Source: Desulfatiglandales bacterium (GTDB lineage: Bacteria; Desulfobacterota; DSM-4660; Desulfatiglandales; Desulfatiglandaceae). From it: 64,000 bases of DNA. Shown here one piece after another: positions 1 to 64,000 of the stretch. The notes beneath the pieces were generated by a model. It worked only from the letters and a program-made list of their open reading frames with translations. It searched no databases and was not told where the DNA came from. The first letter of the stretch is position 1. Every line of letters begins with the position of its first letter. Location of the stretch: positions 8,032,001-8,096,000 of the forward strand of contig OY759599.1 of the NCBI GenBank assembly GCA_963662465.1. The letters run 5' to 3'. Both the position numbers and the translations under genes were made by a program.

Positions 1-1
1 C

Positions 2-1906
2 AATGGCGATTTTCAAAAAATCGTATCAGGGGTCAACCAGACTTTTGATCTTGTTGCGGACAAACTGTATCTATACGAGTCTTCTCTTGATGCTATTCCT
101 TTTCCCGTATCCGTAACGGACATGAATATGAACTGGTTGTTTTTCAATAAATCCGTAGCAACCTTGACCGGTCTGAAACGAGAGGAGTTGCTGGGCAAGC
201 CATGCAACAACTGGAATGCAGATATTTGTCAGACGGAACGGTGCGGTATTCAGATGCTTAGAAAAGGTGATCCTACGAGCTTTTTCAAGCAGCCGGGACA
301 GGATATGGATTTCAGAGTGGACACCCAGTTTATTTTGGACGGTAAGGGTGAAAAAATAGGGCATATTGAAATTATTCAGGACATTACCGCCGCCAACCGG
401 GTTAGTGAATTTCAGGATGAAGAGGTGGCTCGCCTGGCAAACAATCTTTCGGAGTTTGCCGGTGGGAACCTGGAAATTGACACCTCTGTTTCAGAGGGCA
501 ATCAGTACACCACAGAAGTCAGAAAGAACTTTCTAAAGATCAAGGATGCAGTAGACCAATCCATTGATGCGGTTCGATCTCTTGCGAGTGAGGCGGATAT
601 GCTGACCGAGGCGGCGGTAGCAGGCCGTTTGGACACCCGGGGAGATGCAAGTAAATTCGGTGGTGATTTCGGAAAGATTGTGAGCGGTGTAAACGAGACG
701 CTCGATGCGGTAATCGAACCCCTGAATGTTGCGGCGGAATATGTTGACCGTATCAGCAAGGGAGACATCCCGGAGTCCATTACCGATGAGTACAAGGGAG
801 ATTTCAACGAAATCAAGAACAACCTGAACGTACTTGTCAAAGCCATGAACGAAGTGACTGAAATCGCGGAGGAGATCGCGACGGGCAATCTGATGATCAG
901 AGTGGAAAAGCGGTCTGAAGAGGATCTGTTGATGATGGCGCTTCAGAGAATGGTTCAGGAACTCACTTCAATCGCTGTAAACGTGCAGACAGCCGCCGAT
1001 CAGGTGGCATCAGGGAGTCAGGAAATCAGCACCAGCGCTCAGGAATTGTCACAGGGCGCTACTGAGCAGTCCGCCAGTGTGGAGGAGGTTTCCAGCTCCA
1101 TGGAAGAGATGAACAGTACGGTTGCCCAGAATGCGGATAATGCCAAAGAAACCACATCAATTGCTGAAAAAGCGGCCATCGATGCTCAGGAAGGTGGAAA
1201 ATCCGTCTCTGAAACGGTTAAGGCCATGAAGAGCATTGCGGCCAAGATCGGAATTATAGAAGAAATTGCCCGTCAAACCAACATGCTGGCCCTCAATGCC
1301 GCTATTGAGGCAGCCCGTGCCGGTGAACACGGTAAGGGCTTTGCCGTGGTGGCCTCTGAGGTTCGAAAACTGGCGGAACGGAGTCAGACGGCGGCTCAGG
1401 AAATCGGCGATCTTTCCGGTTCTAGTGTTGAAGTGGCTGAAAAGGCGGGCAAGCTGATCGAAGAGATTGTGCCCGGAATTCAGAAGACGGCTGAACTGGT
1501 TCAGGAAATCAATGCATCCAGTGCGGAGCAGGCCGACGGGATTGATCAGGTGACCAAAGCGGTGGAGCAGTTGGATCAGGTCATTCAGCAAAGTGCCGGC
1601 GCCAGCGAGGAAATGGCGTCCACCAGCGAAGAGTTGACCAGTCAGGCGGACCAGCTTAGAGAGGCGGCAGCCTTTTTCAGGGTTGATGACCAGTCTTCTT
1701 CGGACTTTAGGAGGACTCGCTCGATCGGAAAACCCGTCACCAGGTCTCAGTCCCGGAAACCAATGCGTCAAAAGGCATTGCCCGGTGTTGGTAGAACCAC
1801 GGATCGTTCACGGGGCCGGTCTGGAATGTCTTCCGCGCCATTGCGAAAAAAGGGTGTGACGCTGGATATGGAAGATCCTGATGACAGGGATTTTGAGCGC
1901 TATTAG
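2..1906 (+). CDS. Methyl-accepting chemotaxis protein (PAS + poly-HAMP + MA domain), 5'-partial
   Basis: Frame open from window start ([12 protein letters not shown]...). Hairpin-tip motif [41 protein letters not shown]-terminal pentapeptide DFERY. Confidence 0.97.
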
Positions 1907-1987
1907 ACCGGTTCACCGGTGGATTGAAACATGAAGGATTGGACGTAAAAATGAAGTTTCGTTTCCATTGAAGCACCGGAGGATGTC

Positions 1988-2512
1988 ATGAGTTCAGAAG
2001 AATTAACAGAATCAAACCAGTATTTTACCTTCATGCTGGGCGAGGAGGATTTTGCACTGGAGATCGGCAAAGTTCGTGAAGTGGTGGATTATACCACCAT
2101 TACCAAAGTGCCTCGAATGCCGGAGTTCCTTCGAGGCGTCATTAACCTTCGGGGGAATGTGGTTCCGGTGATCGATCTTCGCCTCAAGCTGGGAATGACC
2201 GCGACGGTCAAGACAGTTGATACCTGTATTGTCATCGTGGAAATAGAGATTGATGGCGATCTTATGCAGGTGGGAGGGTTGGCGGATTCAGTGAAGGCGG
2301 TTATTGATCTGGACCCCGGTCAAATTGATCCACCACCAAAACTGGGGACCCAGTTAAGAAGCGATTTTATTCGCGGCATGGGCAAGCAGGATGAAAAATT
2401 TATTATTATTTTGGAAATTGATCGGATTTTGACCAGCGATGATTTGGATTTGGTTAAAAGCACGGGAGACAGCCCTGAGGAGATCTCAAAAGAACATGGC
2501 TCAGGGCGTTGA
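1988..2512 (+). CDS. cheW: Chemotaxis adaptor CheW
   Basis: ITKVPRMPEFLRGVINLRGNVVPVIDLR motif; GGAGG SD; directly after the MCP. Confidence 0.97.
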   Translation: MSSEELTESNQYFTFMLGEEDFALEIGKVREVVDYTTITKVPRMPEFLRGVINLRGNVVPVIDLRLKLGMTATVKTVDTCIVIVEIEIDGDLMQVGGLADSVKAVIDLDPGQIDPPPKLGTQLRSDFIRGMGKQDEKFIIILEIDRILTSDDLDLVKSTGDSPEEISKEHGSGR

Positions 2513-2638
2513 ATGTTGATGGTTCAAATCCCGCTGCACAGGGCAGTGGGATTTGGCGATTTTTTGAATAAAAAGCCTTACAAACCGGCGGGTCCGATGA
2601 TGTAATGGGTCGCATGCCTTTTTAAAGGACTGGTTTAA

Positions 2639-3544
2639 ATGAGTGGACACGGACAAGGGCTTATGCAGATGAAAAAAGACTTTTCCCCTAAAAAGGAAAT
2701 GCCTGTCGGAGGACTTTCGGACAACGAATTTCGGCGTTTCAGCGATTTCATCTATCAGCAAGCCGGCATCAACCTTCCTCGGGCCAAAAGAACCATGCTG
2801 AGTGTAAGGCTCAACAAGCGGCTGAAAGTCCTCGGTATACCAACATATCGTGAGTATTTTGATTACGTAACCAGCCGTCCGGGTCAGAAAGAAGAACTGG
2901 TTCAAATGATCAATGTGGTGTCCACCAATAAAACGAATTTTTTCCGGGAAGAAAAACACTTCAACTTTTTATCCTCGGAAGTGCTCCCGAAATTATGTTC
3001 GGGTGGCGGTGTGGCATCAGACAGAAACCTCAATGTGTGGAGTGCCGGATGTTCCAGCGGTGAAGAGCCCTATACGCTCGCCATGGTGCTGGAGGATTTC
3101 TTTGAAAAGAAAAAGGCCGGTTCCTACACCGTTTTGGCAACCGATATTTCAACCCGTGTACTGAGTATCGCGGAAAAGGCTGTTTATCCGGATGAAGTCA
3201 TCAAGCCGGTTCCACAGAAACTCAGACATAAGTATTTAATGCGCGGCAAAGGAAAACAGGCCGGTCATGTTCGGGTGGCGCCCGAATTGAGAAAACCTGT
3301 CACTTTTAAACGGCTGAACCTGATAGAGGGGCGTAATTTTGGAATGAAAAAGATGATGGATGTCATCTTTTGTCGAAACGTGATCATTTATTTTGATCGC
3401 CCAACGCAGATCAGGCTGTTTGAAAAATTTTATCACCAGTTGACTCCCGGCGGGTATCTGTTTATCGGACATTCGGAAACGTTACATGGGATCAATGACC
3501 GGTTTGTGCCTGTTTCCGTAGCGGTTTACATGAAACCCGCCTGA
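2639..3544 (+). CDS. cheR: Chemoreceptor methyltransferase CheR
   Basis: TNKTNFFRE, WSAGCSSGEEPYT, ATDIS, IFCRNVIIYF, GHSE motifs. True start may be a downstream ATG. Confidence 0.97.
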   Translation: MSGHGQGLMQMKKDFSPKKEMPVGGLSDNEFRRFSDFIYQQAGINLPRAKRTMLSVRLNKRLKVLGIPTYREYFDYVTSRPGQKEELVQMINVVSTNKTNFFREEKHFNFLSSEVLPKLCSGGGVASDRNLNVWSAGCSSGEEPYTLAMVLEDFFEKKKAGSYTVLATDISTRVLSIAEKAVYPDEVIKPVPQKLRHKYLMRGKGKQAGHVRVAPELRKPVTFKRLNLIEGRNFGMKKMMDVIFCRNVIIYFDRPTQIRLFEKFYHQLTPGGYLFIGHSETLHGINDRFVPVSVAVYMKPA

Positions 3545-3600
3545 AACCCGCGGCCCTCTATGGGAATTCCGTGTCGTATCGTGAAACCTCGGTGTGAGGT

Positions 3601-4680
3601 ATGGGGAATATGGGCAAGAAAATCAAGGTGTTGATAGTGGATGATTCTGCCGTGGTTCGCCAGAGCCTTGAGGAGATCCTTTCGTCGGATCCGGAAATTG
3701 AAGTCATGGGTACGGCGGCGGATCCATATCTGGCGGCCGGCAAGATGCGAGAGGAGGCGCCCGATGTCATCACTCTTGATGTGGAAATGCCCCGTATGGA
3801 CGGCATCACATTCTTGAAAAAAATCATGAGTCAACATCCCATGCCGGTGGTCATGTGTTCCAGCCTGACGGATGGGAACTGCGAAACAGCGCTGAAGGCC
3901 ATGCAGTATGGTGCGGTTGAAATCATTACCAAGCCTAAGCTGGGGGTTAAAAGGTTTATCGAGGAATCCCGCATAACCCTTTGTGATGCCGTTAAATCGG
4001 CTGCCCGGGCCCGTGTGAAACGGATATCCTCCAAAGAGCAACGGGTCGCGAAAAAACTGACGGCTGATGCCGTGATTGCCGCTCCTCCCGGGAAGGCCAT
4101 GACGCGTACCACGGAGCGAATCGTGGCAGTGGGCGCTTCAACGGGCGGTACGGAAGCCTTGAGTCGGTTTCTGGAAGTTCTACCCCAGGACTGCCCCGGA
4201 ATTGCCATTGTGCAGCATATGCCGGAACATTTTACCAAGGCATTTTCCGAGCGCTTGAACCGTTCCTGCCGCATTCAAATAAAAGAGGCTGTCAGCGGCG
4301 ACAGCATATTACGGGGTTGTGCGCTCATTGCTCCCGGTAATCGCCATATGCTGATTAAGAGAAGTGGCGCACGTTACTATGTGGAGGTCAGGGAGGGGCC
4401 CCTGGTCTGTCGTCATCGTCCGTCCGTGGATGTGTTGTTCCGTTCGGCGGCGAGATACGCGGGTTCAAATGCGGTGGGCGTCATCATGACCGGCATGGGA
4501 GATGACGGCGCACGGGGGATGCTGGAAATGAAACAGGCCGGCGCTTTTACCATTGCTCAGAATGAGGCCTCCTGTGTGGTGTTCGGCATGCCCAACGAGG
4601 CCATCAAGCGGGGGGGCGTGGACGAGGTGGTTGCCCTTGACATGATTCCCTCCAAGGTGTTGAAAGCATGCCGAAATTAG
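3601..4680 (+). CDS. cheB: REC-methylesterase CheB
   Basis: REC domain (VDDS, TLDVEMP) plus catalytic GASTGG, QHMP, GMGDDG. Confidence 0.98.
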
Positions 4681-4714
4681 AGGCTATAATTCAAAAACAT
4701 GGAGTGTACTTAAC

Positions 4715-5356
4715 TTGGCGCATGTATTGCCGGCAACAGCATTAAAATCAAAAGGACATGATAAAAAATTCGAGCAAATTGAACCCGAAGTCAAAAGGAA
4801 AAGACGTCGGATACAGATTCATATCGGGGAATACCATGCCAGTGACACGCCCACCTCTATTCATACAACTTTGGGATCATGTGTGTCGGTATGTCTTTTT
4901 GATCCGGGTAACTGCGTCGGAGGAATGAATCATATTTTGATGCCGGGATCGGCGGATATGAATCGGTTCGACACGACAGCACGCTATGGCGTCAATGCCA
5001 TGGAGTTACTGATAAACCGCATCATGAGTCTGGGAGGTATTCGGTCCAGGCTTCTGGCGAAAGTGTTTGGCGGCGCTCATATCCTTCAATCCATTTCAAA
5101 ACAAAACGGTATGGGGCGAAGGAATATTGAGTTTGTTTTTAAGTTTCTTGAAATGGAGAGGATCAGAGTGGTTTCTCAAGAGGTGGGGGGACATGCCAGT
5201 CGAATCGTCTATTTCCATACGGATACGGGAAATGTTTTTTTGAAGCGAAACTATTCAACCCATTATGAAAGTATTGCCACCGAGGAAATTGCCCAATACC
5301 GTCGCATCCAAAAAGAGGCACAAAAAACAGGCGAAATTATTTACTTTGAAGCGTAA
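4715..5356 (+). CDS. cheD: Chemoreceptor glutamine deamidase CheD
   Basis: TTLGSCVSVCLFD, GGMNHILMP, AKVFGGA motifs; start uncertain. Confidence 0.93.
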   Translation: MAHVLPATALKSKGHDKKFEQIEPEVKRKRRRIQIHIGEYHASDTPTSIHTTLGSCVSVCLFDPGNCVGGMNHILMPGSADMNRFDTTARYGVNAMELLINRIMSLGGIRSRLLAKVFGGAHILQSISKQNGMGRRNIEFVFKFLEMERIRVVSQEVGGHASRIVYFHTDTGNVFLKRNYSTHYESIATEEIAQYRRIQKEAQKTGEIIYFEA

Positions 5357-5359
5357 TGT

Positions 5360-5698
5360 TTGAATAATGGTTTTAAAATGATTGATCTGTCCAAAATCGA
5401 TTGCTTTGATCTCGATGATATTCCTGAAAAGGGGGCTTTCCTGCTGGCCTGCATTCGTCGTGATCGCCAATATGAGCACTACTGCAAGATTTTGGGAGAA
5501 ATAGAGCGTCGATACGCCCATCTACTGAAGGTAGGCGCACTTGATGAAAAAGCGCTTGAAACCTATCGAAGACTGGGCATTGAAGGAACGCCCACTTTTC
5601 TCATCTTTCAGGACAGGATGGAACTCTCACGAATTTTGGGCCGAACGAATCTGGAAAGGTTGGGCTGTTTAGTTGGAGAAGCCCTTCCCGTTATCTGA
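5360..5698 (+). CDS. Thioredoxin-fold small protein lacking CxxC
   Basis: LGIEGTPTFLIF...ELSRILG resembles the thioredoxin cis-Pro loop and C-terminus; no CxxC. Confidence 0.6.
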   Translation: MNNGFKMIDLSKIDCFDLDDIPEKGAFLLACIRRDRQYEHYCKILGEIERRYAHLLKVGALDEKALETYRRLGIEGTPTFLIFQDRMELSRILGRTNLERLGCLVGEALPVI

Positions 5699-5802
5699 AC
5701 GGTTATCTGTACACCCCGATTTCAGGATCAAAGGCCGCATTGAAACAGACGGGTGGAGCAACTGGCCCAGACGCGTTTCGAAAAAGTGATGGCTAACCTC
5801 AG

Positions 5803-5955
5803 CTGGGATATGACCCGGGGTCGATTTCCAGAGACATTGATGCCTGGCTGGAACTGATTCACCTTGAAGACAGAGGTCAGCTCGAAAACGCGGTTGATCT
5901 GCACCGGACAGCGACGGAGCCTATCCGTATTGGATGCGTTTGGCCTCTTCGATAA
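5803..5955 (+). pseudogene. PAS domain remnant
   Basis: Reads LGYDPGSISRDIDAWLELIHLEDRGQLENAV, resembling the PAS_3 W..LIHPED core; no start codon. Confidence 0.55.
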
Positions 5956-6116
5956 GTAGTTAGGGGGTACATAGCGCTACCTAATATTTTGATATTTCAT
6001 GCATTGTGTGTTTTCATTTCAGAAAACATGGCTAATTCGTAAACTCACGCTAGTCATAACCCTGATAGACATTATGCCGTTACGCGTCTTTTTGGTTCGT
6101 TACAGGAGGTTACATC

Positions 6117-9100
6117 ATGAACTCTCATCAGCACAAGAAAGCCGATGCCCTGCGTGAGCGGGCCGAGAAATTGCCGGCCGAATCATCAGACGTCTTGGAT
6201 CCCATGGAACTGACCGACCTCAAGCAAATGGCCCACGAGTTGGTTGCTCACCAGGCTGAACTGGAGTTGCAGAACGAAGAACTGCGCCAAACCCAGTTGG
6301 CCTTGCGGGAAACCAGGGACCGGTTTGCGGCTCTATTTGAGTATGCTCCGGTGGGATATGTTGTGCTTGATTCATCTGGAATCATTCGCCAGGCAAATAA
6401 TACCTGGCGGGTTATGGTGAATCGTGCGGATGAGGATTTCAGGGGCTCCCCATTCGCCGATACCATTTCCCCGGAAGACGCCTCAATATTTCTGGCTCGT
6501 TTTCGCAGCTTTTTCCGTAATCCGGCGAAAAAGCAGATCGTCCTTCGTATGAAGCGAAAGGGCTCTACGCCCTTTCATGCCCAGATTGAAGCCGAGCCAA
6601 AGGCGATCAAACCACACAAGCATACCCCAACAAACGACGAGTTGATGATTATCGTCAGCGACATTACCCATCTGCGGGAAGCGCTCCTTGAGATTGAAAA
6701 TAAAAACGGTGAACTCGGGCAAATAAACGAGCGCCTTGACCATATCAATCGTGTGCTGCTGGCAATCAGAAACGTCAATCAACTCATTGTTCAGGAAAGC
6801 GACCCGAGTCGCCTGATCGACCTTGCCTGTAAGAACCTGACTGAAACCATGGGCTATTTTTGCGCCTGGATCGCATTGCTGGAAAATGATGATACCGCCG
6901 GATTAAAAATGGCAGCATCCGGATTAGGCGGTGGTTTCGAAGCAATACGGGAACGCATTATTGACGGAGAATATCCACCCTGCATGAGACGGGCACTGGA
7001 CCTCGATGAAACAGTGGTTGTGAAAAACCCGAAACTTGACTGTCCTGACTGTCCGCTTTCATCCGAATACGCAGGAAGAGCCGGCTTAATCCGTCGTCTT
7101 TCTCTTGAGGGCAAAACATACGGCATTCTGGCTGTCTCTGTCCCGGAGAATTATGCTTACAGCGAAGAGGAGCAGGGCCTTTTCAACGAGGTGTCGGGAG
7201 ATCTGGCCTTCGCTTTCCACAAGATTGAATTAGCAACACGGCTTGCCGAAAGCCAACGGCGTTATCTGGAAATCTTTGAAAGAAGCCGCGACGGATTTGT
7301 CATGGTGGATAAGGCCGGACGCATCATCGACGCCAACCGGGCCTACTGCGACATGTTGGGTTATTCCCTCGATGAGCTTCGCGCTATGCCTGATTTCTAC
7401 CGGATTACGCCCGAGCCCTGGCGCGAGTGGGAGGCGGAAAAGATATGGGAGAACAAGCTGGTAAGACACGGATACTCGGGTCTTTACGAAAAGGAATACA
7501 TCCGCAGGGATGGCAGTGTTTTTCCGGTCGAATTGCACTCTTACACGGTACGACGAAAGAATGGTGAAATTGAATATCTGTGGGGGACCGCGCGCGATGT
7601 CACCGAACGCCGACAAAGAGAAGAGCGTATCGCCCTGCTTGGACGGATGCTCGACGAAGCGCCCGCTGCCATCACGGTTCACAATAACGATGGGCGTTTT
7701 TTTTACGCCAATCATTACACGGTAAGGTTGCATGGCTATGAAGACGAAAAAGAATTCCTTGCCGTTAACCTTCATGATCTGGATGTCCCCGAAAGCGAGG
7801 CGTTGCTGGCCGAACTCTTCCGTCGGATCGCCGAGACGGGAGAAGCTCGTTTTGAGGTCGCTCATTACCGCAAGGACGGTTCGACCTTTCCCCTGGAGGT
7901 CCTGGCCAAGGCCATCGAATGGCAAGGTGAATACGCCGTCCTCAGCATCGCAGCTGACATCACCGACCGAATACAGGCGGATGAAAGACTTCGACTTGCC
8001 AAAAACCGGCTGGAACTGGCCGCCAATGCCGCCGGTTTCGGCGTGTGGGATTTGGACCTGAAACGAAACATCCTTATTTGGGATGATTGGATGTATCGCC
8101 TGTATGGCGTGGACCCAAAAGATTTCGAAGGCGCATATGAAGCCTGGCAAAAAGGTGTCCACCCGGAAGATGTGGGGCGAGCCGGCAGGGAAGTGGAACT
8201 GGCAATCGCCGGAGAAAAGGAATTCGACACCGAATTTCGTGTTGTATATCCCAGCGGGGAGATACGCCATATTAAAGCCTATGCAATGGTCTCACGTGAT
8301 GGAAGCGGTGAACCGGTTCGTATGACCGGTATCAACTTTGACATTACCGACCGTAAAAAAGCGGAAGATGCACTGAGGGAAAGCGAAATATTTCTTCGGG
8401 AAACGCAGCAGGCCGCCCGCTTAGGTGGGTGGAAAGCTAACCCACTGACCGATGAGCTAAAGTGGACAGATGGGGTTTACGATATTATCGAGGCGCATCG
8501 TAATTACTGTCCCGGCCTCGCTGAAGGCCTCAAGTATTTCTGCCCTGAGTATCTTCCTGTTATCAAAGAGAGGCTTGATGAGTGTGTGAGCGATGGTCAA
8601 TCTTTCTCAATGGAAGTAGAGATTATCACCGACAAGGGAAATAGATGTTGGGTCGAACTGCGAGGCTTTAAAAGGGAAAACAGTCATAACGAACCTGTGA
8701 TTATGGGAACAATCCAGGATATTTCTGATCGTAAACAGGCAGAAGAGGATAAGCAGAAACTCCAGGCCCAACTTCAACAGGCGCAGAAGATGGAAGCCGT
8801 CGGCACTCTCGCCGGCGGCATATCCCATGACTTCAACAACCTTCTTCAAGCCATCGACGGTTACACCGAACTTCTCTTAATGGATAGATCTGAACGCGAC
8901 TCGGACTATCAGTTCCTCAGGATCATTCAAAATGCCGGATCTCGTGCAGCCGATCTTATTCGCCAGCTTCTTTTATTCAGCCGTAAGGCTGAGTCAAATA
9001 AAAGAGCGATAGAACTTCAGCATGAGGTTGGGCAGGCAAAAGGGATGCTGGAGCGCACTATTCCTAAAATGATTGAAATTCAAATTATTACAGGAAACAG

Positions 9101-9920
9101 GATTTGGACGATCAACGCAGACTCGGTTCAGATTGAGCAAATGTTGCTGAATTTAGGGACCAACGCCGCCGACGCAATGCCCGACGGCGGAAGACTTCTT
9201 TTCGAGATTGAGAACGCAACGTTGGATGCCGACTTTGCAAAACGGCACCTGGGCGCCGAACCCGGTAGATACGTTCTCCTGTCTGTCTCAGACACGGGTC
9301 AAGGCATGGACCAGGAAACTGTTAATAAGATATTCGACCCGTTCTTCACGACCAAAGAGTTCGGAAAAGGAACCGGCCTCGGGTTGGCCTCTGTATACGG
9401 CATCGTCAAAAGCCATAGAGGATACATCACCTGCTACAGCGAGGCCGGAAAGGGCGCCACCTTCAAAATATACTTCCCCGCCATAGTTAAGCCCGAGACT
9501 GAAGAAATCGAGGAAGTTGAAGCCAAACCCATCCCAAGGGGCACCGAGACCATCTTGATTGTGGACGATGAGGAAGACATCCGAGGTTTCGCTCAGCAGG
9601 CAATTATGAAATTCGGCTACAGGGTATTGACCGCCTCAACCGGTGAGGAAGCGCTGGAACTCTATGGCGCAAAGTCCAATGAAATTGACCTTGTGGTCAT
9701 GGATCTCGGTATGCCGGGCATGGGCGGCCACAAGTGCCTTCAGGAAATGCTCAAATTTAACCGACAGGTACGGGTCATCATTGCCAGTGGATACTCCATC
9801 AATGGCCAGGTGAAGAAATCTTTGGAGGTTGGGGCCAGGGGATACGTGGGGAAACCCTACCAGTTGGCCGGCCTGCTGAATACGGTGCGTGAGGCTTTGG
9901 ACGGAGATTCCGACATATAA
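6117..9920 (+). CDS. Hybrid sensor histidine kinase (PAS-GAF-multi-PAS-HisKA-HATPase-REC)
   Basis: H-box GGISHDFNNLL, G-boxes DTGQG/GTGLGL, C-terminal REC; AGGAGG SD. Confidence 0.96.
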   Translation: MNSHQHKKADALRERAEKLPAESSDVLDPMELTDLKQMAHELVAHQAELELQNEELRQTQLALRETRDRFAALFEYAPVGYVVLDSSGIIRQANNTWRVMVNRADEDFRGSPFADTISPEDASIFLARFRSFFRNPAKKQIVLRMKRKGSTPFHAQIEAEPKAIKPHKHTPTNDELMIIVSDITHLREALLEIENKNGELGQINERLDHINRVLLAIRNVNQLIVQESDPSRLIDLACKNLTETMGYFCAWIALLENDDTAGLKMAASGLGGGFEAIRERIIDGEYPPCMRRALDLDETVVVKNPKLDCPDCPLSSEYAGRAGLIRRLSLEGKTYGILAVSVPENYAYSEEEQGLFNEVSGDLAFAFHKIELATRLAESQRRYLEIFERSRDGFVMVDKAGRIIDANRAYCDMLGYSLDELRAMPDFYRITPEPWREWEAEKIWENKLVRHGYSGLYEKEYIRRDGSVFPVELHSYTVRRKNGEIEYLWGTARDVTERRQREERIALLGRMLDEAPAAITVHNNDGRFFYANHYTVRLHGYEDEKEFLAVNLHDLDVPESEALLAELFRRIAETGEARFEVAHYRKDGSTFPLEVLAKAIEWQGEYAVLSIAADITDRIQADERLRLAKNRLELAANAAGFGVWDLDLKRNILIWDDWMYRLYGVDPKDFEGAYEAWQKGVHPEDVGRAGREVELAIAGEKEFDTEFRVVYPSGEIRHIKAYAMVSRDGSGEPVRMTGINFDITDRKKAEDALRESEIFLRETQQAARLGGWKANPLTDELKWTDGVYDIIEAHRNYCPGLAEGLKYFCPEYLPVIKERLDECVSDGQSFSMEVEIITDKGNRCWVELRGFKRENSHNEPVIMGTIQDISDRKQAEEDKQKLQAQLQQAQKMEAVGTLAGGISHDFNNLLQAIDGYTELLLMDRSERDSDYQFLRIIQNAGSRAADLIRQLLLFSRKAESNKRAIELQHEVGQAKGMLERTIPKMIEIQIITGNRIWTINADSVQIEQMLLNLGTNAADAMPDGGRLLFEIENATLDADFAKRHLGAEPGRYVLLSVSDTGQGMDQETVNKIFDPFFTTKEFGKGTGLGLASVYGIVKSHRGYITCYSEAGKGATFKIYFPAIVKPETEEIEEVEAKPIPRGTETILIVDDEEDIRGFAQQAIMKFGYRVLTASTGEEALELYGAKSNEIDLVVMDLGMPGMGGHKCLQEMLKFNRQVRVIIASGYSINGQVKKSLEVGARGYVGKPYQLAGLLNTVREALDGDSDI

Positions 9921-9956
9921 CCAGATCAGCCGAAGGCATCGCAAGGAGGACGCTAA

Positions 9957-10055
9957 ATGTCGGCAAATGCAGAGGCAAAGTCATGCCTGTTATCGACCTA
10001 AGGGTAAAATTTCGGCATGCCTCCCGTCGATTACACCGAAAAGAAGAGCATCATT
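9957..10055 (+). pseudogene. cheW remnant with internal deletion and frameshift
   Basis: AGGAGG + ATG, then RGKVMPVIDLRVKF and GMPPVDYTEKKSII in shifted frames, matching the CheW core. Confidence 0.7.
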
Positions 10056-10212
10056 GGCCCCCCGGTAGGGAGTTTTCAACCCTATGTAAAACGGCAATTT
10101 ACTGTTTTCTGGATTGCGGTATAAACTAATGTAATATGAACCCAGTGAAGTAATAGGATATGGTCTGTATTCTTAAAGTATGACCGGTACTCAACGCTCA
10201 AAGATAGAATAA

Positions 10213-12660
10213 TTATTCTTGAGCATTACGTTTTGCGTCATTCAGCACTTTTCGAACCATTTGGGCCATTCTTGATTTGGCAATTGGCTTCAAAAGAAAA
10301 CCTTTGATTCCAATGGAATCCGCCTTTCCTTTATCAATTTGCTCACTGAAACCGGTGCAAATGATGATGGGAATGTCCGATCTGATTGAAATCAGTTTTT
10401 TTGCCAATTTGTCACCTGTCATGTTCGGCATGCTCATATCCGAAATGACCATATCATAAGCGTTCGGATTGGCCGCAAAAGTTTCCAAAGCATCCAGACT
10501 ACTCGTTTGGACTGTTACGTGATAACCGAGGCGCTCAAGCATTTGTGTTCCAACTTGCACAATCAGTTTTTCATCATCAACGAACAGGATGCGCTCGTTT
10601 CCAGTTTTGTAATTTACATTTTTCTCCATTGATACTTTGCCGTTAGATTTTTCAATTAACGGCAGATACACGGTGAAGGTTGTCCCTTCGTTCAGTTCAC
10701 TTTCGACCTTAATGTCACCCCGGTGTTCTTTGACAATGCCATAGACGACGGCAAGTCCCAGTCCCGTTCCCTTGCCTTGTTCCTTGGTGGTAAAATAGGG
10801 CTCAAATATTTTTTTGATATTAAAAGGCTCTATGCCACACCCTGTGTCACAAACTGTAAACGTTACATATTTGCCGGACTCAATCACAAGGTCCGCAACA
10901 TCTTTATTTTCTAAATTAACTTCCTTCAACCGGACATTGATTTTTCCATCGGTATGTTCCACAGCGTGAAAAGCATTGGTGATCAGATTCATGGCGATTT
11001 GATGTACCTGAGTCGCATCAGCATTTACAAAACCACAATCCGTTTGGATGTGCTGCTTAATATCGATATTCGTAGGTATTGTCGACCGAGCCAGTTTGAG
11101 CACCTCCTTTAAAACATTTTGTATTCTTATGGGCATCATCTTGTGGTCGGTCTGGCGGCTGAATGCCAAGATTTGCTGGACGAGATTGCTCCCCCTTTCA
11201 GCGGCTTTTAGAATCTGTTGTGCGTTTTGGTGCTCAAGGCTGTCTGGAGCTAGGTCTTCCACCAACAACTCGGCCAATCCCATAATCGGAAATAAAATGT
11301 TGTTAAAATCGTGAGCGATACCGCCGGCCAGGTTACCGATGGATTCCAACTTCTGGGCCTGTTGCAACAGGCCAATAAGTTTTATGTTTTCCTCTTCCTT
11401 GGCTTTTTTGTCCGTGATGTCTATCAGTACCCCAATCAGTCCCGCAACATTTCCCTTGCTGTCAGTAAAAGTTGCCTTATTGAAGATGAAATCACACAGC
11501 CGGCCACGCGCACTTTTCATCTGAGACTCGTAACGCTGAACCCCTCCACCGCTGAAGAGCTTGTCATCCTGGGCGCTATATATTTCAGCAAGTTCCGGCG
11601 GATTAATATCAAATACGGACTTACCTATGAGCTTTTCTTTTTTTTCACCAAAAAACGTCTCAAAGGCCTTGTTGAATCCAAGATATTTCCCATCCCTGTC
11701 TTTGTAAAAGATGGGCGTTGGGATTGCATCGATCAGGTTTTTTAAAAACGCTTCACTCTCTTGCAAAGCCTCCTCCACCCGCTTACGTTCGGTGATGTCG
11801 AGACCGATGCCATTCCAGACGATTCCACCATCCGGGCGTAAGCTTGGAATGGAGGAAGCATGAATCCAAATCCGTTCACCGGTTTTCTTAATACATCGAT
11901 GAATGACATTATAAGGCGTCATGGTGACTGCGGACGCCTCTATGGCCCTGGTCACCGTATCACGATCCGGCTGTGGTATCCGATCAAAGACCAGATGGGG
12001 GTTTGCCAGGATCTCTTCGGGATGATAACCAAATAGATTTAAGCAGTTATCTCCCACATATTGGAAATATGAATCACCTTCAGTACTGAGGACAAATTGA
12101 TAGGCTGTCCCGGGAAGGTTCTTCACAAGATCCTGACACTGTTTCTCACTTTCCATGAGTGAGCATGCCGTCAATTGGTGCTCGGCTTTCTCGTTTTTCA
12201 ATTCCGCGCTTCGCCGTTCAAGGAACTTCTCCAACAAGCGTTGGTGCTCCTTCAATTCTTTCTCAGCATTGACTAATCTCAGCTGGGCCTTCACCCGTGC
12301 CAATAGTTCATGGTTTTGGATGGGTCGTAGGATGTAATCATCCGCACCCTCTTCAAGACCGAAAACCTTGTCGTCAGTAGCCAAACGCTTACCTGTAATT
12401 AGAATCACATGAATACCGGATGTCATTTCACCGGTCTTCAGGCTTCGACAGACTTCAACGCCATCCATATCAGGCAGGACTACATCCAACAAAATAAGAT
12501 CCGGAAGATGCTCCCGGGCCAGATCAAGCGCTTTTTGACCGGTTTCCGCGTTTAGAACTTCATACCCGGTCTCTTTCAGGATTCTTGAAGTGGCAAACAG
12601 CACCTCCGGTTCGTCATCGACAACCAGAACTTTTGTATCCATTGTCATATTGGCCGCCAT
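10213..12660 (-). CDS. Hybrid histidine kinase (REC-PAS-PAS-HisKA-HATPase-REC)
   Basis: N-terminal REC, GGIAHDFNNIL, GTGLGL, C-terminal REC. Confidence 0.96.
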   Translation of the reverse strand: MAANMTMDTKVLVVDDEPEVLFATSRILKETGYEVLNAETGQKALDLAREHLPDLILLDVVLPDMDGVEVCRSLKTGEMTSGIHVILITGKRLATDDKVFGLEEGADDYILRPIQNHELLARVKAQLRLVNAEKELKEHQRLLEKFLERRSAELKNEKAEHQLTACSLMESEKQCQDLVKNLPGTAYQFVLSTEGDSYFQYVGDNCLNLFGYHPEEILANPHLVFDRIPQPDRDTVTRAIEASAVTMTPYNVIHRCIKKTGERIWIHASSIPSLRPDGGIVWNGIGLDITERKRVEEALQESEAFLKNLIDAIPTPIFYKDRDGKYLGFNKAFETFFGEKKEKLIGKSVFDINPPELAEIYSAQDDKLFSGGGVQRYESQMKSARGRLCDFIFNKATFTDSKGNVAGLIGVLIDITDKKAKEEENIKLIGLLQQAQKLESIGNLAGGIAHDFNNILFPIMGLAELLVEDLAPDSLEHQNAQQILKAAERGSNLVQQILAFSRQTDHKMMPIRIQNVLKEVLKLARSTIPTNIDIKQHIQTDCGFVNADATQVHQIAMNLITNAFHAVEHTDGKINVRLKEVNLENKDVADLVIESGKYVTFTVCDTGCGIEPFNIKKIFEPYFTTKEQGKGTGLGLAVVYGIVKEHRGDIKVESELNEGTTFTVYLPLIEKSNGKVSMEKNVNYKTGNERILFVDDEKLIVQVGTQMLERLGYHVTVQTSSLDALETFAANPNAYDMVISDMSMPNMTGDKLAKKLISIRSDIPIIICTGFSEQIDKGKADSIGIKGFLLKPIAKSRMAQMVRKVLNDAKRNAQE

Positions 12661-12859
12661 TTTGAGAAAAGGGTTTGTGACACCTAAATGAAATCCCGTT
12701 TGTTCAATTCATCGGTACGCTTGGATGGAAACCGCCGTATTTGAATGGTACTGGTATTTTCATCAGAGATGTAGAATAAGGGATTATAAGAAGAAATCGG
12801 AAATGTGTCGATCATTTTCTGTAAATAGTTGCTCCAGAAAGATTGAGGTCAGGCATAAA

Positions 12860-12958
12860 ATGGACGATTACTTGAGCAAACCGGTCCGACCCGCTGACAT
12901 TCGAAAAGCCTTGCTGCGAGCCGGAGTATCGGAATCGGGAGACTTAGACGGGCGGTGA
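12860..12958 (+). pseudogene. Receiver-domain C-terminal remnant
   Basis: MDDYLSKPV...DIRKAL; the same tail recurs at 25556-25618. Confidence 0.7.
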
Positions 12959-13123
12959 GAGCAATTTGATATCATCACCAAATCTGTAAGTCGCTAATTT
13001 TCCGAGCAGTCAAACCGCTTTATGGTTGACAGAAAACGGATTTGCGGAAACAATGAGCCGTTGAGAACACATCCCGATCAAAACAACGCTTTATCGGAGC
13101 CCAAGCCATGTTCGATAGTCCGA

Positions 13124-13208
<85 letters not shown>

Positions 13209-13250
13209 CTTTTAATTTTAAAAGAAGATTGTTTAAAAACACCCCATAAT

Positions 13251-13285
13251 GCCCCGGCGCCCATGAAGATGCCGGGGCTTTTTTT
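13251..13285 (+). terminator. Intrinsic terminator-like hairpin
   Basis: GCCCCGGC...GCCGGGGC stem followed by T7. Confidence 0.7.
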
Positions 13286-13385
13286 AGTGCCGGCGTCCCG
13301 GGTCCCGATCAAGGCTGATGAAACAATGATTCCCATATCAACTACGCCGTCTGATTTTTTCTGATCCCTTAGGAGGCCAACGGCC

Positions 13386-14915
13386 ATGCCCACAAAAAAG
13401 AAAAAAGCGCCGTCCGCCAATGAAACTTCTTTGGAAAAGGCCAAACAAGAGAAAAAACCAAAAGATGCCGACAGCTATGCCCGGCGCCCTTTTCCGGCGT
13501 CATTAGATAAAATCAAACTCGAAGAACCCCCGATAAAAAACCAGATACGGAAAATTTCTGCCTTGATTCGCAGCGCCACCGGCCACGATTTTTCCCATTA
13601 CAAACCGGGCGCCATTGCCCGTTGCATTGAACATCGCCTGGCGGTTCACCAGATAACGGCGTTGTCCGATTACGTCCGCTATCTCCGGAAAAATCCCGCC
13701 GAGATCGACGTGCTTTTCAAGAGTCTGCTCATCGGGGTCACCCGTTTTTTCAGGGACGGGGAAGCCTACGATCTGCTTAAAGGGCAGGCGCTGCCGGCCT
13801 TGTTGAGCCAAAAAGATCCGGATGCGACCGTCCGTTTCTGGGTTGCGGGCTGTTCTACCGGTGAAGAAGCCTACTCGTTGGGCATGGTCCTTTCCGAAGT
13901 GATGGATAGCCTCAAAAGACAATTCAACGTTAAAATCTTTGCCACGGATATCGATGGGGCCGCACTGGATATTGCCCGCAAGGGGGTCTATCCGGAAAAT
14001 ATCGGCGCGGATGTTTCAAAGGAGCGCCTGAACCGGTTTTTCATCAAAGAGCCGGGATTGTTCAAGGTCAGCGAACCCCTTCGCAGCAGGGTCATTTTTT
14101 CTCTTCAAAATGTCATTAAAGATCCACCCTTTTCCCGGCTTGACCTGGTGAGTTGCCGAAACCTCATGATCTATATGGACAGTGTCCTGCAGGAAAAAAT
14201 CATCCCCCTGTTTCACTATACCCTGAACCCGGGCGGGATTCTTTTGTTGGGCACATCCGAAAGCATCGGCGAACACAGGGATTTTTTTAAGCCCATCAAT
14301 AGCAAATGGAAAATTTTTGAACGAAAGAAAGGGGTTGCCCAAACGATCCCTGCTTATTCCCCCGGTGTCGATTACTTCACCCGGCGAAGAACAGAATCGA
14401 ACGACAATCCGCCGACAGCCGGCGCCATCCGGGAAATGGCGGAAAGGGGAATACTAGATGGGTATGTGCCCGCCGGTGTCCTGGTCAATGATCAATGCGA
14501 AATCCTGCATTTTGTGGGTAAAACGGAGAGATTCCTAACGCTGCCCCCGGGGAAGCCCAGTTTCAATATCCTGAATATGGCGCGGGAGGATCTCAAACCG
14601 CCGCTGATGACATTACTTCACAAAGCAGTCAGGGAAAAAACGAACAGATCCTTAAAGAACGTTCGCATCAAGAATAAAGATGCGCTCTGCATTGTGGACC
14701 TGCCCGTCAAACAGATGAGACCCGGCTTTATGCTGGTCATATTTGAGGATAAAACGCCGGAAAGGGCAGGGGATAAAGAAGCGTCCGGCCCACTGAAAAC
14801 AAAAAGCCTTGATACGGATCTCCAAAATCTCGAACATGAACTGCAAGCGACCCGGGAATATCTTCAGGCGACCATCGAGGAGCTGGAAACCTCCAAAGGT
14901 CGCTCAATGACCTGA
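13386..14915 (+). CDS. CheR-type methyltransferase + PAS, from a CheB/CheR fusion with the CheB domain missing and C-terminus frameshifted
   Basis: GHDFSHYK, IGVTRFFRD, AGCSTGEEAYS, SCRNLMIY; ends in LEHELQATREYLQATIEELETS coiled coil, then leaves frame. Confidence 0.85.
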   Translation: MPTKKKKAPSANETSLEKAKQEKKPKDADSYARRPFPASLDKIKLEEPPIKNQIRKISALIRSATGHDFSHYKPGAIARCIEHRLAVHQITALSDYVRYLRKNPAEIDVLFKSLLIGVTRFFRDGEAYDLLKGQALPALLSQKDPDATVRFWVAGCSTGEEAYSLGMVLSEVMDSLKRQFNVKIFATDIDGAALDIARKGVYPENIGADVSKERLNRFFIKEPGLFKVSEPLRSRVIFSLQNVIKDPPFSRLDLVSCRNLMIYMDSVLQEKIIPLFHYTLNPGGILLLGTSESIGEHRDFFKPINSKWKIFERKKGVAQTIPAYSPGVDYFTRRRTESNDNPPTAGAIREMAERGILDGYVPAGVLVNDQCEILHFVGKTERFLTLPPGKPSFNILNMAREDLKPPLMTLLHKAVREKTNRSLKNVRIKNKDALCIVDLPVKQMRPGFMLVIFEDKTPERAGDKEASGPLKTKSLDTDLQNLEHELQATREYLQATIEELETSKGRSMT

Positions 14916-15484
14916 AAACCCTCTTTCCGGATGTGGATTTGGGCGGCCTGGGGGAAAAAGTCCTCAAAGACCTCAATACCGTGGAGCGGGAAATCCTCTC
15001 AAAAGATTTGAGCTGGTATGCCATGAAGATCATGCCGTATCGGACCACCCGGAATATCATTGCCGGTGTGGTGATGACTTTTGTGGATATCCACAAGATC
15101 AAACAAGCGGATAAAATCAGGCGTTTGGCCGCTGTTCTGGAAGATGCCAATGATGCCGTCACCGTGCTGGATTTGAAGGGGCGGATTCTTTCCTGGAACA
15201 AGGGGGCGCGGGAACTGTACGGCTGGACCGAATCGGAGGCCCTGCAAAGGAATTTTTCGGCCCTTGTTCCAAAGGACCGTGAGAAGGAGTTCGGAGAAAT
15301 TGTCGATAAACTGATGAAAAACAAAACCATCAAATCCTTCAAGACCCAGCGGATTACCAAAGACGGCGATATTCCGGATATCTGGTTGACGGCAAGCGCA
15401 TTGACCGATGAAAACGGCCGGGTCGTCGAGATAGCGATCACGGAGCGTGATCCGGCGTGGTTGGCGGAAAGGGAGGAGGACTGA
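14907..15484 (+). pseudogene. Detached C-terminal PAS part of the CheB/CheR fusion
   Basis: LNDLKTLFPD...WYAMKIMPYRT...GVVMTFVDI plus a second PAS continue the upstream gene in another frame; the intervening NEELQS repeat segment is absent. Confidence 0.75.
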
Positions 15485-15486
15485 AA

Positions 15487-18120
15487 ATGGCGAAAACGGA
15501 GAATATAACAGACGGAGCAGAACTCAGGCGGGTTGCCGAAGCGGCTTTGGAAACCTCACCCCGTGAAGATGATGATCTTTCAGGGATTTCTCCTGAAGCC
15601 GCAGCGAACCTGATCCACGAGCTTCGCGTACACCAGGTCGAACTGGAAATGCAGAATGAAGCGCTCTTACGGGTTCAACTGGAACTGGCAGCGGAAAGGA
15701 ATAAATATTCCGACCTCTATGACTTTGCCCCTGTCGGTTACTTTACGATCAGCGATAAGGGAGTGATTCTGGAAGCAAATCTCACTGCTGCCGCCATGTT
15801 GGGTGTGGAAAGGGGCATATTGGCAGGGTCCTCTTTCCATGATTACATCACCACGGATGACCAGGACATTTTCTATAAATACCGACAACAGTTTTCGGAA
15901 ACAGAGGCGCCCCGGTCCTGTGATCTTCGGCTTGTGAAAAGGGACGGCCATGATTTTTATGCCCGATTGGAATGCAGCGTCATAACCGGCAGGGGGAACG
16001 ATTTAAAGCAGATCCGGATGGCGGTAAGCGATGTCGCCGAGCGCAAACAGGCAGAAGAGGCACTGCTGAAAGCCCATTATGAAGTCGAAGATAAGGTGGT
16101 GGAACGCACTGCCGAATTAGCGAAGACGAACCACGAATTAACGGGGGAGATCGATGAGCGCAAACAGGCGGAAGAGGCGCTGCGCCGCATCCAGTTAATG
16201 TTGGCGCGGACTGAACGTATCGCGCATATCGGCAGTTGGGAATGGAACATCGCTACGGATTCGGTCATTTGGTCGGAGGAACTCTTCCGCATTTTTCAGC
16301 TTGACCCCGAGGGAGGAGCGCCCGGTTGGTCGGAACACTCTGCCTTGTATCATCCCGAAGATATGACCTTCCTGCACCAGGCTGTTGAAAGGGCGGTATC
16401 CGATGGAACGTCTTATGAACTGGAGCTGCGTGCGTTACGGAAAGACGGAGAAACCCGCGTTTGTCTTGCCCGTGGATATCCGGAAATGGATTTGAATGGC
16501 AGGGTTGTGCGTCTGTTCGGTTGTTTACAGGACATTACGGATTCCAAGGCGGCGGAGCAGGCACTGCTTCAAAGTGAAACAAAACTGAGAACCATCCTGG
16601 ATAGTCTGCCGGAAATGATTTTAGAAGTCGATCCGGAACTAAAGATCCATTGGGCCAATAAAACAGCGCTGGATTTGAATCCGCATGCGGTCGGCCAAAC
16701 CTGCTATAAGGCATTTCCTCATCAAGAAAAGATTTGCGAGGGTTGCGTCTGCCATAAGGCCCTGGAAACCGGTAACATAGAAATGGGTATTATGTATCAG
16801 CCCGAATCAAAAACCGCCGGAGAAAGCTACTGGGAAAATATCGGCGTTCCCTTGAGGAACAGTGACGGCAATGTCGTAAAAATGATTGAAATTTCAAGAA
16901 ATGTGACCGAACGTGAATTGTCCCGGGAAAGGGAAAAGATACTCCAGAGTTCGCTGATCCATGCCCGGAAAATGGAAAGCATCGCCACGTTGACCGGTGG
17001 CATCGCCCATGACTACAATAATCTGATGTCCATCGTCATGGGCAACCTGTCCATGGCCATGGAGGAAGTAGCGCCTGGCTCTCTTCTGGCGGATTTTCTC
17101 AGTGAGGCAAACACCGCCTCTCACAAAGTGCGGGATCTGACCCATGAACTCATGTCCCTTTCCAGAGGGGGCGATCCTGTCAAGAAATTGGGATCTTTAG
17201 AGAAGCTATTGAAAAATACCGAAAGCCTGATTCCTGCCGATAGCGATATTTCACTCAAAAAAACCATTCAGCCGGACCTGTGGCCGGCCCATTATGATCA
17301 GTATAAAATGGGAGCCGTCTTTAGAAATGTGGTGACCAATGCGGTGGAGGCCATGCCGGACGGGGGAAACCTTAACGTGAAAGCAGAGAACCTGCGAATT
17401 GAGGATAAGGAACAATATCCCGGACTGCCCCTCAAGCCGGGCGATTATGCACACATTGCCATTCAAGATCAGGGAGTGGGGATTCCGGAAGAAAACCTGA
17501 CCAAAATCTTCGATCCGTATTTCTCCACCAAGGGCATGGGCGTTCAGAAAGGAATGGGCCTGGGGCTCGCCACGGCATACGCGATTGTACACAAGCATGG
17601 GGGGCATATTGTCGTCGACTCAACTCCCGGTATGGGAACAACGGTAAACATCTATCTCCCGGCCACTGCCGCGGAGAGCAAAGTGCAAAGAGCAGAGCGT
17701 CCTGAACCGGGTCCCCAATCGTCAATCGCCAATCAACAATCATCAATTCCAAGGATTCTGGTCATGGACGATGAGGAGATGCTGAGGAACCTGGCGGAAA
17801 AAATGTTGAAAAGACTTGGATACGCGGTAGAAACCGTAAAAGACGGAATTGAAGCCATTGAAGTTTACAACAGGCAAAGGGATTCAGGAGAGACTTTTGA
17901 AGCGGTTATCCTGGACCTCACCATCAAGGGTGGCATGGGCGGCGAGCAGACCATCAAGGAACTCCTCAAAATCAATCCGGATGTGAAGGCTATTGTGTGC
18001 AGCGGCTATTTCAATGACCCGGTATTGACCAAGCATGCGGAATACGGTTTTCAGGGCGCCATGGCCAAGCCTTATCAAAAGAACGATCTCGAGCGTCTCT
18101 TGAAAGAAATTCGGGGGTAA
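15487..18120 (+). CDS. Hybrid histidine kinase (multi-PAS-HisKA-HATPase-REC)
   Basis: HELRVHQVELEMQNE coil, GGIAHDYNNL, GMGLGL, REC; GGAGGAGG SD before ATG 15487. Confidence 0.95.
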   Translation: MAKTENITDGAELRRVAEAALETSPREDDDLSGISPEAAANLIHELRVHQVELEMQNEALLRVQLELAAERNKYSDLYDFAPVGYFTISDKGVILEANLTAAAMLGVERGILAGSSFHDYITTDDQDIFYKYRQQFSETEAPRSCDLRLVKRDGHDFYARLECSVITGRGNDLKQIRMAVSDVAERKQAEEALLKAHYEVEDKVVERTAELAKTNHELTGEIDERKQAEEALRRIQLMLARTERIAHIGSWEWNIATDSVIWSEELFRIFQLDPEGGAPGWSEHSALYHPEDMTFLHQAVERAVSDGTSYELELRALRKDGETRVCLARGYPEMDLNGRVVRLFGCLQDITDSKAAEQALLQSETKLRTILDSLPEMILEVDPELKIHWANKTALDLNPHAVGQTCYKAFPHQEKICEGCVCHKALETGNIEMGIMYQPESKTAGESYWENIGVPLRNSDGNVVKMIEISRNVTERELSREREKILQSSLIHARKMESIATLTGGIAHDYNNLMSIVMGNLSMAMEEVAPGSLLADFLSEANTASHKVRDLTHELMSLSRGGDPVKKLGSLEKLLKNTESLIPADSDISLKKTIQPDLWPAHYDQYKMGAVFRNVVTNAVEAMPDGGNLNVKAENLRIEDKEQYPGLPLKPGDYAHIAIQDQGVGIPEENLTKIFDPYFSTKGMGVQKGMGLGLATAYAIVHKHGGHIVVDSTPGMGTTVNIYLPATAAESKVQRAERPEPGPQSSIANQQSSIPRILVMDDEEMLRNLAEKMLKRLGYAVETVKDGIEAIEVYNRQRDSGETFEAVILDLTIKGGMGGEQTIKELLKINPDVKAIVCSGYFNDPVLTKHAEYGFQGAMAKPYQKNDLERLLKEIRG

Positions 18121-18124
18121 TCAA

Positions 18125-18295
18125 CCACAAGTATTTCGGGAACAAATTGAGCCGTATTTTGGCTCGCCCGTTCTTATAAAATCAGGCAAGGCGCATCCGC
18201 CAGTGCATATTTGTGAATATGTGCCGGCGGGTGCAACGCAGTAGACGGGCCAAAGGACAAGCAAGATGGTGGAGATATTTTTTGCCGAGGTCCTA
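18125..18295. repeat. Palindromic intergenic REP/MITE-like element
   Basis: Hairpin GCATCCGCCAGTGCATATT (18193-18211) / AATATGTGCCGGCGGGTGC (18216-18234) with G-T pairs; outer limits approximate. Confidence 0.5.
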
Positions 18296-18463
18296 ACTCC
18301 TTGAAGAAAAGGATTGCGCTCAAGACGGGACAAATATTTTTCCCTCGAAAATCCGAAGGCAACTATGGGGGTGAACCATGAGCAATAGATTTTGCCGGCC
18401 TGAAAAATATTTAAGATGCGATTCTGATTCCCTTTTGCGGGGTCAAGTCAATGGGAGGCTTTT

Positions 18464-20578
18464 TTGATGTCCGAAAAACCACGATATGAGGAATTGGAAC
18501 AAAAGATCAAAGAGCTGGAAAATAAGGTGGCGGAACTCCGAGGGAACAATGAGCGGTTTTCAGCAGCCATCCATACCAGCCCCGTGCCGACCGCTCAGGG
18601 CGTTATCGACCGGATGTTCGACGCTTTTGCGCTGCACGAGATCATTTGCGACGGTCGGGGGAAACCGGTTGACTATCGTTTCCTGGCCGTCAATCCGGCA
18701 TTTGAACGGATGACCGGACTCAAAGGGGATGATATCCTGGGGCGAACCGTTCTGGAAGTCCTTCCCGGCACGGAGCCGTACTGGATCGCAACCTATGGTG
18801 AGGTCGCCGTTACCGGCGAACCGGCCCTTTTCGAAAACTATTCCGCCGAACTGAAGAAGCATTTTCAGGTTAGCGTCTTCTGTCCCGGCCCCAACCGGTT
18901 CGCCTGCATTTTTGTCGACATTACCATGCGCAAGCGGGCGGAAGAGAAGTTGCGGGAAAACGATGCAAGACTCAGGGCTATCCTCGAAGCATTCCCCGGA
19001 ATGCTCAATGCCGTAGACAGCAATTACAACATTATATGCGCGAGCAGGAAACTTGTGGAAAGTGTGGGCCTTCATCATTTGGAAGATGCCGTGGGAGGCA
19101 AATGTTATCGCGTATTGAAAAAGCGCGACGCCATTTGCCCTGAATGCGGAGTGGTGGATGTCCTTGCCGCCGGGCAACCCTTCGTCAGGCATTGCACTCT
19201 GGATGAGGCGAAACTTACAGGCATGAGAAGCGACCTCCATATCTCTCCCATTCTCTGCAAAGATGGACGGGTGATTGGGGCGGTGGAGATCATGCTCGAT
19301 ATGTCGGCGCGTCTGCAGGCAGAGGAAGCCCTGCGGGAAAGTGAACAATGGATGTCCCTGGCGATTGAGGGAACCGGCGCCGGGTTGTGGGACTGGCATG
19401 TCCAAACCGGCAAAACCGTGTTCAACGAACGTTGGGCCGAAATGCTGGGTTACCGCCTGGCCGAATTCGAACCGACAAGCATTGGAACCTGGGAAGATCT
19501 CTGCCATCCCAATGATCTTCCTTTATCGCTGGAACGGATCGAAGCGCACGTTGCCGGCGTAACGGACGGGTATGAATGCGATATCCGCATGCGCCACAAA
19601 GACGGCCACTGGGTGTGGGTGCAGGACAGGGGCAAGGTGGTGGCCTGGGATGCCGACGGCAGGCCGCTGCGCATGTGCGGCACGCATCTGGACATCAGCG
19701 CCCGAAAAAGTCTGGAGCAAAAGCGTCTGATGATGGAAATCACTCTGCAAAAACTCCAAAAATCCGAAAGCCTGGGCCGAATGGCCGGGGCCATTGCCCA
19801 CCACTTCAACAACCAGCTCCAGGCCGTAATGGGGTACCTGGAGCTGGCCATGGGCGATTCGTCGGGAAATACCGCACTCCGTGAGGACCTGACCGAGGCC
19901 ATGAAGGCGGCCCGGAGGGCGGCCGAGGTGAGCGGTCTGATGCTGGTTTACCTCGGCCAAAAGACCGGCAAACGGGCGACGATGGATCTTTCCGAGGCCT
20001 GCGGGTCGGGCCTTCCCCTGCTTCAAACCGTCATGCCCAAAAACATCCTCATGGAAACCGATCTGCCGGCCCCGGGACCTGCCATCCGAGCCAACGCGAA
20101 CCAGATCCAACAGGTTTTGACCAACCTGGTCACCAATGCCTGGGAAGCCATGGCCGAGGGTGGGGGCGAAATTCGCCTGACCGTCAAGACCGTTTCAGCA
20201 GAGGATATCCCCAAATCGCACCGATTCCCAATCGATTGGCGGCCCCAGGATGAGAGCTATGCCTGCCTGGAAGTGGGCGACACCGGCTGCGGAATCGAGG
20301 AGCAGAATATGGAAAACCTCTTCGATCCGTTTTTTTCCACAAAGTTTACCGGTCGTGGCCTGGGATTGCCCGTGGTGGTCGGAATTGCAGGGGCACATGG
20401 AGGCCTGGTCACGGTGGAAAGCGGGGCCGGAGGGCGGAAGTCGGAGGACGGAGGGCAGAGGACGGAGGACGGAGAACAGGGGACGAAGGGCAGGGGGAGT
20501 GTGTTTCGGGTCTTTTTTCCTTTGTCGCTTGAAGAGGTCATCCGGCAGCCGGAAAAACCGTTGGTTCCGGGCATCTGA
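18464..20578 (+). CDS. Multi-PAS histidine kinase without receiver domain
   Basis: GAIAHHFNNQL H-box, GDTGCG, GRGLGL; ends soon after the HATPase; carries a heptamer-repeat insert. Confidence 0.9.
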   Translation: MMSEKPRYEELEQKIKELENKVAELRGNNERFSAAIHTSPVPTAQGVIDRMFDAFALHEIICDGRGKPVDYRFLAVNPAFERMTGLKGDDILGRTVLEVLPGTEPYWIATYGEVAVTGEPALFENYSAELKKHFQVSVFCPGPNRFACIFVDITMRKRAEEKLRENDARLRAILEAFPGMLNAVDSNYNIICASRKLVESVGLHHLEDAVGGKCYRVLKKRDAICPECGVVDVLAAGQPFVRHCTLDEAKLTGMRSDLHISPILCKDGRVIGAVEIMLDMSARLQAEEALRESEQWMSLAIEGTGAGLWDWHVQTGKTVFNERWAEMLGYRLAEFEPTSIGTWEDLCHPNDLPLSLERIEAHVAGVTDGYECDIRMRHKDGHWVWVQDRGKVVAWDADGRPLRMCGTHLDISARKSLEQKRLMMEITLQKLQKSESLGRMAGAIAHHFNNQLQAVMGYLELAMGDSSGNTALREDLTEAMKAARRAAEVSGLMLVYLGQKTGKRATMDLSEACGSGLPLLQTVMPKNILMETDLPAPGPAIRANANQIQQVLTNLVTNAWEAMAEGGGEIRLTVKTVSAEDIPKSHRFPIDWRPQDESYACLEVGDTGCGIEEQNMENLFDPFFSTKFTGRGLGLPVVVGIAGAHGGLVTVESGAGGRKSEDGGQRTEDGEQGTKGRGSVFRVFFPLSLEEVIRQPEKPLVPGI
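20428..20497 (+). repeat. Ten degenerate 7-bp tandem repeats (CGGAGGA-like) inside the HATPase coding region
   Basis: CGGAGGG CGGAAGT CGGAGGA CGGAGGG CAGAGGA CGGAGGA CGGAGAA CAGGGGA CGAAGGG CAGGGGG. Confidence 0.9.
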
Positions 20579-20708
20579 ACCTCACCGCGAAAGTTGAATA
20601 ACGCTTCGGGAGAAAAGAGCCAGGGAACAAAAACAGGAGATGTGTCGAGCATAAAGTGCGTCTTCCGGCAAGAAGTAGAAACATACCCGGCAATATAAAT
20701 TGTAAGTT

Positions 20709-23700
20709 ATGCGGAGTACTGACATGCCTGAAAAACCGACATATGAAGAGCTTGAGAAAAGAATCCGGGACCTCGAAAACAGAATAACTGTCTGCTCTAA
20801 AGAAAACCGGTTTATGGAAAATCACGATGCTCTGGTGGGTATATCGCTGCATACCGAGTCTGAAATAACAAATCTGGATTTGGCCGCCATTATTGATGTG
20901 AAGGCGATCCAGTCTTTGATGAATCATTTTTACAAACTCACAAACATCGGTGTGGCCATCCTTGATCTGAATGGAGAAATTCTTATCGCCACGGGATGGC
21001 AGGATATCTGCACCAAGTTTCATCGTGTCCACCCCGAAAGTCGAAAAAATTGTTTGGAAAGCGACCTTGAACTTTCAAACGGCATTAAACCCGGTGAATT
21101 CAGGCTTTATCGATGCAAGAATCATATGTGGGATATGTCGACGCCGATTATGGTGGGTGGCCGGAAAGCAGGGAACCTGTATCTGGGTCAGTTTCTTTTT
21201 GAAGACGAATCAGCGGATGTCGAGACGTTTCGCTGCCAGGCCCGAAAATATGGATTCGATGAAAATGCCTACATTTCGGCGCTTGAACGGGTACCACGCT
21301 GGAGCCGCCGGACAGTAAACACGGTTATGCATTTCTACACCCAACTGGCCGATCTATTTTCACAGCTGGGCTTTAAGAATTTCATGCTTGCTGAAAGTGT
21401 AGCGGAAAAAAATCACCTTCTTGATTCATTAAGTGAAAGCGAGGAAAAATATCGCGAACTCATAGAAAACCTTAATGATGTGATCTACGCAGTGGACAAT
21501 GACGGTACAATCACTTACGTCAGCCCATCTGTAGAGTCTATCTTCGGCTATACTGACGATGAGATTGTCGGGCGCCGATTTTCAGAGTTTATTTACATTG
21601 AAGACCGGGAAATGGTTTCCACCGCCTTCATGCGTGTGCTTCAGGGAAACCTTTCACCGATGGAATATAGAATTCAGACAAAAAACGACGAGATTCGATG
21701 GGTAAGAACCTCAAGTCTTCCGATTGACAAGAAAGGACGAGTTACCGGGCTGCAGGGGGTACTCACAGACATTACCGACCATAAAACCGCGGACACTGCA
21801 CTCCAAAAAAGTGAGGAGACGTTGCGCGCCATGCTCAACGCGTCCCCGTTGGCTATCCTTTTAATCGATAGAAACGGCCGGGTACTTGAATCGAACGAAG
21901 AACACGCCGGGCGTCTACAGATGACGCGCGCACAAATTACAGGGAAATGTATATGGGATTTGCTGCCGGAAAGTGTCCGGGTTCATAGAAAGATGCAGGT
22001 TGAAACGGTTTTTGAGACTGGTGAACCCTTTTCCGGTGAGGACAAAAGGGGAAATGTCTGGAATGCGTACCATATCCATCCAGCCATCAAAAATAACCGG
22101 AACGAAATAGAAGCAGTCATTGTCGAAGCGCTCGACATTTCCGAGCGCAAGCGGTCTGAAGAGGCCCTCAAGGAATCAAAGATGTTTCTGGATAACATGT
22201 CGGATATTGCCTATATTGCCGATGCCCAGGGGAATGTCACATGGGTTAATTCCGCTTTTGCACGGATAACAGGTATTCCACCTGAAGAAATCATTGGGAA
22301 ACCATTTTTACCTTTGTTTATGAAGGATGACCACGCTTCCCTCATAGATGTATACAATAGAACATTACTGGGGGAATCGCTGGAGAATACGCTAACCTTC
22401 ACATCGGGGGTTACCTGCCATTTCACCAGCTTGCCCAAGCGTAATGTTAAGGGCGAAATCATCGGTACTTTTGGCGTTGCCAGAGATATTACGGATCGTC
22501 TCAATGCGGAAAAGGCGCTTCAAATCAGCGAGGACCGTCTGAAGAAAGCTCAGGAGGCAGCCGGAATAGGCAATTGGGAATATGACGTATCAACAGGACG
22601 GGTATGGGGTTCGGAGGAGGCTTTTCGGATATATGGAATAGAGCGAACGAGTGAATACCTCCCTCTTGATGAAGTGGAGAATCAGATCATTGAGGCCAAG
22701 AGAGTCAACCAAGCCTTGGTTGACCTGATAACCAAGGAGGAAGATTATGATATTGAGTTTCAGATTACACAAAAAGACAGTCAAAGATTAGTCACCATTC
22801 ATTCGATAGCCGATCTAATTAAGGATGATGAAGGCAATCCGGTCAAGGTATTAGGGGTCATCCAGGACATCACGGACAAGAAAGATAAAGAGGAAGAAAA
22901 CATCAAACTCCTTGGTCAGTTGAAGCAAGCGCAAAAAATGGAGGCCATTGGCAATCTTGCCGGCGGCATTGCCCACGATTTCAACAACATCTTGTTTCCC
23001 ATCATCGGTTTGTCCGAATTGTTGCTGGAGGACCTTCCTCCCGGAAGCCTGGAATATGAAAACACGCAACAGATCCTGAAAGCGGGTGAAAGGGGCAGCG
23101 ATTTGGTCAAGCAGATTCTCGCTTTCAGTCGCCAATCCGAACAAAAGAAGATGCCGATTCGCATTCAGCAGATTCTGAAAGAGGTGATGCAACTAACCCG
23201 CTCAACGATCCCCGCGAATATCTCCATCACACAATATATTCAAAATAATTGCGGCTTGGTAATGGCGGAATCAACGCATATACACCAGATCGCCATGAAT
23301 TTGATCACCAACGCCTACCATGCCGTTGAACCAAAAAGTGGGGAAATAGCTGTTCGGTTGAAGGAAGTAGGACATGACGAACTGCCTGACGGCGATCTTT
23401 TACCCGGGAGATATGCGCTGCTGATTGTTTCCGACACAGGTGGCGGAATTGATCCTGCCATTATGGATAAAATCTTTGAGCCTTATTTCACAACCAAGGA
23501 GCAGGGTAAGGGTACGGGCCTCGGTCTTGCTGTCGTCTATGGAATCGTAAAAGATCACCTTGGTGATATAAAAGTCTACAGCGAATTGGGAAAAGGCACG
23601 ACTTTCAAAGTATACCTGCCAATTATGGCTAAAGCTGAAAAATCAGAATCGATTGACGAGAAAAAAGACTATCCACCGAGCAACGAGCGTATTCTGTTGG

Positions 23701-24068
23701 TGGACGACGAAGCGCCTATCGCCAATCTGGAAAAGCAGATGCTTGAACGTCGCGGCTATCGTGTAGCAGAGTACGTAAGCAGCTCTGATGCGCTGAAAGC
23801 ATTTAAAGCGAATCCATCCGCTTTTGATTTGGTGATTTTGGATATGGCCATGCCGAATATGACCGGTGACCAAGTTGCCCGGAAACTACTTAAGATCAGG
23901 CCGGACATCCCTATCATCATCTGCACCGGATTCAGCGAACAACTTAATCGGGAGAATGCTACCGCCATTGGTGTGAAAGGTTTTCTGATGAAACCAATCA
24001 CCAAGTCAGAAATGGCAAAGGTTGTGAGAAAAATTCTGGATGAGCACAAGAACAAGACTCAAGAATAA
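20709..24068 (+). CDS. Hybrid histidine kinase with N-terminal PocR sensor and four PAS domains
   Basis: GWQDICTKFHR...CLESD...YRCKNHMWD...GNLYLGQF (PocR); GGIAHDFNNIL; REC. Confidence 0.95.
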   Translation: MRSTDMPEKPTYEELEKRIRDLENRITVCSKENRFMENHDALVGISLHTESEITNLDLAAIIDVKAIQSLMNHFYKLTNIGVAILDLNGEILIATGWQDICTKFHRVHPESRKNCLESDLELSNGIKPGEFRLYRCKNHMWDMSTPIMVGGRKAGNLYLGQFLFEDESADVETFRCQARKYGFDENAYISALERVPRWSRRTVNTVMHFYTQLADLFSQLGFKNFMLAESVAEKNHLLDSLSESEEKYRELIENLNDVIYAVDNDGTITYVSPSVESIFGYTDDEIVGRRFSEFIYIEDREMVSTAFMRVLQGNLSPMEYRIQTKNDEIRWVRTSSLPIDKKGRVTGLQGVLTDITDHKTADTALQKSEETLRAMLNASPLAILLIDRNGRVLESNEEHAGRLQMTRAQITGKCIWDLLPESVRVHRKMQVETVFETGEPFSGEDKRGNVWNAYHIHPAIKNNRNEIEAVIVEALDISERKRSEEALKESKMFLDNMSDIAYIADAQGNVTWVNSAFARITGIPPEEIIGKPFLPLFMKDDHASLIDVYNRTLLGESLENTLTFTSGVTCHFTSLPKRNVKGEIIGTFGVARDITDRLNAEKALQISEDRLKKAQEAAGIGNWEYDVSTGRVWGSEEAFRIYGIERTSEYLPLDEVENQIIEAKRVNQALVDLITKEEDYDIEFQITQKDSQRLVTIHSIADLIKDDEGNPVKVLGVIQDITDKKDKEEENIKLLGQLKQAQKMEAIGNLAGGIAHDFNNILFPIIGLSELLLEDLPPGSLEYENTQQILKAGERGSDLVKQILAFSRQSEQKKMPIRIQQILKEVMQLTRSTIPANISITQYIQNNCGLVMAESTHIHQIAMNLITNAYHAVEPKSGEIAVRLKEVGHDELPDGDLLPGRYALLIVSDTGGGIDPAIMDKIFEPYFTTKEQGKGTGLGLAVVYGIVKDHLGDIKVYSELGKGTTFKVYLPIMAKAEKSESIDEKKDYPPSNERILLVDDEAPIANLEKQMLERRGYRVAEYVSSSDALKAFKANPSAFDLVILDMAMPNMTGDQVARKLLKIRPDIPIIICTGFSEQLNRENATAIGVKGFLMKPITKSEMAKVVRKILDEHKNKTQE

Positions 24069-24150
24069 TGATCGGAAAGTTAAATCCTATGAACTCAAAA
24101 TGGTTGAAAATGCTATCCCAAATAAACAGTGAATTTCAAGAGAAGGTGAG

Positions 24151-24570
24151 GTGAAAATGGACCTCGATGCTTCAAACCGGAAAAAAGAGATATTGATCTA
24201 TTGTGGGATCACCATGATACTCCCGATGCAGGAAATTGCCCGTATCATAGAAAAAGAGCAGGACTGTGTGATCAAGATCACAAAGGGTGGGTCCGGCAAT
24301 CTGTTGAGCGGCATAAAAGCCAATCAGATGGGAGATCTCTATCTGCCGGGCTCTGATTCTTACATGGAGACCGCCATTACCGATGGGTTGGTTGTGGAAA
24401 CCGTCCTTGTGGGATACAATCAGGCCGCCCTGATCGTACCTAAAGGCAATCCCAAGAAGATCACCCCTGATCCGGCCAACCTCGCCAATGAACAGTATGC
24501 GGCGGTGATTGCCAATCCGAAAAGTGGCAGTATCGGCCGACAAACCAAAAAAATTCTTGAAAAAAGAGGG
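24151..24570 (+). pseudogene. Truncated ModA-like substrate-binding protein
   Basis: LIYCGITM..PM..IA, GGSGNL, GDLYLPGS, VPKGNPK, GSIGR; similarity stops at ILEKRG. Confidence 0.7.
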
Positions 24571-25618
24571 GTGGGGTTTCAGGGACGTTCATCCTGGATC
24601 ACGTCTTTGACGGTCTTGTTGAACGGCTCGAACAACAGGCAGCCAACCAACGGGCGCGCATGGCCATAGGCCAGGTCATTGTCAGCGACCTGAAAGATCT
24701 GCAAGGTGAATTTCTGCTACTGGCAACCACCGCGAGCCGCAAAGCCCAGGAAACAGCAGCCAATCGACTGAAAGCCAAAATCGGACATATCGAGGAGACC
24801 CTTGCCATTTTGGAAAAGGGGGGCACTCTGGAGCAGCGCATACTGCTGAATCTGGGTGAGCGGGATGAAATGCTCCGTAAGTTTCACTATCACCCTTCCG
24901 ACAATCAGCAAATCATTCTGGAAGTTGTCAATCTCGGACCTAAATTGATTGACCTGCAACAGATGACGGAGCAACTCTCCCGGATGGTCGCCGGGCGGTA
25001 TGAGGCACGACTTACAGTTTTGACGAGGCCCTCGGACAGAATCCCCGCATCATGAAAAGCGACCGCATGTCTCCGGATATTTATAAGAAGCTGTGGGATA
25101 CCGTCAAAGGGGGCGAAGAATGGCGCGGCGAACTCCTCAACAGAAAGAAAAACGGCGATCTGTTCTGGGAGGAAGCCCATATTTCGCCCATTTTCGATAA
25201 GGATGGCAACACCACCCATTTCCTGGCTATCAAACAGGATATTACGGAACGAAAAGAGACGCAGCGCGCCCTGGAAGCCGCCAAAGAGGCGGCCTAGGCC
25301 GCCAATGTCTCTAAGAGTGAATTCCTGGCCAGCATGAGCCATGAGATCAGAACGCCCATGAATGCCATCATTGGAATGACCAGCCTGTTGCTGGATACCC
25401 GGCTCAAGGCTGAACAGACCGACTATATGGAAACCATTCGCAGCAGCGGAGAAGCCCTGTTGACGATTATCAACGACATCCTGGACTTTTCCAAAATCGA
25501 GGCCGGGAAACTGGAGCTGGAAAACAGCGCCTTCGATTTACGCGCGTGTATTGACGATATTCAAAAAGCCTTGCTGCGAGCCGGAGCATCGGAATTGGGG
25601 GTCTTAGACGGGCGGTGA
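24571..25618 (+). pseudogene. Fragmented hybrid histidine kinase (sensor piece, PAS, HisKA, REC tail)
   Basis: [44 protein letters not shown] with in-frame stop at 25295; the HATPase is skipped and the sequence jumps to the REC tail. Confidence 0.8.
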
Positions 25619-25639
25619 CAGGAATTTGATATCATCACT

Positions 25640-26089
25640 AATCGCCGCCAGGCGTAGGCGAAGAGGAAAAAACTGGAGGCACTGAACCGGCAGCTTCAGA
25701 ATGCTGAAAGCCTGGGCCGCATGGCCGGGGCCATTGCCCACCACTTCAACAACCAGCTCCAGGCCGTAATGGGGTCTAATGGTACTCATGGATATGGAAC
25801 CTGAGAATCCCATTTATGAAGATCTTGAAGAGATTCAGGATGCGGCCAATGCCATCGCCCACCACGGCATTCTAGAGGGTCCAGAAAGTGATGAAAGAGG
25901 TCCTCAAATTGATCGGTAAGGGAACAACCTTTGAAGTGTATCTACCCCTGATGCCGGCACCGGTGTACGGGCCACAGCGAACAGATCACGGAGAACGACG
26001 CCTTTGCTTTAGGCATCAGGGGTTTTCTCCTGAAACCTATCCAAAGGAGGACTTTAGCGGAAAAAATCCGTGACGTATTAGACCAATAG
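25640..26089 (+). pseudogene. Collage of short histidine-kinase fragments
   Basis: Tiles AESLGRMAGAIAHHFNNQLQAVMG / MEPENPIYEDLEEIQDAA / VQKVMKEVLKL / GKGTTFEVYLP / CTGHSEQI...GIRGFLLKPI...IRDVLDQ. Confidence 0.75.
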
Positions 26090-26409
26090 CCGGACGACCC
26101 CTATCTTCCAAATGGTGTTACCGGGCGATAATAACCGTGCGCTTTGTGGGCTTACGGAGATAGGATCGTTAATTTGACAATGGGCTGGTTTGCAATTAAA
26201 CTCTATCAGGCTGAAGTTCCGAAAAGAAATATTCAACAGCAAGACGCGAAGTGCGATATATGGGACCCATAAAATTACAAAAATGTATCGTGCAAAAAGG
26301 CGTAGCGTTGGAAGGGACAAAGGATAGGGGTCGGAGGAAGGAAGCGTAGATTTCGCGGTAGGCGATTATCAGGTTCCTGTTGCCGGCCTGGCTTTGGAGA
26401 GGTAAAATA

Positions 26410-27249
26410 ATGCATGATCAGAATTTCAAAAACCTGATTCTGGACTATCCGGTCCAGGCACTGGAGTTTTTTGCCGGGGAATCGGATGGCCGGAGAGAAG
26501 CTATTTTGTTTGTGGTCGAAGAAGAGACCAAAACCAGCGAGTTTTCAATATACCGGTTAGCCCGCTATTGTTTGGATCTGGCGGAATTGATGGGAACGGA
26601 CCGTGTGATTCCGGTTGTGATCTTTTTGAGAACGGGAGACCATCGGACCTATCTGCGATTGGGCAGTAATTCATGCGCCTATTTGGAATTTCGATATTTG
26701 ATGTGCAAACTCAAAGTCTTGTCATCTGCCGAATATTATGACAGCGACAACATTGTTGCACGGTTGAATTTACCCAATATGGCTTATCCGCCGGAGGATC
26801 GTCTTGAGATGTATCTGGCGGCGCAAACCGGCTTGGCACGGCTTGAGACGAGTCCGGAAAAGCAGCGAAAATATGCAGACTTCATCGACTTTTATGCCGA
26901 TTTGAGCGAAGAGGAAGTCACGCTCTATCGCGATCGCTATCTAAGCGAGAAAGGAGACATTATGGGACTGGCAAGTGTACTAAGAAAAGAGGGACGAGAT
27001 GAAGGCGTTGAGCAGGGAATGCAGGAGGGAATGCAGCAGGGTGCTATGAAACTTCTGTCTCGTCAAATTGCGAGGCGTTTTCAGGTCAGCTCTGATTCTG
27101 TTCATCCGATTTTTGCCGGCTTGACAACAGAGCAGCTTGAAGAATTGGGAGAGAGGTTTCTTGAGGCTGAGAGTTTGGAAGAAATTCGGGATTGGGCGGA
27201 GGAGAAACTGTCGGCAAAAGCTCAAAGGGCCGAGGTATCTGTGGAATGA
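26410..27249 (+). CDS. Rpn (recombination-promoting nuclease)/DUF4351 family protein, probably with an internal deletion
   Basis: HDQNFKNLILDYP N-terminus, LARYCLDL, VIPVVIFL, EG..QG repeats, DUF4351-like LEELGERFLEAESLEEIRDW; GGAGAGG SD. Confidence 0.85.
   Translation: MHDQNFKNLILDYPVQALEFFAGESDGRREAILFVVEEETKTSEFSIYRLARYCLDLAELMGTDRVIPVVIFLRTGDHRTYLRLGSNSCAYLEFRYLMCKLKVLSSAEYYDSDNIVARLNLPNMAYPPEDRLEMYLAAQTGLARLETSPEKQRKYADFIDFYADLSEEEVTLYRDRYLSEKGDIMGLASVLRKEGRDEGVEQGMQEGMQQGAMKLLSRQIARRFQVSSDSVHPIFAGLTTEQLEELGERFLEAESLEEIRDWAEEKLSAKAQRAEVSVE
26962..27249 (+). CDS. Putative intragenic small protein (RpnS-like antitoxin)
   Basis: In-frame ATG preceded by AAAGGAG, just before the EG/QG repeats. 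Confidence 0.65.
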   Translation: MGLASVLRKEGRDEGVEQGMQEGMQQGAMKLLSRQIARRFQVSSDSVHPIFAGLTTEQLEELGERFLEAESLEEIRDWAEEKLSAKAQRAEVSVE

Positions 27250-27499
27250 CCATAAAATTCTAGCCAAAGATATTTGAAATTTTTAAAAACGAATATCGAA
27301 TATCGAACAGGGAATGTCGAATTATGAAGTTTTCCTTCGACATTCATTATGGCGATTCTATGCCAACGCGGAGATTCTTGGCAAGGTACGTTATCCTTGA
27401 AACAAGCAGTCTTGAATAATATTGCCGGGTGTGCGATGTTGGACTTGTGCAAGTGTCCAAAACTCGTCAGTAATTTTTTATGAACAATCTTCGCGGGTA

Positions 27500-30400
27500 A
27501 TGAACATGACTACAAAACCGACCTATAAAGAATTGGAACAACGGGTTCAGGAACTGGAGCAAGCTGTATCTGAGCGCAAAAAGACGGAAGAATTGCTGTG
27601 GTGGCAGAAACAATTTTTTTCCCTACTGGTGAATTATTCTTCCGACATCCTGGTTTTTATAAACAAAAACGGAGAACAAAAGTTTATTAGCCCTTCGGCG
27701 GAAAGAATCACAGGGTATACGGTCGGAGAGCTTCAAAGGCCCTTTGCCGAGATTATTCATCCTGAAGACCTCCCCCGGGTTGAGCGAGGTTTTGAAAAAC
27801 TGTTGAATAATCCCGAAGCAGTGGTCACAGTTTATTACCGCCATAAGCACAAAGATGGCGGTTATCGCTATTTTGAAACCGTCGGGCGAAATTTCTTGGA
27901 CAATCCCCTGGTTCAGGGGATCGTTGCCAATGTCCGTGACATCACTGAACGCAGGCGTATGGAAGAGGCATTGCGGAAGAGCGAGGAGAAATTCCGTTCC
28001 TTAGCTGAAAACCAGCATGATGTTGTGTGGACTGTCAATGAGAATTTGGAAATTGATTATATATCACCATCATGTTTCAAAATGACAGGTACGACTGCTG
28101 AAGAAACAATGGGGATGAATCCGAAGGAATTTTATACAGAAGAATCTTACCAAAGAGTAATGATGAAATTTGCTGAAGAAAGACAAAAAGCCCCAAACGA
28201 AATACAACCGGTTGTTCTTGAAGTTGACCAATACCATAAAGATGGGCATCTTTTTCCTGTTGAAATAACTTGCACGCCCATAATTATTGATAATAAGTTT
28301 ATTGGCGTACAAGGCATTACAAGAGATATTACGGAAAAGAAAAAGGCGGAGGAAGCACTGCTGAATCAGAAATATCTCCTTCAGAAAGCACAGGAGATCG
28401 GACACATCGGCGCGTGGGAATTGGACATCAAGAAAAATGAGCTATTATGGACAGATGAGAATTACAGAATATTTGGACTTCCCATCGGAACGAAACTCAC
28501 TTATGAAACCTTCCTGAATTGTGTCCACCCTGATGACAGAGAATACGTTGATAAAGAATGGAAAGCAGCATTTGATAAGAAGTTCTATGATATAGAACAT
28601 CGCTTGCTAGTTGATGGAAAGGTGAAGTGGGTCAGAGCAAAGGCCGAGTTTCGTTTCAATGAAAAGGATGAATATATCCGAGGGACAGGGGTGACTCAGG
28701 ACATTACCGTTTCCAGGCAGGCAGAGGAAGCGCTGCGGGAGAGCAAAGAAAAACTTCGGACCGTAATCGAGCACAGCAATGAACTGTTTTATATCCACGA
28801 TACGGAGCATACCTTCATATATGCGACTCAGACTTCAGTCGATCTCCTCGGGTATACTCCGGAAGAGATGATGAGAAAATGGACGGAATTGGCAACCGAC
28901 AATCCCATTAATCAAAAGGGGCTCGAAATTACGGAACAAGGGATTGCCACGGGCAAGAAACAGGCCCCTTATCTATTGGAATTAGCTAAAAAGGATGGCA
29001 CAACCGTATTGGTTGAAATTGATGAATCTCCGGTCAAAGATGCGACCGGAAAAGTTGTGGCGATTTCCGGCGCCGCGAGGGATGTCACCGAGCAAAAACG
29101 GACGGAACAGCGATTGTTGAAATCAGAAAAGGGTTTTCGCGACCTTTTTGATTCCATTACAGACCTCATTTACACCCAGGACCTCGATGGCCGTTTCACT
29201 TCCGTTAACCGCGCTATGTGCAAAGCATTTGGTTATGAAAAGGATGCGTTGATCGGAAGACCTTCATCGGATTTTATGAAGCCGGAAATGAAGCCTTTTT
29301 TTGAAAGTGTATATCTGGAACAGATCAAAACAAAAGGGTCCCATGAGGGTATCACAAGCTATTTCGCTAAAAACGGTAAAAAGATCTACATTGACTACCG
29401 CAGTTCGCTGGTTGAACCTGACGATGGAGAGCCCTATATCAGCGGTACGGGGCGGGATATGACAGAGTGGGTGTTTTCCCAGCGGGAGATCAAACGCCTT
29501 CAGAATCAGGTACACCAGTCTCAAAAGATGGAAGCCATTGGCCTTATGGCGGGCGGTGTCGCCCATGACCTGAACAACATCCTGTCAGGGATCGTAAGCT
29601 ATCCGGAGTTACTTCTGATGGATTTACCTGAAAACAGCCCGCTCAGGAAACCCATAAAGACAATCCAGGAATCCGGGATGAGGGCTGCCGAGGTGGTGGA
29701 TGATCTGCTGACCATAGCCAGAGGGGCGGCAACGGGAAAAGAAGCCCTGAACCTCAACGTCATTGTCAGTGAATATTTGGAATCTCCTGAATACCGAAAA
29801 CTGGAAAACACTCACCCATTTGTTCATTTCAAGACGGAATTGGACCCGGATCTTTTGAATATGAGCGGTTCTCCCATCCACATCAAGAAAATATTAATGA
29901 ACCTTGTAAATAATGCATCAGAGGCCATTGAGGGCGCCGGCACAGTTACCATCTCAACTATGAATCGCCATCTGGATGAACCCTTAAAGGGGTATGTCGG
30001 TATCCGCACGGGCCGATATGTAATGTTGACGGTATCAGACAACGGTTCCGGAATATCTCCCCAGGATCTTGAGAGGATATTTGAGCCATTCTATACAAAG
30101 AAGGTCATGGGTAGAAGCGGTACAGGTCTGGGTTTGGCAGTTGTTTGGAATACGGTCCAAGACCATAAGGGATACATCAACGTACAGAGCAGCAAGACGG
30201 GAACTGCGTTTGAACTCTACTTTCCGGTGACCCGGAAGGAAGTTTCCGATGAGAAGGAAAAGATCCCTTTGGAAAATTATTTGGGGCATGGAGAAAAAAT
30301 CCTGGTGGTTGACGATGAGGAGAGGCAAAGGGAGATCGCATGCGGGATGCTGACCAGGCTGGGATACAATGCTGAGGCGGTTTCAAGTGGTGAAGAAGCC

Positions 30401-30652
30401 GTTAGATACCTGAAAGAGAAGCAATTTCATTTGATTGTCCTTGACATGGTCATGCCCAAAGGGATGAACGGACGGGAAACCTACGAGGAGATCATCAAGA
30501 TTTGTCCCGGCCAGAAGGCGATCATAGCCAGCGGGTTTTCTGAAACAGAAGAGGTTAAGATGGCCCGGAAGTCAGGTGCAGGCAACTATATAAAGAAGCC
30601 TTATATCCTGGAAAAGATCGGGCTTGCGGTTAAAGAAGAACTGGAGGAATAG
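27500..30652 (+). CDS. Hybrid histidine kinase (5 PAS-HisKA-HATPase-REC)
   Basis: KPTYKELEQRV start, GGVAHDLNNIL, GRSGTGLGL, REC. Confidence 0.95.
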   Translation: MNMTTKPTYKELEQRVQELEQAVSERKKTEELLWWQKQFFSLLVNYSSDILVFINKNGEQKFISPSAERITGYTVGELQRPFAEIIHPEDLPRVERGFEKLLNNPEAVVTVYYRHKHKDGGYRYFETVGRNFLDNPLVQGIVANVRDITERRRMEEALRKSEEKFRSLAENQHDVVWTVNENLEIDYISPSCFKMTGTTAEETMGMNPKEFYTEESYQRVMMKFAEERQKAPNEIQPVVLEVDQYHKDGHLFPVEITCTPIIIDNKFIGVQGITRDITEKKKAEEALLNQKYLLQKAQEIGHIGAWELDIKKNELLWTDENYRIFGLPIGTKLTYETFLNCVHPDDREYVDKEWKAAFDKKFYDIEHRLLVDGKVKWVRAKAEFRFNEKDEYIRGTGVTQDITVSRQAEEALRESKEKLRTVIEHSNELFYIHDTEHTFIYATQTSVDLLGYTPEEMMRKWTELATDNPINQKGLEITEQGIATGKKQAPYLLELAKKDGTTVLVEIDESPVKDATGKVVAISGAARDVTEQKRTEQRLLKSEKGFRDLFDSITDLIYTQDLDGRFTSVNRAMCKAFGYEKDALIGRPSSDFMKPEMKPFFESVYLEQIKTKGSHEGITSYFAKNGKKIYIDYRSSLVEPDDGEPYISGTGRDMTEWVFSQREIKRLQNQVHQSQKMEAIGLMAGGVAHDLNNILSGIVSYPELLLMDLPENSPLRKPIKTIQESGMRAAEVVDDLLTIARGAATGKEALNLNVIVSEYLESPEYRKLENTHPFVHFKTELDPDLLNMSGSPIHIKKILMNLVNNASEAIEGAGTVTISTMNRHLDEPLKGYVGIRTGRYVMLTVSDNGSGISPQDLERIFEPFYTKKVMGRSGTGLGLAVVWNTVQDHKGYINVQSSKTGTAFELYFPVTRKEVSDEKEKIPLENYLGHGEKILVVDDEERQREIACGMLTRLGYNAEAVSSGEEAVRYLKEKQFHLIVLDMVMPKGMNGRETYEEIIKICPGQKAIIASGFSETEEVKMARKSGAGNYIKKPYILEKIGLAVKEELEE

Positions 30653-30908
30653 ACAGTAGATCAAGATGTGACACAATTCCACTACCTGAGTCCTTTTCAT
30701 TATCAAGCCCTTCTTTTCTTGTGGTGCATCATTATTATGGTGTAACATCTCATCTCCAGCAACTGCCCTTTCTGGAAGCATTCAAAAAAAGCGAAGGAGA
30801 GGGATGGCTGGCGGATGCGGATCGTTTTTCAGAGCAGTGGGTTGTCGCCGTCAACGAAATGTTCCAAAAAACTGACGGGGCGGTAGCACCATAGGGGGGA
30901 TTGCAACC

Positions 30909-31568
30909 ATGAACAAGACAGCGGATCAAAATATCATCGAGGAAAGCGTTTACCGGAACTATCTGAGCGCACTTCTTGCCGGACGACGTTCGGAATGCCA
31001 TGACATTGTCCGGAAACTGCTGGCCGCTCACATAGACATCAAAGCGCTGTACGACAAGCTGTTTCAGCGAAGCATGTACAGGGTCGGCGAGTTGTGGGAA
31101 AATAATCGCATCACTGTCGCCAACGAGCATTTGGCCACCGCCATCACGGAGAGTTTGCTGAATCTTGCCTATCCCGCCATTTTCGCCACCGATCGTATTG
31201 GAAAAAAAGCGGTGATTTCATGCAGCGCCAATGAATTTCACCAGGTGGGTGGTAAAATGGTCGCGGATATTCTGGAGCTCAACGGTTGGGACGGGCATTT
31301 CCTGGGCGCCAACACGCCCGCTGAGGATATGGCCCAATATATCCAGGAGGTGAAGCCGGATCTCGTGGGACTTTCCCTCAGCATCTTTTCCAACATGGAA
31401 AATTTGGAGCGCTGTATTGATGTTGTGAAAACCAATTTTCCAAACATGGATCTGCTGATTGGCGGTCAAGCCTTCAAATGGTGCGGAAAGGGTGTCATGA
31501 CACGTTATTCCGGCACCGAATACATCCCCTCACTGGACGCACTTGAAAAGCAGATCAAAGGGGTATGA
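30909..31568 (+). CDS. Stand-alone cobalamin-binding protein (cap + Rossmann domains)
   Basis: GELWENNRITVANEH (W-x9-EH), EFHQVG (E-x-H-x2-G), FLGANTP, VGLSLS. Confidence 0.92.
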   Translation: MNKTADQNIIEESVYRNYLSALLAGRRSECHDIVRKLLAAHIDIKALYDKLFQRSMYRVGELWENNRITVANEHLATAITESLLNLAYPAIFATDRIGKKAVISCSANEFHQVGGKMVADILELNGWDGHFLGANTPAEDMAQYIQEVKPDLVGLSLSIFSNMENLERCIDVVKTNFPNMDLLIGGQAFKWCGKGVMTRYSGTEYIPSLDALEKQIKGV

Positions 31569-31569
31569 C

Positions 31570-32697
31570 ATGGTCAATGACCCGGCGATTCTTCGTGAAG
31601 CCTATACCTATTTTGATCGGAAAGCGCCGGTGTTGTTTTTCGTTCTCTCGACACGGGGCCGTATTGTAGAGGCAAACCGTTATGCTGAGACCATCACCGG
31701 CCGCAATGTAGCGGGCGAAAACATTCAGGACCTGTTCGTGGATTTTACCGGAGCCTTCGATCTGGCGGCTTTGACGGGGGACGCATCATCGGAACATCTG
31801 CTCCATTTCATGACGCAATCCGGTGTGCCGCAAAGTTTCTATTTTTCATTTCGCAAAATGGGCGATCACGTGTTGACCTTTGGCAGGCTGGATGCCGATG
31901 AGATCGAACACATGCGAAAAGAGGTGCTGAGCCTGAACCGGGAGTTGAACAATGTCATGAGACAGCTTCATCAAAAAAATGCGCAGCTTGAGCGGCTCAA
32001 CCGGGAAAAAAACCAGTTCCTGGGAATGGCGGCTCACGATTTGCGCAAACCCATCGGGCTCATTATCTCCTATTCCGAATTTCTGATGGAAGAGGCGGCT
32101 GACCGGCTGGATGGTGAACAACAAGGGTTCCTCAATACCATTCATTCCTCCTGTTCCTTTATGAAAAGGCTGGTGGATGACTTTCTGGATGTCAGTGCCA
32201 TCGAAGCCGGGAAATTCGATCTGGACCTGCAGCCGGTCAATATCGACGATATTTTGGCGGAAAGCCTCAAACTAAATCATCTTCAGGCCGTCAAAAAGGG
32301 GATTGAACTGCAAGTTGGTTCCGAAAACCGCGGTCCTTTAATGACCATGGATGCATCCAAGATCGAACAGGTCATCACGAATCTGGTGTCAAACGCCATC
32401 GAGCATACCGGGCCCGGTACAAAGGTCAGTATCGGCCTTGCTTGTGATCGGCACGCCATGACCTTCTCGGTCCGGGACCGGGGACCGGGAATCCCGCCGG
32501 AAGAGATGAACAAACTGTTCAAACCCTTTGAAAAAACCAGCGTCAAAAAAACCGCCGGCGAAAAAAGCACGGGTCTTGGCATGCTGATCACCCGAAAAAT
32601 CATCGAAGCGCATGGGGGTGAAATATGGGTGGAGAGTACATTGGGCAGCGGAACGACCGTCTATTTTAGATTACCCCAAAAGGAATGGGAGCAATGA
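31570..32697 (+). CDS. PAS-like sensor histidine kinase
   Basis: AAHDLRKP H-box, NLVSNA, DRGPG, STGLG; starts 2 nt after the B12 gene stop. Confidence 0.93.
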   Translation: MVNDPAILREAYTYFDRKAPVLFFVLSTRGRIVEANRYAETITGRNVAGENIQDLFVDFTGAFDLAALTGDASSEHLLHFMTQSGVPQSFYFSFRKMGDHVLTFGRLDADEIEHMRKEVLSLNRELNNVMRQLHQKNAQLERLNREKNQFLGMAAHDLRKPIGLIISYSEFLMEEAADRLDGEQQGFLNTIHSSCSFMKRLVDDFLDVSAIEAGKFDLDLQPVNIDDILAESLKLNHLQAVKKGIELQVGSENRGPLMTMDASKIEQVITNLVSNAIEHTGPGTKVSIGLACDRHAMTFSVRDRGPGIPPEEMNKLFKPFEKTSVKKTAGEKSTGLGMLITRKIIEAHGGEIWVESTLGSGTTVYFRLPQKEWEQ

Positions 32698-33326
32698 ATC
32701 AGCGTATCAAAGTACTGGTAGTGGATGATGATCCGGACGTGCTTTTTGCCACATCGCGAATCGTCAAATCAGCGGGATATGAGGTGTTAGAAGCTTCCAC
32801 GGGCGCTCAGTGCATGGAAACCGCGCGAGAAATCCGGCCGGATCTTATCCTGCTGGATGTGGTGTTGCCGGATGTGGACGGAACAAAAGTGTGCCGGGAA
32901 ATCAAGTCCGATCCCGCGCTCAAGGCGACTTTTGTGGTCTTGATTTCGGGCGCGAAAACATCCTCTCTTGAGCAAGCAGATGGGCTTGACGTGGGTGCGG
33001 ATGGCTATATCGCACGGCCCATATCCAACCGTGAATTGAAAGCGCGGGTCGATGCCATGGCACGGATCTATATTGCCGAGCAAGAGCGGGATCGACTCAT
33101 TGTCGAACTCAAAGAAGCCCTTTCGAAAGTCAAACTGTTGAGCGGGTTGATTCCCATTTGTGCCAATTGTAAAAAAATACGAGACGACCAGGGATACTGG
33201 AATCGGATTGAAAAGTATATCGGTGAACACTCCAACGCGCAATTTACCCACAGTATCTGTCCGGAATGCGCGAAAAAACTGTATCCGGATTTGGAAATTT
33301 ATGATGATGAGGGCAAGCTTATTTAG
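32694..33326 (+). CDS. Response regulator with C-terminal Cys-rich (PICxxCKKIR...HSICPEC) domain
   Basis: REC domain; LIPICANCKKIRDDQGYW...THSICPEC; ATGA overlap with the HK. Confidence 0.93.
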   Translation: MNQRIKVLVVDDDPDVLFATSRIVKSAGYEVLEASTGAQCMETAREIRPDLILLDVVLPDVDGTKVCREIKSDPALKATFVVLISGAKTSSLEQADGLDVGADGYIARPISNRELKARVDAMARIYIAEQERDRLIVELKEALSKVKLLSGLIPICANCKKIRDDQGYWNRIEKYIGEHSNAQFTHSICPECAKKLYPDLEIYDDEGKLI

Positions 33327-33378
33327 CACGTAAACAGTTTGATCGGCGTTAATCTTCAACAAGGAGAGGGGACTGAAA

Positions 33379-35868
33379 ATGATGGGAAAAACGATAATTC
33401 ATCTGGTTTTGATTATATTCATCCTTATCACGACCCCCTGTTTTGGGGACGATTCAACATTACCGTTAAGCCCTGAAGAAAAATCGTGGATCAGCGAAAA
33501 CCATACCGTCAGGGTCCGCATCGGCAATGCGCCGCCATTCATGTTGACGGATGGAAAGATCCGAGGGATCGCCATCGACTATTTGACACACATCTTCAAT
33601 CTTAATGGCATTAAATTTCAGTATATCAATGATTCCGAAGTGACCTGGCCGCAAGCCCTCAACTATATCGAACAGCATGAGGTTGTGGACATGGTCCCCA
33701 CCGCGAAAATTACCGATGAACGTAAGAAACACATGATCTTTACGGATGAGTACCTTATTGCGCCATGGGTGATATTCACCCGGTCGGACGCGGATTTTGT
33801 CAGTTCAATAGAAGACTTGAAAGGGAAAACCGTGTCGGTCCAGGAAGGTTATGTTATGCATGAAAAGCTGAAACGGGATTACCCCGGCATCAACCTCAAA
33901 GTCGCTTCAGCCAAATTGGAAAATTTTGCCGAGATACCGGTCAAGGACTTGTCCACGGGGTTGGTCGATGCCTATATCGGCAATCTAATGATGACGACGT
34001 ATCTGATTCAGTCCAAAGGGTATGCCAACATAAAGGTCGCGGCGCCGACGCCCTTTGACAACCATAATCAGGCCATGGCCATCCGCAACGACTGGCCCGA
34101 ATTGGCCGGCATCATCAACAAGACCCTCGCCGCCATGACGCCGGAGGAACATGCCGCCATTCGCAATAAGTGGCTTACCATGCGATACGAATATGGAATC
34201 AGTAAAGCCGATTTATTAATGTGGATTTTAGGTATTTTGGCGGTTGCATCGGTTTTTGTGTTGTTTTTCTTGTTTTGGAACAAACGGCTTAAAGGGGAGA
34301 TTGCGCTTCGACAACAAATCGAAGAGAATTTGCGCGAAAACGAAGAAAGATACAAAAAAGCGCAAGGCATGGGCCAGGTGGGGAATTGGGAATACGACTT
34401 GAAAACGGAGAGATTCTGGGGGTCTGACGAAGCCAAAAAAATCTATGGGTTTGATCCGGAAAGTCAAAACTTCACCACTGAGGAGGTTGAGAGCTGTATC
34501 CCGGAGCGAGAAAGGGTTCATCAGGCGCTGATGGATCTGATGGAAAGAAACATCCCATACAATATTGAGTTTGAAATTCAACCCATTACCGGGCCGGATA
34601 AAAAGATTATCAAATCCATTGCCGAGGTCATGCGTGATGATTCGGGCGCCCCCCTAAAAGTGATGGGGCTGGTACAAGATATCACAGCGCAAAAAAAGGC
34701 TGAAAAGGCCATGATCAATTTAGAACGCCAACTGAGGCAATCCCAGAAAATGGAATCCATCGGGACTCTGGCCGGTGGCATCGCCCATGATTTCAACAAT
34801 ATGCTGGGAATTATCTTAGGCAATGCGGAACTGGCCATGGATGATGTGCCCGAATGGAATCCCGCCAGGCAAAACCTGGATGAGGTAAGGAAGGCCTGCA
34901 TGAGGGCAAAAGAGGTGGTCAGGCAAATTTTGGCCTTCAGCCGCAAATCTGAAACCGAGCAAAAAACGTTCAACATGGCATCCGTTGTCGCTGAATCGCT
35001 CAAACTCCTACGGGCTTCCATTCCCACCAGTATTGATATCCGCCACAATGTATCCGGCGACACGGCCGAGATCCTTGGAGATCCCACCCAAATCCATCAG
35101 GTCATGATCAATCTCTGCACCAATGCGGCGCATGCCATGGAAAATGAGGGGGGAGTTCTGGAAGTCGCTTTGGAAAATACGGAGCTCTATGAGGATACGG
35201 CTTCCCCATATCCTGAGTTACATCCCGGGCCCCATGTGCAATTGGTGGTGAGCGATACAGGAGCCGGCATCAGCCCTGAAGCCATAGACCGGGTCTTTGA
35301 TCCTTATTTTACCACAAAAGAGGTGGGCAAAGGCACGGGGCTTGGTCTTTCGGTGGTTCACGGGATTGTCAATAGCCACCATGGCGGAATTTCGGTTGCG
35401 AGCCGGCCGGGAAAAGGAACCACATTCACCCTATTGTTCCCGGCGCTTCAAGGGAAGACCATGGACGAACCGAAGGCGTTTCGAGAACTCCCCACCGGCA
35501 AAGAGAGAATTCTGTTTGTCGACGATGAAGAAACAATGGTGAAACTGAATCAGCAGCGATTGGAAAGACTCGGATATACGGTCATCCCCAAAACCGATCC
35601 TACCGAAGCGTTAAGGTTTTTCCGTAGCCATCCGGATCAAATCGACCTTGTCATCACTGATATGACCATGCCCCGCATGACCGGGGACAAACTCGCTCAA
35701 GAAATCCTCAAAGTGAGATCCGACATGCCCATCATTCTCTGCACCGGGTACAGTAACCGGATCTCGGAGGCGCGTGCCCGGGAACTCGGTATTCGGAAAT
35801 ACATTGAGAAACCCATTGAAATGGAAAACCTGGCGAGGTCGGTCCGAGAGGTTTTGGATGGCCCGTGA
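33379..35868 (+). CDS. Membrane hybrid histidine kinase with periplasmic binding-protein (PBPb) sensor
   Basis: Signal peptide, APPF/GIAIDYL/MAIRNDWPEL SBP motifs, TM helix, PAS, GGIAHDFNN, REC. Confidence 0.95.
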   Translation: MMGKTIIHLVLIIFILITTPCFGDDSTLPLSPEEKSWISENHTVRVRIGNAPPFMLTDGKIRGIAIDYLTHIFNLNGIKFQYINDSEVTWPQALNYIEQHEVVDMVPTAKITDERKKHMIFTDEYLIAPWVIFTRSDADFVSSIEDLKGKTVSVQEGYVMHEKLKRDYPGINLKVASAKLENFAEIPVKDLSTGLVDAYIGNLMMTTYLIQSKGYANIKVAAPTPFDNHNQAMAIRNDWPELAGIINKTLAAMTPEEHAAIRNKWLTMRYEYGISKADLLMWILGILAVASVFVLFFLFWNKRLKGEIALRQQIEENLRENEERYKKAQGMGQVGNWEYDLKTERFWGSDEAKKIYGFDPESQNFTTEEVESCIPERERVHQALMDLMERNIPYNIEFEIQPITGPDKKIIKSIAEVMRDDSGAPLKVMGLVQDITAQKKAEKAMINLERQLRQSQKMESIGTLAGGIAHDFNNMLGIILGNAELAMDDVPEWNPARQNLDEVRKACMRAKEVVRQILAFSRKSETEQKTFNMASVVAESLKLLRASIPTSIDIRHNVSGDTAEILGDPTQIHQVMINLCTNAAHAMENEGGVLEVALENTELYEDTASPYPELHPGPHVQLVVSDTGAGISPEAIDRVFDPYFTTKEVGKGTGLGLSVVHGIVNSHHGGISVASRPGKGTTFTLLFPALQGKTMDEPKAFRELPTGKERILFVDDEETMVKLNQQRLERLGYTVIPKTDPTEALRFFRSHPDQIDLVITDMTMPRMTGDKLAQEILKVRSDMPIILCTGYSNRISEARARELGIRKYIEKPIEMENLARSVREVLDGP

Positions 35869-36052
35869 GGAGGATGCGAAGATGGAATATGTTTCGAGTG
35901 TCGAAAGAATCGGTTACAAAAAGGGGCCTTGATCATTGTTTCGACCAATGTGGGACACCGTGTTTGGTGTTGTCCGCTTCTAGGGGCGAAAAATTTTTCG
36001 CCCTTTGCAAAATGGCAGAATGAATGATCAAGGCCGATATCGAGAAAAAATA

Positions 36053-38623
36053 ATGGGTAAAATAAAATTTCAAAATAGAGCGTTGTTCACGATTTCAGTG
36101 GTTATATATGTAACCGCCTTATTTATCTATGGGGTTTTGAATTATATCTATCACAAAAGCGAAATCATGGCATCCGTCGATGCAAAGTTGTACAATGGCG
36201 CAGCCGTTCTGAAGTATGTTTTGCCGGATGATTTTCATGACAGAGCCATAAACGAAAACGCTGTTTCAGTGAATGAGGATCAGCATATTTCTCGAAAGCT
36301 GACGAAATTGATTAAAGATACGGGTTATAAATTTGCCTATACCATCATTAAAATAGGGAACGACCTCTTCTTTATCGCTTCCGATATCGCAGCGGATCCT
36401 AAAAATAAAAGAGGAACTTTCTATTTTTATCCCTACAAGGAAGCAGACGAGAGCTTCTTCGAGGCTTTCAACCGGCAAACCCCCACTTATAAAACGGTAA
36501 CGGACCAGTGGGGTACTTTTCGAACCGTCATGATTCCGGAAACGTCGCCGGGCGGTGTCAAATATCTTGCATGTGCCGACTATGACATCAGTTATGTCAA
36601 CGGATTGCTTCAAAAGAGTCTGCTGCAATCGCTGGCAACGGTTCTTTTGTTCATATTATTGGCCGTTCCCATTGTCATCATTTACAACCGCGCCCTCAGA
36701 AATTACACAATCTCGTTGGCCGAGAGCGAGGAAAAATTCCGCAATTTTACGGAACAGTCCCTTGTGGGCATCTATCTGATTCAAGACGGGGTGTTCCGCT
36801 ATGTGAATCCTAAATTTGCTGAAATTTTCGGTTGCACCCCTGAGGAATGCCTCGATCATATGTCCTTTCAAAATTTCGTGCATCCGGATGACAAAGCCGC
36901 CGTTCAGGAGCAGATTCGCAAGAGAACCTCCGGGGAAACTGAATTTGCGCACTACACGTTCAAGGGGATAAAGAAAACAGGCGACATAATCGATGTCGAG
37001 ATATTCGGGACCGCCACCATTTTCGATGGAAAGCCCGCTGTTTCGGGAACGTTATTGGACATTACCCGGCGAAAGCGGGCCGAGGCCGCGGTTTTAGAGA
37101 GTGAAGCCAACCTTCAGAGCGTCTTCGATGCGGTGCCGGTGGGCATCTGTTTCATGAAGGATCGCGTGTATCGGCGTGCAAACCAAAACTGGTGCGTCAG
37201 CTTCGGCTATGCCGAGGCGGACCTTTTGGGCAAAACAACCGATTTCCTTTATGAAACAAAGGAAGAATCCGACCGTGTGGGAAAGAAATTAAATGAGCAT
37301 ATGCAAGAACATGGCATTGTAACCATCAATACCCGCTTGAAACGCAGTGATGGCGAATTCAGGGATGTTGTTTTGACGGCGAAACCGTTAAACGATCAGG
37401 ATATAGGGGCCGGCACCGTCGTTGTCGTTCACGATGTCACCGAACTCAAGCGTATTGAGGCGGAAAGAAAGGGCCTCGAAGACCAGTTGCGTCAATCCCA
37501 GAAACTGGAAGCCATCGGCACCCTGGCGGGCGGCATTGCCCATGACTTCAACAATATCCTCGGGGGGATTATCGGGTATTCAGAGCTGGCAAAAATGAAG
37601 GCCCTTGAAGGGGCCGACGTTATGGGCGATCTGAATCAGATCATAAAAGCGGGAAACCGGGCGGCAAAGCTGGTTGAACATATTCTGACCGTGAGTCGCC
37701 GGCACAAGCAGGAACAAAGGCCGGTGCGGATCAAAACCATCGTTGAGGAGGCCCTGAAGCTGATAAGGTCCACCCTCCCCACAACCATTGAGATTAGGGC
37801 GCGCCTGGCCATGGGGGGCGGTATCGTTCATGCGGACCCCACCCAGATGCATCAGGTGGTTATGAATCTCTGTACCAATGCCGGTCATGCCATGCAGGCG
37901 GAGGGTGGTGTTTTGATGGTCGAACTGGCCAATGTGGAACTGGATGACACGGAGGCGGCCAAATATTTGGATTTGTCCGCCGGTCCCTTCCTCAGGATGA
38001 CGGTCAGTGACACCGGACGCGGTATGGGTCATGAGACAATGGAGCGGATCTTTGATCCCTATTTCACCACCAAGGATACGGGAGAGGGAACGGGGTTGGG
38101 GTTGTCCGTGGTCCAGGGCATTGTCAAGGCCCACGGGGGCGCCATCACGGTTTACAGCCAACCCGGGGAGGGCACCACTTTCCATGTGTATTTACCCGTC
38201 ATTCTGGCGGAGGAAAGGGAGGAAGACCGGTCCGAGGAACCCCTTCCCACCGGAAGCGAGCGCATTCTGCTGGTTGATGATGAGCAGGCCCTGGTGGATG
38301 TGGGGGAGCAGATGCTGGATTGGCTGGGATATCAGGTGGTTGCCACCAGAAGCAGTATCGAGGCATTGGAACTGTTCCGGGCGGCGCCCGACCGTTACGA
38401 TCTGGTGATTACCGACATGACCATGCCCCATATGACGGGCGACAAACTGGCTTTGGAGTTGATGAAGATTCGCCCTGATATCCCGATTATCCTTTGTACC
38501 GGACACAGCAAACTGATTTCAAAAGAGAAGGCAAGACGCTTGGGAATACGGGCATTTGTCATAAAGCCTCTTTTGAAACGGGTGATGGCGGAGACGGTTC
38601 GGAATGTGCTGGATAAAAAATGA
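36053..38623 (+). CDS. Membrane hybrid histidine kinase (2 TM, 2 PAS, HisKA, HATPase, REC)
   Basis: Two hydrophobic helices flanking an extracytoplasmic domain; GGIAHDFNNIL; REC. Confidence 0.95.
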   Translation: MGKIKFQNRALFTISVVIYVTALFIYGVLNYIYHKSEIMASVDAKLYNGAAVLKYVLPDDFHDRAINENAVSVNEDQHISRKLTKLIKDTGYKFAYTIIKIGNDLFFIASDIAADPKNKRGTFYFYPYKEADESFFEAFNRQTPTYKTVTDQWGTFRTVMIPETSPGGVKYLACADYDISYVNGLLQKSLLQSLATVLLFILLAVPIVIIYNRALRNYTISLAESEEKFRNFTEQSLVGIYLIQDGVFRYVNPKFAEIFGCTPEECLDHMSFQNFVHPDDKAAVQEQIRKRTSGETEFAHYTFKGIKKTGDIIDVEIFGTATIFDGKPAVSGTLLDITRRKRAEAAVLESEANLQSVFDAVPVGICFMKDRVYRRANQNWCVSFGYAEADLLGKTTDFLYETKEESDRVGKKLNEHMQEHGIVTINTRLKRSDGEFRDVVLTAKPLNDQDIGAGTVVVVHDVTELKRIEAERKGLEDQLRQSQKLEAIGTLAGGIAHDFNNILGGIIGYSELAKMKALEGADVMGDLNQIIKAGNRAAKLVEHILTVSRRHKQEQRPVRIKTIVEEALKLIRSTLPTTIEIRARLAMGGGIVHADPTQMHQVVMNLCTNAGHAMQAEGGVLMVELANVELDDTEAAKYLDLSAGPFLRMTVSDTGRGMGHETMERIFDPYFTTKDTGEGTGLGLSVVQGIVKAHGGAITVYSQPGEGTTFHVYLPVILAEEREEDRSEEPLPTGSERILLVDDEQALVDVGEQMLDWLGYQVVATRSSIEALELFRAAPDRYDLVITDMTMPHMTGDKLALELMKIRPDIPIILCTGHSKLISKEKARRLGIRAFVIKPLLKRVMAETVRNVLDKK

Positions 38624-38720
38624 GGCGCCGTGAATGGTTCCCATAGTAAAGCAGACCGGAAGGGTTGCCGGTCATCGTCAAGCCCTGAGATCTACATTAT
38701 GTTTATGATAGGATGATGTT

Positions 38721-40082
38721 ATGTCATTTTACCAACTTGGCCTTCGGGTCGAACTGCTTAAAACCGTTAAAACCAAGGGTTACCTTGCCCCCACTCCCAT
38801 TCAGACCCAGGTCATTCCCTTTATTCTTGATGGACGGGATGTTTTTGCCCGCGCTCAGACCGGAACGGGAAAAACAGACGCATTTGCACTCCCTTTGGTT
38901 GAAATGCTGAGTCGCCGGAAGGGCAGCGGGCGACATCCCCGTGCGCTGGTTTTGACCCCCACGCGGGAATTGGCGCTTCAGGTGGGAGAGAGCATCAAGG
39001 GCTATGCCAGGCGGGTCTCCCTTCGATGCACCGTTGTTCATGGCGGGGTTCGCATTCATCCGCAGATTGATCGGCTGCGGCGCGGTATCGACATCCTTGT
39101 GGCCACGCCGGGTCGTTTGCTGGATCTTGCCGGCGGGAGGCATCTGAAACTTTCCCGTATCGAGTTTCTGGTTTTCGATGAGGCGGATAGAATGCTGGAT
39201 CTGGGATTCAGTGAGGAGATCTCCGAAATCCTCGATCTTGTTCCAACTGAACGCAGGACCATGCTGTTTTCCGCTACTTACACCCAGCAGATCCGGGATC
39301 TTGCCGGAAAGATACTGCTGGATCCGGAATATATCGAGGCGACGCCTGAGCATACGGCGGCGGAATCTGTTGTTCAGAAGGTACACCTGGTGGACCGCTC
39401 CAATAAACGGGCGCTCCTCACTCACCTGATCACCCGGGGACGCTGGACCCGGGTACTGGTCTTTACCCGCACCAAACACGGGGCAAACAAGCTTACGGAG
39501 AAACTTGCGGCAAAAGGGATCAATGCCGTTGCCCTGCATGGCAACAAGAGCCAGTCTTTCCGGACGCGTACGCTAAAAGAGTTCAAGAACGGCGAGATCC
39601 GCATCCTCGTGGCGACGGATGTGGCCGCAAGGGGCCTGGATATCAGCCATCTGCCCTATGTGGTTAACTACGATATGCCCGGCATCCCAGAGGATTATGT
39701 TCACCGCATCGGTCGCACCGGTCGGGCGGGTGTTAGCGGTATTGCCGTTTCCCTGGTCTCTCACGATGAAAAGTCTTGTCTCCAGGCTATTGAAGCATTG
39801 CTGAAGCAGAAGATTCCGGTGGAAAAGGTTGATGGTTATACCGTAGACAGCGATGTCCCGGATTTTGTTCTATTTCGCCCCGACAGCCCGTCCAGTGAAA
39901 AACAGGCGGACAAGGACATCAAAGAGATCGTCGTCACAAGAAATGCCTCAAAACAGCGTGCGAAAATCCGTAAGGCGAAAGGCGCCGGTTCGGGCAGACG
40001 CTCGGGAGCGCAATCGAAATCCCGATCCGGCGGGCGAAACCATAAAGCGGGGGAAAACCGCCCTGGTAAGGGATCGTTTTAA
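38721..40082 (+). CDS. rhlE: DEAD-box RNA helicase (RhlE-like)
   Basis: AQTGTGKT, PTRELA, DEAD, SAT, ARGLD, HRIGRTGR; basic C-tail. Confidence 0.92.
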   Translation: MSFYQLGLRVELLKTVKTKGYLAPTPIQTQVIPFILDGRDVFARAQTGTGKTDAFALPLVEMLSRRKGSGRHPRALVLTPTRELALQVGESIKGYARRVSLRCTVVHGGVRIHPQIDRLRRGIDILVATPGRLLDLAGGRHLKLSRIEFLVFDEADRMLDLGFSEEISEILDLVPTERRTMLFSATYTQQIRDLAGKILLDPEYIEATPEHTAAESVVQKVHLVDRSNKRALLTHLITRGRWTRVLVFTRTKHGANKLTEKLAAKGINAVALHGNKSQSFRTRTLKEFKNGEIRILVATDVAARGLDISHLPYVVNYDMPGIPEDYVHRIGRTGRAGVSGIAVSLVSHDEKSCLQAIEALLKQKIPVEKVDGYTVDSDVPDFVLFRPDSPSSEKQADKDIKEIVVTRNASKQRAKIRKAKGAGSGRRSGAQSKSRSGGRNHKAGENRPGKGSF

Positions 40083-41356
40083 TGCAGCAGCCAGTTGGGC
40101 AGCAGCAGCGAAATGGCCGGCACGTAGGTGACTGCCAGCAGGCAAAGGAGCATGATCACCAGAAAGGGCATGACCCCTTGCGCGATGCGGGTAAGCGGTT
40201 TTCCGGTAATGCCCGATGATACGAAAAGATTCAGTCCGAAGGGCGGCGTAAGCATGCCCATTTGAATGTTCAGCACCATGACCACGCCGAAGTGAACCAG
40301 GTCGATGCCGTATCGGTTGAGGGTTTCCAGGAACAGGGGCGCCAGCACCAGCATGGCGCTCACATCATCCATGAAACAGCCCAGAATCAAAAAAAGAATG
40401 TTGACCGTCAGCAGAAACATCCAGGGACTGTGGATGTATTGCATGATGAGGTCGGCCAGCTGGTTGGGGATTTGCTCCGCCGTCAACAGCCAGATGAAGG
40501 TCATGGCGCAGGACAGGATGAACAGCAGGCAGGCGGACAGGATGGCCGCTTCCTGGCAGACGGAGGTCAGGTCCTTGAGACCGAATTCCCGGTATATGAG
40601 CATCTCAACCAGGAGGGCATAGATGACGCTGACGGCGGCCGCTTCCGTGGGGGTGAAGACCCCCGAGTAGATGCCCCCCAGAACGATGATGGGCAACAGG
40701 AGCGCCCAGAATCCCCGTTTTGCCGTTCGGATGATTTCCTTGAGGGATGCCTTTTTTTCGATGCGCCAGTTATGCTTTTTGGCAATCACATAGGTATAGG
40801 CGATGAGGGCCGCGCCGATCAGGAGTCCCGGCAGAACGCCTGCCATAAACATCTCGGCCACGGAGACGTTCATTACCAGACAATAGAGGATCATGGGGAT
40901 GGATGGGGGAATGACAATGCCGAGTGAGCCGGACACGGTAATTAACCCCAGTGAAAATCTTTCGCCGTAGCCCGCCTTGATGAGGGCGGGAATCATGACG
41001 GAGCCGATGGCCACCACCGTTGCCGGAGAAGATCCGGAAATGGCCGCGAAAAAGATACAGGCCAGGACTCCCGCAATGGCCAGGCCCCCCGGAAACCATC
41101 CCACCAGGGCATTGATGAAATCGATCAACCGCCGGGCGATGGCCCCCTTGGTCATGATGCTTCCCGCAACGATGAAAAAGGGGATGGCCAGAAGGACGAA
41201 TTTATCCAGAGCGTTAAACAGTTGCTGGGTCAGAATGTGAAGGGGGGTATTGGAAAACAGATAAAGGGTGACCGTGGTGGTAATGCCCAGGATCACGGCG
41301 ATGGGAACGCCCGCCAGGAGCAACAGCGCAAAGCAGAGGCAGATGGTCAGGGTCAT
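40079..41356 (-). CDS. dctM: TRAP transporter large permease
   Basis: LLAIPFF, AISGSSPA, GIVIPPSI, GVFTPTEAA, TPPFGLNL. Confidence 0.96.
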   Translation of the reverse strand: MTLTICLCFALLLLAGVPIAVILGITTTVTLYLFSNTPLHILTQQLFNALDKFVLLAIPFFIVAGSIMTKGAIARRLIDFINALVGWFPGGLAIAGVLACIFFAAISGSSPATVVAIGSVMIPALIKAGYGERFSLGLITVSGSLGIVIPPSIPMILYCLVMNVSVAEMFMAGVLPGLLIGAALIAYTYVIAKKHNWRIEKKASLKEIIRTAKRGFWALLLPIIVLGGIYSGVFTPTEAAAVSVIYALLVEMLIYREFGLKDLTSVCQEAAILSACLLFILSCAMTFIWLLTAEQIPNQLADLIMQYIHSPWMFLLTVNILFLILGCFMDDVSAMLVLAPLFLETLNRYGIDLVHFGVVMVLNIQMGMLTPPFGLNLFVSSGITGKPLTRIAQGVMPFLVIMLLCLLAVTYVPAISLLLPNWLLH

Positions 41357-41913
41357 GGGGTTGCCTCCCGGGCCGGTTTTCCAGGCCCTTTGGGTTCCAA
41401 TTCCTTGAGAAAATTGACGGCCGCGGTAAAAAACCGAAAGCCCATGACCATGGAAAAAAACGGAATGGGCAGGTAGGCCACGTACATGGGTATCTCCATG
41501 GCCGGGGAGGTGGTTTCGTATCCGTACATGCGGATCACGATTCTCCAGGAATAATAGGCCACGAGTACAAAAAAGAGGGCGGAGAGAATGCTGGTGGCGG
41601 ATTTGAGCAACTGTTGCCAGGGCCGGTTCAGGTGCATAACGATGAGGTCCATGGTGAAATGGCTGCCGGTTTTGACGCCGATGCCGCCACCCAGGAATGC
41701 CACAAATACGCCCAGGTAACGGCCCAGCTCTTCAAACCAGGTGAAGCTGTAGTTGAACAGGTAACGGGCGAACACCTGTATAAACCCGATCAAGGCCAGT
41801 CCCAGAATCGTCCATACCAGGGTGGCTCTTTCAAGTCGATCGATGAAGTGACTTATTTTTTTCAAACCGGCATCCCTCCAGAAGCTGTTAGCCGTTAGCT
41901 TTTCGCTTTTCAA
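41353..41913 (-). CDS. dctQ: TRAP transporter small permease
   Basis: QVFARY, W.EELGRY, HFTMD; four TM helices; start uncertain. Confidence 0.93.
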   Translation of the reverse strand: MKSEKLTANSFWRDAGLKKISHFIDRLERATLVWTILGLALIGFIQVFARYLFNYSFTWFEELGRYLGVFVAFLGGGIGVKTGSHFTMDLIVMHLNRPWQQLLKSATSILSALFFVLVAYYSWRIVIRMYGYETTSPAMEIPMYVAYLPIPFFSMVMGFRFFTAAVNFLKELEPKGPGKPAREATP

Positions 41914-41936
41914 TGCTAACAGCTAACAGCTAACCG

Positions 41937-42485
41937 CTAAAAACCATATCCCGCGTCAAAAACCTTGAGATTATTCTCCCTTAAACGGTCAGGGCTTACG
42001 GCAATAATAGTATTGCGCAATTCATCACAGGTAAAGGGTTCATTCTCAAGAGAGGTAAAAAAGCCCATGAGCGCCAGGTTGGTGGACATGGGATTGCCTA
42101 AGTCCGCGGCTGTCTTCTGAGCCGGGAAGGCATGGACTGAAATGTTCTGTTGTTCAAGATAGTGCCTCACTTCCTTTCTGGGAAAGTCGTTGCTTTCAGC
42201 ATTGACGTAAATGCTTCCCCCTGGCGCCAGGAAGGGCAGGTTCCGATAGGCTTCATTTTCTTCCAGGGCCAGGAGGAACCGGGCCGTTTGGTCCCGGATC
42301 AGGCTGCTTGCCATCTTTCCCAGTTTGAGATGGGAAACCACGGATCCTCCCCGCTGGGCCATGCCGTGGGTTTCGGCGCCCAGGGTGGCAAGTCCCTTGT
42401 CCAGGGCCGCCCGGGCAAAAATCTTGGTCATGAAAAGGATGCCCTGTCCACCCAGACCGCAGAATATCATGTTTATATTTTCCAT
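41937..42485 (-). CDS. iorB: Indolepyruvate:ferredoxin oxidoreductase beta subunit
   Basis: GLGGQG, ETHGMAQRGGSV; SD before ATG 42485. Confidence 0.92.
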   Translation of the reverse strand: MENINMIFCGLGGQGILFMTKIFARAALDKGLATLGAETHGMAQRGGSVVSHLKLGKMASSLIRDQTARFLLALEENEAYRNLPFLAPGGSIYVNAESNDFPRKEVRHYLEQQNISVHAFPAQKTAADLGNPMSTNLALMGFFTSLENEPFTCDELRNTIIAVSPDRLRENNLKVFDAGYGF

Positions 42486-42531
42486 TATGTTCCTCTTATT
42501 TGATGTTATTTGCAAACGGCGCGAACGAAAA

Positions 42532-44397
42532 TTATTCCGCAATCCTCACAATGGCCCCCTTGGGGCAGACTTGCAGGCATACGCCGCATTGAACGCACAG
42601 GGCCTGGTTGATATTGGTTCGGCCCAGGTGTTCGTCATGGTAGAGGGCCGGGCATTCAAACCGGTCCAGGCAGAAATTGCATTCTGTGCAGTCATCGGTG
42701 ATGGCGACCGGTATGCGCTCCGGAATCGCTTCTCCCCGGTAAGCAATGACGCAGGGATGGCGGGCGATGATGACCGCAATACCGCCCTCGGGGGACTCCG
42801 TATATTGGGCGGCTTTTTTTATGAGCTTGCCCATGCTTACGGTGTCATAGGGATCCACTGCTTCGATGAAATCGATGCCGCATCCCTTGACCACCCGTTC
42901 CAGGGGAATGGCTTTTCCTTTGCTGCCGTCAGCGCGGATGCCGATGCCGGGGGTGGGCTGCATGCCGGTCATGGCGGTGATAAGGTTGTCTAGGATGACC
43001 AGGATGAACCGGGCGTCATTGTACACGGCGTTGATAAGCCCCGCCGTGCCAGAGTGATAAAAGGTGGAATCCCCGATGGTGGCCACCACCGGTTGTTCCA
43101 CCCCGTCCTGCTTGTAGGCATGGTAAAAGCCCGAGGCCATGGTGATGGCGGCCCCCATGTCCAGCACCGTATCCACGGCGCCCAGGTTGAGTCCCAGGGT
43201 ATAGCACCCGATGTCCGAGGTGAAGATGGCCTTGGGCCGGGCCTTTCGAATGGCAAAAAAGGAGGCCCGGTGGGGACACCCCGCGCAGAGGGTCGGTTTT
43301 CGAATGGGCAAATCCAGGCTTTGGACCAGTTGTAAAACCCCGTAATCTTCTTTTGGAACGAAGGGTTCTATGTTCAGTTCTTCAAGGACCCGGGCTGTGA
43401 CATCAAAAATCACCTGGGGCAGCAGTTCTCCCTGAGAGGGTACATGACCCGAAATGCGGCCGAGTACTTTCCGGTGGTCCCCCAGCAGATATTCGATGAG
43501 GGTGTCGGTTTCTTCCAGCACCAGTACTTTTTCGCAGGCCGCCATGAACGCATCGGTCAGGCCCTTGGGAAGAGGGTAGGGGGCGCCCAGTTTCAACAGG
43601 GGAATGTCGTTTCTCTTCTCATCGGATAAAATGTCCCGGATGGCGGCGAAGGGCACGCCGCCGGCGATGATGCCCAGGGGGTATGTTTTTCCGGATTCCA
43701 GGTTGTGATAATTGATGGCGGAAAGGGTGGAAAATCGTTCCCCAATGGCCTCGAGCTTTTTATTCAGTTCCCCATGGAGAATGAACCGGAATCGGGGGGT
43801 CGCGGCCCAGCGGCCCGGATCTTTTTCAAAAGAGGCCTTGCGCGTGTTATTCGCCAACGTGTCCCATGTGAGGTTTTGCCGGGCGTGACAAACACGAATC
43901 GCCGGTCTTAAGATAAAAGGGATGCGGAATTCCTCCGAGAGCTCCATGGCAAGGCCTGCCATGAGCCTGGCCTCCTCGGGTGTTGCCGGATCCAGGATCG
44001 GAATTTTGGCGAGCCGTGCCATGAACCGGGTGTCCTGCTCGGTCTGGGAGGAATGGGGCCCCGGATCATCGCAGGAGATAATGACCAACCCTCCCACGGT
44101 TCCCATGTAAACCGCGCTCATGAGCGTGTCGGCGGCCACGTTGAGCCCCACCTGTTTCATGCAGCATGCGGCTCTTTTGCCGGAAATGGCCGCTGCAAAG
44201 GCATTGTCCAAAGCTACCTTTTCGTTGGTGGACCATTCCACGTAAGTGTTCAGTCCTTCCGATTTCACCAGACGGATCACTTCGGGCAGTATCTCGGAAC
44301 TGGGCGTGCCTGGATAGGAGGTCATCACCTGACACCCTGCCTCCATCAATCCCAGTGCAATGGCGCCGTTTCCTAAAAAAATCTCCTGTTTCTTCAT
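42532..44397 (-). CDS. iorA: Indolepyruvate:ferredoxin oxidoreductase alpha subunit
   Basis: YPGTPSSE, NEKVA, MKQVGLNVA, DPGPHSSQ, CAGCPH, DIGC, GDSTF, C-terminal 2[4Fe-4S] motifs. Confidence 0.95.
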   Translation of the reverse strand: MKKQEIFLGNGAIALGLMEAGCQVMTSYPGTPSSEILPEVIRLVKSEGLNTYVEWSTNEKVALDNAFAAAISGKRAACCMKQVGLNVAADTLMSAVYMGTVGGLVIISCDDPGPHSSQTEQDTRFMARLAKIPILDPATPEEARLMAGLAMELSEEFRIPFILRPAIRVCHARQNLTWDTLANNTRKASFEKDPGRWAATPRFRFILHGELNKKLEAIGERFSTLSAINYHNLESGKTYPLGIIAGGVPFAAIRDILSDEKRNDIPLLKLGAPYPLPKGLTDAFMAACEKVLVLEETDTLIEYLLGDHRKVLGRISGHVPSQGELLPQVIFDVTARVLEELNIEPFVPKEDYGVLQLVQSLDLPIRKPTLCAGCPHRASFFAIRKARPKAIFTSDIGCYTLGLNLGAVDTVLDMGAAITMASGFYHAYKQDGVEQPVVATIGDSTFYHSGTAGLINAVYNDARFILVILDNLITAMTGMQPTPGIGIRADGSKGKAIPLERVVKGCGIDFIEAVDPYDTVSMGKLIKKAAQYTESPEGGIAVIIARHPCVIAYRGEAIPERIPVAITDDCTECNFCLDRFECPALYHDEHLGRTNINQALCVQCGVCLQVCPKGAIVRIAE

Positions 44398-44423
44398 GTC
44401 AACTCCTCATTTTGTCTGTTCAA

Positions 44424-45740
44424 TCAAAAATTGTATAAATTGTCCAAAGCCGGGGTCAGGGGCAACAGCAGGCCCCCCAGGGGGAATATGTTTGCCGTGG
44501 CGTTGGGTTTTCTTTTCTGTTCTTCGCTGATGGCGGCTGCCAGGGTGGGGGCATAATGAAAGCCCAGCCGGTTTACGGCGGTTTCGTCCAGATCTTCGCT
44601 GACGATGGTGATGCGGGTGCGGGAAGCGCAGACCAAAGCAAAGAAAATGGCGCAGTTGAAGTCGATGGCCCCTTCGGCCATGGGTTTGGCCGATTTGAAG
44701 GCGTTTACCGCATAGCGGCCCGGATGTTCCGGGTGGGTTTCGAAAATTTTATCAAATGAACGCAGCATGGGTTCGGGTATGCCGCCCGGGCATCGGGCCA
44801 GAACAATGACGGCGCCTCCGGGTTGGGTGGTCATGAGGGAAGCGGGAATGATGGGTTTTATGATCTGGGGGCCTTCATCGTAGGGATCGGCTGAAACAAG
44901 GGTCACATCCGCGGGTGTTTTCATGTGAAAAGCATAGTTTCGTTTGCTTTTTTCGATGCCCGCAAGGTGGGCTTTTCTGAAATCACCGGCTACCACGTCA
45001 ACGACCCGTTCGCGGGCGTCAAAGACGCCATTGACGATAAAGTTTAACCCCGCCGCTTCTGCCATGCGGCAGACTTCGTGATGGAAGGGGTTTTGCTCGG
45101 TATGCCCCAGAATGCATCCCGGCGCCGGCGTATAATGAAAATGGTGTTCGCTGATGGACTTGAAATCGGCGACCCCGGGAAACAAAATTTTGGCGCCGCC
45201 CCCAAATCCGTTCATGGGGTGGGGAAAGATGCTTCCGATACCGATTTTAAGTTGAGCCCGGGCCACAACCGGGTCAATGGCGACTTCACATCCCGTGGAA
45301 AGCTTTCCAATGGACACCAGGTTGTCGGCATGACAGTCATGCTGCACCACCCGGTATTTTCGAAGAACGGTCTTTCCGATCTTGGCTTCAAGCTCTTTTT
45401 CCGAGGCAAAGCGATGGGTCCCCAGGGCCACCACGATGGTGATGTTTTCCCGTCTGACCCCGGCTTCCAGAAGGGCATCGAGAATGGGGGGGAGCATTTT
45501 GTCAACCGGTGTCGTGCGGGCCGGATCATCCACCAGAATCGCCACTTCCGCATCTTTTTCCACCATCTCGCAAAGGGTGGGGGACCCTACGGGTGTGTTC
45601 AGAGCGTTTTTTACCAGATCTTCGATGGATGTCGTCGGTGTTTCCTCCGTGATATTGGGATGTTCCAATATCGTCCATGCCGGCGGCAGGGTAAATGCTT
45701 TCTTTTTTTCACCATAATAGAGGAAATAATTTTCTTGCAC
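44424..45740 (-). CDS. larA: Nickel-pincer lactate racemase (LarA) family protein
   Basis: VDDPARTTP, ALGTHR, QHD, PHPMNGFGGGAKILFPG. Confidence 0.88.
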   Translation of the reverse strand: MQENYFLYYGEKKKAFTLPPAWTILEHPNITEETPTTSIEDLVKNALNTPVGSPTLCEMVEKDAEVAILVDDPARTTPVDKMLPPILDALLEAGVRRENITIVVALGTHRFASEKELEAKIGKTVLRKYRVVQHDCHADNLVSIGKLSTGCEVAIDPVVARAQLKIGIGSIFPHPMNGFGGGAKILFPGVADFKSISEHHFHYTPAPGCILGHTEQNPFHHEVCRMAEAAGLNFIVNGVFDARERVVDVVAGDFRKAHLAGIEKSKRNYAFHMKTPADVTLVSADPYDEGPQIIKPIIPASLMTTQPGGAVIVLARCPGGIPEPMLRSFDKIFETHPEHPGRYAVNAFKSAKPMAEGAIDFNCAIFFALVCASRTRITIVSEDLDETAVNRLGFHYAPTLAAAISEEQKRKPNATANIFPLGGLLLPLTPALDNLYNF

Positions 45741-46005
45741 GGGCTTCTACTCCTGACGGCTATTTTTTTGCTTACGCAAAGGCGCAAATTGAAGGTTGTA
45801 ATTTCATAAGAAGATTTCTCAGTGGTGTCAAGGCTTATTGTATTAGGAGGCCCTTCGATTTTAGTTTCTTTAATTGCCTTTTGTGTTTTCCGGCGCCAAA
45901 GTCATTCTGATTGCCATTGAAATCTCCTCATGCTATAAAAGTAACCGTTCACGGTTTACGGTTACCTAATGTCCTACAGAAGTACTGATTGATGTGGGAG
46001 GGGTT

Positions 46006-46458
46006 ATGAGCAGCAAAAAGGGAACATTTACAAGGGTGGAGAAGACAACGGAGAGGATGTATGGGCCGCGAAAGCTTCTGGTGTGCGGCTATCCCGCAAA
46101 GGAACAGGATGGTCTTGCGGCATGTCTAAAGGAAACGGCGCTGAATGATCTTCCTCTGGTATTTATTGGCGAAAATGAGGGCGAGCAGTGCATCAACGAG
46201 ATTCTGATGTGTGATGATGGGCACGGCGCCGGAGAAGATTCCCGTCTCGGCAGAGCCGTAATCATGTCGGGATTAACCCAGGAAGAGCTGCACCGTCTTA
46301 TAAAAGGTTACAGGGAAAGCGGGATGCCGAGCCAGCTATGGGCCACTGTTACCCCGATTTCCGAAGGATGGCGGGTAATCGATCTTCTAAAGGAATTGGC
46401 TAAAGAAGCCGAAGCAATGAGAAGAAGAGCCTCCTCGACAGGAAAATCGATAGTTTAA
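46006..46458 (+). CDS. DUF3783 family protein
   Basis: AVIMSGL..EEL...LWATVTP...W....LLKEL motif. Confidence 0.75.
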   Translation: MSSKKGTFTRVEKTTERMYGPRKLLVCGYPAKEQDGLAACLKETALNDLPLVFIGENEGEQCINEILMCDDGHGAGEDSRLGRAVIMSGLTQEELHRLIKGYRESGMPSQLWATVTPISEGWRVIDLLKELAKEAEAMRRRASSTGKSIV

Positions 46459-46569
46459 ACATAACGGGCGTTCGTTAGATTATGTCGAGAGCCAACTGGG
46501 TCTTTGGACGCGAATCAATCTCTATTTTGCTCCAAGCGCCATGAGAAGAATCCCATGGCGTGAGAGATG

Positions 46570-47403
46570 TTATTGAACCGTAAATTCCAGGTTGTCTAGG
46601 CCGCCGGTGTAAACGGCTTTGTAGCTGCCCGGCTTGCCGGGATACATTTTGCCCAGTGAGCCCGTGATCACCACCATCCCCTTCTTGATGTCGCCGCCAT
46701 TGGCCAGCACATTGTTCAGCGCCCATGAGAGCGCCTTCCACTGGTCCCCGAGGGCTGCTCTTCCCGGAATCGCGGGACCCATGGCTTTTTCATTCATGAA
46801 CAATTGACCGGTGACCGTATTGGGATCTACTTTGTCGACGGGTTGTTCTTTCCCGAGAATATACCCTCTGGCGCCCACGTTGTCCGCAATGATGTCTGTA
46901 AAGGCAAGGCCCTTGAAGGTGGCAAAATTCAGGTCCGGCACTTCAACCGCGGGCAATATGGCGCCGACCATTTCTTTGACGTTTTGAGGGGTAGTGGGTG
47001 TTTTCATGTCCTGGTTCAGGATGTAGCCGATCTCCACCTCCAGCATCAACCTGGTGTAGGGTTTGCTCGAAACCTTTCCGTCTGCAATCCGCATATTTTC
47101 AAGCAGGACCCCTGTGACCGGTCCCGGCGCCTTGAATTTCTTCTGTGCCGGCGGGCTGGTGAGTCCGGCCTTGTAGCCGGCTATCACGGCCCCGTCCTTT
47201 ATGAGCCTTGAAACAAACCGGTTCTGGATCTCGTAGGCCTGATTGACGGTGAGACCCGGTATGGCGGATGAGGGCAGCGGGACGGGTGTACAGGCCTTAT
47301 AGTTTTCAAGCAGCACCTGGGAAACGTCTTCCCCGGCTTGAACGGTGGAAAAGAGAAAAGCGACCATAACAAGGGCTGAAACTGTCAAATGCATTTTTTT
47401 CAT
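46570..47403 (-). CDS. 2-keto-4-pentenoate hydratase/FAH-superfamily protein with N-terminal signal peptide
   Basis: AYEIQ, GYKAGLTS, EVEIG, PAVEVPD, IADN, VITGS; N-terminus MKK + hydrophobic core + VQA. Confidence 0.85.
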   Translation of the reverse strand: MKKMHLTVSALVMVAFLFSTVQAGEDVSQVLLENYKACTPVPLPSSAIPGLTVNQAYEIQNRFVSRLIKDGAVIAGYKAGLTSPPAQKKFKAPGPVTGVLLENMRIADGKVSSKPYTRLMLEVEIGYILNQDMKTPTTPQNVKEMVGAILPAVEVPDLNFATFKGLAFTDIIADNVGARGYILGKEQPVDKVDPNTVTGQLFMNEKAMGPAIPGRAALGDQWKALSWALNNVLANGGDIKKGMVVITGSLGKMYPGKPGSYKAVYTGGLDNLEFTVQ

Positions 47404-47467
47404 GGGTAATCCTCCAAATAAAAAAGGTGTTTTGTTCGGGCCTCAGCAAGAAATGCCTGCGCCTGCC

Positions 47468-49414
47468 TTATTCAAAACAAAAATCCGATTCTTCGAAGAT
47501 AAGAGAACATACGTCTACCACCTCAGGGTCATAAAATATTCCCTTTTGCCGGTTGATTTCCTCAAGGGCCACTGGAATGCCGAGGGCGGCACGGTACGGT
47601 CTGTGGGAGGCCATGGCTTCGACCACGTCCGCCACGCACAATATCCTGGCTTCCAAAAGAATTTCATCACCGGATAACCCTTGCGGATATCCGGATCCAT
47701 CCAGTCTCTCATGGTGCTGGTAAACGATTTGGGATACAGGCCAGGGGAACTCAACCTCTTTTAATATCTCGTAACCGACCCGTGGATGTTTCTTGATCAG
47801 CGCGAATTCCTCCTTGTCCAATATCCCCGGTTTACTGAGAATGGCCGCTGGAATGGCCATTTTGCCGATATCATGAATGAGGCTTGAAATGCGAATACCC
47901 TCAATTTGTTCCTCTGAAAGCCCCATTTTTTCAGCGATTGCCTGCGCCAGCACGGATACCCGCCGCTGATGTCCGGCCGTGTAAGGGTCCTTTCTTTCCA
48001 CAATTAGGGCGATGGCTTGAATGGTGCCGTTTAATATCCGATTCAGCTTTCTGACGCTGTCATCCAGATCCGCCTTGGCCCTTTCCTTCTTCGCGATTTC
48101 CTGTTGAGCGATCTGATAAAGCTTTGCATTTTCAATGGCCGTGGCGGCGGATGCCGCCAACCACTCCAGAAGCGTCTGATGGTTGATATCGAACCTTCCC
48201 GGCGCCGTGTCCACCACCTGTACGACGCCGATGAGGTTTCCCCTGGCGATCAATGGCACGCTGAGGATGGATCGGGTCTCCAGACCTGTTGAGCCATCGA
48301 CCCCTTTGAAATGGCGAAAATCGATGCGTGTGTCCGAGACATTCAAGAGTTTACCGTGGTGGGCAACCCAACCTGCCAGCCCTTGCCTGGGTTCCAGACA
48401 CCATCCATTGAGGACATCGGCGCAAAGCCCGGCGGCCTGCCGACATACCAGTTTTTCAGTCTCCGGTTCCAGAAGCCAGATCGTGCTGCCCAGTACGTCC
48501 ATCAGGCGGCGCAATTCCTCCAGGACCGTAACGAGTACGCGGTCCAGATCAAGGCTGGAGTTAAATGTGCGACCGGCCATGTTCAGGAGTTCAAGTTCAT
48601 GGTTGCGTCTCTTGAGGGATGCCTCGGCTTGCTTCTGCAGGGTGACGTCATTTAGAATCAGTACCGATGAAGATCCATTTTCGTTGATGGGCAGGGCCTT
48701 GATCATCAAATGGTATGAGTTCATGTATACGAGAATATCTTCGGTGCTGTTTTTTGCGTTCTCACCAATGGCGGCAATAAGTTCTGAAACCGGCCGTTGG
48801 TAATTCGTCGGGAATATCTCTAAAACAGGTGATGCAAGGAGTTTTTCTTCAGGAAGATCAATGATGACAATGGCGGCGGGGTTGGCGTAGACAACCCGGC
48901 CGTCTTCTGAAATTTCGAGGATGCCCTCGGTCATCCTTTCAAATATAATCTCAAAGTGTTTTTTGAGGGAAAATAATTCACTGGTGATTGATTTTGAAGA
49001 TACACATTCTCTTTTCAGCGTCTTTTGGTCTGAAGATATTGCCGGGGTCGCGGGTCGTCGATGGTTGACGACGCAAAGCACATTCCGCTTCATTTCTTCA
49101 AAAGCGCCCTTTGGAATACATTGGTCTACTCCCAATGCTTTCAGGTCAGCTGGTTCTTCAAGGGTAGCGGAGAGGACAATGAGATAGACTTTTTCCAGCT
49201 TTCGCATCCCCCTGATAATTTTGCAGAGCCGCTTTCCGTCAATATTGGGCATAATCAAGTCGACAATGATAATGTCGGGGGTATGCTGTTCCAGGACATC
49301 AACGGCGTAAAGCCCATCTTTTGCGGTGAGAACCTCATGGCCTTCATTTGAAAGGATATCTTTCAGGAATTCAAGGATGAACGGGTCGTTGTCCACCGCC
49401 AGTATTTTGCTCAT
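47468..49414 (-). CDS. REC-PAS-GAF-HD-GYP cyclic-dinucleotide phosphodiesterase
   Basis: DPYTAGH, HDIGK, HHERLDGSGYP, HRPYR. Confidence 0.94.
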   Translation of the reverse strand: MSKILAVDNDPFILEFLKDILSNEGHEVLTAKDGLYAVDVLEQHTPDIIIVDLIMPNIDGKRLCKIIRGMRKLEKVYLIVLSATLEEPADLKALGVDQCIPKGAFEEMKRNVLCVVNHRRPATPAISSDQKTLKRECVSSKSITSELFSLKKHFEIIFERMTEGILEISEDGRVVYANPAAIVIIDLPEEKLLASPVLEIFPTNYQRPVSELIAAIGENAKNSTEDILVYMNSYHLMIKALPINENGSSSVLILNDVTLQKQAEASLKRRNHELELLNMAGRTFNSSLDLDRVLVTVLEELRRLMDVLGSTIWLLEPETEKLVCRQAAGLCADVLNGWCLEPRQGLAGWVAHHGKLLNVSDTRIDFRHFKGVDGSTGLETRSILSVPLIARGNLIGVVQVVDTAPGRFDINHQTLLEWLAASAATAIENAKLYQIAQQEIAKKERAKADLDDSVRKLNRILNGTIQAIALIVERKDPYTAGHQRRVSVLAQAIAEKMGLSEEQIEGIRISSLIHDIGKMAIPAAILSKPGILDKEEFALIKKHPRVGYEILKEVEFPWPVSQIVYQHHERLDGSGYPQGLSGDEILLEARILCVADVVEAMASHRPYRAALGIPVALEEINRQKGIFYDPEVVDVCSLIFEESDFCFE

Positions 49415-49764
49415 TGCTTTCCCCTGTTTTTCCTTGATAAAGCCGCATGTGTATCTCAATGACCATACTTTAAATAAATATTTTATATTTATCTTGTTGC
49501 TTGGATCAAGTAAAATCTTCCAGAGTCGTTATGAAAAGGGAAATGTCCGGTTTTCCTTTTTTTTCCAAATGTGCCCGACAATTATCTCCCGTCATGTTGC
49601 CCGTTTGAGAAAACACACCGGAAACCATAGCCTACGGATTGTATTTGTGCTTCAAGGCTGCATAAAGAAAGTCGGCTATTGACTTTTTTTCGGGAGTGGT
49701 TACCTTATGGTCGTTGTTGATAAGGGGTTTTATCCTGGTATTCAAAAACGTAAAAAACAACATA

Positions 49765-50118
49765 GGGGGCGAAACGGTTTCGACGGGGATAACTGAAGCT
49801 TAGATTGCATACCGAGGTTCCGACTGCTCGTTAAACGGTTGGGCGAAACACAAACGCAGACGATTACGCGTATGCTCTAGCCGCATAAATGGCTAGCGTC
49901 TTACCGGTCTTTGCCTGCGAGACCGGATAAGGCGTCGACTAGTAGGCTAGCCGATCCCTTCTACCTGTGAAACGGTGAGGCGAAAATAAATACAGGTTAG
50001 TCTTTGGCCGGCTTGCTCAGTTGCGACCCCAAAGGCGAAGTTTAGATACTGGGCTATGTATGTAGAGATCTGAGTGGAATATTTTCGGACGCGGGTTCGA
50101 CTCCCGCCGCCTCCACCA
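49765..50118 (+). ncRNA. ssrA: tmRNA
   Basis: GGGGGCG/CGCCTCC-ACCA acceptor stem with G3.U, T-arm GGGTTCGACTCCC, tag ORF 49856-49888 (A)ADDYAYALAA*. Confidence 0.98.
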
Positions 50119-50205
50119 ATAATATTTCAAGCAATATCAATAGGTTGAGTCAATAAGGCAACCCCGAAATAGGCGATTGTGCCCAAAATTGTGCCTATTT
50201 TGTGT

Positions 50206-51510
50206 CTAAATCGGTTGTCTTTTTTCATTGGCGGCCTCCATATACTGTCTCTCAAAGGCGGAACCGTCTTGCCTTGTGAGGTTGGGGATATAGCGGCCAT
50301 ACGTTCTGTAGACCATGGAAGTGTCGACGTGCCCCAGGGTTCTGGCTACCCACTCCGGTGTTTCACCGGCCGCCAGCGCCCAGGATGCAAAGGTGTGTCG
50401 GGTTTCATACATACGTCGGTATCTAATGTCCGTTTTCTTCAAAACCCTTGCCCATACTTCCCTGAGCTTATCCTGGAGGATCGGCCTTCCCTCCGTATTT
50501 ACGAACACATACGGGCTATCAAGGTAATGATTTAGTGCCCTTTGCTGCTTCAAACATTTCTTAATGCTCGGCCTGATTTTGATACTCCGTCTGCTTTCTT
50601 CGGTCTTAAGGTCAGACTTTTCTCTGTTGCGCACCCTGCTTAACTCAATATGGATATACTCATTATCAATTGCTTTCCATTTGAGTGCAACCTGCTCAGA
50701 AGGCCTGAGGCCTGTTTGAATCGCGAAATCGAAGTAGGGTTTGTACCAGGGCAGCATGATTTTCATGACCGTTTCCCACTCCTCAAAGCTGAAGGGAAAT
50801 ATCCTGATTTTCCTCACTTTCGGGAGCTTGAGCCTTGAAAATGGATCCGGAAGATCGGTCCAGCCGTATTCATCTATCGCATCTCTTACGATTATCCGCA
50901 ACGGGATCATGACATTCTGAATTGTCTTTCCCGAAATGGGCTGTCCGTACCGGTTTTTCTTGCTCTTGAGATTCGCGACAAATTTTTTCATCCCAACCTT
51001 CGAGCAGATCTCCTTAAAAGATGTATCTTTAAAGTAGGGGAGATGGTGCATTTTGAGAATGGTGGTGTAGTCTTTGACTTGACTGAAATTCATCCCTGGT
51101 TCCATTTCATCCCACCACTTCTTTACATATTCCCCAAATAGCACCTCATCAGGGTCCTTTACGACGTTCTTTCCTTCCAGTATGGCAAAATACGCTTTCT
51201 TTTTGCTGCAAGGAAACCTTTCCGAAAATTCAAATACACCATTTTCAATTTCGGCTACTACGAGATCAAGCTGCTTACGAACGATATTTCGATTGGATGA
51301 GGTGTCTTTCAGACCGGACGGTTCGCGTACACGTTCATCCAGATACCGGAAATCCACCCACAATTTTCCACTACGGCTATAAACCCTTCCTTTTTTTCCC
51401 GCATTTAGCAGACTACGCTTTCTCTTTTTCTCTTCATCCGTGCGGTAACGGGATATTTCGATGACTTTTAATCTTTCCACAAAAAGCCCCCTTTCCGCTT
51501 CTTCAACCAC
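50206..51510 (-). CDS. Tyrosine integrase with N-terminal arm-binding domain
   Basis: TGLRPSE, YETRHTFAS, LGH, YRTY; N-terminal LWVDFRY...VRE. Confidence 0.95.
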   Translation of the reverse strand: MVEEAERGLFVERLKVIEISRYRTDEEKKRKRSLLNAGKKGRVYSRSGKLWVDFRYLDERVREPSGLKDTSSNRNIVRKQLDLVVAEIENGVFEFSERFPCSKKKAYFAILEGKNVVKDPDEVLFGEYVKKWWDEMEPGMNFSQVKDYTTILKMHHLPYFKDTSFKEICSKVGMKKFVANLKSKKNRYGQPISGKTIQNVMIPLRIIVRDAIDEYGWTDLPDPFSRLKLPKVRKIRIFPFSFEEWETVMKIMLPWYKPYFDFAIQTGLRPSEQVALKWKAIDNEYIHIELSRVRNREKSDLKTEESRRSIKIRPSIKKCLKQQRALNHYLDSPYVFVNTEGRPILQDKLREVWARVLKKTDIRYRRMYETRHTFASWALAAGETPEWVARTLGHVDTSMVYRTYGRYIPNLTRQDGSAFERQYMEAANEKRQPI

Positions 51511-51580
51511 CTCCTTTCTGTCCGGATATCACCATAACATGGCTAACACGAACCGGAAGAGGAGGTCAATAGAATAGAGG

Positions 51581-51808
51581 TCATATGTTTATCAAACCCT
51601 TTGGGCGATTGTCTGATCGAGGGTAACCACCGGAATTGCGGTGCAACCATTGTTGAACTTCGCTCCATACAAAAAGAAGTTTTCTGGATGTAGGCTTAAG
51701 ATAATGGACATTCTTTTTGAGTTCATTTTTCCAAACGAGATTCCGGATGGTACCGGGTGCCATCTTTATACGTTCGCTGAGTTCGACTGTGGTAAGATAC
51801 TCTTCCAT
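51581..51808 (-). CDS. Excisionase/AlpA-like HTH protein
   Basis: YLTTVELSERIKMAPGTIRN...LLFVWSEVQQWL; upstream of the integrase. Confidence 0.85.
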   Translation of the reverse strand: MEEYLTTVELSERIKMAPGTIRNLVWKNELKKNVHYLKPTSRKLLFVWSEVQQWLHRNSGGYPRSDNRPKGLINI

Positions 51809-51820
51809 TCCGATGCCTTT

Positions 51821-52897
51821 CTATGAAGAACTGTGTTTACGACCATTAGATTGGATCAGTGCCCGAGGATCTTCCTCAGAAGAAATCTGCTTTTTGCTAT
51901 CCTTCCATTGCCTAACTGAACAGAATACTTCACAAAAAGGCTCTATGGCTGCACTGCTACAACCATACCCTGAATATGAACTTTTAAAGGCATATGATGT
52001 CTGGGCCAAGATCTCCGACTCATGGATGACCTCTTTTCCATTGATAGGTCTGTTCTTCAATGCCCATGTCTTAAGCGCCGCTACTGCCATATCGTAGGGC
52101 AGACCCAGTCTCTTTAGATGTACTGCAAGCCTAAAACACCCAACCCTCTGGTATTGGGAAACGCCGTCCTTAAGAATCCTGACCGCACAAGGCGGAAGAG
52201 CGAATGTGCCCTCACCGGTCTTTTGTGAGGAGTGCTCCGAAGACAAGACCTCTTTTTTGGCCGATAGCTCGTTGAGCTCAATTACCTCATCCAGAACCCG
52301 TTCACTGGATCGCTCTACCGATTCAAGAAAGCTCCACTGGTCAGGGTATGGGCTAAACTCTGCGGGTTCTACAAAAGCGGTTTTCCCTTGGAGGACGAGC
52401 GGGCCGAACAAAGGGGCATTAATGAAATTGCCGTAGCGCATATCACCGCCCAGTTTGTCCTGCTTGGGGAATATCTCTGTTTGGGGCAGTTCGATTTCTT
52501 CGAGAATATGTTGCGCTACCATCCGTGCTTTGAGTGCCTGAACTCCATTTTCATCAAAAAAGATCCATACATGGTAGCCTTTCGATTTGCTGGCCTCGAC
52601 ATAGGCGGAAAGCCCATAATGCTTCGCCCTGCCGACAAATTCCGATGGTGCGGTACGGTCTTTTGTATCAAAATCAACGGCGATGGCTCGGGTTCGATCC
52701 TTGACCAGGAGGTACACTCCGTACGGTTGTTTCCCGGTAAGATGGGCCAGAAGCACCTCGTTCGTAACCGGTTCTTTCACCTGTCTTGCCCGGGCGGTTT
52801 TGAGATCATATGTTCCGTAGACGTTGCTAAGCCCGGAAAAACACGATCTGAAAATCGCCACCTTTTCTGTGTTCGTCCTTTTGCTGGTTGTGTCCAT
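51821..52897 (-). CDS. Archaeo-eukaryotic primase (AEP) with Cys-rich PriL-like C-terminal domain
   Basis: AVDFD (DxD), SKSKGYHVW, GNFINAP; C-terminal LPPC...GC....FC...C. Confidence 0.85.
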   Translation of the reverse strand: MDTTSKRTNTEKVAIFRSCFSGLSNVYGTYDLKTARARQVKEPVTNEVLLAHLTGKQPYGVYLLVKDRTRAIAVDFDTKDRTAPSEFVGRAKHYGLSAYVEASKSKGYHVWIFFDENGVQALKARMVAQHILEEIELPQTEIFPKQDKLGGDMRYGNFINAPLFGPLVLQGKTAFVEPAEFSPYPDQWSFLESVERSSERVLDEVIELNELSAKKEVLSSEHSSQKTGEGTFALPPCAVRILKDGVSQYQRVGCFRLAVHLKRLGLPYDMAVAALKTWALKNRPINGKEVIHESEILAQTSYAFKSSYSGYGCSSAAIEPFCEVFCSVRQWKDSKKQISSEEDPRALIQSNGRKHSSS

Positions 52898-52998
52898 TTT
52901 CTCCTCCGCTCAGTGAAAAGGCCTGAACGAACCTCCCTAACAGGAAGGTTCAAAGCTTTCACCACATTAAGCGGATGAAAAAAGGGATGCATTTCACC

Positions 52999-53574
52999 CT
53001 AAAGAGAGTTTTTAATGAAATACCATAAATGATGTGCCAGTCGGGATGGATTCAAGGCGAGCAAATCAGGGGGAAAGAATTCTGTATTTCGTTTCCGATA
53101 AACAGCCGCGATACGCAGTTTGGCATTCCAGTCCAGTTGGTCAACATTGTCGATGAAAACCCACTCCATATACTTTTCCCTCTCAACCTCCTTTATGGAT
53201 TCTGCCAATCGGGACAATATCAGCTCCATTCCCTCCAGTTTGGTGTCAGAGGCATCCATGAGCGCCACATCATAACCATCGTCGTGAGCGCCCGGGTAAT
53301 TTTTTCTGAGCAGGGAAACGGCCTCGGCAAGGGCCTCTTCGGTGGAAAGGTGTCGGGGAAGGCGAAGCCCGGTCTTGTAGACGTGGGAAACAAACCTGCC
53401 GATTATTCTATTGAAGTCACAATGGGAACAACCTTCTTCGGTCTCCCATCGAAATGCCTGTGCCGCCTGATCGATGGGGTCATCAATTTCATTAGCCATC
53501 TGTTTTCCATCGAGGAGCATCATGATGGCATCGATGGCCTTGTCTGCCGAATGATCGGTATCAGAACTCCTCAT
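52999..53574 (-). CDS. Hypothetical helical protein (unnamed domain, copy 1)
   Basis: GAGGAG SD + ATG at 53574; aligns by eye with the C-terminal part of 55780-57336 and the N-terminus of 53561-55756. Confidence 0.8.
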   Translation of the reverse strand: MRSSDTDHSADKAIDAIMMLLDGKQMANEIDDPIDQAAQAFRWETEEGCSHCDFNRIIGRFVSHVYKTGLRLPRHLSTEEALAEAVSLLRKNYPGAHDDGYDVALMDASDTKLEGMELILSRLAESIKEVEREKYMEWVFIDNVDQLDWNAKLRIAAVYRKRNTEFFPPDLLALNPSRLAHHLWYFIKNSL

Positions 53575-55756
53575 AGGTGAACTCCTCGGGTGCTTCACTT
53601 TGGACAGGGGTCAAAGGACTATGGTGGAGATCCCAACGCCGGTTCCTTTGCCGGATGAGATCACGGACCACATGCACCGGTTTGTAATATTGCCTGTAGG
53701 AGCGCTCTATAATGGCATCTCTAAAATGTCGCTCGGGAATTTCCAGAGGGCCGGACAACTCCACCTTTACGATGTCTATTCCGATACGGGCGACTGCCTG
53801 GCCAAGTTTTAGATTTACGAGGTCATCGCTTCGAACAAGGCCGTTAAGGTCCTTGGTCAAATAGCGGGCATCTTTACCGTCCACATTCATGATGATGGTC
53901 GTACCCACGCTGGATAAGGCGTCAATCTTCTTGGTGCCAAACTGGCTGAGGTAATGATGGGCCAAGGTAAGGCTGGCATTGAATTTTCTCGTCTCGGAAA
54001 TGAGGTCTTCCATTGCGGGGGTCAGGAAGCGATGGGCCTCATCTACATGAAGAAAAAACTGTTTACGTTCTTTTTCCTTGGTGTCACTCCGGCCCAAGGC
54101 GGCAAGATGGAAAAGCGATAAAATAAAACACCCCAGTATCTCCCGGACTTCTGAGCCTATGGTGGAAAGGTCTACCAGAAAAATCATTCCTTCGTCCATG
54201 ATCCGACGAAAATCGATGACGTTCTCCGGCTGGGACAGCATCAGGGCGACCGTGCCGGAGACGAGAAGCTTGCTCAGTTTATGTTTTGGAGGGCCAAGGG
54301 CCTCGTTGGAATAATTCAGGAAATCCTCTTGCCAGAATCGGAGGGCGGTCTGGTTATCCACCACCTTGATGATCTCTTTGCGGAGCCGCTCGCTCTCTTC
54401 GCTCCCGCGGCGAAGAAGGTCAGACAGATCCAAAAGAGTGCTGCCGGGTAGCTGAAGAAGGGCATAGAGGCCGTGCCTGAGCAGGTGCTCTAATCGATCC
54501 CCCCATCCCGTAACCACGCTCTTGAACGCAGCCACAATGTCATCTGCGGTACGGGTTACATCCTGCCCGCGATTTCTCTTGAGACAGTTCCACAAAGGAA
54601 CATGATCATGGTTTCCGGGATCAAAGTAGATCGTTTTTTCAACATGCTCTTCCTTTATCAGGCAAAGAAGATCTTCAATAAGGTCTCCATGGGGATCCAG
54701 CACGGCCACACCCATCCCCTTGTCAATGTCGTCTAATATCATTCGAGCCATGGTGGTGGATTTGGCGGTTCCGGGCCTGCCAATGATGTGGGTGGAACGG
54801 GAACGAGACATAAGGGGCATGCAGACCGGGGATTCAACCCCCGCATACTCGCATGTTCCGATAAGCGTGCCCTTATGGAGAGCGATATTTCGTACAGGGA
54901 GCGTTTCAAGGATGTCCATCGGCGCTTCCCGATATTCCAGGATTCCAACCGGAGGAATGTGTACAAGTCCGGCAAGCTCTGCAGAGTTGACAAGGAAGCC
55001 GGGACGATACGTCACGCCCAAGAGAAACATATCCATGATCCTTTCACTGGAGATAACCCTGCGGTATTGTGTATCGGTGATGGATTCAAGGGGACGACCG
55101 CCGTGCTGGAATACGCTCAAAAATGTAGAGATTGCCTTGAGATAGAAATCCCCAAATTCCTTCCCTGATATCATTCCCACTCGGATCGCAGCAGAATAGA
55201 AGGGTTTATCGTTGTGGGCTTTACATTCAACATCCTTGGCCATTTCCCGCAAATCCCCGGATGGCGCCTGCTGAAGGTGTTTTTGAGGGGTCTGAAGGCC
55301 GTTTAACAACTTGAGTGAATATTCCAGATCCAGAAGACTTTCCACATTCTGGTGCCAGCAGTGCTCAGGCCTGACGGGTTGCAGGAGTGCTTGATAAAAT
55401 CCAATCCCCGGAGGTTTTATTTCCATGAGGGCGGCGATCAGCGGTTTATAAGAGGAAACCTGGATTTCATCCGGTTGTGTAAGAATGATGTTTCCACCCT
55501 GACGTCTATATTCTTTCTCTAATATTTCCTTTGCCCGTCCCGCGGCCTCGGTGCGGGACATAACTCCCCCATGTACCACACACAGGCTGAAGTGGTAGCT
55601 GAAATAGTCGGCAATCACGTTGGTAAACTCGTCAAAATCTCCGACCGTGTTCTTGCTGAGAGAGAAATGCACGCGCGCTTCGTCGTGAGAATTCGTGACA
55701 TTCTTGGCAATTGCCAGCTCATCCAATGCTGCCACAAGGCTTTCCAATGATCCCAT
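53561..55756 (-). CDS. VirD4/TraD/HerA-FtsK-superfamily ATPase with fused N-terminal half-copy of the unnamed domain
   Basis: HIIGRPGTAKST (Walker A variant), VLDPHGDL, LHVDEAH (Walker B), RKFNASLTLAHHYLSQ. Confidence 0.85.
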   Translation of the reverse strand: MGSLESLVAALDELAIAKNVTNSHDEARVHFSLSKNTVGDFDEFTNVIADYFSYHFSLCVVHGGVMSRTEAAGRAKEILEKEYRRQGGNIILTQPDEIQVSSYKPLIAALMEIKPPGIGFYQALLQPVRPEHCWHQNVESLLDLEYSLKLLNGLQTPQKHLQQAPSGDLREMAKDVECKAHNDKPFYSAAIRVGMISGKEFGDFYLKAISTFLSVFQHGGRPLESITDTQYRRVISSERIMDMFLLGVTYRPGFLVNSAELAGLVHIPPVGILEYREAPMDILETLPVRNIALHKGTLIGTCEYAGVESPVCMPLMSRSRSTHIIGRPGTAKSTTMARMILDDIDKGMGVAVLDPHGDLIEDLLCLIKEEHVEKTIYFDPGNHDHVPLWNCLKRNRGQDVTRTADDIVAAFKSVVTGWGDRLEHLLRHGLYALLQLPGSTLLDLSDLLRRGSEESERLRKEIIKVVDNQTALRFWQEDFLNYSNEALGPPKHKLSKLLVSGTVALMLSQPENVIDFRRIMDEGMIFLVDLSTIGSEVREILGCFILSLFHLAALGRSDTKEKERKQFFLHVDEAHRFLTPAMEDLISETRKFNASLTLAHHYLSQFGTKKIDALSSVGTTIIMNVDGKDARYLTKDLNGLVRSDDLVNLKLGQAVARIGIDIVKVELSGPLEIPERHFRDAIIERSYRQYYKPVHVVRDLIRQRNRRWDLHHSPLTPVQSEAPEEFTYEEF

Positions 55757-55779
55757 GTATCCCCCCCTTTTTTATGTCC

Positions 55780-57336
55780 TTAGAGTGTTTTCAGCAGTTC
55801 CGAAACCCTGTCTAACGATTCCATATAGTAGAGTATAACCTCTTCCCAATGGAACGAAAGCTGTTCTGGCGATTTCCCCCTGAGGTCGACTGGCAGTTGC
55901 GGCCCTATCCGTTCCATAAAGACCTTCATTAACCTGATTTTTGCATCCTGGTCAAGAGGGTCTATTGAAACTTTGAGCACCATACCAGTGTGGTTTTTCA
56001 TTTTCTCGTGCTTCAAGTGTTCCGTCATGGAGTCAAACACCAGGCGCATTCCCCCGTTAATGCCGTGCTTTCCCTCTGCCAGTGCGGCATTGTACCCTCC
56101 TTTGCGTGCAAAAGCGGCTCTTACCAGTTCAATTGCCTCAGAAGCAAGAGCACTCCTCTTGAGGCTCCCTTCAGGCGAGCCGATGTGCCGGAAAATATGG
56201 CCATAAAAGGAGGTAATTGCATCGTTGAATGTGAAGCCGTCTTTGACCGTAACGGAATCAGGGGCATAACTGCCCCGGGCATTGTCGAAAGGGTGCCCGA
56301 TCTTTTTGGCCAGGTTTTCTTTGCTTAGTTCTGCCAGGAGCCTTTCAAAAAGCGCGTTTTCCGTGTCATGTTCATGCGATTCGGCGGCGCTGGCTGCATT
56401 GATTGCAAAAGGCCGCTCGCCAAAACCGTCACCAAACAAGGCCTTGTAGAGCTTCCGAACATCCTCTATATCATTTTTTTTGGCATGTTGTGTCAGCTGG
56501 ATACAAAACTCAGGTGAAACCAGTGGAAACAGGTCATCTAACGTTCGTGTGGAGGGAGGCAGGGAAACAACCAGTCGAAATAGTTGTTCACCGAAACGCT
56601 CGGGATAGCTCTGATTTTTGAGGTGAAAATCAACGTAGGCTTGGAGCAGCAGCCGGCCATTTTCGACCATACGATTCATAAGGGACCGCCCCAGGGCATC
56701 CCAGAACCTCTTTTCGTTTCCCTCAACAAACATGCCAACTGTCCTGCCTATGGGGTCTTGGGCCTCTCCGGGAGGGGTCTTCAAACCAAAAAAACCGGTC
56801 TTTAAGCTGCCGAGCACAATGGATGAATCTGTGGCGAAAATCCTCAAGGCATCGGACACATCACCCAAGGGGTAGATCTTTAAATCTCCTTTGTGACGGA
56901 GCAGACTCTCTTTTGCGGATTGATATTCAATTGGCGTCAGGACCTGTAAGGATCGGTCCATTTCAAGTTCCGGAAAGGCCTCGGCCTCCTTTTTAATGCG
57001 CTCATATTCCGCATTCCAATGGGGAATGCTCCTGAATGTGCTTATCAGGGTTTCCTCCTGTTCTTCATTGCCTGTGAACGTATCGGTGGCCAGATCATAG
57101 AGTAAACCGTAGATTACGTCCCTGATTTGTTGTATCCCCTGGTCGGCCCTTACACCGGATGGTTTGAGAGCGGCCCTGGTAAATTCCATGAACTGGCGAA
57201 AACCTTCTAAATATTCCGGTTGGCTGCCGAGTTCTCTGATCTCCTCGAAAGCGTCATCCATTGCGTCTCTTGTATTTACGTTGTTAAGGGCACGAGCAAT
57301 TATCGGAATAAAGTACAAATCCTTGTTATTTGTCAT
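55780..57336 (-). CDS. Hypothetical protein, C-terminal unnamed domain (copy 3)
   Basis: 518-aa ORF from ATG 57336 with purine-rich SD, co-oriented with the module. Confidence 0.8.
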   Translation of the reverse strand: MTNNKDLYFIPIIARALNNVNTRDAMDDAFEEIRELGSQPEYLEGFRQFMEFTRAALKPSGVRADQGIQQIRDVIYGLLYDLATDTFTGNEEQEETLISTFRSIPHWNAEYERIKKEAEAFPELEMDRSLQVLTPIEYQSAKESLLRHKGDLKIYPLGDVSDALRIFATDSSIVLGSLKTGFFGLKTPPGEAQDPIGRTVGMFVEGNEKRFWDALGRSLMNRMVENGRLLLQAYVDFHLKNQSYPERFGEQLFRLVVSLPPSTRTLDDLFPLVSPEFCIQLTQHAKKNDIEDVRKLYKALFGDGFGERPFAINAASAAESHEHDTENALFERLLAELSKENLAKKIGHPFDNARGSYAPDSVTVKDGFTFNDAITSFYGHIFRHIGSPEGSLKRSALASEAIELVRAAFARKGGYNAALAEGKHGINGGMRLVFDSMTEHLKHEKMKNHTGMVLKVSIDPLDQDAKIRLMKVFMERIGPQLPVDLRGKSPEQLSFHWEEVILYYMESLDRVSELLKTL

Positions 57337-57418
57337 TCCCTGAGCCCCTTTCACGTTCAATAAGATCCAGTACCTCTTCCAAACCGCCTGCAACACCGGA
57401 AGAGAGAACTGTTTCCAC

Positions 57419-57532
57419 ACCGTATCCACCATCTTACAGAGAGAGGCCTATATCGGGACCATGGTCTACAACAAGGTCAGCAAGGTCCCGGGCACCGAAA
57501 AAAGAAAGAGAAATCCGGAATCAGAATGGGTG
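57419..57532 (+). pseudogene. Large serine recombinase fragment
   Basis: TVSTILQREAYIGTMVYNK...KRNPESEWV matches the IL.N..Y.G..YNK...NP..EW recombinase-domain motif. Confidence 0.65.
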
Positions 57533-57638
57533 AATGGGATTGTTTACGAATCAACCTCCGGAGGATTGTTTCGCACGAAAAATTCAGGGGCCTGAATTGT
57601 TAGTGCAACAACAAAAAAATAACCGCGTAATCTGTGAA

Positions 57639-57988
57639 ATGCGCCTGTCGGAGATGCCGCTAAGCGGTGCCCCGTTAAATTGGTGGAACCACAGCGTATT
57701 TATCTGGGGTGCCAAGAAAAGCATCAAGAGGGCAATGGCCGCTGAGTGCAGCCGGAAACTGGGCTGTAAGGCCAAGCAGGAAACCCAACGACGATGTCGA
57801 CCTCTAAAAGATGGTGAAAGCCTTTAAGCAGGATTGCAGAAAATGGGCGATGGACCTTCTTTAACAACAGCGGAATCGGGATTCCCTGTGCATGCCTTAC
57901 GACAAGAGTATCGGGAGAGCCGTACAGTGGAAATCTCTACCTACGGTTCGACGAGGACCTCGGGATTAAACCCCCGAGGTTACTCTAC
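57639..57988 (+). mobile_element. ORF-less/internally deleted group II intron
   Basis: Domain V GAGCCGTACAGTGGAAATCTCTACCTACGGTTC (57917-57949); domain VI hairpin ACCTCGG...CCGAGGT with bulged A and TACTCTAC end; 5' ATGCGCC (GTGCG variant, boundary less sure). Confidence 0.8.
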
Positions 57989-58025
57989 CGGTTCACACAA
58001 CTAAATCCCTTTTTGCTTCTACCTG

Positions 58026-58061
58026 CCCCGTGAAACCGTTGTTGCAGTTGTTTCACTGGGG
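58026..58061. repeat. REP-like hairpin
   Basis: CCCCGTGAAAC...GTTTCACTGGGG inverted repeat. Confidence 0.6.
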
Positions 58062-58472
58062 TTTAACCGGGGTGCCAGAAACCCCTTGTCGTTAATAACC
58101 GGGTACAGACCTCAACATAACAACCACCAAGAGTCAACGGCAGATTTGACCCCATGCCCTTTGATGCACATCCCAAGGTCACTGAAGGTGTAAAACCACG
58201 ACCCGGCATCGAGTGGCAGGTGACTTCAATATAAGGACGTTATAACCAACACCCAAATAACGGCAATAAGGAAGGCCTGACCCCATCATCACAACCCTCT
58301 AACGCATCCAAATCCGTGTAACCCAAAGGGCGGAGCTGTCTTCAAGATTTGACTGCAAAACAAAACCAAAAACCGTGTCATCCGTGAAATCCGCGCCAAA
58401 AAAACTAAAGAAACCACCAACGTCCCCTGCACCAATTTGTGTTTCCGCTTTTCACATATGAGGTAACCAGTC

Positions 58473-58697
58473 ATGAAAAGTCGCATCTTTGATAAACATT
58501 TTCCGACGATTCTTGGGGCAGGCAGTGTAATGGAAATCTGGCCAACGGAAAATTATGATCGTTATATGCCAGACCCTATTCCGGCAAATAGCCTCAAGGG
58601 ATATTGGATGAACGTTAACTCGTACGTGTGCAAAGGCATTGTGCAATATGAGTTGGATTGCCATACCAGACTAGCCGAAAGTCTAAATGATGAATAA
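58473..58697 (+). CDS. Small hypothetical protein
   Basis: GAGGT SD, 74 aa, fills one inter-motif spacer; GAGSVMEIWP..Y...W..V pattern recalls small partners of DUF2335 genes. Confidence 0.6.
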   Translation: MKSRIFDKHFPTILGAGSVMEIWPTENYDRYMPDPIPANSLKGYWMNVNSYVCKGIVQYELDCHTRLAESLNDE

Positions 58698-58747
58698 TAA
58701 GCGAAGCCTGACCCCCTAATTTTATGGTCTCGTCCCCCTACCTTTCC

Positions 58748-58808
58748 GAATACGAACTGAAGAAGAGGGAGTTTAGGGATCGTACGAAAAGGTACGCTTC
58801 GGCTGTTA
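58748..58808 (+). pseudogene. Four-helix-bundle (23S IVP-like) protein N-terminal fragment
   Basis: ELKKREFRDRTKRYASAV, bounded by motifs on both sides. Confidence 0.5.
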
Positions 58809-58940
58809 GTGCCAACGTTCCCCATTACTCCCCAAATGACAAAGAGAGCAAAATACCCTCAGTCCATGAGAAATGCAGTTGCGTAGCAACGTCCCCCATT
58901 CCACAGACCTCAGGAAATTGGGAACCGCTATAAAAATCTG

Positions 58941-58969
58941 TTGTCATTTTGGCGTCATTAATTTATCCT
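58941..58969 (+). promoter_or_regulatory. sigma70-type promoter of the TA operon
   Basis: TTGTCA-17 bp-TATCCT, then AGGAGG SD. Confidence 0.6.
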
Positions 58970-58989
58970 GTTTGTAAAGAAGGAGGTGT

Positions 58990-59280
58990 ATGATGACGCT
59001 GAACAAAACAGAAGAAAGAATTCCTGCCCGAATGCCCCATGAGGTTTACGAGCGAATTGTTGCGGCTGCCCATACTGTCGGAGCCACACTGAACCAGTTT
59101 CTTGTTCAGGCGGCTATTGACAAAGCGAATGAAATTCTGGAAAGGGAGCGCATTATTTCTCTTACTTCAAAAGACGCAGATACGCTTTTTCATCTGATCG
59201 ATAATCCGCCTGAACCGAATGATCATCTCAAAGCAATTATGAATCAGAGAGAGGCAGAGGCGCTTTTGTGCCGGAAATAG
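58990..59280 (+). CDS. DUF1778 (TacA-like) RHH antitoxin
   Basis: RIPARM...I..AA...GATLNQFLVQAA...ISLT..D...F..IDNPPEPN. Confidence 0.92.
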   Translation: MMTLNKTEERIPARMPHEVYERIVAAAHTVGATLNQFLVQAAIDKANEILERERIISLTSKDADTLFHLIDNPPEPNDHLKAIMNQREAEALLCRK

Positions 59281-59771
59281 GTTCTCTTTTTCGCCATCAT
59301 GACCGGGCCGGATTTGATTGCGGAGTTCCAGCACTGAACGGTTTTCTCAAGTTCACGGCCAGGCAGCATGGTGATAAAGGGATTTCACGCACATTTGTTT
59401 TAACCGGGCCGGAAAACCCATCCATCATTCTGGGCTATTTTACACTGACACTCTGTGAAGTCAAAACAGAACATCTTCCAGCCTTATATGCCAGGAAATT
59501 TCCGAAACACGGGCTTCCAGCCGTTCGACTGGCCCGCCTGGCCGTTGACACGCGATTTCAGGGTCGTGGATATGGTGGACGTCTTCTTGCCGAAGCGATC
59601 CATCGGACGGTTTTGATTGCGGAACATGCAGGCGTGATTGGACTGTTTGTGGATGCGAAAGATGAAACTGCCTGTCTGTTTTATCAACGGTATGATTTTA
59701 AGTCTCTTCCGGACAATATCCGGAAATTGTTTCTGCCGATTGAAACCCTACGAAAAGGGTCCCTGCGATAA
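59268..59771 (+). CDS. GNAT acetyltransferase toxin (TacT/AtaT-like)
   Basis: HDRAGFDCG, LGYFTL, PAVRLARLAVD..FQGRGYG, VDAKDE.A..FY. Confidence 0.93.
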   Translation: MPEIGSLFRHHDRAGFDCGVPALNGFLKFTARQHGDKGISRTFVLTGPENPSIILGYFTLTLCEVKTEHLPALYARKFPKHGLPAVRLARLAVDTRFQGRGYGGRLLAEAIHRTVLIAEHAGVIGLFVDAKDETACLFYQRYDFKSLPDNIRKLFLPIETLRKGSLR

Positions 59772-59789
59772 CTTCAAAAAGAAGGACCC

Positions 59790-59952
59790 GGAAGCCATCA
59801 GGAAGAACCCGGAAAAGTTCCCGGCAGATTTTATATTCGAGTTGAACGAAAAGGAACAGGATTTTTTAAGGTCGAAAATTTCGACCATAAAGACAGGAAG
59901 GGGCAAGCACGGAAAATTTGCCACAAAGGCTTTCGCGGAACAAGGCATTTGA
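59790..59952 (+). pseudogene. ORF6N DNA-binding domain fragment
   Basis: AIRKNPEKFPADFIFELN...LRSKIST...GRG...AFAEQGI; lacks N- and C-termini. Confidence 0.8.
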
Positions 59953-60270
59953 TATTCGACAAAGGAAAAACAGGCGCGGTATGGAAAACACGGCAAATAG
60001 AAATATGAGAGAAACGCAAGAACGCATGGGCGTCCCCAAGGGCCCCAGAATATGCTGGTCAGCTGGGTGAGATCCATGCCCTGGGTTTATAATGCGTGCC
60101 CTAATCAAGTCCTTAACCCCTAAATCTTAAATCCTAATAACCACAATAAATAAACCCTGACCCCCTAATAAAAAATCCGTGTAATCCGTGAAATCCGCGC
60201 CAAAAAAAGAAAAAACAGTCATCCCCAACCCCAATAACGACAATAAAGAAAGCCTGACCCCCTGATTGTT

Positions 60271-60480
60271 ATGACCCATGTCGCAGGTTTTCCATTTTCC
60301 ATCGTGAACTTTCACAGTATTTATGCCGCGCCCAAAGATTATCTCCTGGAACTGGCCGGCAGACAGAACCTACGCATTCGGCTTCGGCCGCCATACCGGG
60401 AAAACCTGTCGCAGGCCTTTGGCAAGTATTTTATGCGTGTTGGGCTTCCTCTGGATATTCGAGCGTTTGCTCGCAGTTAG
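60271..60480 (+). pseudogene. C-terminal fragment of a hypothetical protein
   Basis: RIRLRPPYRENLSQAFGKYFMRVGLP looks like a conserved C-terminus; fills exactly one inter-motif spacer; no SD. Confidence 0.55.
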
Positions 60481-60547
60481 ATAGGATGTCCCCATTATAA
60501 TACAAGCGTAAACTAGTGAAACAAGCAACGTCCCCCATTATTTTTTT

Positions 60548-61288
60548 GACAGGTTCGAAATAGTTACATTCAAGTATCCAGTCGAATGTTGTACTTTGAC
60601 CTCCACCTCTCAGATTTATAGGAATTTCCTTTAAGTAGCCATTTACTATTATTTTTGTGCCAGGGCATGACCTCTTTTCAGATATTGGCGATATAAGGTC
60701 TTGTTTTAAGAAAATTTTCATTTTTTTTGGTTGTTCACCACCGTCAAGGGTTTCAATATCTTCTTCAATCGTCATATGTTGGGCATCTATCAATTCTTTA
60801 GAAAGCATTTTGAATTTACCCTTACGCCCACATCCACATCTTGAAGGCTCTCTAAATTTCTGTTCAAGTTGAAGAAGTGGTATGATATTTCCACATGAAG
60901 GGCATTCAAATTTTGATGTTACAACTTGAGGTCTAATGTCGCTTTTTTGTCGAATAGTTCCTTGAACACAAATGAATTTTTCTAAATGTTTGCTTCGTAA
61001 GTCTCTGATTCGCTTTTTCTGACTTTTTGGAATATTTTTAATCCTTACAATTACTTCAATATTATTTTTGATAGCGAGATCAAATAATGAAATTGATATA
61101 CTTACTGCCTTAAGGGATTCCTCAGGATTTTCAATCAGGTCTTCTGCTAAATTGATATTCTGTTTTGATATTTCATTAAAATCCATAACGAAATATCTAT
61201 CCCCTTTTCTTACAGATTCTATAAGGGTGTCATAATAGAGGATTTCTATTAATTTTCTGTATTCACCTATTTGTTCTTGGGTTTCCAT
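60548..61288 (-). pseudogene. mcm: Archaeal-type MCM helicase, N-terminal domain only (truncated before the AAA+ domain)
   Basis: DF..IS...LAEDLIENPEE, IRDLRSKHL, GTIRQKSDIRPQV, zinc finger FECPSCG...RCGCG, DAQ...EE...GGEQPK, PG.KI.V.G; similarity stops at NYFEPV, then reads through the repeat motif. Confidence 0.9.
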
Positions 61289-62034
61289 TGTATAATTTGT
61301 TTAGGAGATAATTTTCTATAGCATTCTTTATGCAGAAATACTCCATTGTACACTTCTGAATAATCTTTTGAGTCTTTGTGAATAGGGCGCTTACATTTAG
61401 CACAGTCACCTATCTTGTTTTTTTCTATATCAGCATCTTCATTGATTTCTCCGATTTTAGATTTGTATATTTTATTGAAAGAGATTTTTCTTCTTTCGAT
61501 ATTCGCATAGTCACTTTGATAAAGATATTTGCCATATATCTCATCTAAGAATTGTTCAACAACTGGTTTGAAATCATCAGAGAGTTTGAATAGTTTTGTT
61601 TTTTTATAACTTCTTTTGCCATTTGGATGAATCATATTCCATGTTTCTCTTATAGCTTTATTCTCATTAGAGTCTTCATGCAATTCTTCAACAATATTCT
61701 TCGTTTCAAAGTGAAATAATAAATCTCTTAGGTCTTTGCCATAACCTAGATTGAAATGCATTGTTAGTTCCCAAAGGCTTGAGACTCCAACGTTATATAG
61801 GACATAAACTAATTTGCTTTTCGTTTTATCAAGGAATATAGAAAGGATATCTCTGAAGTTTCTTTCAAAATTCAGATTTATATTTTGATCATTATGGATT
61901 TCGAGTTTTGAGACAAAATCACAGATTACACATACCCTTCTCTGAAATTTGTTTTCAGTGGGTGTGATTGTTGCCACCTCTTTCAAATTTATCCGGCCTT
62001 GCAGAGAAATCAGTAATTTCTTCAGGATCAACAA
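61267..62034 (-). CDS. Hypothetical AT-rich protein, possible winged helix plus C-terminal CxxC...HxxC zinc finger
   Basis: Long ORF overlapping the mcm start; CAKC...HKEC; start uncertain. Confidence 0.7.
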   Translation of the reverse strand: MLILKKLLISLQGRINLKEVATITPTENKFQRRVCVICDFVSKLEIHNDQNINLNFERNFRDILSIFLDKTKSKLVYVLYNVGVSSLWELTMHFNLGYGKDLRDLLFHFETKNIVEELHEDSNENKAIRETWNMIHPNGKRSYKKTKLFKLSDDFKPVVEQFLDEIYGKYLYQSDYANIERRKISFNKIYKSKIGEINEDADIEKNKIGDCAKCKRPIHKDSKDYSEVYNGVFLHKECYRKLSPKQIIQWKPKNK

Positions 62035-62185
62035 GCCAAATGAAATTAGATCCTTTTATGAATAGTTTATTATCTGAAGTAATATTTTTTAGAATTCCGA
62101 TTGCTTTTCTTTTATTCTTTCTTTCAGCAACAACAAACATTCCTATAAAGTTTCTGTACTGCTCAACTAAACTATCATTTGTCAA
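61955..62185 (-). CDS. Small hypothetical protein (possible Sm/SH3-like beta barrel)
   Basis: GAGGTG SD before TTG; FIG..V.......GIL..I pattern. Confidence 0.55.
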   Translation of the reverse strand: MTNDSLVEQYRNFIGMFVVAERKNKRKAIGILKNITSDNKLFIKGSNFIWLVDPEEITDFSARPDKFERGGNNHTH

Positions 62186-62283
62186 ATATACACCTCTAAA
62201 CTTATCTTATCTAAAACAGTAAAATATATATACTCATTACCCTTAGAATTCACTAAGTTGCTCAATCTTAATGTTTGAGTGAT

Positions 62284-62472
62284 TTAGCCTTGTTCTTTCA
62301 GGGTGGGATCAAGACCAGGGCTGGGTGCTCTGGTCTGCTTTTTTTTAATATCATCTGGAATATCTACAGTTACTATACTTCCTATTTCAACAACATCATT
62401 ATACATTGGTGGGACAGAAATAAATTTTCTTGTGTTTCCATGTCTATCCTTTCCAGCTTTGATTGCCTTTGC
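62284..62472 (-). pseudogene. 5'-truncated small ORF (AbrB-like?)
   Basis: AKAIKAGKDRHGNTRKFISVPP...EIGSIVTV; frame begins right at the putative IS end. Confidence 0.4.
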
Positions 62473-62683
62473 CTATAGCGCTCAGATAAACTGGTACAGG
62501 TCTGCTCAGATAAATTGATACACCAATTTTTTTTGGATTTCCCTACCTCTAAAGATAAAAACCCTTTACAGAAAAAGATACCCCTCGTAATACCCTATAA
62601 TTTTGAGACCAATCAAAAAGAAAGAGGTATCACGAGGGTATGCCCAATTACATCAGTGACATAAGTGAGCAACTGGCTTTTTT

Positions 62684-63235
62684 ATAATAGAAATCCAAGG
62701 CCATTTTCAATTTATTTCTGGCTGGTACCGGGATGGAGAGGTCCGTGGTCTTGTTGCTCGCTATTATTTTGTTGTTCGCTCGGTTCTCAAGGAGAAACCC
62801 CACCTTAAAAACTGCCTGACTCGTTGCAAGCACTGCGGCATCTTTTTTATCACCCATCCCCGGAATGCCGGCCGAAATAATCTTGGTTGCCCCTTTGGCT
62901 GCCGGGAAGCTCACCGCCGAAAAAAATCCACGGAGAGAAGTACGGAGTATTACCGTAATAAAGAAGGCAAGGAAAAGAAAAAGGCCTTAAACGAGAATCG
63001 CGGCAAAAAGGACAGCCCCCCGAAAGAAAAACAGGCGGAAACAATAGATGATGAACGTGAAGTGGTTGATGGCATTGTTCATCATGTTCGGATGGTTACG
63101 AGCTTGATTGAAGGTCGTAATGTAAGCCTGGATGAAATTTATCGCATGCTGAACAATCCGATGAGACAACACAGCATCGACTCTGCGGAAAAATCGTTTT
63201 ATGGTGGCCCTGGCTCTCGAAAAACTCCCCCGTGA
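62684..63235 (+). CDS. Cys-rich (CxxC...CPFGC) protein without a canonical start codon
   Basis: Open frame ...CLTRCKHCGIFFITHPRNAGR..LGCPFGCREAHRR...; missed by the ORF track; start position is a guess (ATA). Confidence 0.6.
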   Translation: MIEIQGHFQFISGWYRDGEVRGLVARYYFVVRSVLKEKPHLKNCLTRCKHCGIFFITHPRNAGRNNLGCPFGCREAHRRKKSTERSTEYYRNKEGKEKKKALNENRGKKDSPPKEKQAETIDDEREVVDGIVHHVRMVTSLIEGRNVSLDEIYRMLNNPMRQHSIDSAEKSFYGGPGSRKTPP

Positions 63236-63244
63236 GGAAGCAAA

Positions 63245-64000
63245 ATGGTCGATCAGATAGAAATTTCCAGTTTTGATTTACGATATGAGGATTGCCGTTT
63301 GAAATCAGCAGGGACGGAAAGAGCCCTTTTGACCTCTGTGTCGGAAAACGGTATCCGGGATCCGCTCCAAGGGGTGGACATTGAAGACCACAAAATTTTG
63401 CTCGATGGCTTCAAAAGATACCGGTGCGCAAAGAAATTGCATATCGAGATTGTGCCTTATCGGTCGATGGGGCGCGATGAGGCGAGTGGCATCATTGATC
63501 TGATCCGGTTATCAAACACAAAATCCCTTAACATTCTGGAGCAGGCCCGTTTAATCGATGAACTGAAGCGAGGTCACCAGATGAGTCATTCAGATATCGC
63601 CGGACTGCTTGAAAAAAGCAAATCCTGGGTCAGCATGCGTTGCGGCATTATGGGTGAGATGAGTGAAACCGTGAAGAAAGAAGTTTTTGCCGGAAAATTT
63701 CCGGTCTATTCATTTATGTATACTCTGCGGGGGTTCATACGTATGAACACCGTTAAAAAAAGTGAAATTGATGAATTTGTTCGGTCCGTGTCAGGCAAAA
63801 AGCTGAGCATACGGGATATTGATCTGTTGGCAAATGGCTATTTCAAGGGTTCGGAGGAATTCCGGGAACAAATCAGAACCGGCAATCTTTCCTGGGGACT
63901 TGAGCGATTAAAACATCATAGCGCAATAAGCGATGGTCTGAGTAAGCGGGAAAAAACCCATTTGAAAACCCTCGAAACCATCTTGAGATACATACAGCGA
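63245..64000 (+). CDS. ParB N-terminal-domain/HTH protein, 3'-partial
   Basis: GAGGAAG SD; GIRDPL, LLDGFKRYRC, IAGLLEKSKSWVS; open to window end. Confidence 0.85.
   Translation, partial: MVDQIEISSFDLRYEDCRLKSAGTERALLTSVSENGIRDPLQGVDIEDHKILLDGFKRYRCAKKLHIEIVPYRSMGRDEASGIIDLIRLSNTKSLNILEQARLIDELKRGHQMSHSDIAGLLEKSKSWVSMRCGIMGEMSETVKKEVFAGKFPVYSFMYTLRGFIRMNTVKKSEIDEFVRSVSGKKLSIRDIDLLANGYFKGSEEFREQIRTGNLSWGLERLKHHSAISDGLSKREKTHLKTLETILRYIQR

What the first reader, a model, noticed from the sequence alone, without database searches (positions are those of the whole stretch)
58147..60548. Candidate DNA-capture array: co-oriented TGACCCC/CGTCCCC motifs separate fragments of unrelated genes
Seen: about 13 short motifs in 2.4 kb, all with the C-run on the + strand, in two flavours (CAATAA..AAGCCTGACCCC at 58278, 58709, 60158, 60255; CAACGT(T)CCCC at 58419, 58814, 58888, 60527). 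Spacers range from ~20 bp to >1 kb and are unrelated to each other: a 74-aa ORF, a four-helix-bundle N-terminus cut off by the next motif, an intact TA operon followed by an ORF6N piece, an orphan C-terminal fragment, and an archaeal mcm broken ~11 bp from the last motif. Several gene breakpoints coincide with motifs. Known: GGGG(A/T)CA-type short repeats accompany some REP-associated HUH/Y1 transposases (RAYT). Inference: the motif is the junction scar of repeated, oriented insertion of foreign DNA, i.e. an integron- or CRISPR-like accretion locus that is neither (no attC palindromes, no constant spacer length). The responsible enzyme is not visible in this window.
Basis: partly seen in the sequence, partly recalled or inferred. 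Interest (0 to 1): 0.9.

Follow-up and report, generated by a model that had tools for sequence, protein, structure and literature searches.

The report
Stacked ends of Y1 (TIRYT) transposons
The co-oriented C-rich motifs are the end sequences of a little-studied family of single-strand (HUH/Y1, "TIRYT") transposons that pile up head-to-tail with gene fragments and toxin-antitoxin genes between them, forming arrays of up to about 120 kb in related bacteria.

Summary
A motif pattern that I wrote after reading the region gives 14 C-run motifs in 58147-60548, all on the + strand, where 0.33 are expected. There are no palindromes, and truncated genes abut the motifs.

The locus is neither an integron nor CRISPR. 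CAACGTCCCCCATTAC (B) lies 5-26 nt after the stop codon of RAYT-like Y1 transposase genes with a DnaA-type HTH (TIRYT, subclass 2.1.2) in 12 of 19 orthologues. Distant orthologues carry it as an inverted terminal repeat. CCTGACCCC (A) fits the published TIRYT repeat consensus GGGGWSAS.

The window holds only ends, ORF-less mini-elements and cargo, inside a tmRNA-integrated island. Intact enzyme genes lie in a 7.0-Mb array of the same genome.

A relative of another genus has a 120-kb array: its 100 kb fetched hold 78 B sites on one strand and 1 on the other. That stretch has 4 full transposase genes and 10 copies truncated at the 5' end, none truncated at the 3' end only. The nearest tyrosine recombinase gene is about 200 kb from the array.

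Most likely mechanism (inferred): polar, replicative, IS91-like one-ended transposition that starts at the B end and lands beside an existing end.

This is a new variant of a known kind. I found no description of such arrays in five literature searches.

The parts
57915..57988 (+). Group II intron domain V/VI-like segment (context, left of the stack)
   Evidence: Rfam RF00029, 35.3 bits (gathering score 40), E 0.00019
58022..58062 (+). Hairpin CCCCGTGAAAC...GTTTCACTGGGG. Elsewhere in the genome it is an optional about 36-nt insert between the 9-mer block and the TIRYT start codon.
   Evidence: Same hairpin follows the 9-mers at genome 52857, 7038172 (directly before a TIRYT ATG) and 7083983. 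Short copies occur in relatives G010 and G016.
58146..58153 (+). First C-run motif (TTGACCCC), inside a 26-38-nt stretch conserved in several genera
   Evidence: Sequence. Hits at 91-96% identity for window 58122-58159 in G003, G004, G009, G011, G013, G016, G024, G037. Only the two island copies occur in the own genome.
58250..58289 (+). A motif copy 1 (..CAATAA..CCTGACCCC): right-end terminus of the A type
   Evidence: Family D1. Its reverse complement GGGGTCAG fits GGGGWSAS (PMC3733652).
58310..58428 (+). ORF-less mini-element: AATCCGTG 9-mer repeats, A-run, short iteron-like stretch, then a B terminus (AACGTCCCC)
   Evidence: Families D2, D3, D4. The same order (9-mers, A-run, ATG of TIRYT, stop, B) is seen at the intact gene 7,013,301-7,014,437.
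58473..58697 (+). 74-aa ORF of no known family (cargo). It ends 10 nt before A copy 2.
   Evidence: Present at 95-99% identity in metagenome contigs that end near the motifs.
58681..58720 (+). A motif copy 2
   Evidence: Family D1
58731..58738 (+). B-like core CGTCCCCC
   Evidence: Sequence; counted
58811..58826 (+). B motif copy (GCCAACGTTCCCCATT)
   Evidence: Family D5
58885..58900 (+). B motif copy (AGCAACGTCCCCCATT)
   Evidence: Family D5
58990..59771 (+). Intact toxin-antitoxin pair: TacA-like antitoxin (58990-59280) and GNAT toxin (59268-59771). Cargo.
   Evidence: Pfam TacA1 E 2.5e-18; Acetyltransf_7 E 5.7e-8. Metagenome contigs cover 58931-59716 (1 mismatch) and 58931-59861.
59791..59949 (+). 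ORF6N domain fragment (profile positions 30-80 of 86)
   Evidence: Pfam E 1.5e-8. Full-length 177-182-aa ORF6N genes sit in the 7.0-Mb array.
60012..60037 (+). B-type terminus of the 'GAAACGCA..GCATGGGCGTCCCC' family
   Evidence: Family D2. The same family occurs at 7061450 and 7087650 and in G113. Metagenome contigs end at 60044.
60130..60169 (+). A motif copy 3
   Evidence: Family D1
60172..60266 (+). ORF-less mini-element: 9-mer block (60172-60213), degenerate B (60215-60225), A motif copy 4 (60227-60266)
   Evidence: Families D1, D3. The same order of 9-mers then A is seen in G005 (L038). Summed contig depth of 3490-4667 in this bin in two metagenomes, against about 10-50 in most other bins.
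60280..60480 (+). 5'-truncated gene: the last about 65 aa of a protein of roughly 200 aa, starting 17 nt after the A motif
   Evidence: Relatives have 192-271-aa frames and homology starts at query aa 6. Metagenome contigs match from 60279.
60484..60499 (+). B motif copy (GGATGTCCCCATTATA)
   Evidence: Sequence; listed
60504..60540 (+). 37-nt module (iteron-like stretch plus CAACGTCCCCCATTA): the last B
   Evidence: 97% identical to 7039457-7039493 with different flanks on both sides
60541..61288 (-). mcm-like gene truncated after its N-terminal and OB domains, in AT-rich DNA that abuts the last B
   Evidence: Pfam MCM_OB E 7e-24. PDB alignments end at aa 249-254 of chains of 595-692 aa. GC falls to 0.30-0.41.

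Best explanation
The motifs are end sequences of a family of Y1/HUH transposons (TIRYT enzymes, 'TIRtrons') and of their ORF-less derivatives.

Anatomy of a complete element in this lineage, from left to right:
- a left part with tandem short repeats (here 9-mers WAATCCKGT plus an A-run) just before the start codon;
- a RAYT-like Y1 transposase gene with a DnaA-domain-IV-type HTH;
- 5-26 nt after the stop, two tandem 8-nt iteron-like repeats;
- the invariant core ACGTCCCCCATTAC (B). The A motif is a sister terminus, ..CAATAA..CCTGACCCCC.

The 2.4-kb stretch is a small head-to-tail stack of such right ends. Between them lie mini-elements, an intact toxin-antitoxin pair and truncated genes. The stack sits in a genomic island integrated at the tmRNA gene. 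The enzyme is encoded elsewhere in the genome.

Inferred mechanism. The enzyme nicks one strand at or next to the B core, which acts like the oriIS of IS91. A copy is made polarly, leftwards through the transposase gene. It stops at a variable point: too early gives 5'-truncated copies, and too late carries upstream genes along. The copy is joined immediately 3' of an existing B or A terminus. The new copy brings its own terminus, so the target is regenerated and co-oriented arrays grow.

Shown: what the motif is, its link to the enzyme, co-orientation, polarity of truncation, duplicated fragments abutting B, and units shared across genera.

Inferred: the nick site, the strand, the replicative rolling-circle-like course, and that the DnaA-type HTH reads the 9-mers.
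For: 1. Link to the enzyme. Three Y1_Tnp genes, two with Bac_DnaA_C, lie in the 7.0-Mb array of the same motifs. The best NCBIfam match is REP_Tyr_transpos (71.9 bits, cut-off 80). NHxH and RY are invariant in a 9-sequence alignment. A profile of that alignment weakly hits DnaA domain IV (E 0.0017), E. coli TnpA-REP 4er8 (E 0.041) and an entry named only 'TRANSPOSASE', 2xm3 (ISDra2 TnpA by my recall) (E 0.14).

2. B follows the stop codon. ACGT(T)CCCC starts 5-26 nt after the stop in 12 of 19 orthologues with enough flank, and 1 more has TGACCCC. Three of 22 orthologues have B inverted upstream, which is the classical TIR arrangement, and 3 of 22 have it direct.

3. Arrays.
- Own genome: AACGTCCCCCATT occurs 15 times on + and once on -. 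About 41 B-type sites lie in 6.997-7.090 Mb, with a median spacing of 821 bp.
- G113 (another genus): in its 100 kb fetched, 78 B on one strand against 1, 20 against 2 A-like motifs, and 17 against 1 repeat blocks. The 12-mer occurs 77 times against 0 for the reversed control, 62 of them in 1,277,899-1,398,473 on one strand.
- Nine or more copies occur in 9 of 209 genomes of the class, spread over three families.

4. Polarity. In those 100 kb of G113 there are 4 full transposase genes, 10 5'-truncated copies that keep the 3' end plus B, 0 copies that keep only the 5' end, and 2 internal pieces. Five of the 10 5'-truncated copies start right after another terminus, and a sixth flagged copy lacks only 44 codons.

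5. Copies, not only deletions. A 110-bp piece of an ATPase gene (100% identical), an 841-bp piece starting inside a PDDEXK_3 gene (96.8%) and a 1404-bp segment (99.8%) each abut a B. For the first two, an intact gene exists elsewhere in the array. The 1404-bp segment abuts two different B-type ends at the same base and ends at an A-like TCCGACCCC.

6. Shared unit. An 817-bp toxin-antitoxin unit is shared between G113 and G000 at 89% identity and is bounded by B at both ends.

7. Iteron-like repeats. Of the 91 distinct 24-mers upstream of B, 31% score 5 or more for tandem 7-10-nt repeats, against 4-5% of shuffled or random 24-mers.

8. No recombinase. No Phage_integrase hit lies nearer than about 200 kb to the G113 array.

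9. The IS91 analogy (oriIS behind tnpA, failing terIS, bottom-strand circle) comes from PMC13181058 (passages read).
Against: - No enzyme gene lies in the window or in its island. Only fragments of one TIRYT type occur there, at 8,109,545-8,109,765. Activity here would therefore have to act in trans, or be past.
- Not all breakpoints are at motifs. A PIN gene is broken at 7005684 and at 52305 away from any terminus, as is the right end of the 841-bp copy.
- Enrichment of homology endpoints near B within the genome is modest: 33 of 1133 endpoints within 15 bp, against 12.9 expected and a maximum of 23. Most endpoints there come from insertion sequences and tandem repeats.
- Gene orientation is only moderately biased towards the motif strand: 73 against 38, and 83 against 55, for ORFs of 80 aa or more, using a crude ORF caller.
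- The B core GGGGACGT misses the published GGGGWSAS at two positions.
- The 9-mer block also sits directly before the ribosome-binding site of an ordinary gene in a relative (L039). It may simply be a promoter.
- The 9-mers are found upstream of only 4 of 22 orthologues. In G113 the repeats upstream of the gene are CTGAC-type instead.
- The exact cut site cannot be read from the data, because all cores are alike.
- No biochemical data exist for any TIRYT in the passages I read.
Confidence: 0.55

Rival explanations
1. Passive graveyard. Small non-autonomous TIRtron derivatives (MITE-like units) and full elements inserted repeatedly into intergenic DNA of a TA-rich island, preferring each other's ends. 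Later deletions next to the ends truncated neighbouring genes. On this reading nothing is captured or moved as cargo.
For: - Units of the form '9-mers ... A' or '9-mers ... B' exist without cargo and are hugely repeated in two metagenomes (depth 3490-4667).
- The two island copies differ by a 39-nt remnant of the element after the 9-mers, which shows decay by deletion.
- Some breakpoints lie away from any motif.
Against: - Simple insertion into a gene leaves both halves. In G113, 10 fragments keep the 3' end and none keeps only the 5' end.
- Fragments next to B are duplicates of sequence that is intact elsewhere, at 100% and 96.8% identity.
- A TA unit bounded by B on both sides is shared across genera.
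Confidence: 0.27
2. Regulatory motif. B (with its upstream repeats) and the 9-mer block are promoter or operator sites for an island-encoded sigma factor or repressor. They are co-oriented because the genes are co-oriented.
For: - The 9-mer block plus A-run sits directly before the start of TIRYT genes and before the ribosome-binding site of an unrelated gene in G004.
- B contains CGTC, which I recall as a common -10 element of ECF-type promoters (recalled, from no call).
- Some B sites lie 16-45 nt before a start codon.
Against: - B lies after the stop codon of the transposase gene in 12 of 19 orthologues and forms inverted terminal repeats around the gene in 3 of 22. A promoter would not do this.
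- Truncated genes start 10-17 nt after the motif at arbitrary codons.
- The last B faces a gene on the other strand.
- Only about a fifth of B sites have a same-strand ORF start within 80 nt.
Confidence: 0.08
3. Unusual integron or CALIN. The units are divergent attC sites recombined by one of the genome's integron integrases or by another tyrosine recombinase.
For: - The genome has at least 5 intI genes above the NCBIfam cut-off, and earlier notes of this scan describe classical attC arrays in it.
- The arrays are rich in small ORFs and TA pairs, like chromosomal integrons: 18 of 88 ORFs hit TA-type families.
Against: - There are no inverted repeats in the units.
- Both strands fold worse than shuffles, with z from +0.5 to +1.9.
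- There are 0 RYYYAAC..GTTRRRY pairs in the region, against 0.69 per kb beside a real intI.
- The intI genes I compared by coordinate lie about 110 kb from the window's motif stack and at least 150 kb from the 7.0-Mb array.
- The nearest Phage_integrase hit is about 200 kb from the 120-kb array of G113.
Confidence: 0.02

Closest known systems
TIRtrons / TIRYT (TIR-associated tyrosine transposases; Di Nocera et al. 2013, PMC3733652; subclass 2.1.2 of Quentin et al. 2018, PMC6006769; passages read)
   Same: - RAYT-like Y1/HUH enzyme with a C-terminal Bac_DnaA_C-type HTH.
- Terminal repeats beginning GGGG on the outer side (A = GGGGTCAG).
- Repeats that also occur alone, in pairs or in groups.
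- The same genome also holds classical members: four 337-aa genes between inverted GGGGACGTTCGTCAGATTATAAGTT repeats, plus MITE-like doublets.
   Different: - Here the ends are in direct, not inverted, orientation.
- They are stacked head-to-tail over 2 to 120 kb with cargo genes and gene fragments between them.
- Transposase copies are truncated polarly.
- The right end carries tandem 8-nt repeats before an invariant 14-nt core.
- None of this appears in the passages I read. Quentin et al. state that no REP-like sequences were found near subclass 2.1 genes.
IS91 / ISCR rolling-circle elements and one-ended transposition (PMC13181058, passages read)
   Same: - HUH enzyme.
- Two unlike ends.
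- The initiating end lies behind the 3' end of the transposase gene, next to a short required target-like sequence.
- The other end is often missed, so neighbouring DNA is mobilised.
- No target duplication is visible.
   Different: - The enzyme here is a small RAYT-like Y1 protein, not the IS91-type transposase.
- No subterminal palindromes are present.
- Insertion appears aimed at an existing copy's end, which gives arrays.
- The mechanism is untested.
IS200/IS605 family and its ORF-less derivatives (the name PATEs is recalled)
   Same: - Y1 enzyme.
- Both ends are read on one strand and are therefore in direct orientation.
- Insertion occurs 3' of a short specific sequence.
- Abundant ORF-less derivatives exist.
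   Different: - No subterminal hairpins: the units fold no better than shuffles.
- The enzyme carries an extra HTH domain.
- The element's own end seems to serve as the target.
REP/BIME and REPIN-RAYT systems
   Same: - The enzyme is a relative of RAYT.
- Short repeats are dispersed and clustered.
   Different: - The repeats are not palindromes and lack the GTAG tag.
- The enzyme is multi-copy and often broken, not a single conserved (domesticated) copy.
- The repeats bound genes.
Chromosomal integron cassette arrays / CALINs
   Same: - Long co-oriented arrays of short sites about 0.6-0.8 kb apart.
- Many small ORFs and toxin-antitoxin pairs.
- Units are shared between genomes.
   Different: - No attC hairpins.
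- No integrase.
- Many units are gene fragments.
- Gene orientation is only weakly biased.
Helitrons (gene-fragment capture by HUH transposons in eukaryotes; PMC4778049, abstract seen in a search listing only)
   Same: - HUH transposon that picks up fragments of unrelated genes.
- Forms chimeric arrays.
   Different: - RepHel enzyme.
- By my recall, the constant end and the polarity are the opposite of what is seen here.
- Eukaryotic.

Membership tests
TIRtron / TIRYT | Y1 (HUH plus catalytic Tyr) transposase related to RAYT | tested here: met
   Pfam Y1_Tnp E 3.5e-13. NCBIfam REP_Tyr_transpos 71.9 bits, below the cut-off of 80. NHxH and RY are invariant. The profile hits 4er8 at E 0.041. The gene lies in the same genome but not in the window.
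TIRtron / TIRYT | C-terminal HTH (Bac_DnaA_C, HTH_23 or HTH_28), as in subclass 2.1.2 | tested here: met
   Bac_DnaA_C E 3.2e-10 at aa 276-339. The profile hits DnaA domain IV 2hcb/1l8q at E 0.0017.
TIRtron / TIRYT | Flanking repeat with outer motif GGGGWSAS | tested here: met
   The A motif reads GGGGTCAG on the other strand. Consensus taken from PMC3733652.
TIRtron / TIRYT | The same GGGGWSAS motif in the B repeat | tested here: not met
   B reads GGGGACGT and differs at positions 7-8. It is nevertheless the repeat next to the gene in 12 of 19 orthologues.
TIRtron / TIRYT | Repeats in inverted orientation on both sides of the gene | tested here: not met
   In the window and in the arrays all ends are direct: 14 against 0 and 78 against 1. 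The inverted form is seen in 3 of 22 distant orthologues and in the 337-aa family.
Integron / CALIN | attC sites: imperfect palindromes with R''/R' boxes that fold as hairpins | tested here: not met
   No inverted repeats. z from +0.5 to +1.9 on both strands, and 0 R''..R' pairs.
Integron / CALIN | Integron integrase at the head of the array (not required for a CALIN) | tested here: not met
   The intI genes I compared by coordinate lie about 110 kb from the window's motifs and at least 150 kb from the 7.0-Mb array. The nearest PF00589 hit is about 200 kb from the G113 array.
CRISPR | Identical repeats with spacers of constant length | tested here: not met
   Spacing ranges from 22 bp to more than 1 kb, and there are two repeat types.
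REP / RAYT (REPIN) | 20-40-bp palindromic repeat with a GTAG-type tag, in inverted pairs | tested here: not met
   The repeats are not palindromic.
IS200/IS605 | Subterminal hairpins at both ends on the active strand | tested here: not met
   No structure beyond shuffles. One optional hairpin (58022-62) occurs near some left ends only.
IS91-like one-ended transposition (works-like, not membership) | Constant initiating end behind the transposase gene and a variable other end | tested here: met
   B lies 5-26 nt after the stop. 10 5'-truncated copies against 0 3'-truncated copies.
IS91-like one-ended transposition (works-like, not membership) | IS91-type HUH transposase and single-strand circle intermediates | not testable with these tools
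   The enzyme here is of the Y1_Tnp type. Circles would need read-level or bench data.

The most novel reading that the evidence does not exclude
These arrays are a gene-accretion platform run by a Y1/HUH enzyme rather than by a tyrosine recombinase or by Cas1-Cas2.
- The invariant ACGTCCCCCATTAC with its variable 8-nt iteron-like repeats works like a replication-origin nick site.
- The enzyme's DnaA-type domain reads the tandem 9-mers.
- Each round lays a polar copy of 'whatever lies upstream of an end' behind another end.

On this reading, bacteria of this order build and shuffle 100-kb libraries of toxin-antitoxin and defence-type genes by single-strand copy-and-paste.
Probability: 0.3. Interest if true: 0.85.

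Novelty: new variant of a known kind. Interest (0 to 1): 0.72.

Why it matters
TIRYT and subclass 2.1 RAYT-like enzymes are common: 123 of 151 genomes of this order have a homologue. In the passages I read, no substrate or mechanism was described for them.

This finding provides a defined candidate substrate: an invariant 14-nt core, strain-variable tandem 8-mers, and 9-mers near the gene start. It also gives a clear polarity signature and natural arrays in several genera. Cleavage, binding and mobility can therefore be tested directly.

If the arrays really grow by end-targeted, polar copying with cargo, they would be a second route, beside integrons, by which bacteria stack and exchange small genes such as toxin-antitoxin modules. 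They would also be a bacterial parallel to gene-fragment capture by eukaryotic Helitrons.

For annotation, such regions should not be called integrons or CALINs. The many 'orphan' ORFs inside them are often fragments.

Tried and rejected
- Integron attC reading: rejected.
- CRISPR: rejected because of variable spacing and two repeat types.
- Rfam, whole window at gathering threshold: only the tmRNA. At E up to 1 on 57000-61000: a sub-threshold group II intron DV/DVI hit and two hits I take for chance.
- Strand folding failed on a length slip (151 nt, limit 150). Folding was done in a script instead.
- phmmer of the 360-aa enzyme against PDB: nothing at E up to 0.01. Only the profile gave weak hits.
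- NCBIfam and Pfam on the 74-aa, 69-aa (both) and 550-aa ORFs: no family.
- Exact B 12-mer in five close relatives: few copies in the same-genus genomes G004, G010 and G005 (0-2), so the exact core is not genus-wide.
- Endpoint-enrichment test within the genome: only modest (33 against 12.9 expected), swamped by insertion sequences and tandem repeats.
- Read laying (contigs only). Joints between motif copies had short sides (20-32 letters) in metagenomes and probably reflect other organisms' repeat copies, so they are not used as evidence of excision. The lack of cover right of 60540-60720 in X4 is not used as evidence. The X3 record joining 61010 to 60071 is unexplained.
- Replication-strand explanation of co-orientation: not pursued. 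Orientation flips within islands (+ at 8.09-8.115 Mb, - at 8.149-8.157 Mb) and within the 7.0-7.1-Mb region.
- Literature. Searches for TIRYT, for RAYT with gene cassette, for HUH with integron-like or cassette array or one-ended transposition, and for the motif strings gave no paper describing such arrays. Supplements of PMC3733652 (Figure 9 lists, additional files 4-5) and of PMC6006769 were not opened and might show clustered direct repeats.

Full report
**What is at the coordinates.**
The stretch 58147-60548 holds two kinds of short C-rich motif, all with the C-run on the + strand.
- The A motif (..AATAAC.ACAATAA......CCTGACCCCC) lies at 58250, 58681, 60130 and 60227.
- The B motif (CAACGT(T)CCCCCATT) lies at 58419, 58814, 58888 and 60527, with weaker B-like cores at 58731, 60031, 60215 and 60488.
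- A 42-nt block of AATCCGTG repeats plus an A-run lies at 58368 and 60172.

A combined pattern, written after I had seen the data, hits 14 times on + and never on -, where the genome's density predicts 0.33 per strand. There are no short-range inverted repeats. The units fold no better than shuffles on either strand (z +0.5 to +1.9), and there is no R''/R' box pair.

- a 74-aa ORF without family;
- a TacA-like antitoxin with a GNAT toxin;
- a piece of an ORF6N domain;
- a 69-aa ORF that is the last about 65 aa of a protein with 192-271-aa frames in 5 relatives, with homology starting about 17 nt after an A motif;
- an mcm-like gene on the other strand whose homology to solved MCMs stops at aa 249-254, at the edge of the last B.

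**Context.**
- The window is G000:C1:8,032,001-8,096,000 of an 8.16-Mb single-contig genome.
- A tmRNA gene lies at window 49765-50118.
- From 27 nt before its 3' end, 12,025 bp (window 50092-62116) recur at 99.99% identity at genome 29,146-41,170. A partial tmRNA 3' end lies there too.
- The region therefore sits in the first 12 kb of one of two related islands integrated in tandem at ssrA. The island starts with a tyrosine integrase, an AEP primase and a TrwB/HerA-like ATPase.
- The genome also has at least five integron integrases, none near these motifs. Earlier notes of this scan describe classical attC arrays with introns elsewhere in it.

**Where else the motifs occur.**
- Genome-wide, AACGTCCCCCATT occurs 16 times, 15 of them on +.
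- B-type cores cluster on + in 6,998,120-7,085,889 and on - in 7,090,018-7,108,010. They also cluster in both islands.
- The 7.0-Mb region is full of small ORFs. Eighteen of the 88 ORFs scanned hit toxin-antitoxin-type families.
- It holds three Y1_Tnp genes: an intact 360-aa gene with a Bac_DnaA_C domain at 7,013,342, an intact 256-aa gene at 7,018,206, and a frameshifted one at 7,038,220.
- The best NCBIfam model is REP-associated tyrosine transposase, below its cut-off.

**What is known about such enzymes.**
- Quentin et al. 2018 (PMC6006769, passages read) place RAYT-like proteins with a Bac_DnaA_C-type C-terminus in subclass 2.1.2. They equate subclass 2.1 with the TIRYTs of Di Nocera et al. 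2013.
- In Di Nocera et al. (PMC3733652, passages read), TIRYT genes are flanked by terminal inverted repeats that share GGGGWSAS.
- The A motif reads GGGGTCAG on the other strand. B reads GGGGACGT, which is close but not a fit.

**B is the right end of the element.**
- I searched the 360-aa protein in 151 genomes of the order, and 123 have a homologue.
- Of 19 orthologues with a C-terminus and enough flank, 12 have ACGT(T)CCCC starting 5-26 nt after the stop codon, and one has TGACCCC.
- Three of 22 distant orthologues carry the same sequence inverted upstream, which is the classical TIR arrangement. Three close ones carry it upstream in direct orientation.
- In this genome a second family (337 aa, four near-identical copies) sits between inverted GGGGACGTTCGTCAGATTATAAGTT repeats and has MITE-like doublets.
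- The 24 nt before the B core are enriched in two tandem 7-10-nt (mostly 8-nt) repeats. Thirty-one percent of the 91 distinct sites score 5 or more, against 4-5% of controls. The repeat families, such as GAATAGTG GAATAGTG, are shared between genera.
- Tandem 9-mers (WAATCCTGT) plus an A-run lie directly before the start codon of the intact gene and of some orthologues (4 of 22). In G113 the repeats there are CTGAC-type instead.
- The window's units have the same order as a full element without its gene. They parse as ORF-less mini-elements of the form '9-mers ... terminus'. The same arrangement is seen in a same-genus relative.
- The two island copies differ by a 39-nt remnant of the element just after the 9-mers.

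**Arrays in other genomes.**
- G113, of another genus in the same family, has 78 B cores on one strand against 1 in its 100 kb fetched. It also has 20 against 2 A-like motifs and 17 against 1 repeat blocks.
- The 12-mer ACGTCCCCCATT occurs there 77 times (reversed control: 0). Sixty-two of these lie in 1,277,899-1,398,473, all on one strand.
- Across 209 genomes of the class, nine have 9 or more copies: G000 21, G113 77, G056 31, G074 22, G189 18, G183 16, G133 13, G094 9 and G116 9. They fall in three families. Controls are mostly 0-3.
- Copies within a contig are co-oriented, for example 14 of 14 in G183:C22.
- A scan of species-representative genomes with the 16-mer found multi-hit contigs only in records titled Desulfobacterales, Desulfobacteraceae, Thermodesulfobacteriota or 'Deltaproteobacteria' MAGs. 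Single hits in other taxa are at the level expected by chance for a 16-mer in 596 Gb.
- The nearest Phage_integrase hit is about 200 kb from the G113 array.

**Junctions.**
- Within the genome, pairs of B sites that share their left flank diverge 5-13 nt after the G of GTCCCC. Pairs that share their right flank diverge 2-4 nt before it. Recombination is therefore somewhere in the common core.
- Long shared segments start 12-24 nt after the core.
- A 110-bp piece of an ATPase gene (100% identical to the intact gene at 7033477) abuts a B. So does an 841-bp piece starting inside a PDDEXK_3 gene (96.8%; intact copy at 7064617).
- A 1404-bp segment (99.8%) abuts two different B-type ends at the same base and ends at an A-like TCCGACCCC.
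- An 817-bp toxin-antitoxin unit is shared at 89% identity between G113 and G000 and is bounded by B on both sides.
- In G113, transposase fragments begin 10-13 nt (once 24 nt) after a B core at arbitrary codons.
- Of 16 transposase loci in that 100 kb, 4 are full, 10 lack the 5' part but keep the 3' end and B, none keeps only the 5' part, and 2 are internal pieces.
- Against a tidy picture: some breakpoints are away from motifs. Overall endpoint enrichment within the genome is modest (33 against 12.9 expected). Gene orientation is only moderately biased.

**Public runs (contigs only).**
- Two metagenomes from different studies hold the cargo pieces 58455-58698, 58931-59861, 59779-60044 and 60279-60540 at 95-100% identity, as separate contigs that stop near the motifs.
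- They show a summed contig depth of 3490-4667 in the mini-element bin, against about 10-50 in most other bins. The mini-elements are therefore highly repeated in those communities.
- Joints with short sides, and parts without cover, are not used as evidence.

**Explanation.**
- I am confident (about 0.85) that the motifs are end sequences of TIRYT-type Y1 transposons and their ORF-less derivatives. The window shows a small head-to-tail stack of right ends with cargo, whose enzyme is encoded elsewhere.
- The mechanism I think most likely (about 0.45-0.5) is modelled on IS91, where an initiating end behind the transposase gene and a leaky terminating end cause one-ended transposition via a single-strand circle (PMC13181058, passages read). 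The steps would be: a nick at or beside B; polar copying leftwards through the gene; termination that is too early (5'-truncated copies) or too late (upstream genes carried along); and joining directly behind an existing terminus, which regenerates the target and builds co-oriented arrays.
- That the DnaA-type HTH reads the 9-mers or 8-mers is a guess. It rests on position, tandem 8-9-nt periodicity and a shared ATCC with my recollection of the DnaA box. The consensus printed in PMC6006769 is TT[AT]TNCACA.
- Rivals: a passive graveyard of mini-elements plus deletions (0.27), a regulatory motif (0.08), and a divergent integron (0.02).

**Novelty.**
- The enzyme family and its GGGG-ended repeats are known.
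- The following were not described in the passages I read or in five literature searches: direct orientation, stacking into arrays of up to 120 kb with cargo, the invariant 14-nt core with variable tandem 8-mers, and polar truncation.
- I did not open the supplements of the two key papers.
- I file it as a new variant of a known kind.

Noticed in passing
window 49765-62116; genome 29,046-41,170: Two related genomic islands sit in tandem at the tmRNA gene. The first 12,025 bp of each are 99.99% identical, and a partial tmRNA 3' end is repeated at 29,046-29,172. Further on the islands are 94-99% alike, with replaced segments.
   Followed up: partly
window ~57500-57990: Group II intron domain V/VI-like segment (Rfam 35.3 bits, below threshold) with no reverse-transcriptase ORF nearby. 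It may be one of the ORF-less introns that earlier notes report for this genome.
   Followed up: no
window 62473-64000 (continues to genome 8,099,087): A 4.6-kb element with a ParB/KorB-like gene is 99.6% identical to genome 6,813,482-6,818,096. It is absent from the second island copy, so it is a recent insertion.
   Followed up: no
genome 41,170-41,800 (site equal to window 62116): A 630-bp IS200-type element (Y1_Tnp, 4 copies in the genome) is inserted in the second island copy exactly where the 12-kb identity ends.
   Followed up: no
genome 1,356,868; 1,433,345; 4,146,516; 7,803,799: Four near-identical 337-aa TIRYT genes lie between 25-bp inverted repeats (GGGGACGTTCGTCAGATTATAAGTT). About a dozen MITE-like doublets of the same repeat also occur. 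This looks like an active classical TIRtron family.
   Followed up: partly
window 58122-58159: A 26-38-nt stretch with a small hairpin (GTCAA..TTGAC) followed by CCCC is 91-96% identical in at least eight relatives of several genera. In this genome it occurs only in the two island copies. Its function is unknown.
   Followed up: partly
genome 85,876-88,975 and 8,147,570-8,149,128: A long tandem array of about 105-bp units, seen as staggered BLAST hits in both islands.
   Followed up: no
window 60071-61010 in run X3: A contig of a second sample of the same organism joins 61010 back to 60071 ('goes back 940') at 2-4 times the depth of its neighbours. This could be a tandem duplication or a circle of a segment spanning the last motifs and part of mcm, or an assembly-graph effect.
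   Followed up: no
genome 7,044,335-7,052,715 and 280,861-286,833: A repeated element with three to four tyrosine-recombinase genes in a row is inserted in the 7.0-Mb array and again near 0.28 Mb.
   Followed up: no
genome 7,069,350 and 8,123,781: A second hairpin family with the same ends (CCCCGTGAAAT...ATTTCACCGGGG) is followed by CTGAC-type tandem repeats. The pattern is REP-like.
   Followed up: no

Follow-up and report, generated by a model that had tools for sequence, protein, structure and literature searches.

The window analysed here, a stretch of 64,000 nucleotides from the chromosome of a Desulfatiglandales bacterium, carries a genomic island that is integrated at the tmRNA gene and holds, in its cargo region, a block of AT-rich DNA. 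The features on which the analysis draws are as follows.

49765..50118, plus strand: tmRNA gene (ARAGORN; Rfam RF00023, 197 bits)
50206..51510, minus strand: island tyrosine integrase (Pfam Phage_integrase 2e-17, Arm-DNA-bind_2 6e-17)
51821-52897, after the integrase: AEP-type primase (Pfam AEP-TOTE 8.9e-35)
53561-55756, after the primase: HerA/TrwB-like ATPase (Pfam TrwB_AAD_bind 4.8e-5)
60501..60540, plus strand: host repeat "motif M", ending ..CAACGTCCCCCATTA (repeat identity elsewhere in the genome)
60546..62472, no strand: in-window part of the AT-rich archaeal-type block (composition; nucleotide identity to metagenome contigs)
60431..61288, minus strand: chimeric MCM ORF, 285 aa (Pfam MCM_OB, PDB N-terminal-domain matches, alignment)
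61267..61986, minus strand: ORF2, 239 aa (5 homologues, AF2 model, conserved beside MCM)
61955..62185, minus strand: ORF3, 76 aa (87-92% identical to translated contigs L010 and L009)
62284..62472, minus strand: ORF4, its 5' end cut by a transposon insertion at 62472/62473
62473..64000, plus strand: left-hand portion of a transposon-like element of 5,024 bp, whose full extent is window-equivalent 62473-67496 (terminal inverted repeats, target duplication)

Inspection of the tmRNA locus places the attachment site of the island at the tmRNA 3' end. A 34-bp direct repeat covers this end (the last 27 bp of the gene and 7 bp beyond) and recurs at genome 29146, where a second island copy starts. With its adjoining tyrosine integrase and repeated tmRNA 3' end, the region is a tmRNA-integrated island, and two related islands lie in tandem, ~109 kb apart. 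Window positions 50092-62116 correspond to genome 29146-41170 at 99.99% identity and the remaining block is 98.6-99.1% identical; the block and its left junction are present twice in the genome. In the cargo region the block sits among toxin-antitoxin genes.

An initial annotation had described a sudden change to AT-rich DNA carrying four co-oriented minus-strand ORFs, and the GC profile and the ORF listing confirm both. GC content falls from ~0.45-0.50 to 0.295-0.32 within ~60540-62470. The block part at 60546-62472 has 31.9% GC, 18 points under a host genome that averages 49.5% (sd 4.5% in 1.5-kb windows) and in which 97 of 32,641 such windows are at or below 34%. The four ORFs within the window occupy 60431-61288, 61267-62034, 61955-62185 and 62284-62406. 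The same annotation had set the right-hand limit of the foreign DNA near 62473, which does not hold: position 62473 is the insertion point of the 5,024-bp transposon, behind which the block resumes past the window, and the fourth ORF is severed by that insertion. Once insertion elements are subtracted, the full block measures ~4.6 kb and contains 5-6 ORFs on both strands. Of ten other AT-rich patches listed, the two examined as candidates for further archaeal DNA, at genome 68-75 kb and 4.785 Mb, were rejected; both are ordinary polysaccharide-synthesis loci.

MCM is the replicative helicase of archaea and eukaryotes. The 285-aa ORF matches Pfam MCM_OB (E 7.1e-24, 84.4 bits, cut-off 24.8) and scores under the cut-off for MCM_N (19.5 vs 24.9 bits). 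Its PDB matches to N-terminal domains span residues 18-249; among them are the N-terminal part of Methanothermobacter MCM (1LTL, E 1e-25) and 4POF, where residues 31-249 align to 41-255 of a 257-residue chain. The MCM_OB match and the matches to solved N-terminal domains thus indicate that the helical, zinc and OB parts are all present. Residues 1-247 form a complete MCM N-terminal domain with these three subdomains, and the zinc cysteines CPSC...CGCG are invariant in the MCM alignment. Homology to full-length MCMs halts at residue 247/248 (..NYFEPV), where the relatives go on with NEDFGE.. into AAA+; a complete N-domain ending at the linker before AAA+, as first annotated, is therefore what the locus encodes. 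The last 37 amino acids (residues 249-285) are an antisense read-through of bacterial flank DNA. Within the ORF, Pfam finds neither the AAA+ core (PF00493) nor the C-terminal winged helix (PF21120), which is annotated in close MCM relatives and, in the 693-aa MCM of contig L011, falls slightly below the 26.1-bit cut-off (E 1.3e-5, 25.6 bits). A tblastn search of the 8.16-Mb genome with full-length MCMs returned both N-terminal copies and one unrelated 28%-identical P-loop match, and no remainder of the MCM ATPase. Since the mcm gene is broken at the linker between the N-domain and AAA+, no helicase can be made. Isolated archaeal MCM N-domains form rings and bind DNA. The window's own protein is the sole instance of the exact 285-aa form in a search of 5.8 billion clusters. 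The "MCM" ORF is most likely a truncated chimeric relic, and its annotation should flag it as such.

Among the matches listed, the nearest MCMs are full-length metagenomic proteins of 652-689 aa without an organism name, 72-76% identical to the fragment. Organism names accompany 13 of the 120 listed matches (8 Woesearchaeota, 3 Nanoarchaeota, 1 "archaeon" and 1 Kosmotogaceae bacterium MAG), so that 12 of the 13 named matches are archaeal and 11 belong to Woesearchaeota or Nanoarchaeota; proteins named for these two groups are 51-56% identical. Thirteen species-representative loci gave 45-56% identity, 12 with archaeal titles and one from a "Binatia bacterium" MAG, and the low 56% of the best of them was weighed against an archaeal cell as the donor. 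In a quick tree, the fragment belongs to a 4-member clade (SH-aLRT 99) nested within one of 8 (100), with rows labelled Woesearchaeota or Nanoarchaeota as neighbours. A clade of 14 around the fragment has no archaeon-named member and one labelled Kosmotogaceae bacterium. The proposal that this is an archaeal, DPANN-like module is thus supported by the named matches and by the tree placement, and a search for nearer bacterial or phage MCM-like proteins led instead to archaeal-type full-length MCMs. In its nearest named homologues, its tree position and its composition, the block is of DPANN type.

The genes beside the MCM fragment are less familiar. ORF2 extends to 255 aa if an upstream TTG is used as start, and its last 22 nt are shared with the beginning of the MCM ORF. 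Five homologues are 53-79% identical, and ORF2 is kept beside MCM in the donor lineage: two of the homologues lie on the same contigs as close MCMs (one of 73.8 kb, one of 12.9 kb). A profile search with ORF2 returned 64 representative clusters. Its AF2 model (pLDDT 72.7) gave weak Foldseek matches to ArsR/MarR-type winged-helix-turn-helix (wHTH) repressors (best E 6e-3), with zero matches at E 0.001 or better, and every Atlas neighbour scored below 0.9. The prediction for ORF2 is a DNA-binding protein of winged-helix type whose C-terminus carries a CxxC...HxxC zinc ribbon. ORF3, of no known family, and ORF4 lack Pfam and PHROG matches, and 0 of 5 block proteins matched PHROGs. ORF4 is preserved in its full 68-aa form in the second copy (L008 3469-3675). 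An IS200-like element interrupts ORF3 in the second copy, at window-equivalent 62116; the window copy of ORF3 is intact. Beyond the window, the block also carries a membrane/coiled-coil gene of 403 aa, with a 25%-identical paralogue elsewhere in the host genome. Its two copies differ by 4 synonymous and 4 non-synonymous codons, so selection is neither demonstrated nor excluded. Each copy of the block retains three or four intact genes.

Comparison with metagenome contigs reveals where such DNA occurs. The gene order MCM, ORF2, 403-aa protein is common to the block and to contigs at 33-35% GC. Nucleotide identity is 78% over 1577 bp to L009 and L010 (3.5-kb contigs) and 68% to L011. The 73.8-kb contig, at 35% GC, retains the order 401-aa gene, small ORF, ORF2-like gene and MCM, with protein identities of 62%, 56% and 64%; the 20.7 kb of it that were examined hold no tRNA, and nearly all genes there are without known family. 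Closer still are contigs from a plastisphere (X4) and a freshwater (X5) metagenome, which are 92-99.7% identical to 60546-62472. The letter differences counted are 5 in 529, 2 in 583 and 16 in 548, and identity drops to near 92% in one stretch. They match the block starting precisely at 60546, and past this point the X4 contig, reverse-complemented, reads ..NEDFGELKIS, which is the native MCM continuation. From these sequence comparisons we infer that the donor was an uncultured DPANN-type archaeon (its chromosome) or its mobile element; the donor taxon and the direction of transfer carry this same qualification.

Alternatively, the immediate donor may have been a bacterial mobile element or phage that already bore an archaeal-type mcm module, with the cross-domain step older and elsewhere. 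Two MAG contigs with related MCMs carry bacterial labels: one Kosmotogaceae (MCM 59% identical; its 12.9-kb contig also carries an ORF2 homologue) and one Binatia (52% identical, contig 56% GC). The ORF2 family turned up neither in 401 genomes sampled from the phylum to which a Woesearchaeota MAG belongs nor in the 5 MAGs that carry the nearest species-representative MCMs; as these searches included no positive control genome, they are weak evidence. Among the language-model neighbours of the 403-aa protein are clusters with 50-76% bacterial members. The neighbourhood of L011 also resembles a mobile element: genes of no known family abound, and there are weak hints of two HerA-like ATPases and of a terminase. 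PHROGs on 19 L011 proteins gave only weak HNH and terminase hints, and a 734-aa L011 protein with sub-threshold HerA-like Pfam hints matched no PDB sequence at E 0.1 or better. Against such an intermediary, labels on MAG contigs of 9-13 kb are unreliable, and the "Binatia" genome totals only 0.9 Mb. All 12 matching records of a phage collection are archaeal viruses (23-28% identity to the MCM fragment), and in a plasmid collection with 37 matching records the organism names listed, a list that stops 8 names short, are solely archaeal (23-31% identity among the matches listed); no bacterial phage or plasmid was found among these phage records and plasmid names. The relatives' contigs have 33-35% GC and their MCMs are of full archaeal type with the archaeal winged helix. 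Bacterial mobile-element MCMs are highly divergent according to published surveys (PMC5862659). A viral origin was considered separately and rejected: alignment of the MCM found only 2 viral contigs (37-41% identity), and a viral_contigs search with ORF2 confirmed 0 of 74 pattern matches. We consider a bacterial intermediary unlikely. The donor clade without an archaeon name, together with the absence of ORF2 from the sampled phylum, leaves both a cell and a mobile element as candidate donors.

DNA of host origin has since entered the block. Four host elements lie inside it: a 621-bp IS200-like element, a 1,941-bp DDE_5 IS, the 5,024-bp element and a 1,525-bp IS, each with 1-3 further genome copies that are at least 99.2% identical. 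The DDE_5 IS (TTAG) and the 5,024-bp element (7 bp, CCTTTGC) are flanked by clear target duplications and the 1,525-bp IS by an approximate one; around the IS200-like element none was seen. Imperfect terminal inverted repeats of 15 bp bound the 5,024-bp element, which contains a ParB/KorB-like gene from 63245 onward (weak Pfam matches) and recurs at genome 6813482-6818096 with 99.6% identity. Insertion sites are not the same in the two block copies. Since elements with copies elsewhere in the host landed at differing sites in the two copies, the block is truly chromosomal. Separately, contigs from a second sample of the same organism (X3) contain a joint of 61010 to 60071, with low depth over 61052-62261, which hints at a rearranged variant.

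These insertions also bear on whether the block could be a domesticated, working module that serves the island in a role such as DNA binding, partition or defence. The MCM N-domain ORF, ORF2 and the 403-aa gene are whole in both copies, toxin-antitoxin cargo surrounds them, and archaeal MCM N-domains are stable enough on their own for structure solution, as the deposited constructs attest. However, each copy has one disrupted small ORF, ORF3 in the one and ORF4 in the other, and in one copy the 1,525-bp IS has landed upstream of the 403-aa gene, ~100 bp away. The final 37 residues encoded by the MCM ORF come from host DNA read in antisense, and composition has not shifted to host values. A search of 40 relatives, including 10 of the same genus, found the MCM fragment in none. 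Promoter-like sites in the block are not enriched (7 found vs 8.9 expected), and a combined promoter and terminator scan gave the same result as shuffled sequence. Domestication is thus quite unlikely, and the block most likely has no function.

The left junction lies at a host repeat. Motif M, 37 bp of which match genome 7039457-7039493 at 97% identity, lies immediately beside the archaeal DNA; the TTTTT at 60541-60545 is assigned to neither. A terminal motif beside the MCM ORF had already been noted at first annotation. Its 10-mer AACGTCCCCC, at 60527-60536, shows no enrichment across the window (4 matches at up to one mismatch vs 4.8 expected), though the genome holds 16 occurrences of the 13-mer AACGTCCCCCATT, 10 inside one 100-kb stretch, and these indicate that the motif is real. 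In a unidirectional array at 7.0 Mb, its core CGTCCCC precedes the starts of toxin-antitoxin genes by 15-40 nt. The motif may also be a candidate ECF-type promoter, AAC-N15/16-CGTC. No canonical attC or integron cassette was recognised at the junctions: judged by eye, they show no inverted R''/R' structure or GTTRRRY core. At least five integron integrases score above the NCBIfam cut-off in the genome, the nearest TIGR02249 match being partial (genome 7978907-7979563) and ~113 kb from the block; within the island there is none, and the island recombinase is phage-type with an arm-binding domain. Searches for an empty site gave short repeats only, in 5 of 10 same-genus genomes, for the flank 58900-60545; comparison with the sequence that follows the paralogous motif at 7039493 led to a 75% match, located 15 kb downstream within the island, and to no clean empty site. 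The joining was probably by illegitimate recombination. It is very unlikely that motif CGTCCCCCATTAC is instead the recombination site of a non-integron cassette-capture system able to take up foreign DNA across domains, with the block, 97-99.7% identical between the bacterium and an uncultured DPANN-type lineage, as the footprint of a direct link between the two. Were this so, the physical link might be an ectosymbiont on a cultivable 8-Mb bacterium, or a common virus or vesicle.

Read support over the junctions, which the initial annotation had called for, is divided: short-read contigs from X1 and X3 never bridge 60540 and end within the 37-bp repeat, at 60508-60537, and a contig from X1 joins the IS200 end to block position 62116. 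An assembly chimera or contamination, in which archaeal reads were misjoined into a bacterial contig, might be suspected from the position of the junction in a repeat and from the break of the likely-source short-read contigs at 60508-60533, but is extremely improbable given the identical junction in two copies with differing IS insertions and 1-1.4% divergence within the block, four host elements inside it, three of them with clear or approximate target duplications, that same link to 62116, block parts also in X3, and, as a weak argument, an X1 depth of 35 for the block contig that is close to the 28 of the two-copy island flank rather than the 13-15 of three other repeat-bearing loci.

We therefore regard it as likely that the block is a recent, non-functional and decaying capture of DPANN-type archaeal DNA in a tmRNA island. 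The cross-domain capture of a piece of a DPANN genome or mobile element, as originally proposed, is supported, and the tests run to refute it did not do so. In the proposed course of events, a ~4.6-kb piece from an uncultured DPANN-type archaeon would have comprised the 5' third of mcm, a putative wHTH/zinc-ribbon gene translationally coupled to it, two small genes and the 403-aa membrane/coiled-coil gene. It would have reached the bacterium either as naked DNA or on a vector, and illegitimate recombination would have joined it into the cargo region of the tmRNA-integrated island, at a spot adjoining the host repeat motif that elsewhere precedes toxin-antitoxin cassettes. Later, the island or its left 12 kb may have been duplicated or homogenised into the tandem second island, after which different host insertion sequences would have struck both block copies. 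The insertions in both copies and the undrifted composition argue that the block is a recent passenger in decay. That is to say, the block is probably a dead relic and a rare direct trace of DNA flow from archaeon to bacterium.

Transfers in this direction are mostly inferred from old genes whose composition is already host-like. The DNA of the block, in contrast, is still raw: it holds several genes, breaks in mid-gene and has near-identical donor-type sequence extant in metagenomes, and host insertion elements date its chromosomal residence. It offers a concrete, testable case of DPANN-type DNA in a bacterial chromosome and a handle for tracing the donor.

The fragment itself is comparable to archaeal MCM N-terminal constructs (1LTL; Pyrococcus furiosus 4POF/4POG) in its three-part domain and in its boundaries. 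Unlike these constructs, the truncation in the window is natural, is fused to 37 unrelated residues and resides in a bacterium without an MCM ATPase. MCM-like helicases of phages and integrative elements, such as the Bacillus cereus prophage MCM and SCCmec Cch, are described in Kazlauskas et al. 2018 (PMC5862659) as having active, highly divergent ATPase cores, and recent transfer from archaea is there deemed unlikely. The locus resembles them as an MCM-family sequence in a bacterial mobile element, and the island also has an AEP-type primase. It differs in being a fragment without ATPase core, with a canonical archaeal N-domain and 72-76% identity to archaeal-type MCMs. It is a counter-example to the published view (PMC5862659) that bacterial MCM sequences are all anciently diverged, although as a fragment and not a working helicase.

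A route for capture from archaeon to bacterium is known from integrons. In Ghaly et al. 2022 (PMC9668308), archaeal attC sites, Nanoarchaeota included, are 95-100% identical to bacterial integron attCs, and the bacterial integrons with matching archaeal attCs include those of Desulfobacterota. The present case is similar in that the junction repeat punctuates a cassette-like toxin-antitoxin array and the genome encodes integron integrases. Unlike integron cassettes, the block is multi-gene, contains a truncated gene, lacks an attC recognisable by eye and lies in an island without an integron integrase; its repeat motif is not a GTTRRRY core site. In architecture the locus is comparable to tmRNA (ssrA)-integrated islands, with which it shares a tyrosine integrase at the tmRNA 3' end, a direct repeat and a variable cargo region. 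In contrast to the usual tmRNA islands, its cargo includes raw archaeal DNA, and two related islands stand in tandem.

Inspection of the GC profile reveals a fall from 45-50% to 29.5-32% between about 60540 and 62472. The stretch at 60546-62472, part of what we term the block, has a GC content of 31.9% against a genome mean of 49.5% (sd 4.5%, 1.5-kb windows), and 97 of the 32,641 windows genome-wide lie at or below 34%. This agrees with the initial annotation, which had described an abrupt AT-rich switch carrying four minus-strand ORFs and an MCM N-terminal domain cut before the AAA+ domain; four such ORFs fill the part of the block within the window.

60431-61288, minus strand: MCM N-terminal domain ORF, 285 aa (Pfam MCM_OB, E 7.1e-24)
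61267-61986, minus strand: ORF2
61955-62185, minus strand: ORF3
62284-62472, minus strand: ORF4

The Pfam MCM_N score of the 285-aa ORF is under the cut-off. Fifty-four PDB sequences match it at E ≤0.001, where isolated N-domain constructs head the list (1LTL, one such construct, E 1e-25) and 4POF is aligned across 41-255 of its 257 residues. When the ORF is aligned with seven full-length relatives, MCM homology ends after ..NYFEPV, at residue 247/248, past which the relatives continue NEDFGE.. into the AAA+ domain. The C-terminal 37 residues of the ORF are encoded by non-AT-rich flank DNA, and the protein collection holds no other exact member of this chimeric form.

A search with the MCM fragment among longer proteins returned 1,139 proteins at E ≤0.001 from 2,566 candidates. 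Closest among the matches listed are three full-length MCMs (P0001, P0002 and P0004; 652-689 aa, 72-76% identity), followed by a second tier at 61-62% (P0003, P0005) and a long run at 51-58%. Organism names accompany 13 of the best 120 of these 1,139 proteins, comprising eight Woesearchaeota, three Nanoarchaeota, one 'archaeon' and one MAG labelled 'Kosmotogaceae bacterium'. Among species-representative genomes (one per prokaryote species), 13 loci match at 45-56% identity, titled as six 'uncultured Methanosarcinales' MAGs, three Woesearchaeota, one Nanoarchaeota, two Nanoarchaeia and one 'Binatia bacterium' MAG; five of the genomes with such loci were examined and measure 0.6-1.7 Mb each. All 12 records from a phage collection are archaeal viruses (23-28% identity), and the organism names shown for 37 plasmid records are all archaeal (23-31% identity among the matches listed). 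The best matches are therefore archaeal-type rather than bacterial or phage, as had been proposed. A quick IQ-TREE, with a midpoint root only, was built from 66 rows (P0001-P0040, all organism-named matches and 15 translated loci, the other 71 listed matches being omitted). In this tree the fragment falls within nested clades of 4 (SH-aLRT 99), 8 (100) and 14 (97) members, among rows labelled Woesearchaeota or Nanoarchaeota, consistent with the DPANN-like affinity first suggested. DPANN-type MCMs, 50-52% identical to the fragment, also occur on a 56% GC contig of a 'Binatia bacterium' MAG of only 0.9 Mb (L032, DATILO010000016.1) and on a 66% GC contig of a 'Woesearchaeota' MAG (L026, JAJPEB010000023.1); these high-GC contigs may reflect mis-binning or further cases.

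The neighbouring genes were also traced. A word-based search returned five ORF2 homologues (53-79% identity), one of which shares a 73.8-kb contig with P0003, and a profile search of 1.84 billion proteins recovered 64 representative clusters of this family, including one on a 'Kosmotogaceae' contig that also carries the MCM P0006 and another on a 541-kb contig. A metagenome contig scan for the block returned three loci. Two of them (L009 and L010, 33-34% GC) share 78% nucleotide identity with the block over 1,577 bp, and their translations are 87-92% identical to ORF3. The third (L011, 35% GC, 68% nucleotide identity) has the gene order of the block, with a 401-aa gene, a small ORF, an ORF2-like gene and a full MCM of 693 aa; the block's 403-aa membrane/coiled-coil protein is 64% identical to its L011 counterpart. 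ORF2 and the 403-aa gene were found at none of the 13 species-representative loci within the flanks examined, and the ORF2 family in none of 401 sampled genomes from the phylum of a Woesearchaeota MAG. Modest evidence underlies the prediction that ORF2 combines a winged helix with a zinc ribbon (pLDDT 72.7 for one of five models; no Foldseek match better than E 6e-3). Elsewhere in the bacterial chromosome, a Cdc6/Orc1-like ATPase (L035 10018-11274, genome 144017-145273; Cdc6_C 5.4e-23) adjoins a SIR2 and HerA pair and toxin-antitoxin genes at a local GC of 43-49%, and near it lies a 25%-identical paralogue of the 403-aa protein (L035 6746-7906).

To these loci can be added closer sequences from public runs, of which 22 were listed and four compared over 59600-63200. 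Low-depth contigs from a plastisphere (X4) and a freshwater (X5) metagenome match the block from exactly 60546, differing at 5/529 and 16/548 letters in X4 and at 2/583 and 6/242 letters in X5; another X4 contig is more distant, at about 92%. Leftwards, an X4 contig extends for at least 255 unlike letters that, reverse-complemented in frame, give ..NEDFGELKIS, the native MCM continuation of the relatives. The full-length counterpart therefore exists outside this genome, at 92-99.7% identity (≥97% for the most part). Screening of 40 relatives (10 congeneric, 14 from the same family, 16 from the same order; completeness 66-98%) did not turn up the fragment. Because the donor clade is without a species-representative genome (best representative MCM 56% identical), the ORF2 family was not found in the 401 sampled genomes, and the L011 neighbourhood holds many genes without a known family alongside weak HerA-like and terminase hints, the donor may be a DPANN lineage that has escaped binning, or a mobile element of such a lineage. 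Delivery of the block by an intermediate bacterial carrier is possible but less likely.

Self-comparison of the single-contig genome (8.16 Mb) reveals a second copy, in which window 50092-62116 corresponds to genome 29146-41170 at 99.99% identity across 12,025 bp. The AT-rich DNA of the window copy picks up again after a 5,024-bp element, and without insertions the block spans about 4.6 kb with the MCM N-domain, ORF2, ORF3, ORF4, the 403-aa gene and a 69-aa ORF. Its right edge is gradual, with GC climbing near window-equivalent 71100, ahead of a MarR-like gene.

49765-50118: tmRNA gene
62473-67496 (window-equivalent), window copy: transposon-like element, 5,024 bp, with 15-bp imperfect inverted ends and a 7-bp target duplication
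Window copy of the block: IS, 1,525 bp
Second copy, equivalent of window 62116: IS200-like element, 621 bp
Second copy of the block: DDE_5 IS, 1,941 bp, with a TTAG duplication

Each of the four elements has 1-3 more copies elsewhere in the genome at ≥99.2% identity; that of the 5,024-bp element, which contains a ParB/KorB-like gene from 63245 onward, lies at 6813482-6818096 (99.6% identical). Target duplications are clear for two insertions and approximate for the 1,525-bp IS, and none was seen for the IS200-like element in the second copy.

The duplicated stretch begins within the tmRNA 3' end, 34 bp of which (the last 27 bp and 7 bp past the gene end) are repeated at genome 29146. Adjoining the tmRNA are a tyrosine integrase with an arm-binding domain, an AEP-type primase and a HerA/TrwB-like ATPase, with a TacA/GNAT toxin-antitoxin pair farther along. 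Given the integrase beside the tmRNA and the repeated 3' end, the block is part of the cargo of a tmRNA-integrated island, with a related tandem island about 109 kb later; both carry an integrase, an AEP-TOTE primase and a HerA-like ATPase. Over the first 12 kb the two islands are 99.99% identical, falling to 98.6-99.1% in the remaining block and 94-96% past it, which suggests recent homogenisation of their left part. In the island cargo, domains V-VI of a group II intron are also matched below threshold (57915-57988, plus strand; 35.3 bits, gathering score 40), with no intron ORF nearby; this may be a decayed intron or one lacking an ORF. Two short repeats, D1 (..AATAACGACAATAAGGAAAGCCTGACCCC) and D4 (three 9-mers, AATCCGTGN) at 60130-60266 and 58250-58409 recur in 5 of 10 same-genus genomes, often several on one small contig, and reach a depth of up to 585 in a freshwater metagenome. 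Amid gene debris between TacT and the block, a gene fragment at 59830-59952 (translation ..FELNEKEQDFLRSKISTIKTGRGKHGKFATKAFAEQGI) presumably resembles an ORF6N-type domain.

Read support across 60540, sought since the initial annotation, was not obtained: short-read contigs of the likely source runs all stop within a 37-bp repeat (60508-60533), so none bridges this position, the one gap in the evidence against an artefact. Despite this gap, an assembly chimera is highly improbable, as two diverged copies share the junction, the block contains four host insertion elements (two with clear target duplications), a contig from run X1 joins 29 letters of an IS200 end to 62116-62472 and, more weakly, the X1 block contig has a depth of 35, close to the two-copy flank (28), versus 13-15 at three other repeat-bearing loci. 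In X3, another sample of this organism, a single contig links 61010 straight to 60071 and depth is 0-7 over 61052-62261 versus about 35-40 on both sides, which suggests a block variant that has undergone rearrangement or partial deletion.

At the left junction, donor homology ends at 60546 and 60541-60545 reads TTTTT. Abutting this is a host repeat (60501-60540, ending ..CAACGTCCCCCATTA), 37 bp of which are 97% identical to genome 7039457-7039493. The 13-mer AACGTCCCCCATT has 16 genomic copies, 10 within one 100-kb bin at 7.0 Mb, where all 17 copies of the 10-mer CAACGTCCCC are on the same strand. Small toxin-antitoxin genes form a one-directional array in this bin, with the core CGTCCCC 15-40 nt ahead of their RBS and start codons. 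Sites of the motif CGTCCCCCATTAC fall at window 60501-60540 and 58885-58900 and at genome 6.998-7.089 Mb, where the roughly 20 nt ahead of it group into several families and the sequence downstream varies between copies. The motif may be a promoter or a recombination site. By eye it does not resemble a canonical attC; none of the genome's five integron integrases above the NCBIfam cut-off lies within the island.

The MCM ATPase part is absent across the whole genome, so the helicase cannot be made. One block copy has a split ORF3 and the other a split ORF4, 4 synonymous and 4 non-synonymous codon differences separate the two versions of the 403-aa gene, and a promoter scan detected no enrichment of promoter-like sites in the block. 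Judged from sequence, the block can be read as a passenger relic. Among the best-ranked papers, no title or abstract reported a bacterial chromosome carrying an mcm fragment of DPANN type, a result that is no claim of thorough absence. Excerpts of Ghaly et al. 2022 (PMC9668308) describe archaeal cassettes recruited via integrons, with archaeal attCs (including Nanoarchaeota) 95-100% identical to bacterial attCs, including those of Desulfobacterota; compared with such cassettes, the block does not look like a canonical one. According to Kazlauskas et al. 2018 (PMC5862659), the MCM-family helicases described in bacteria come from phages and integrative plasmids, and their high divergence makes recent transfer from archaea appear unlikely. 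In contrast to those helicases, the piece in the block is recent and archaeal-type, but a fragment only.
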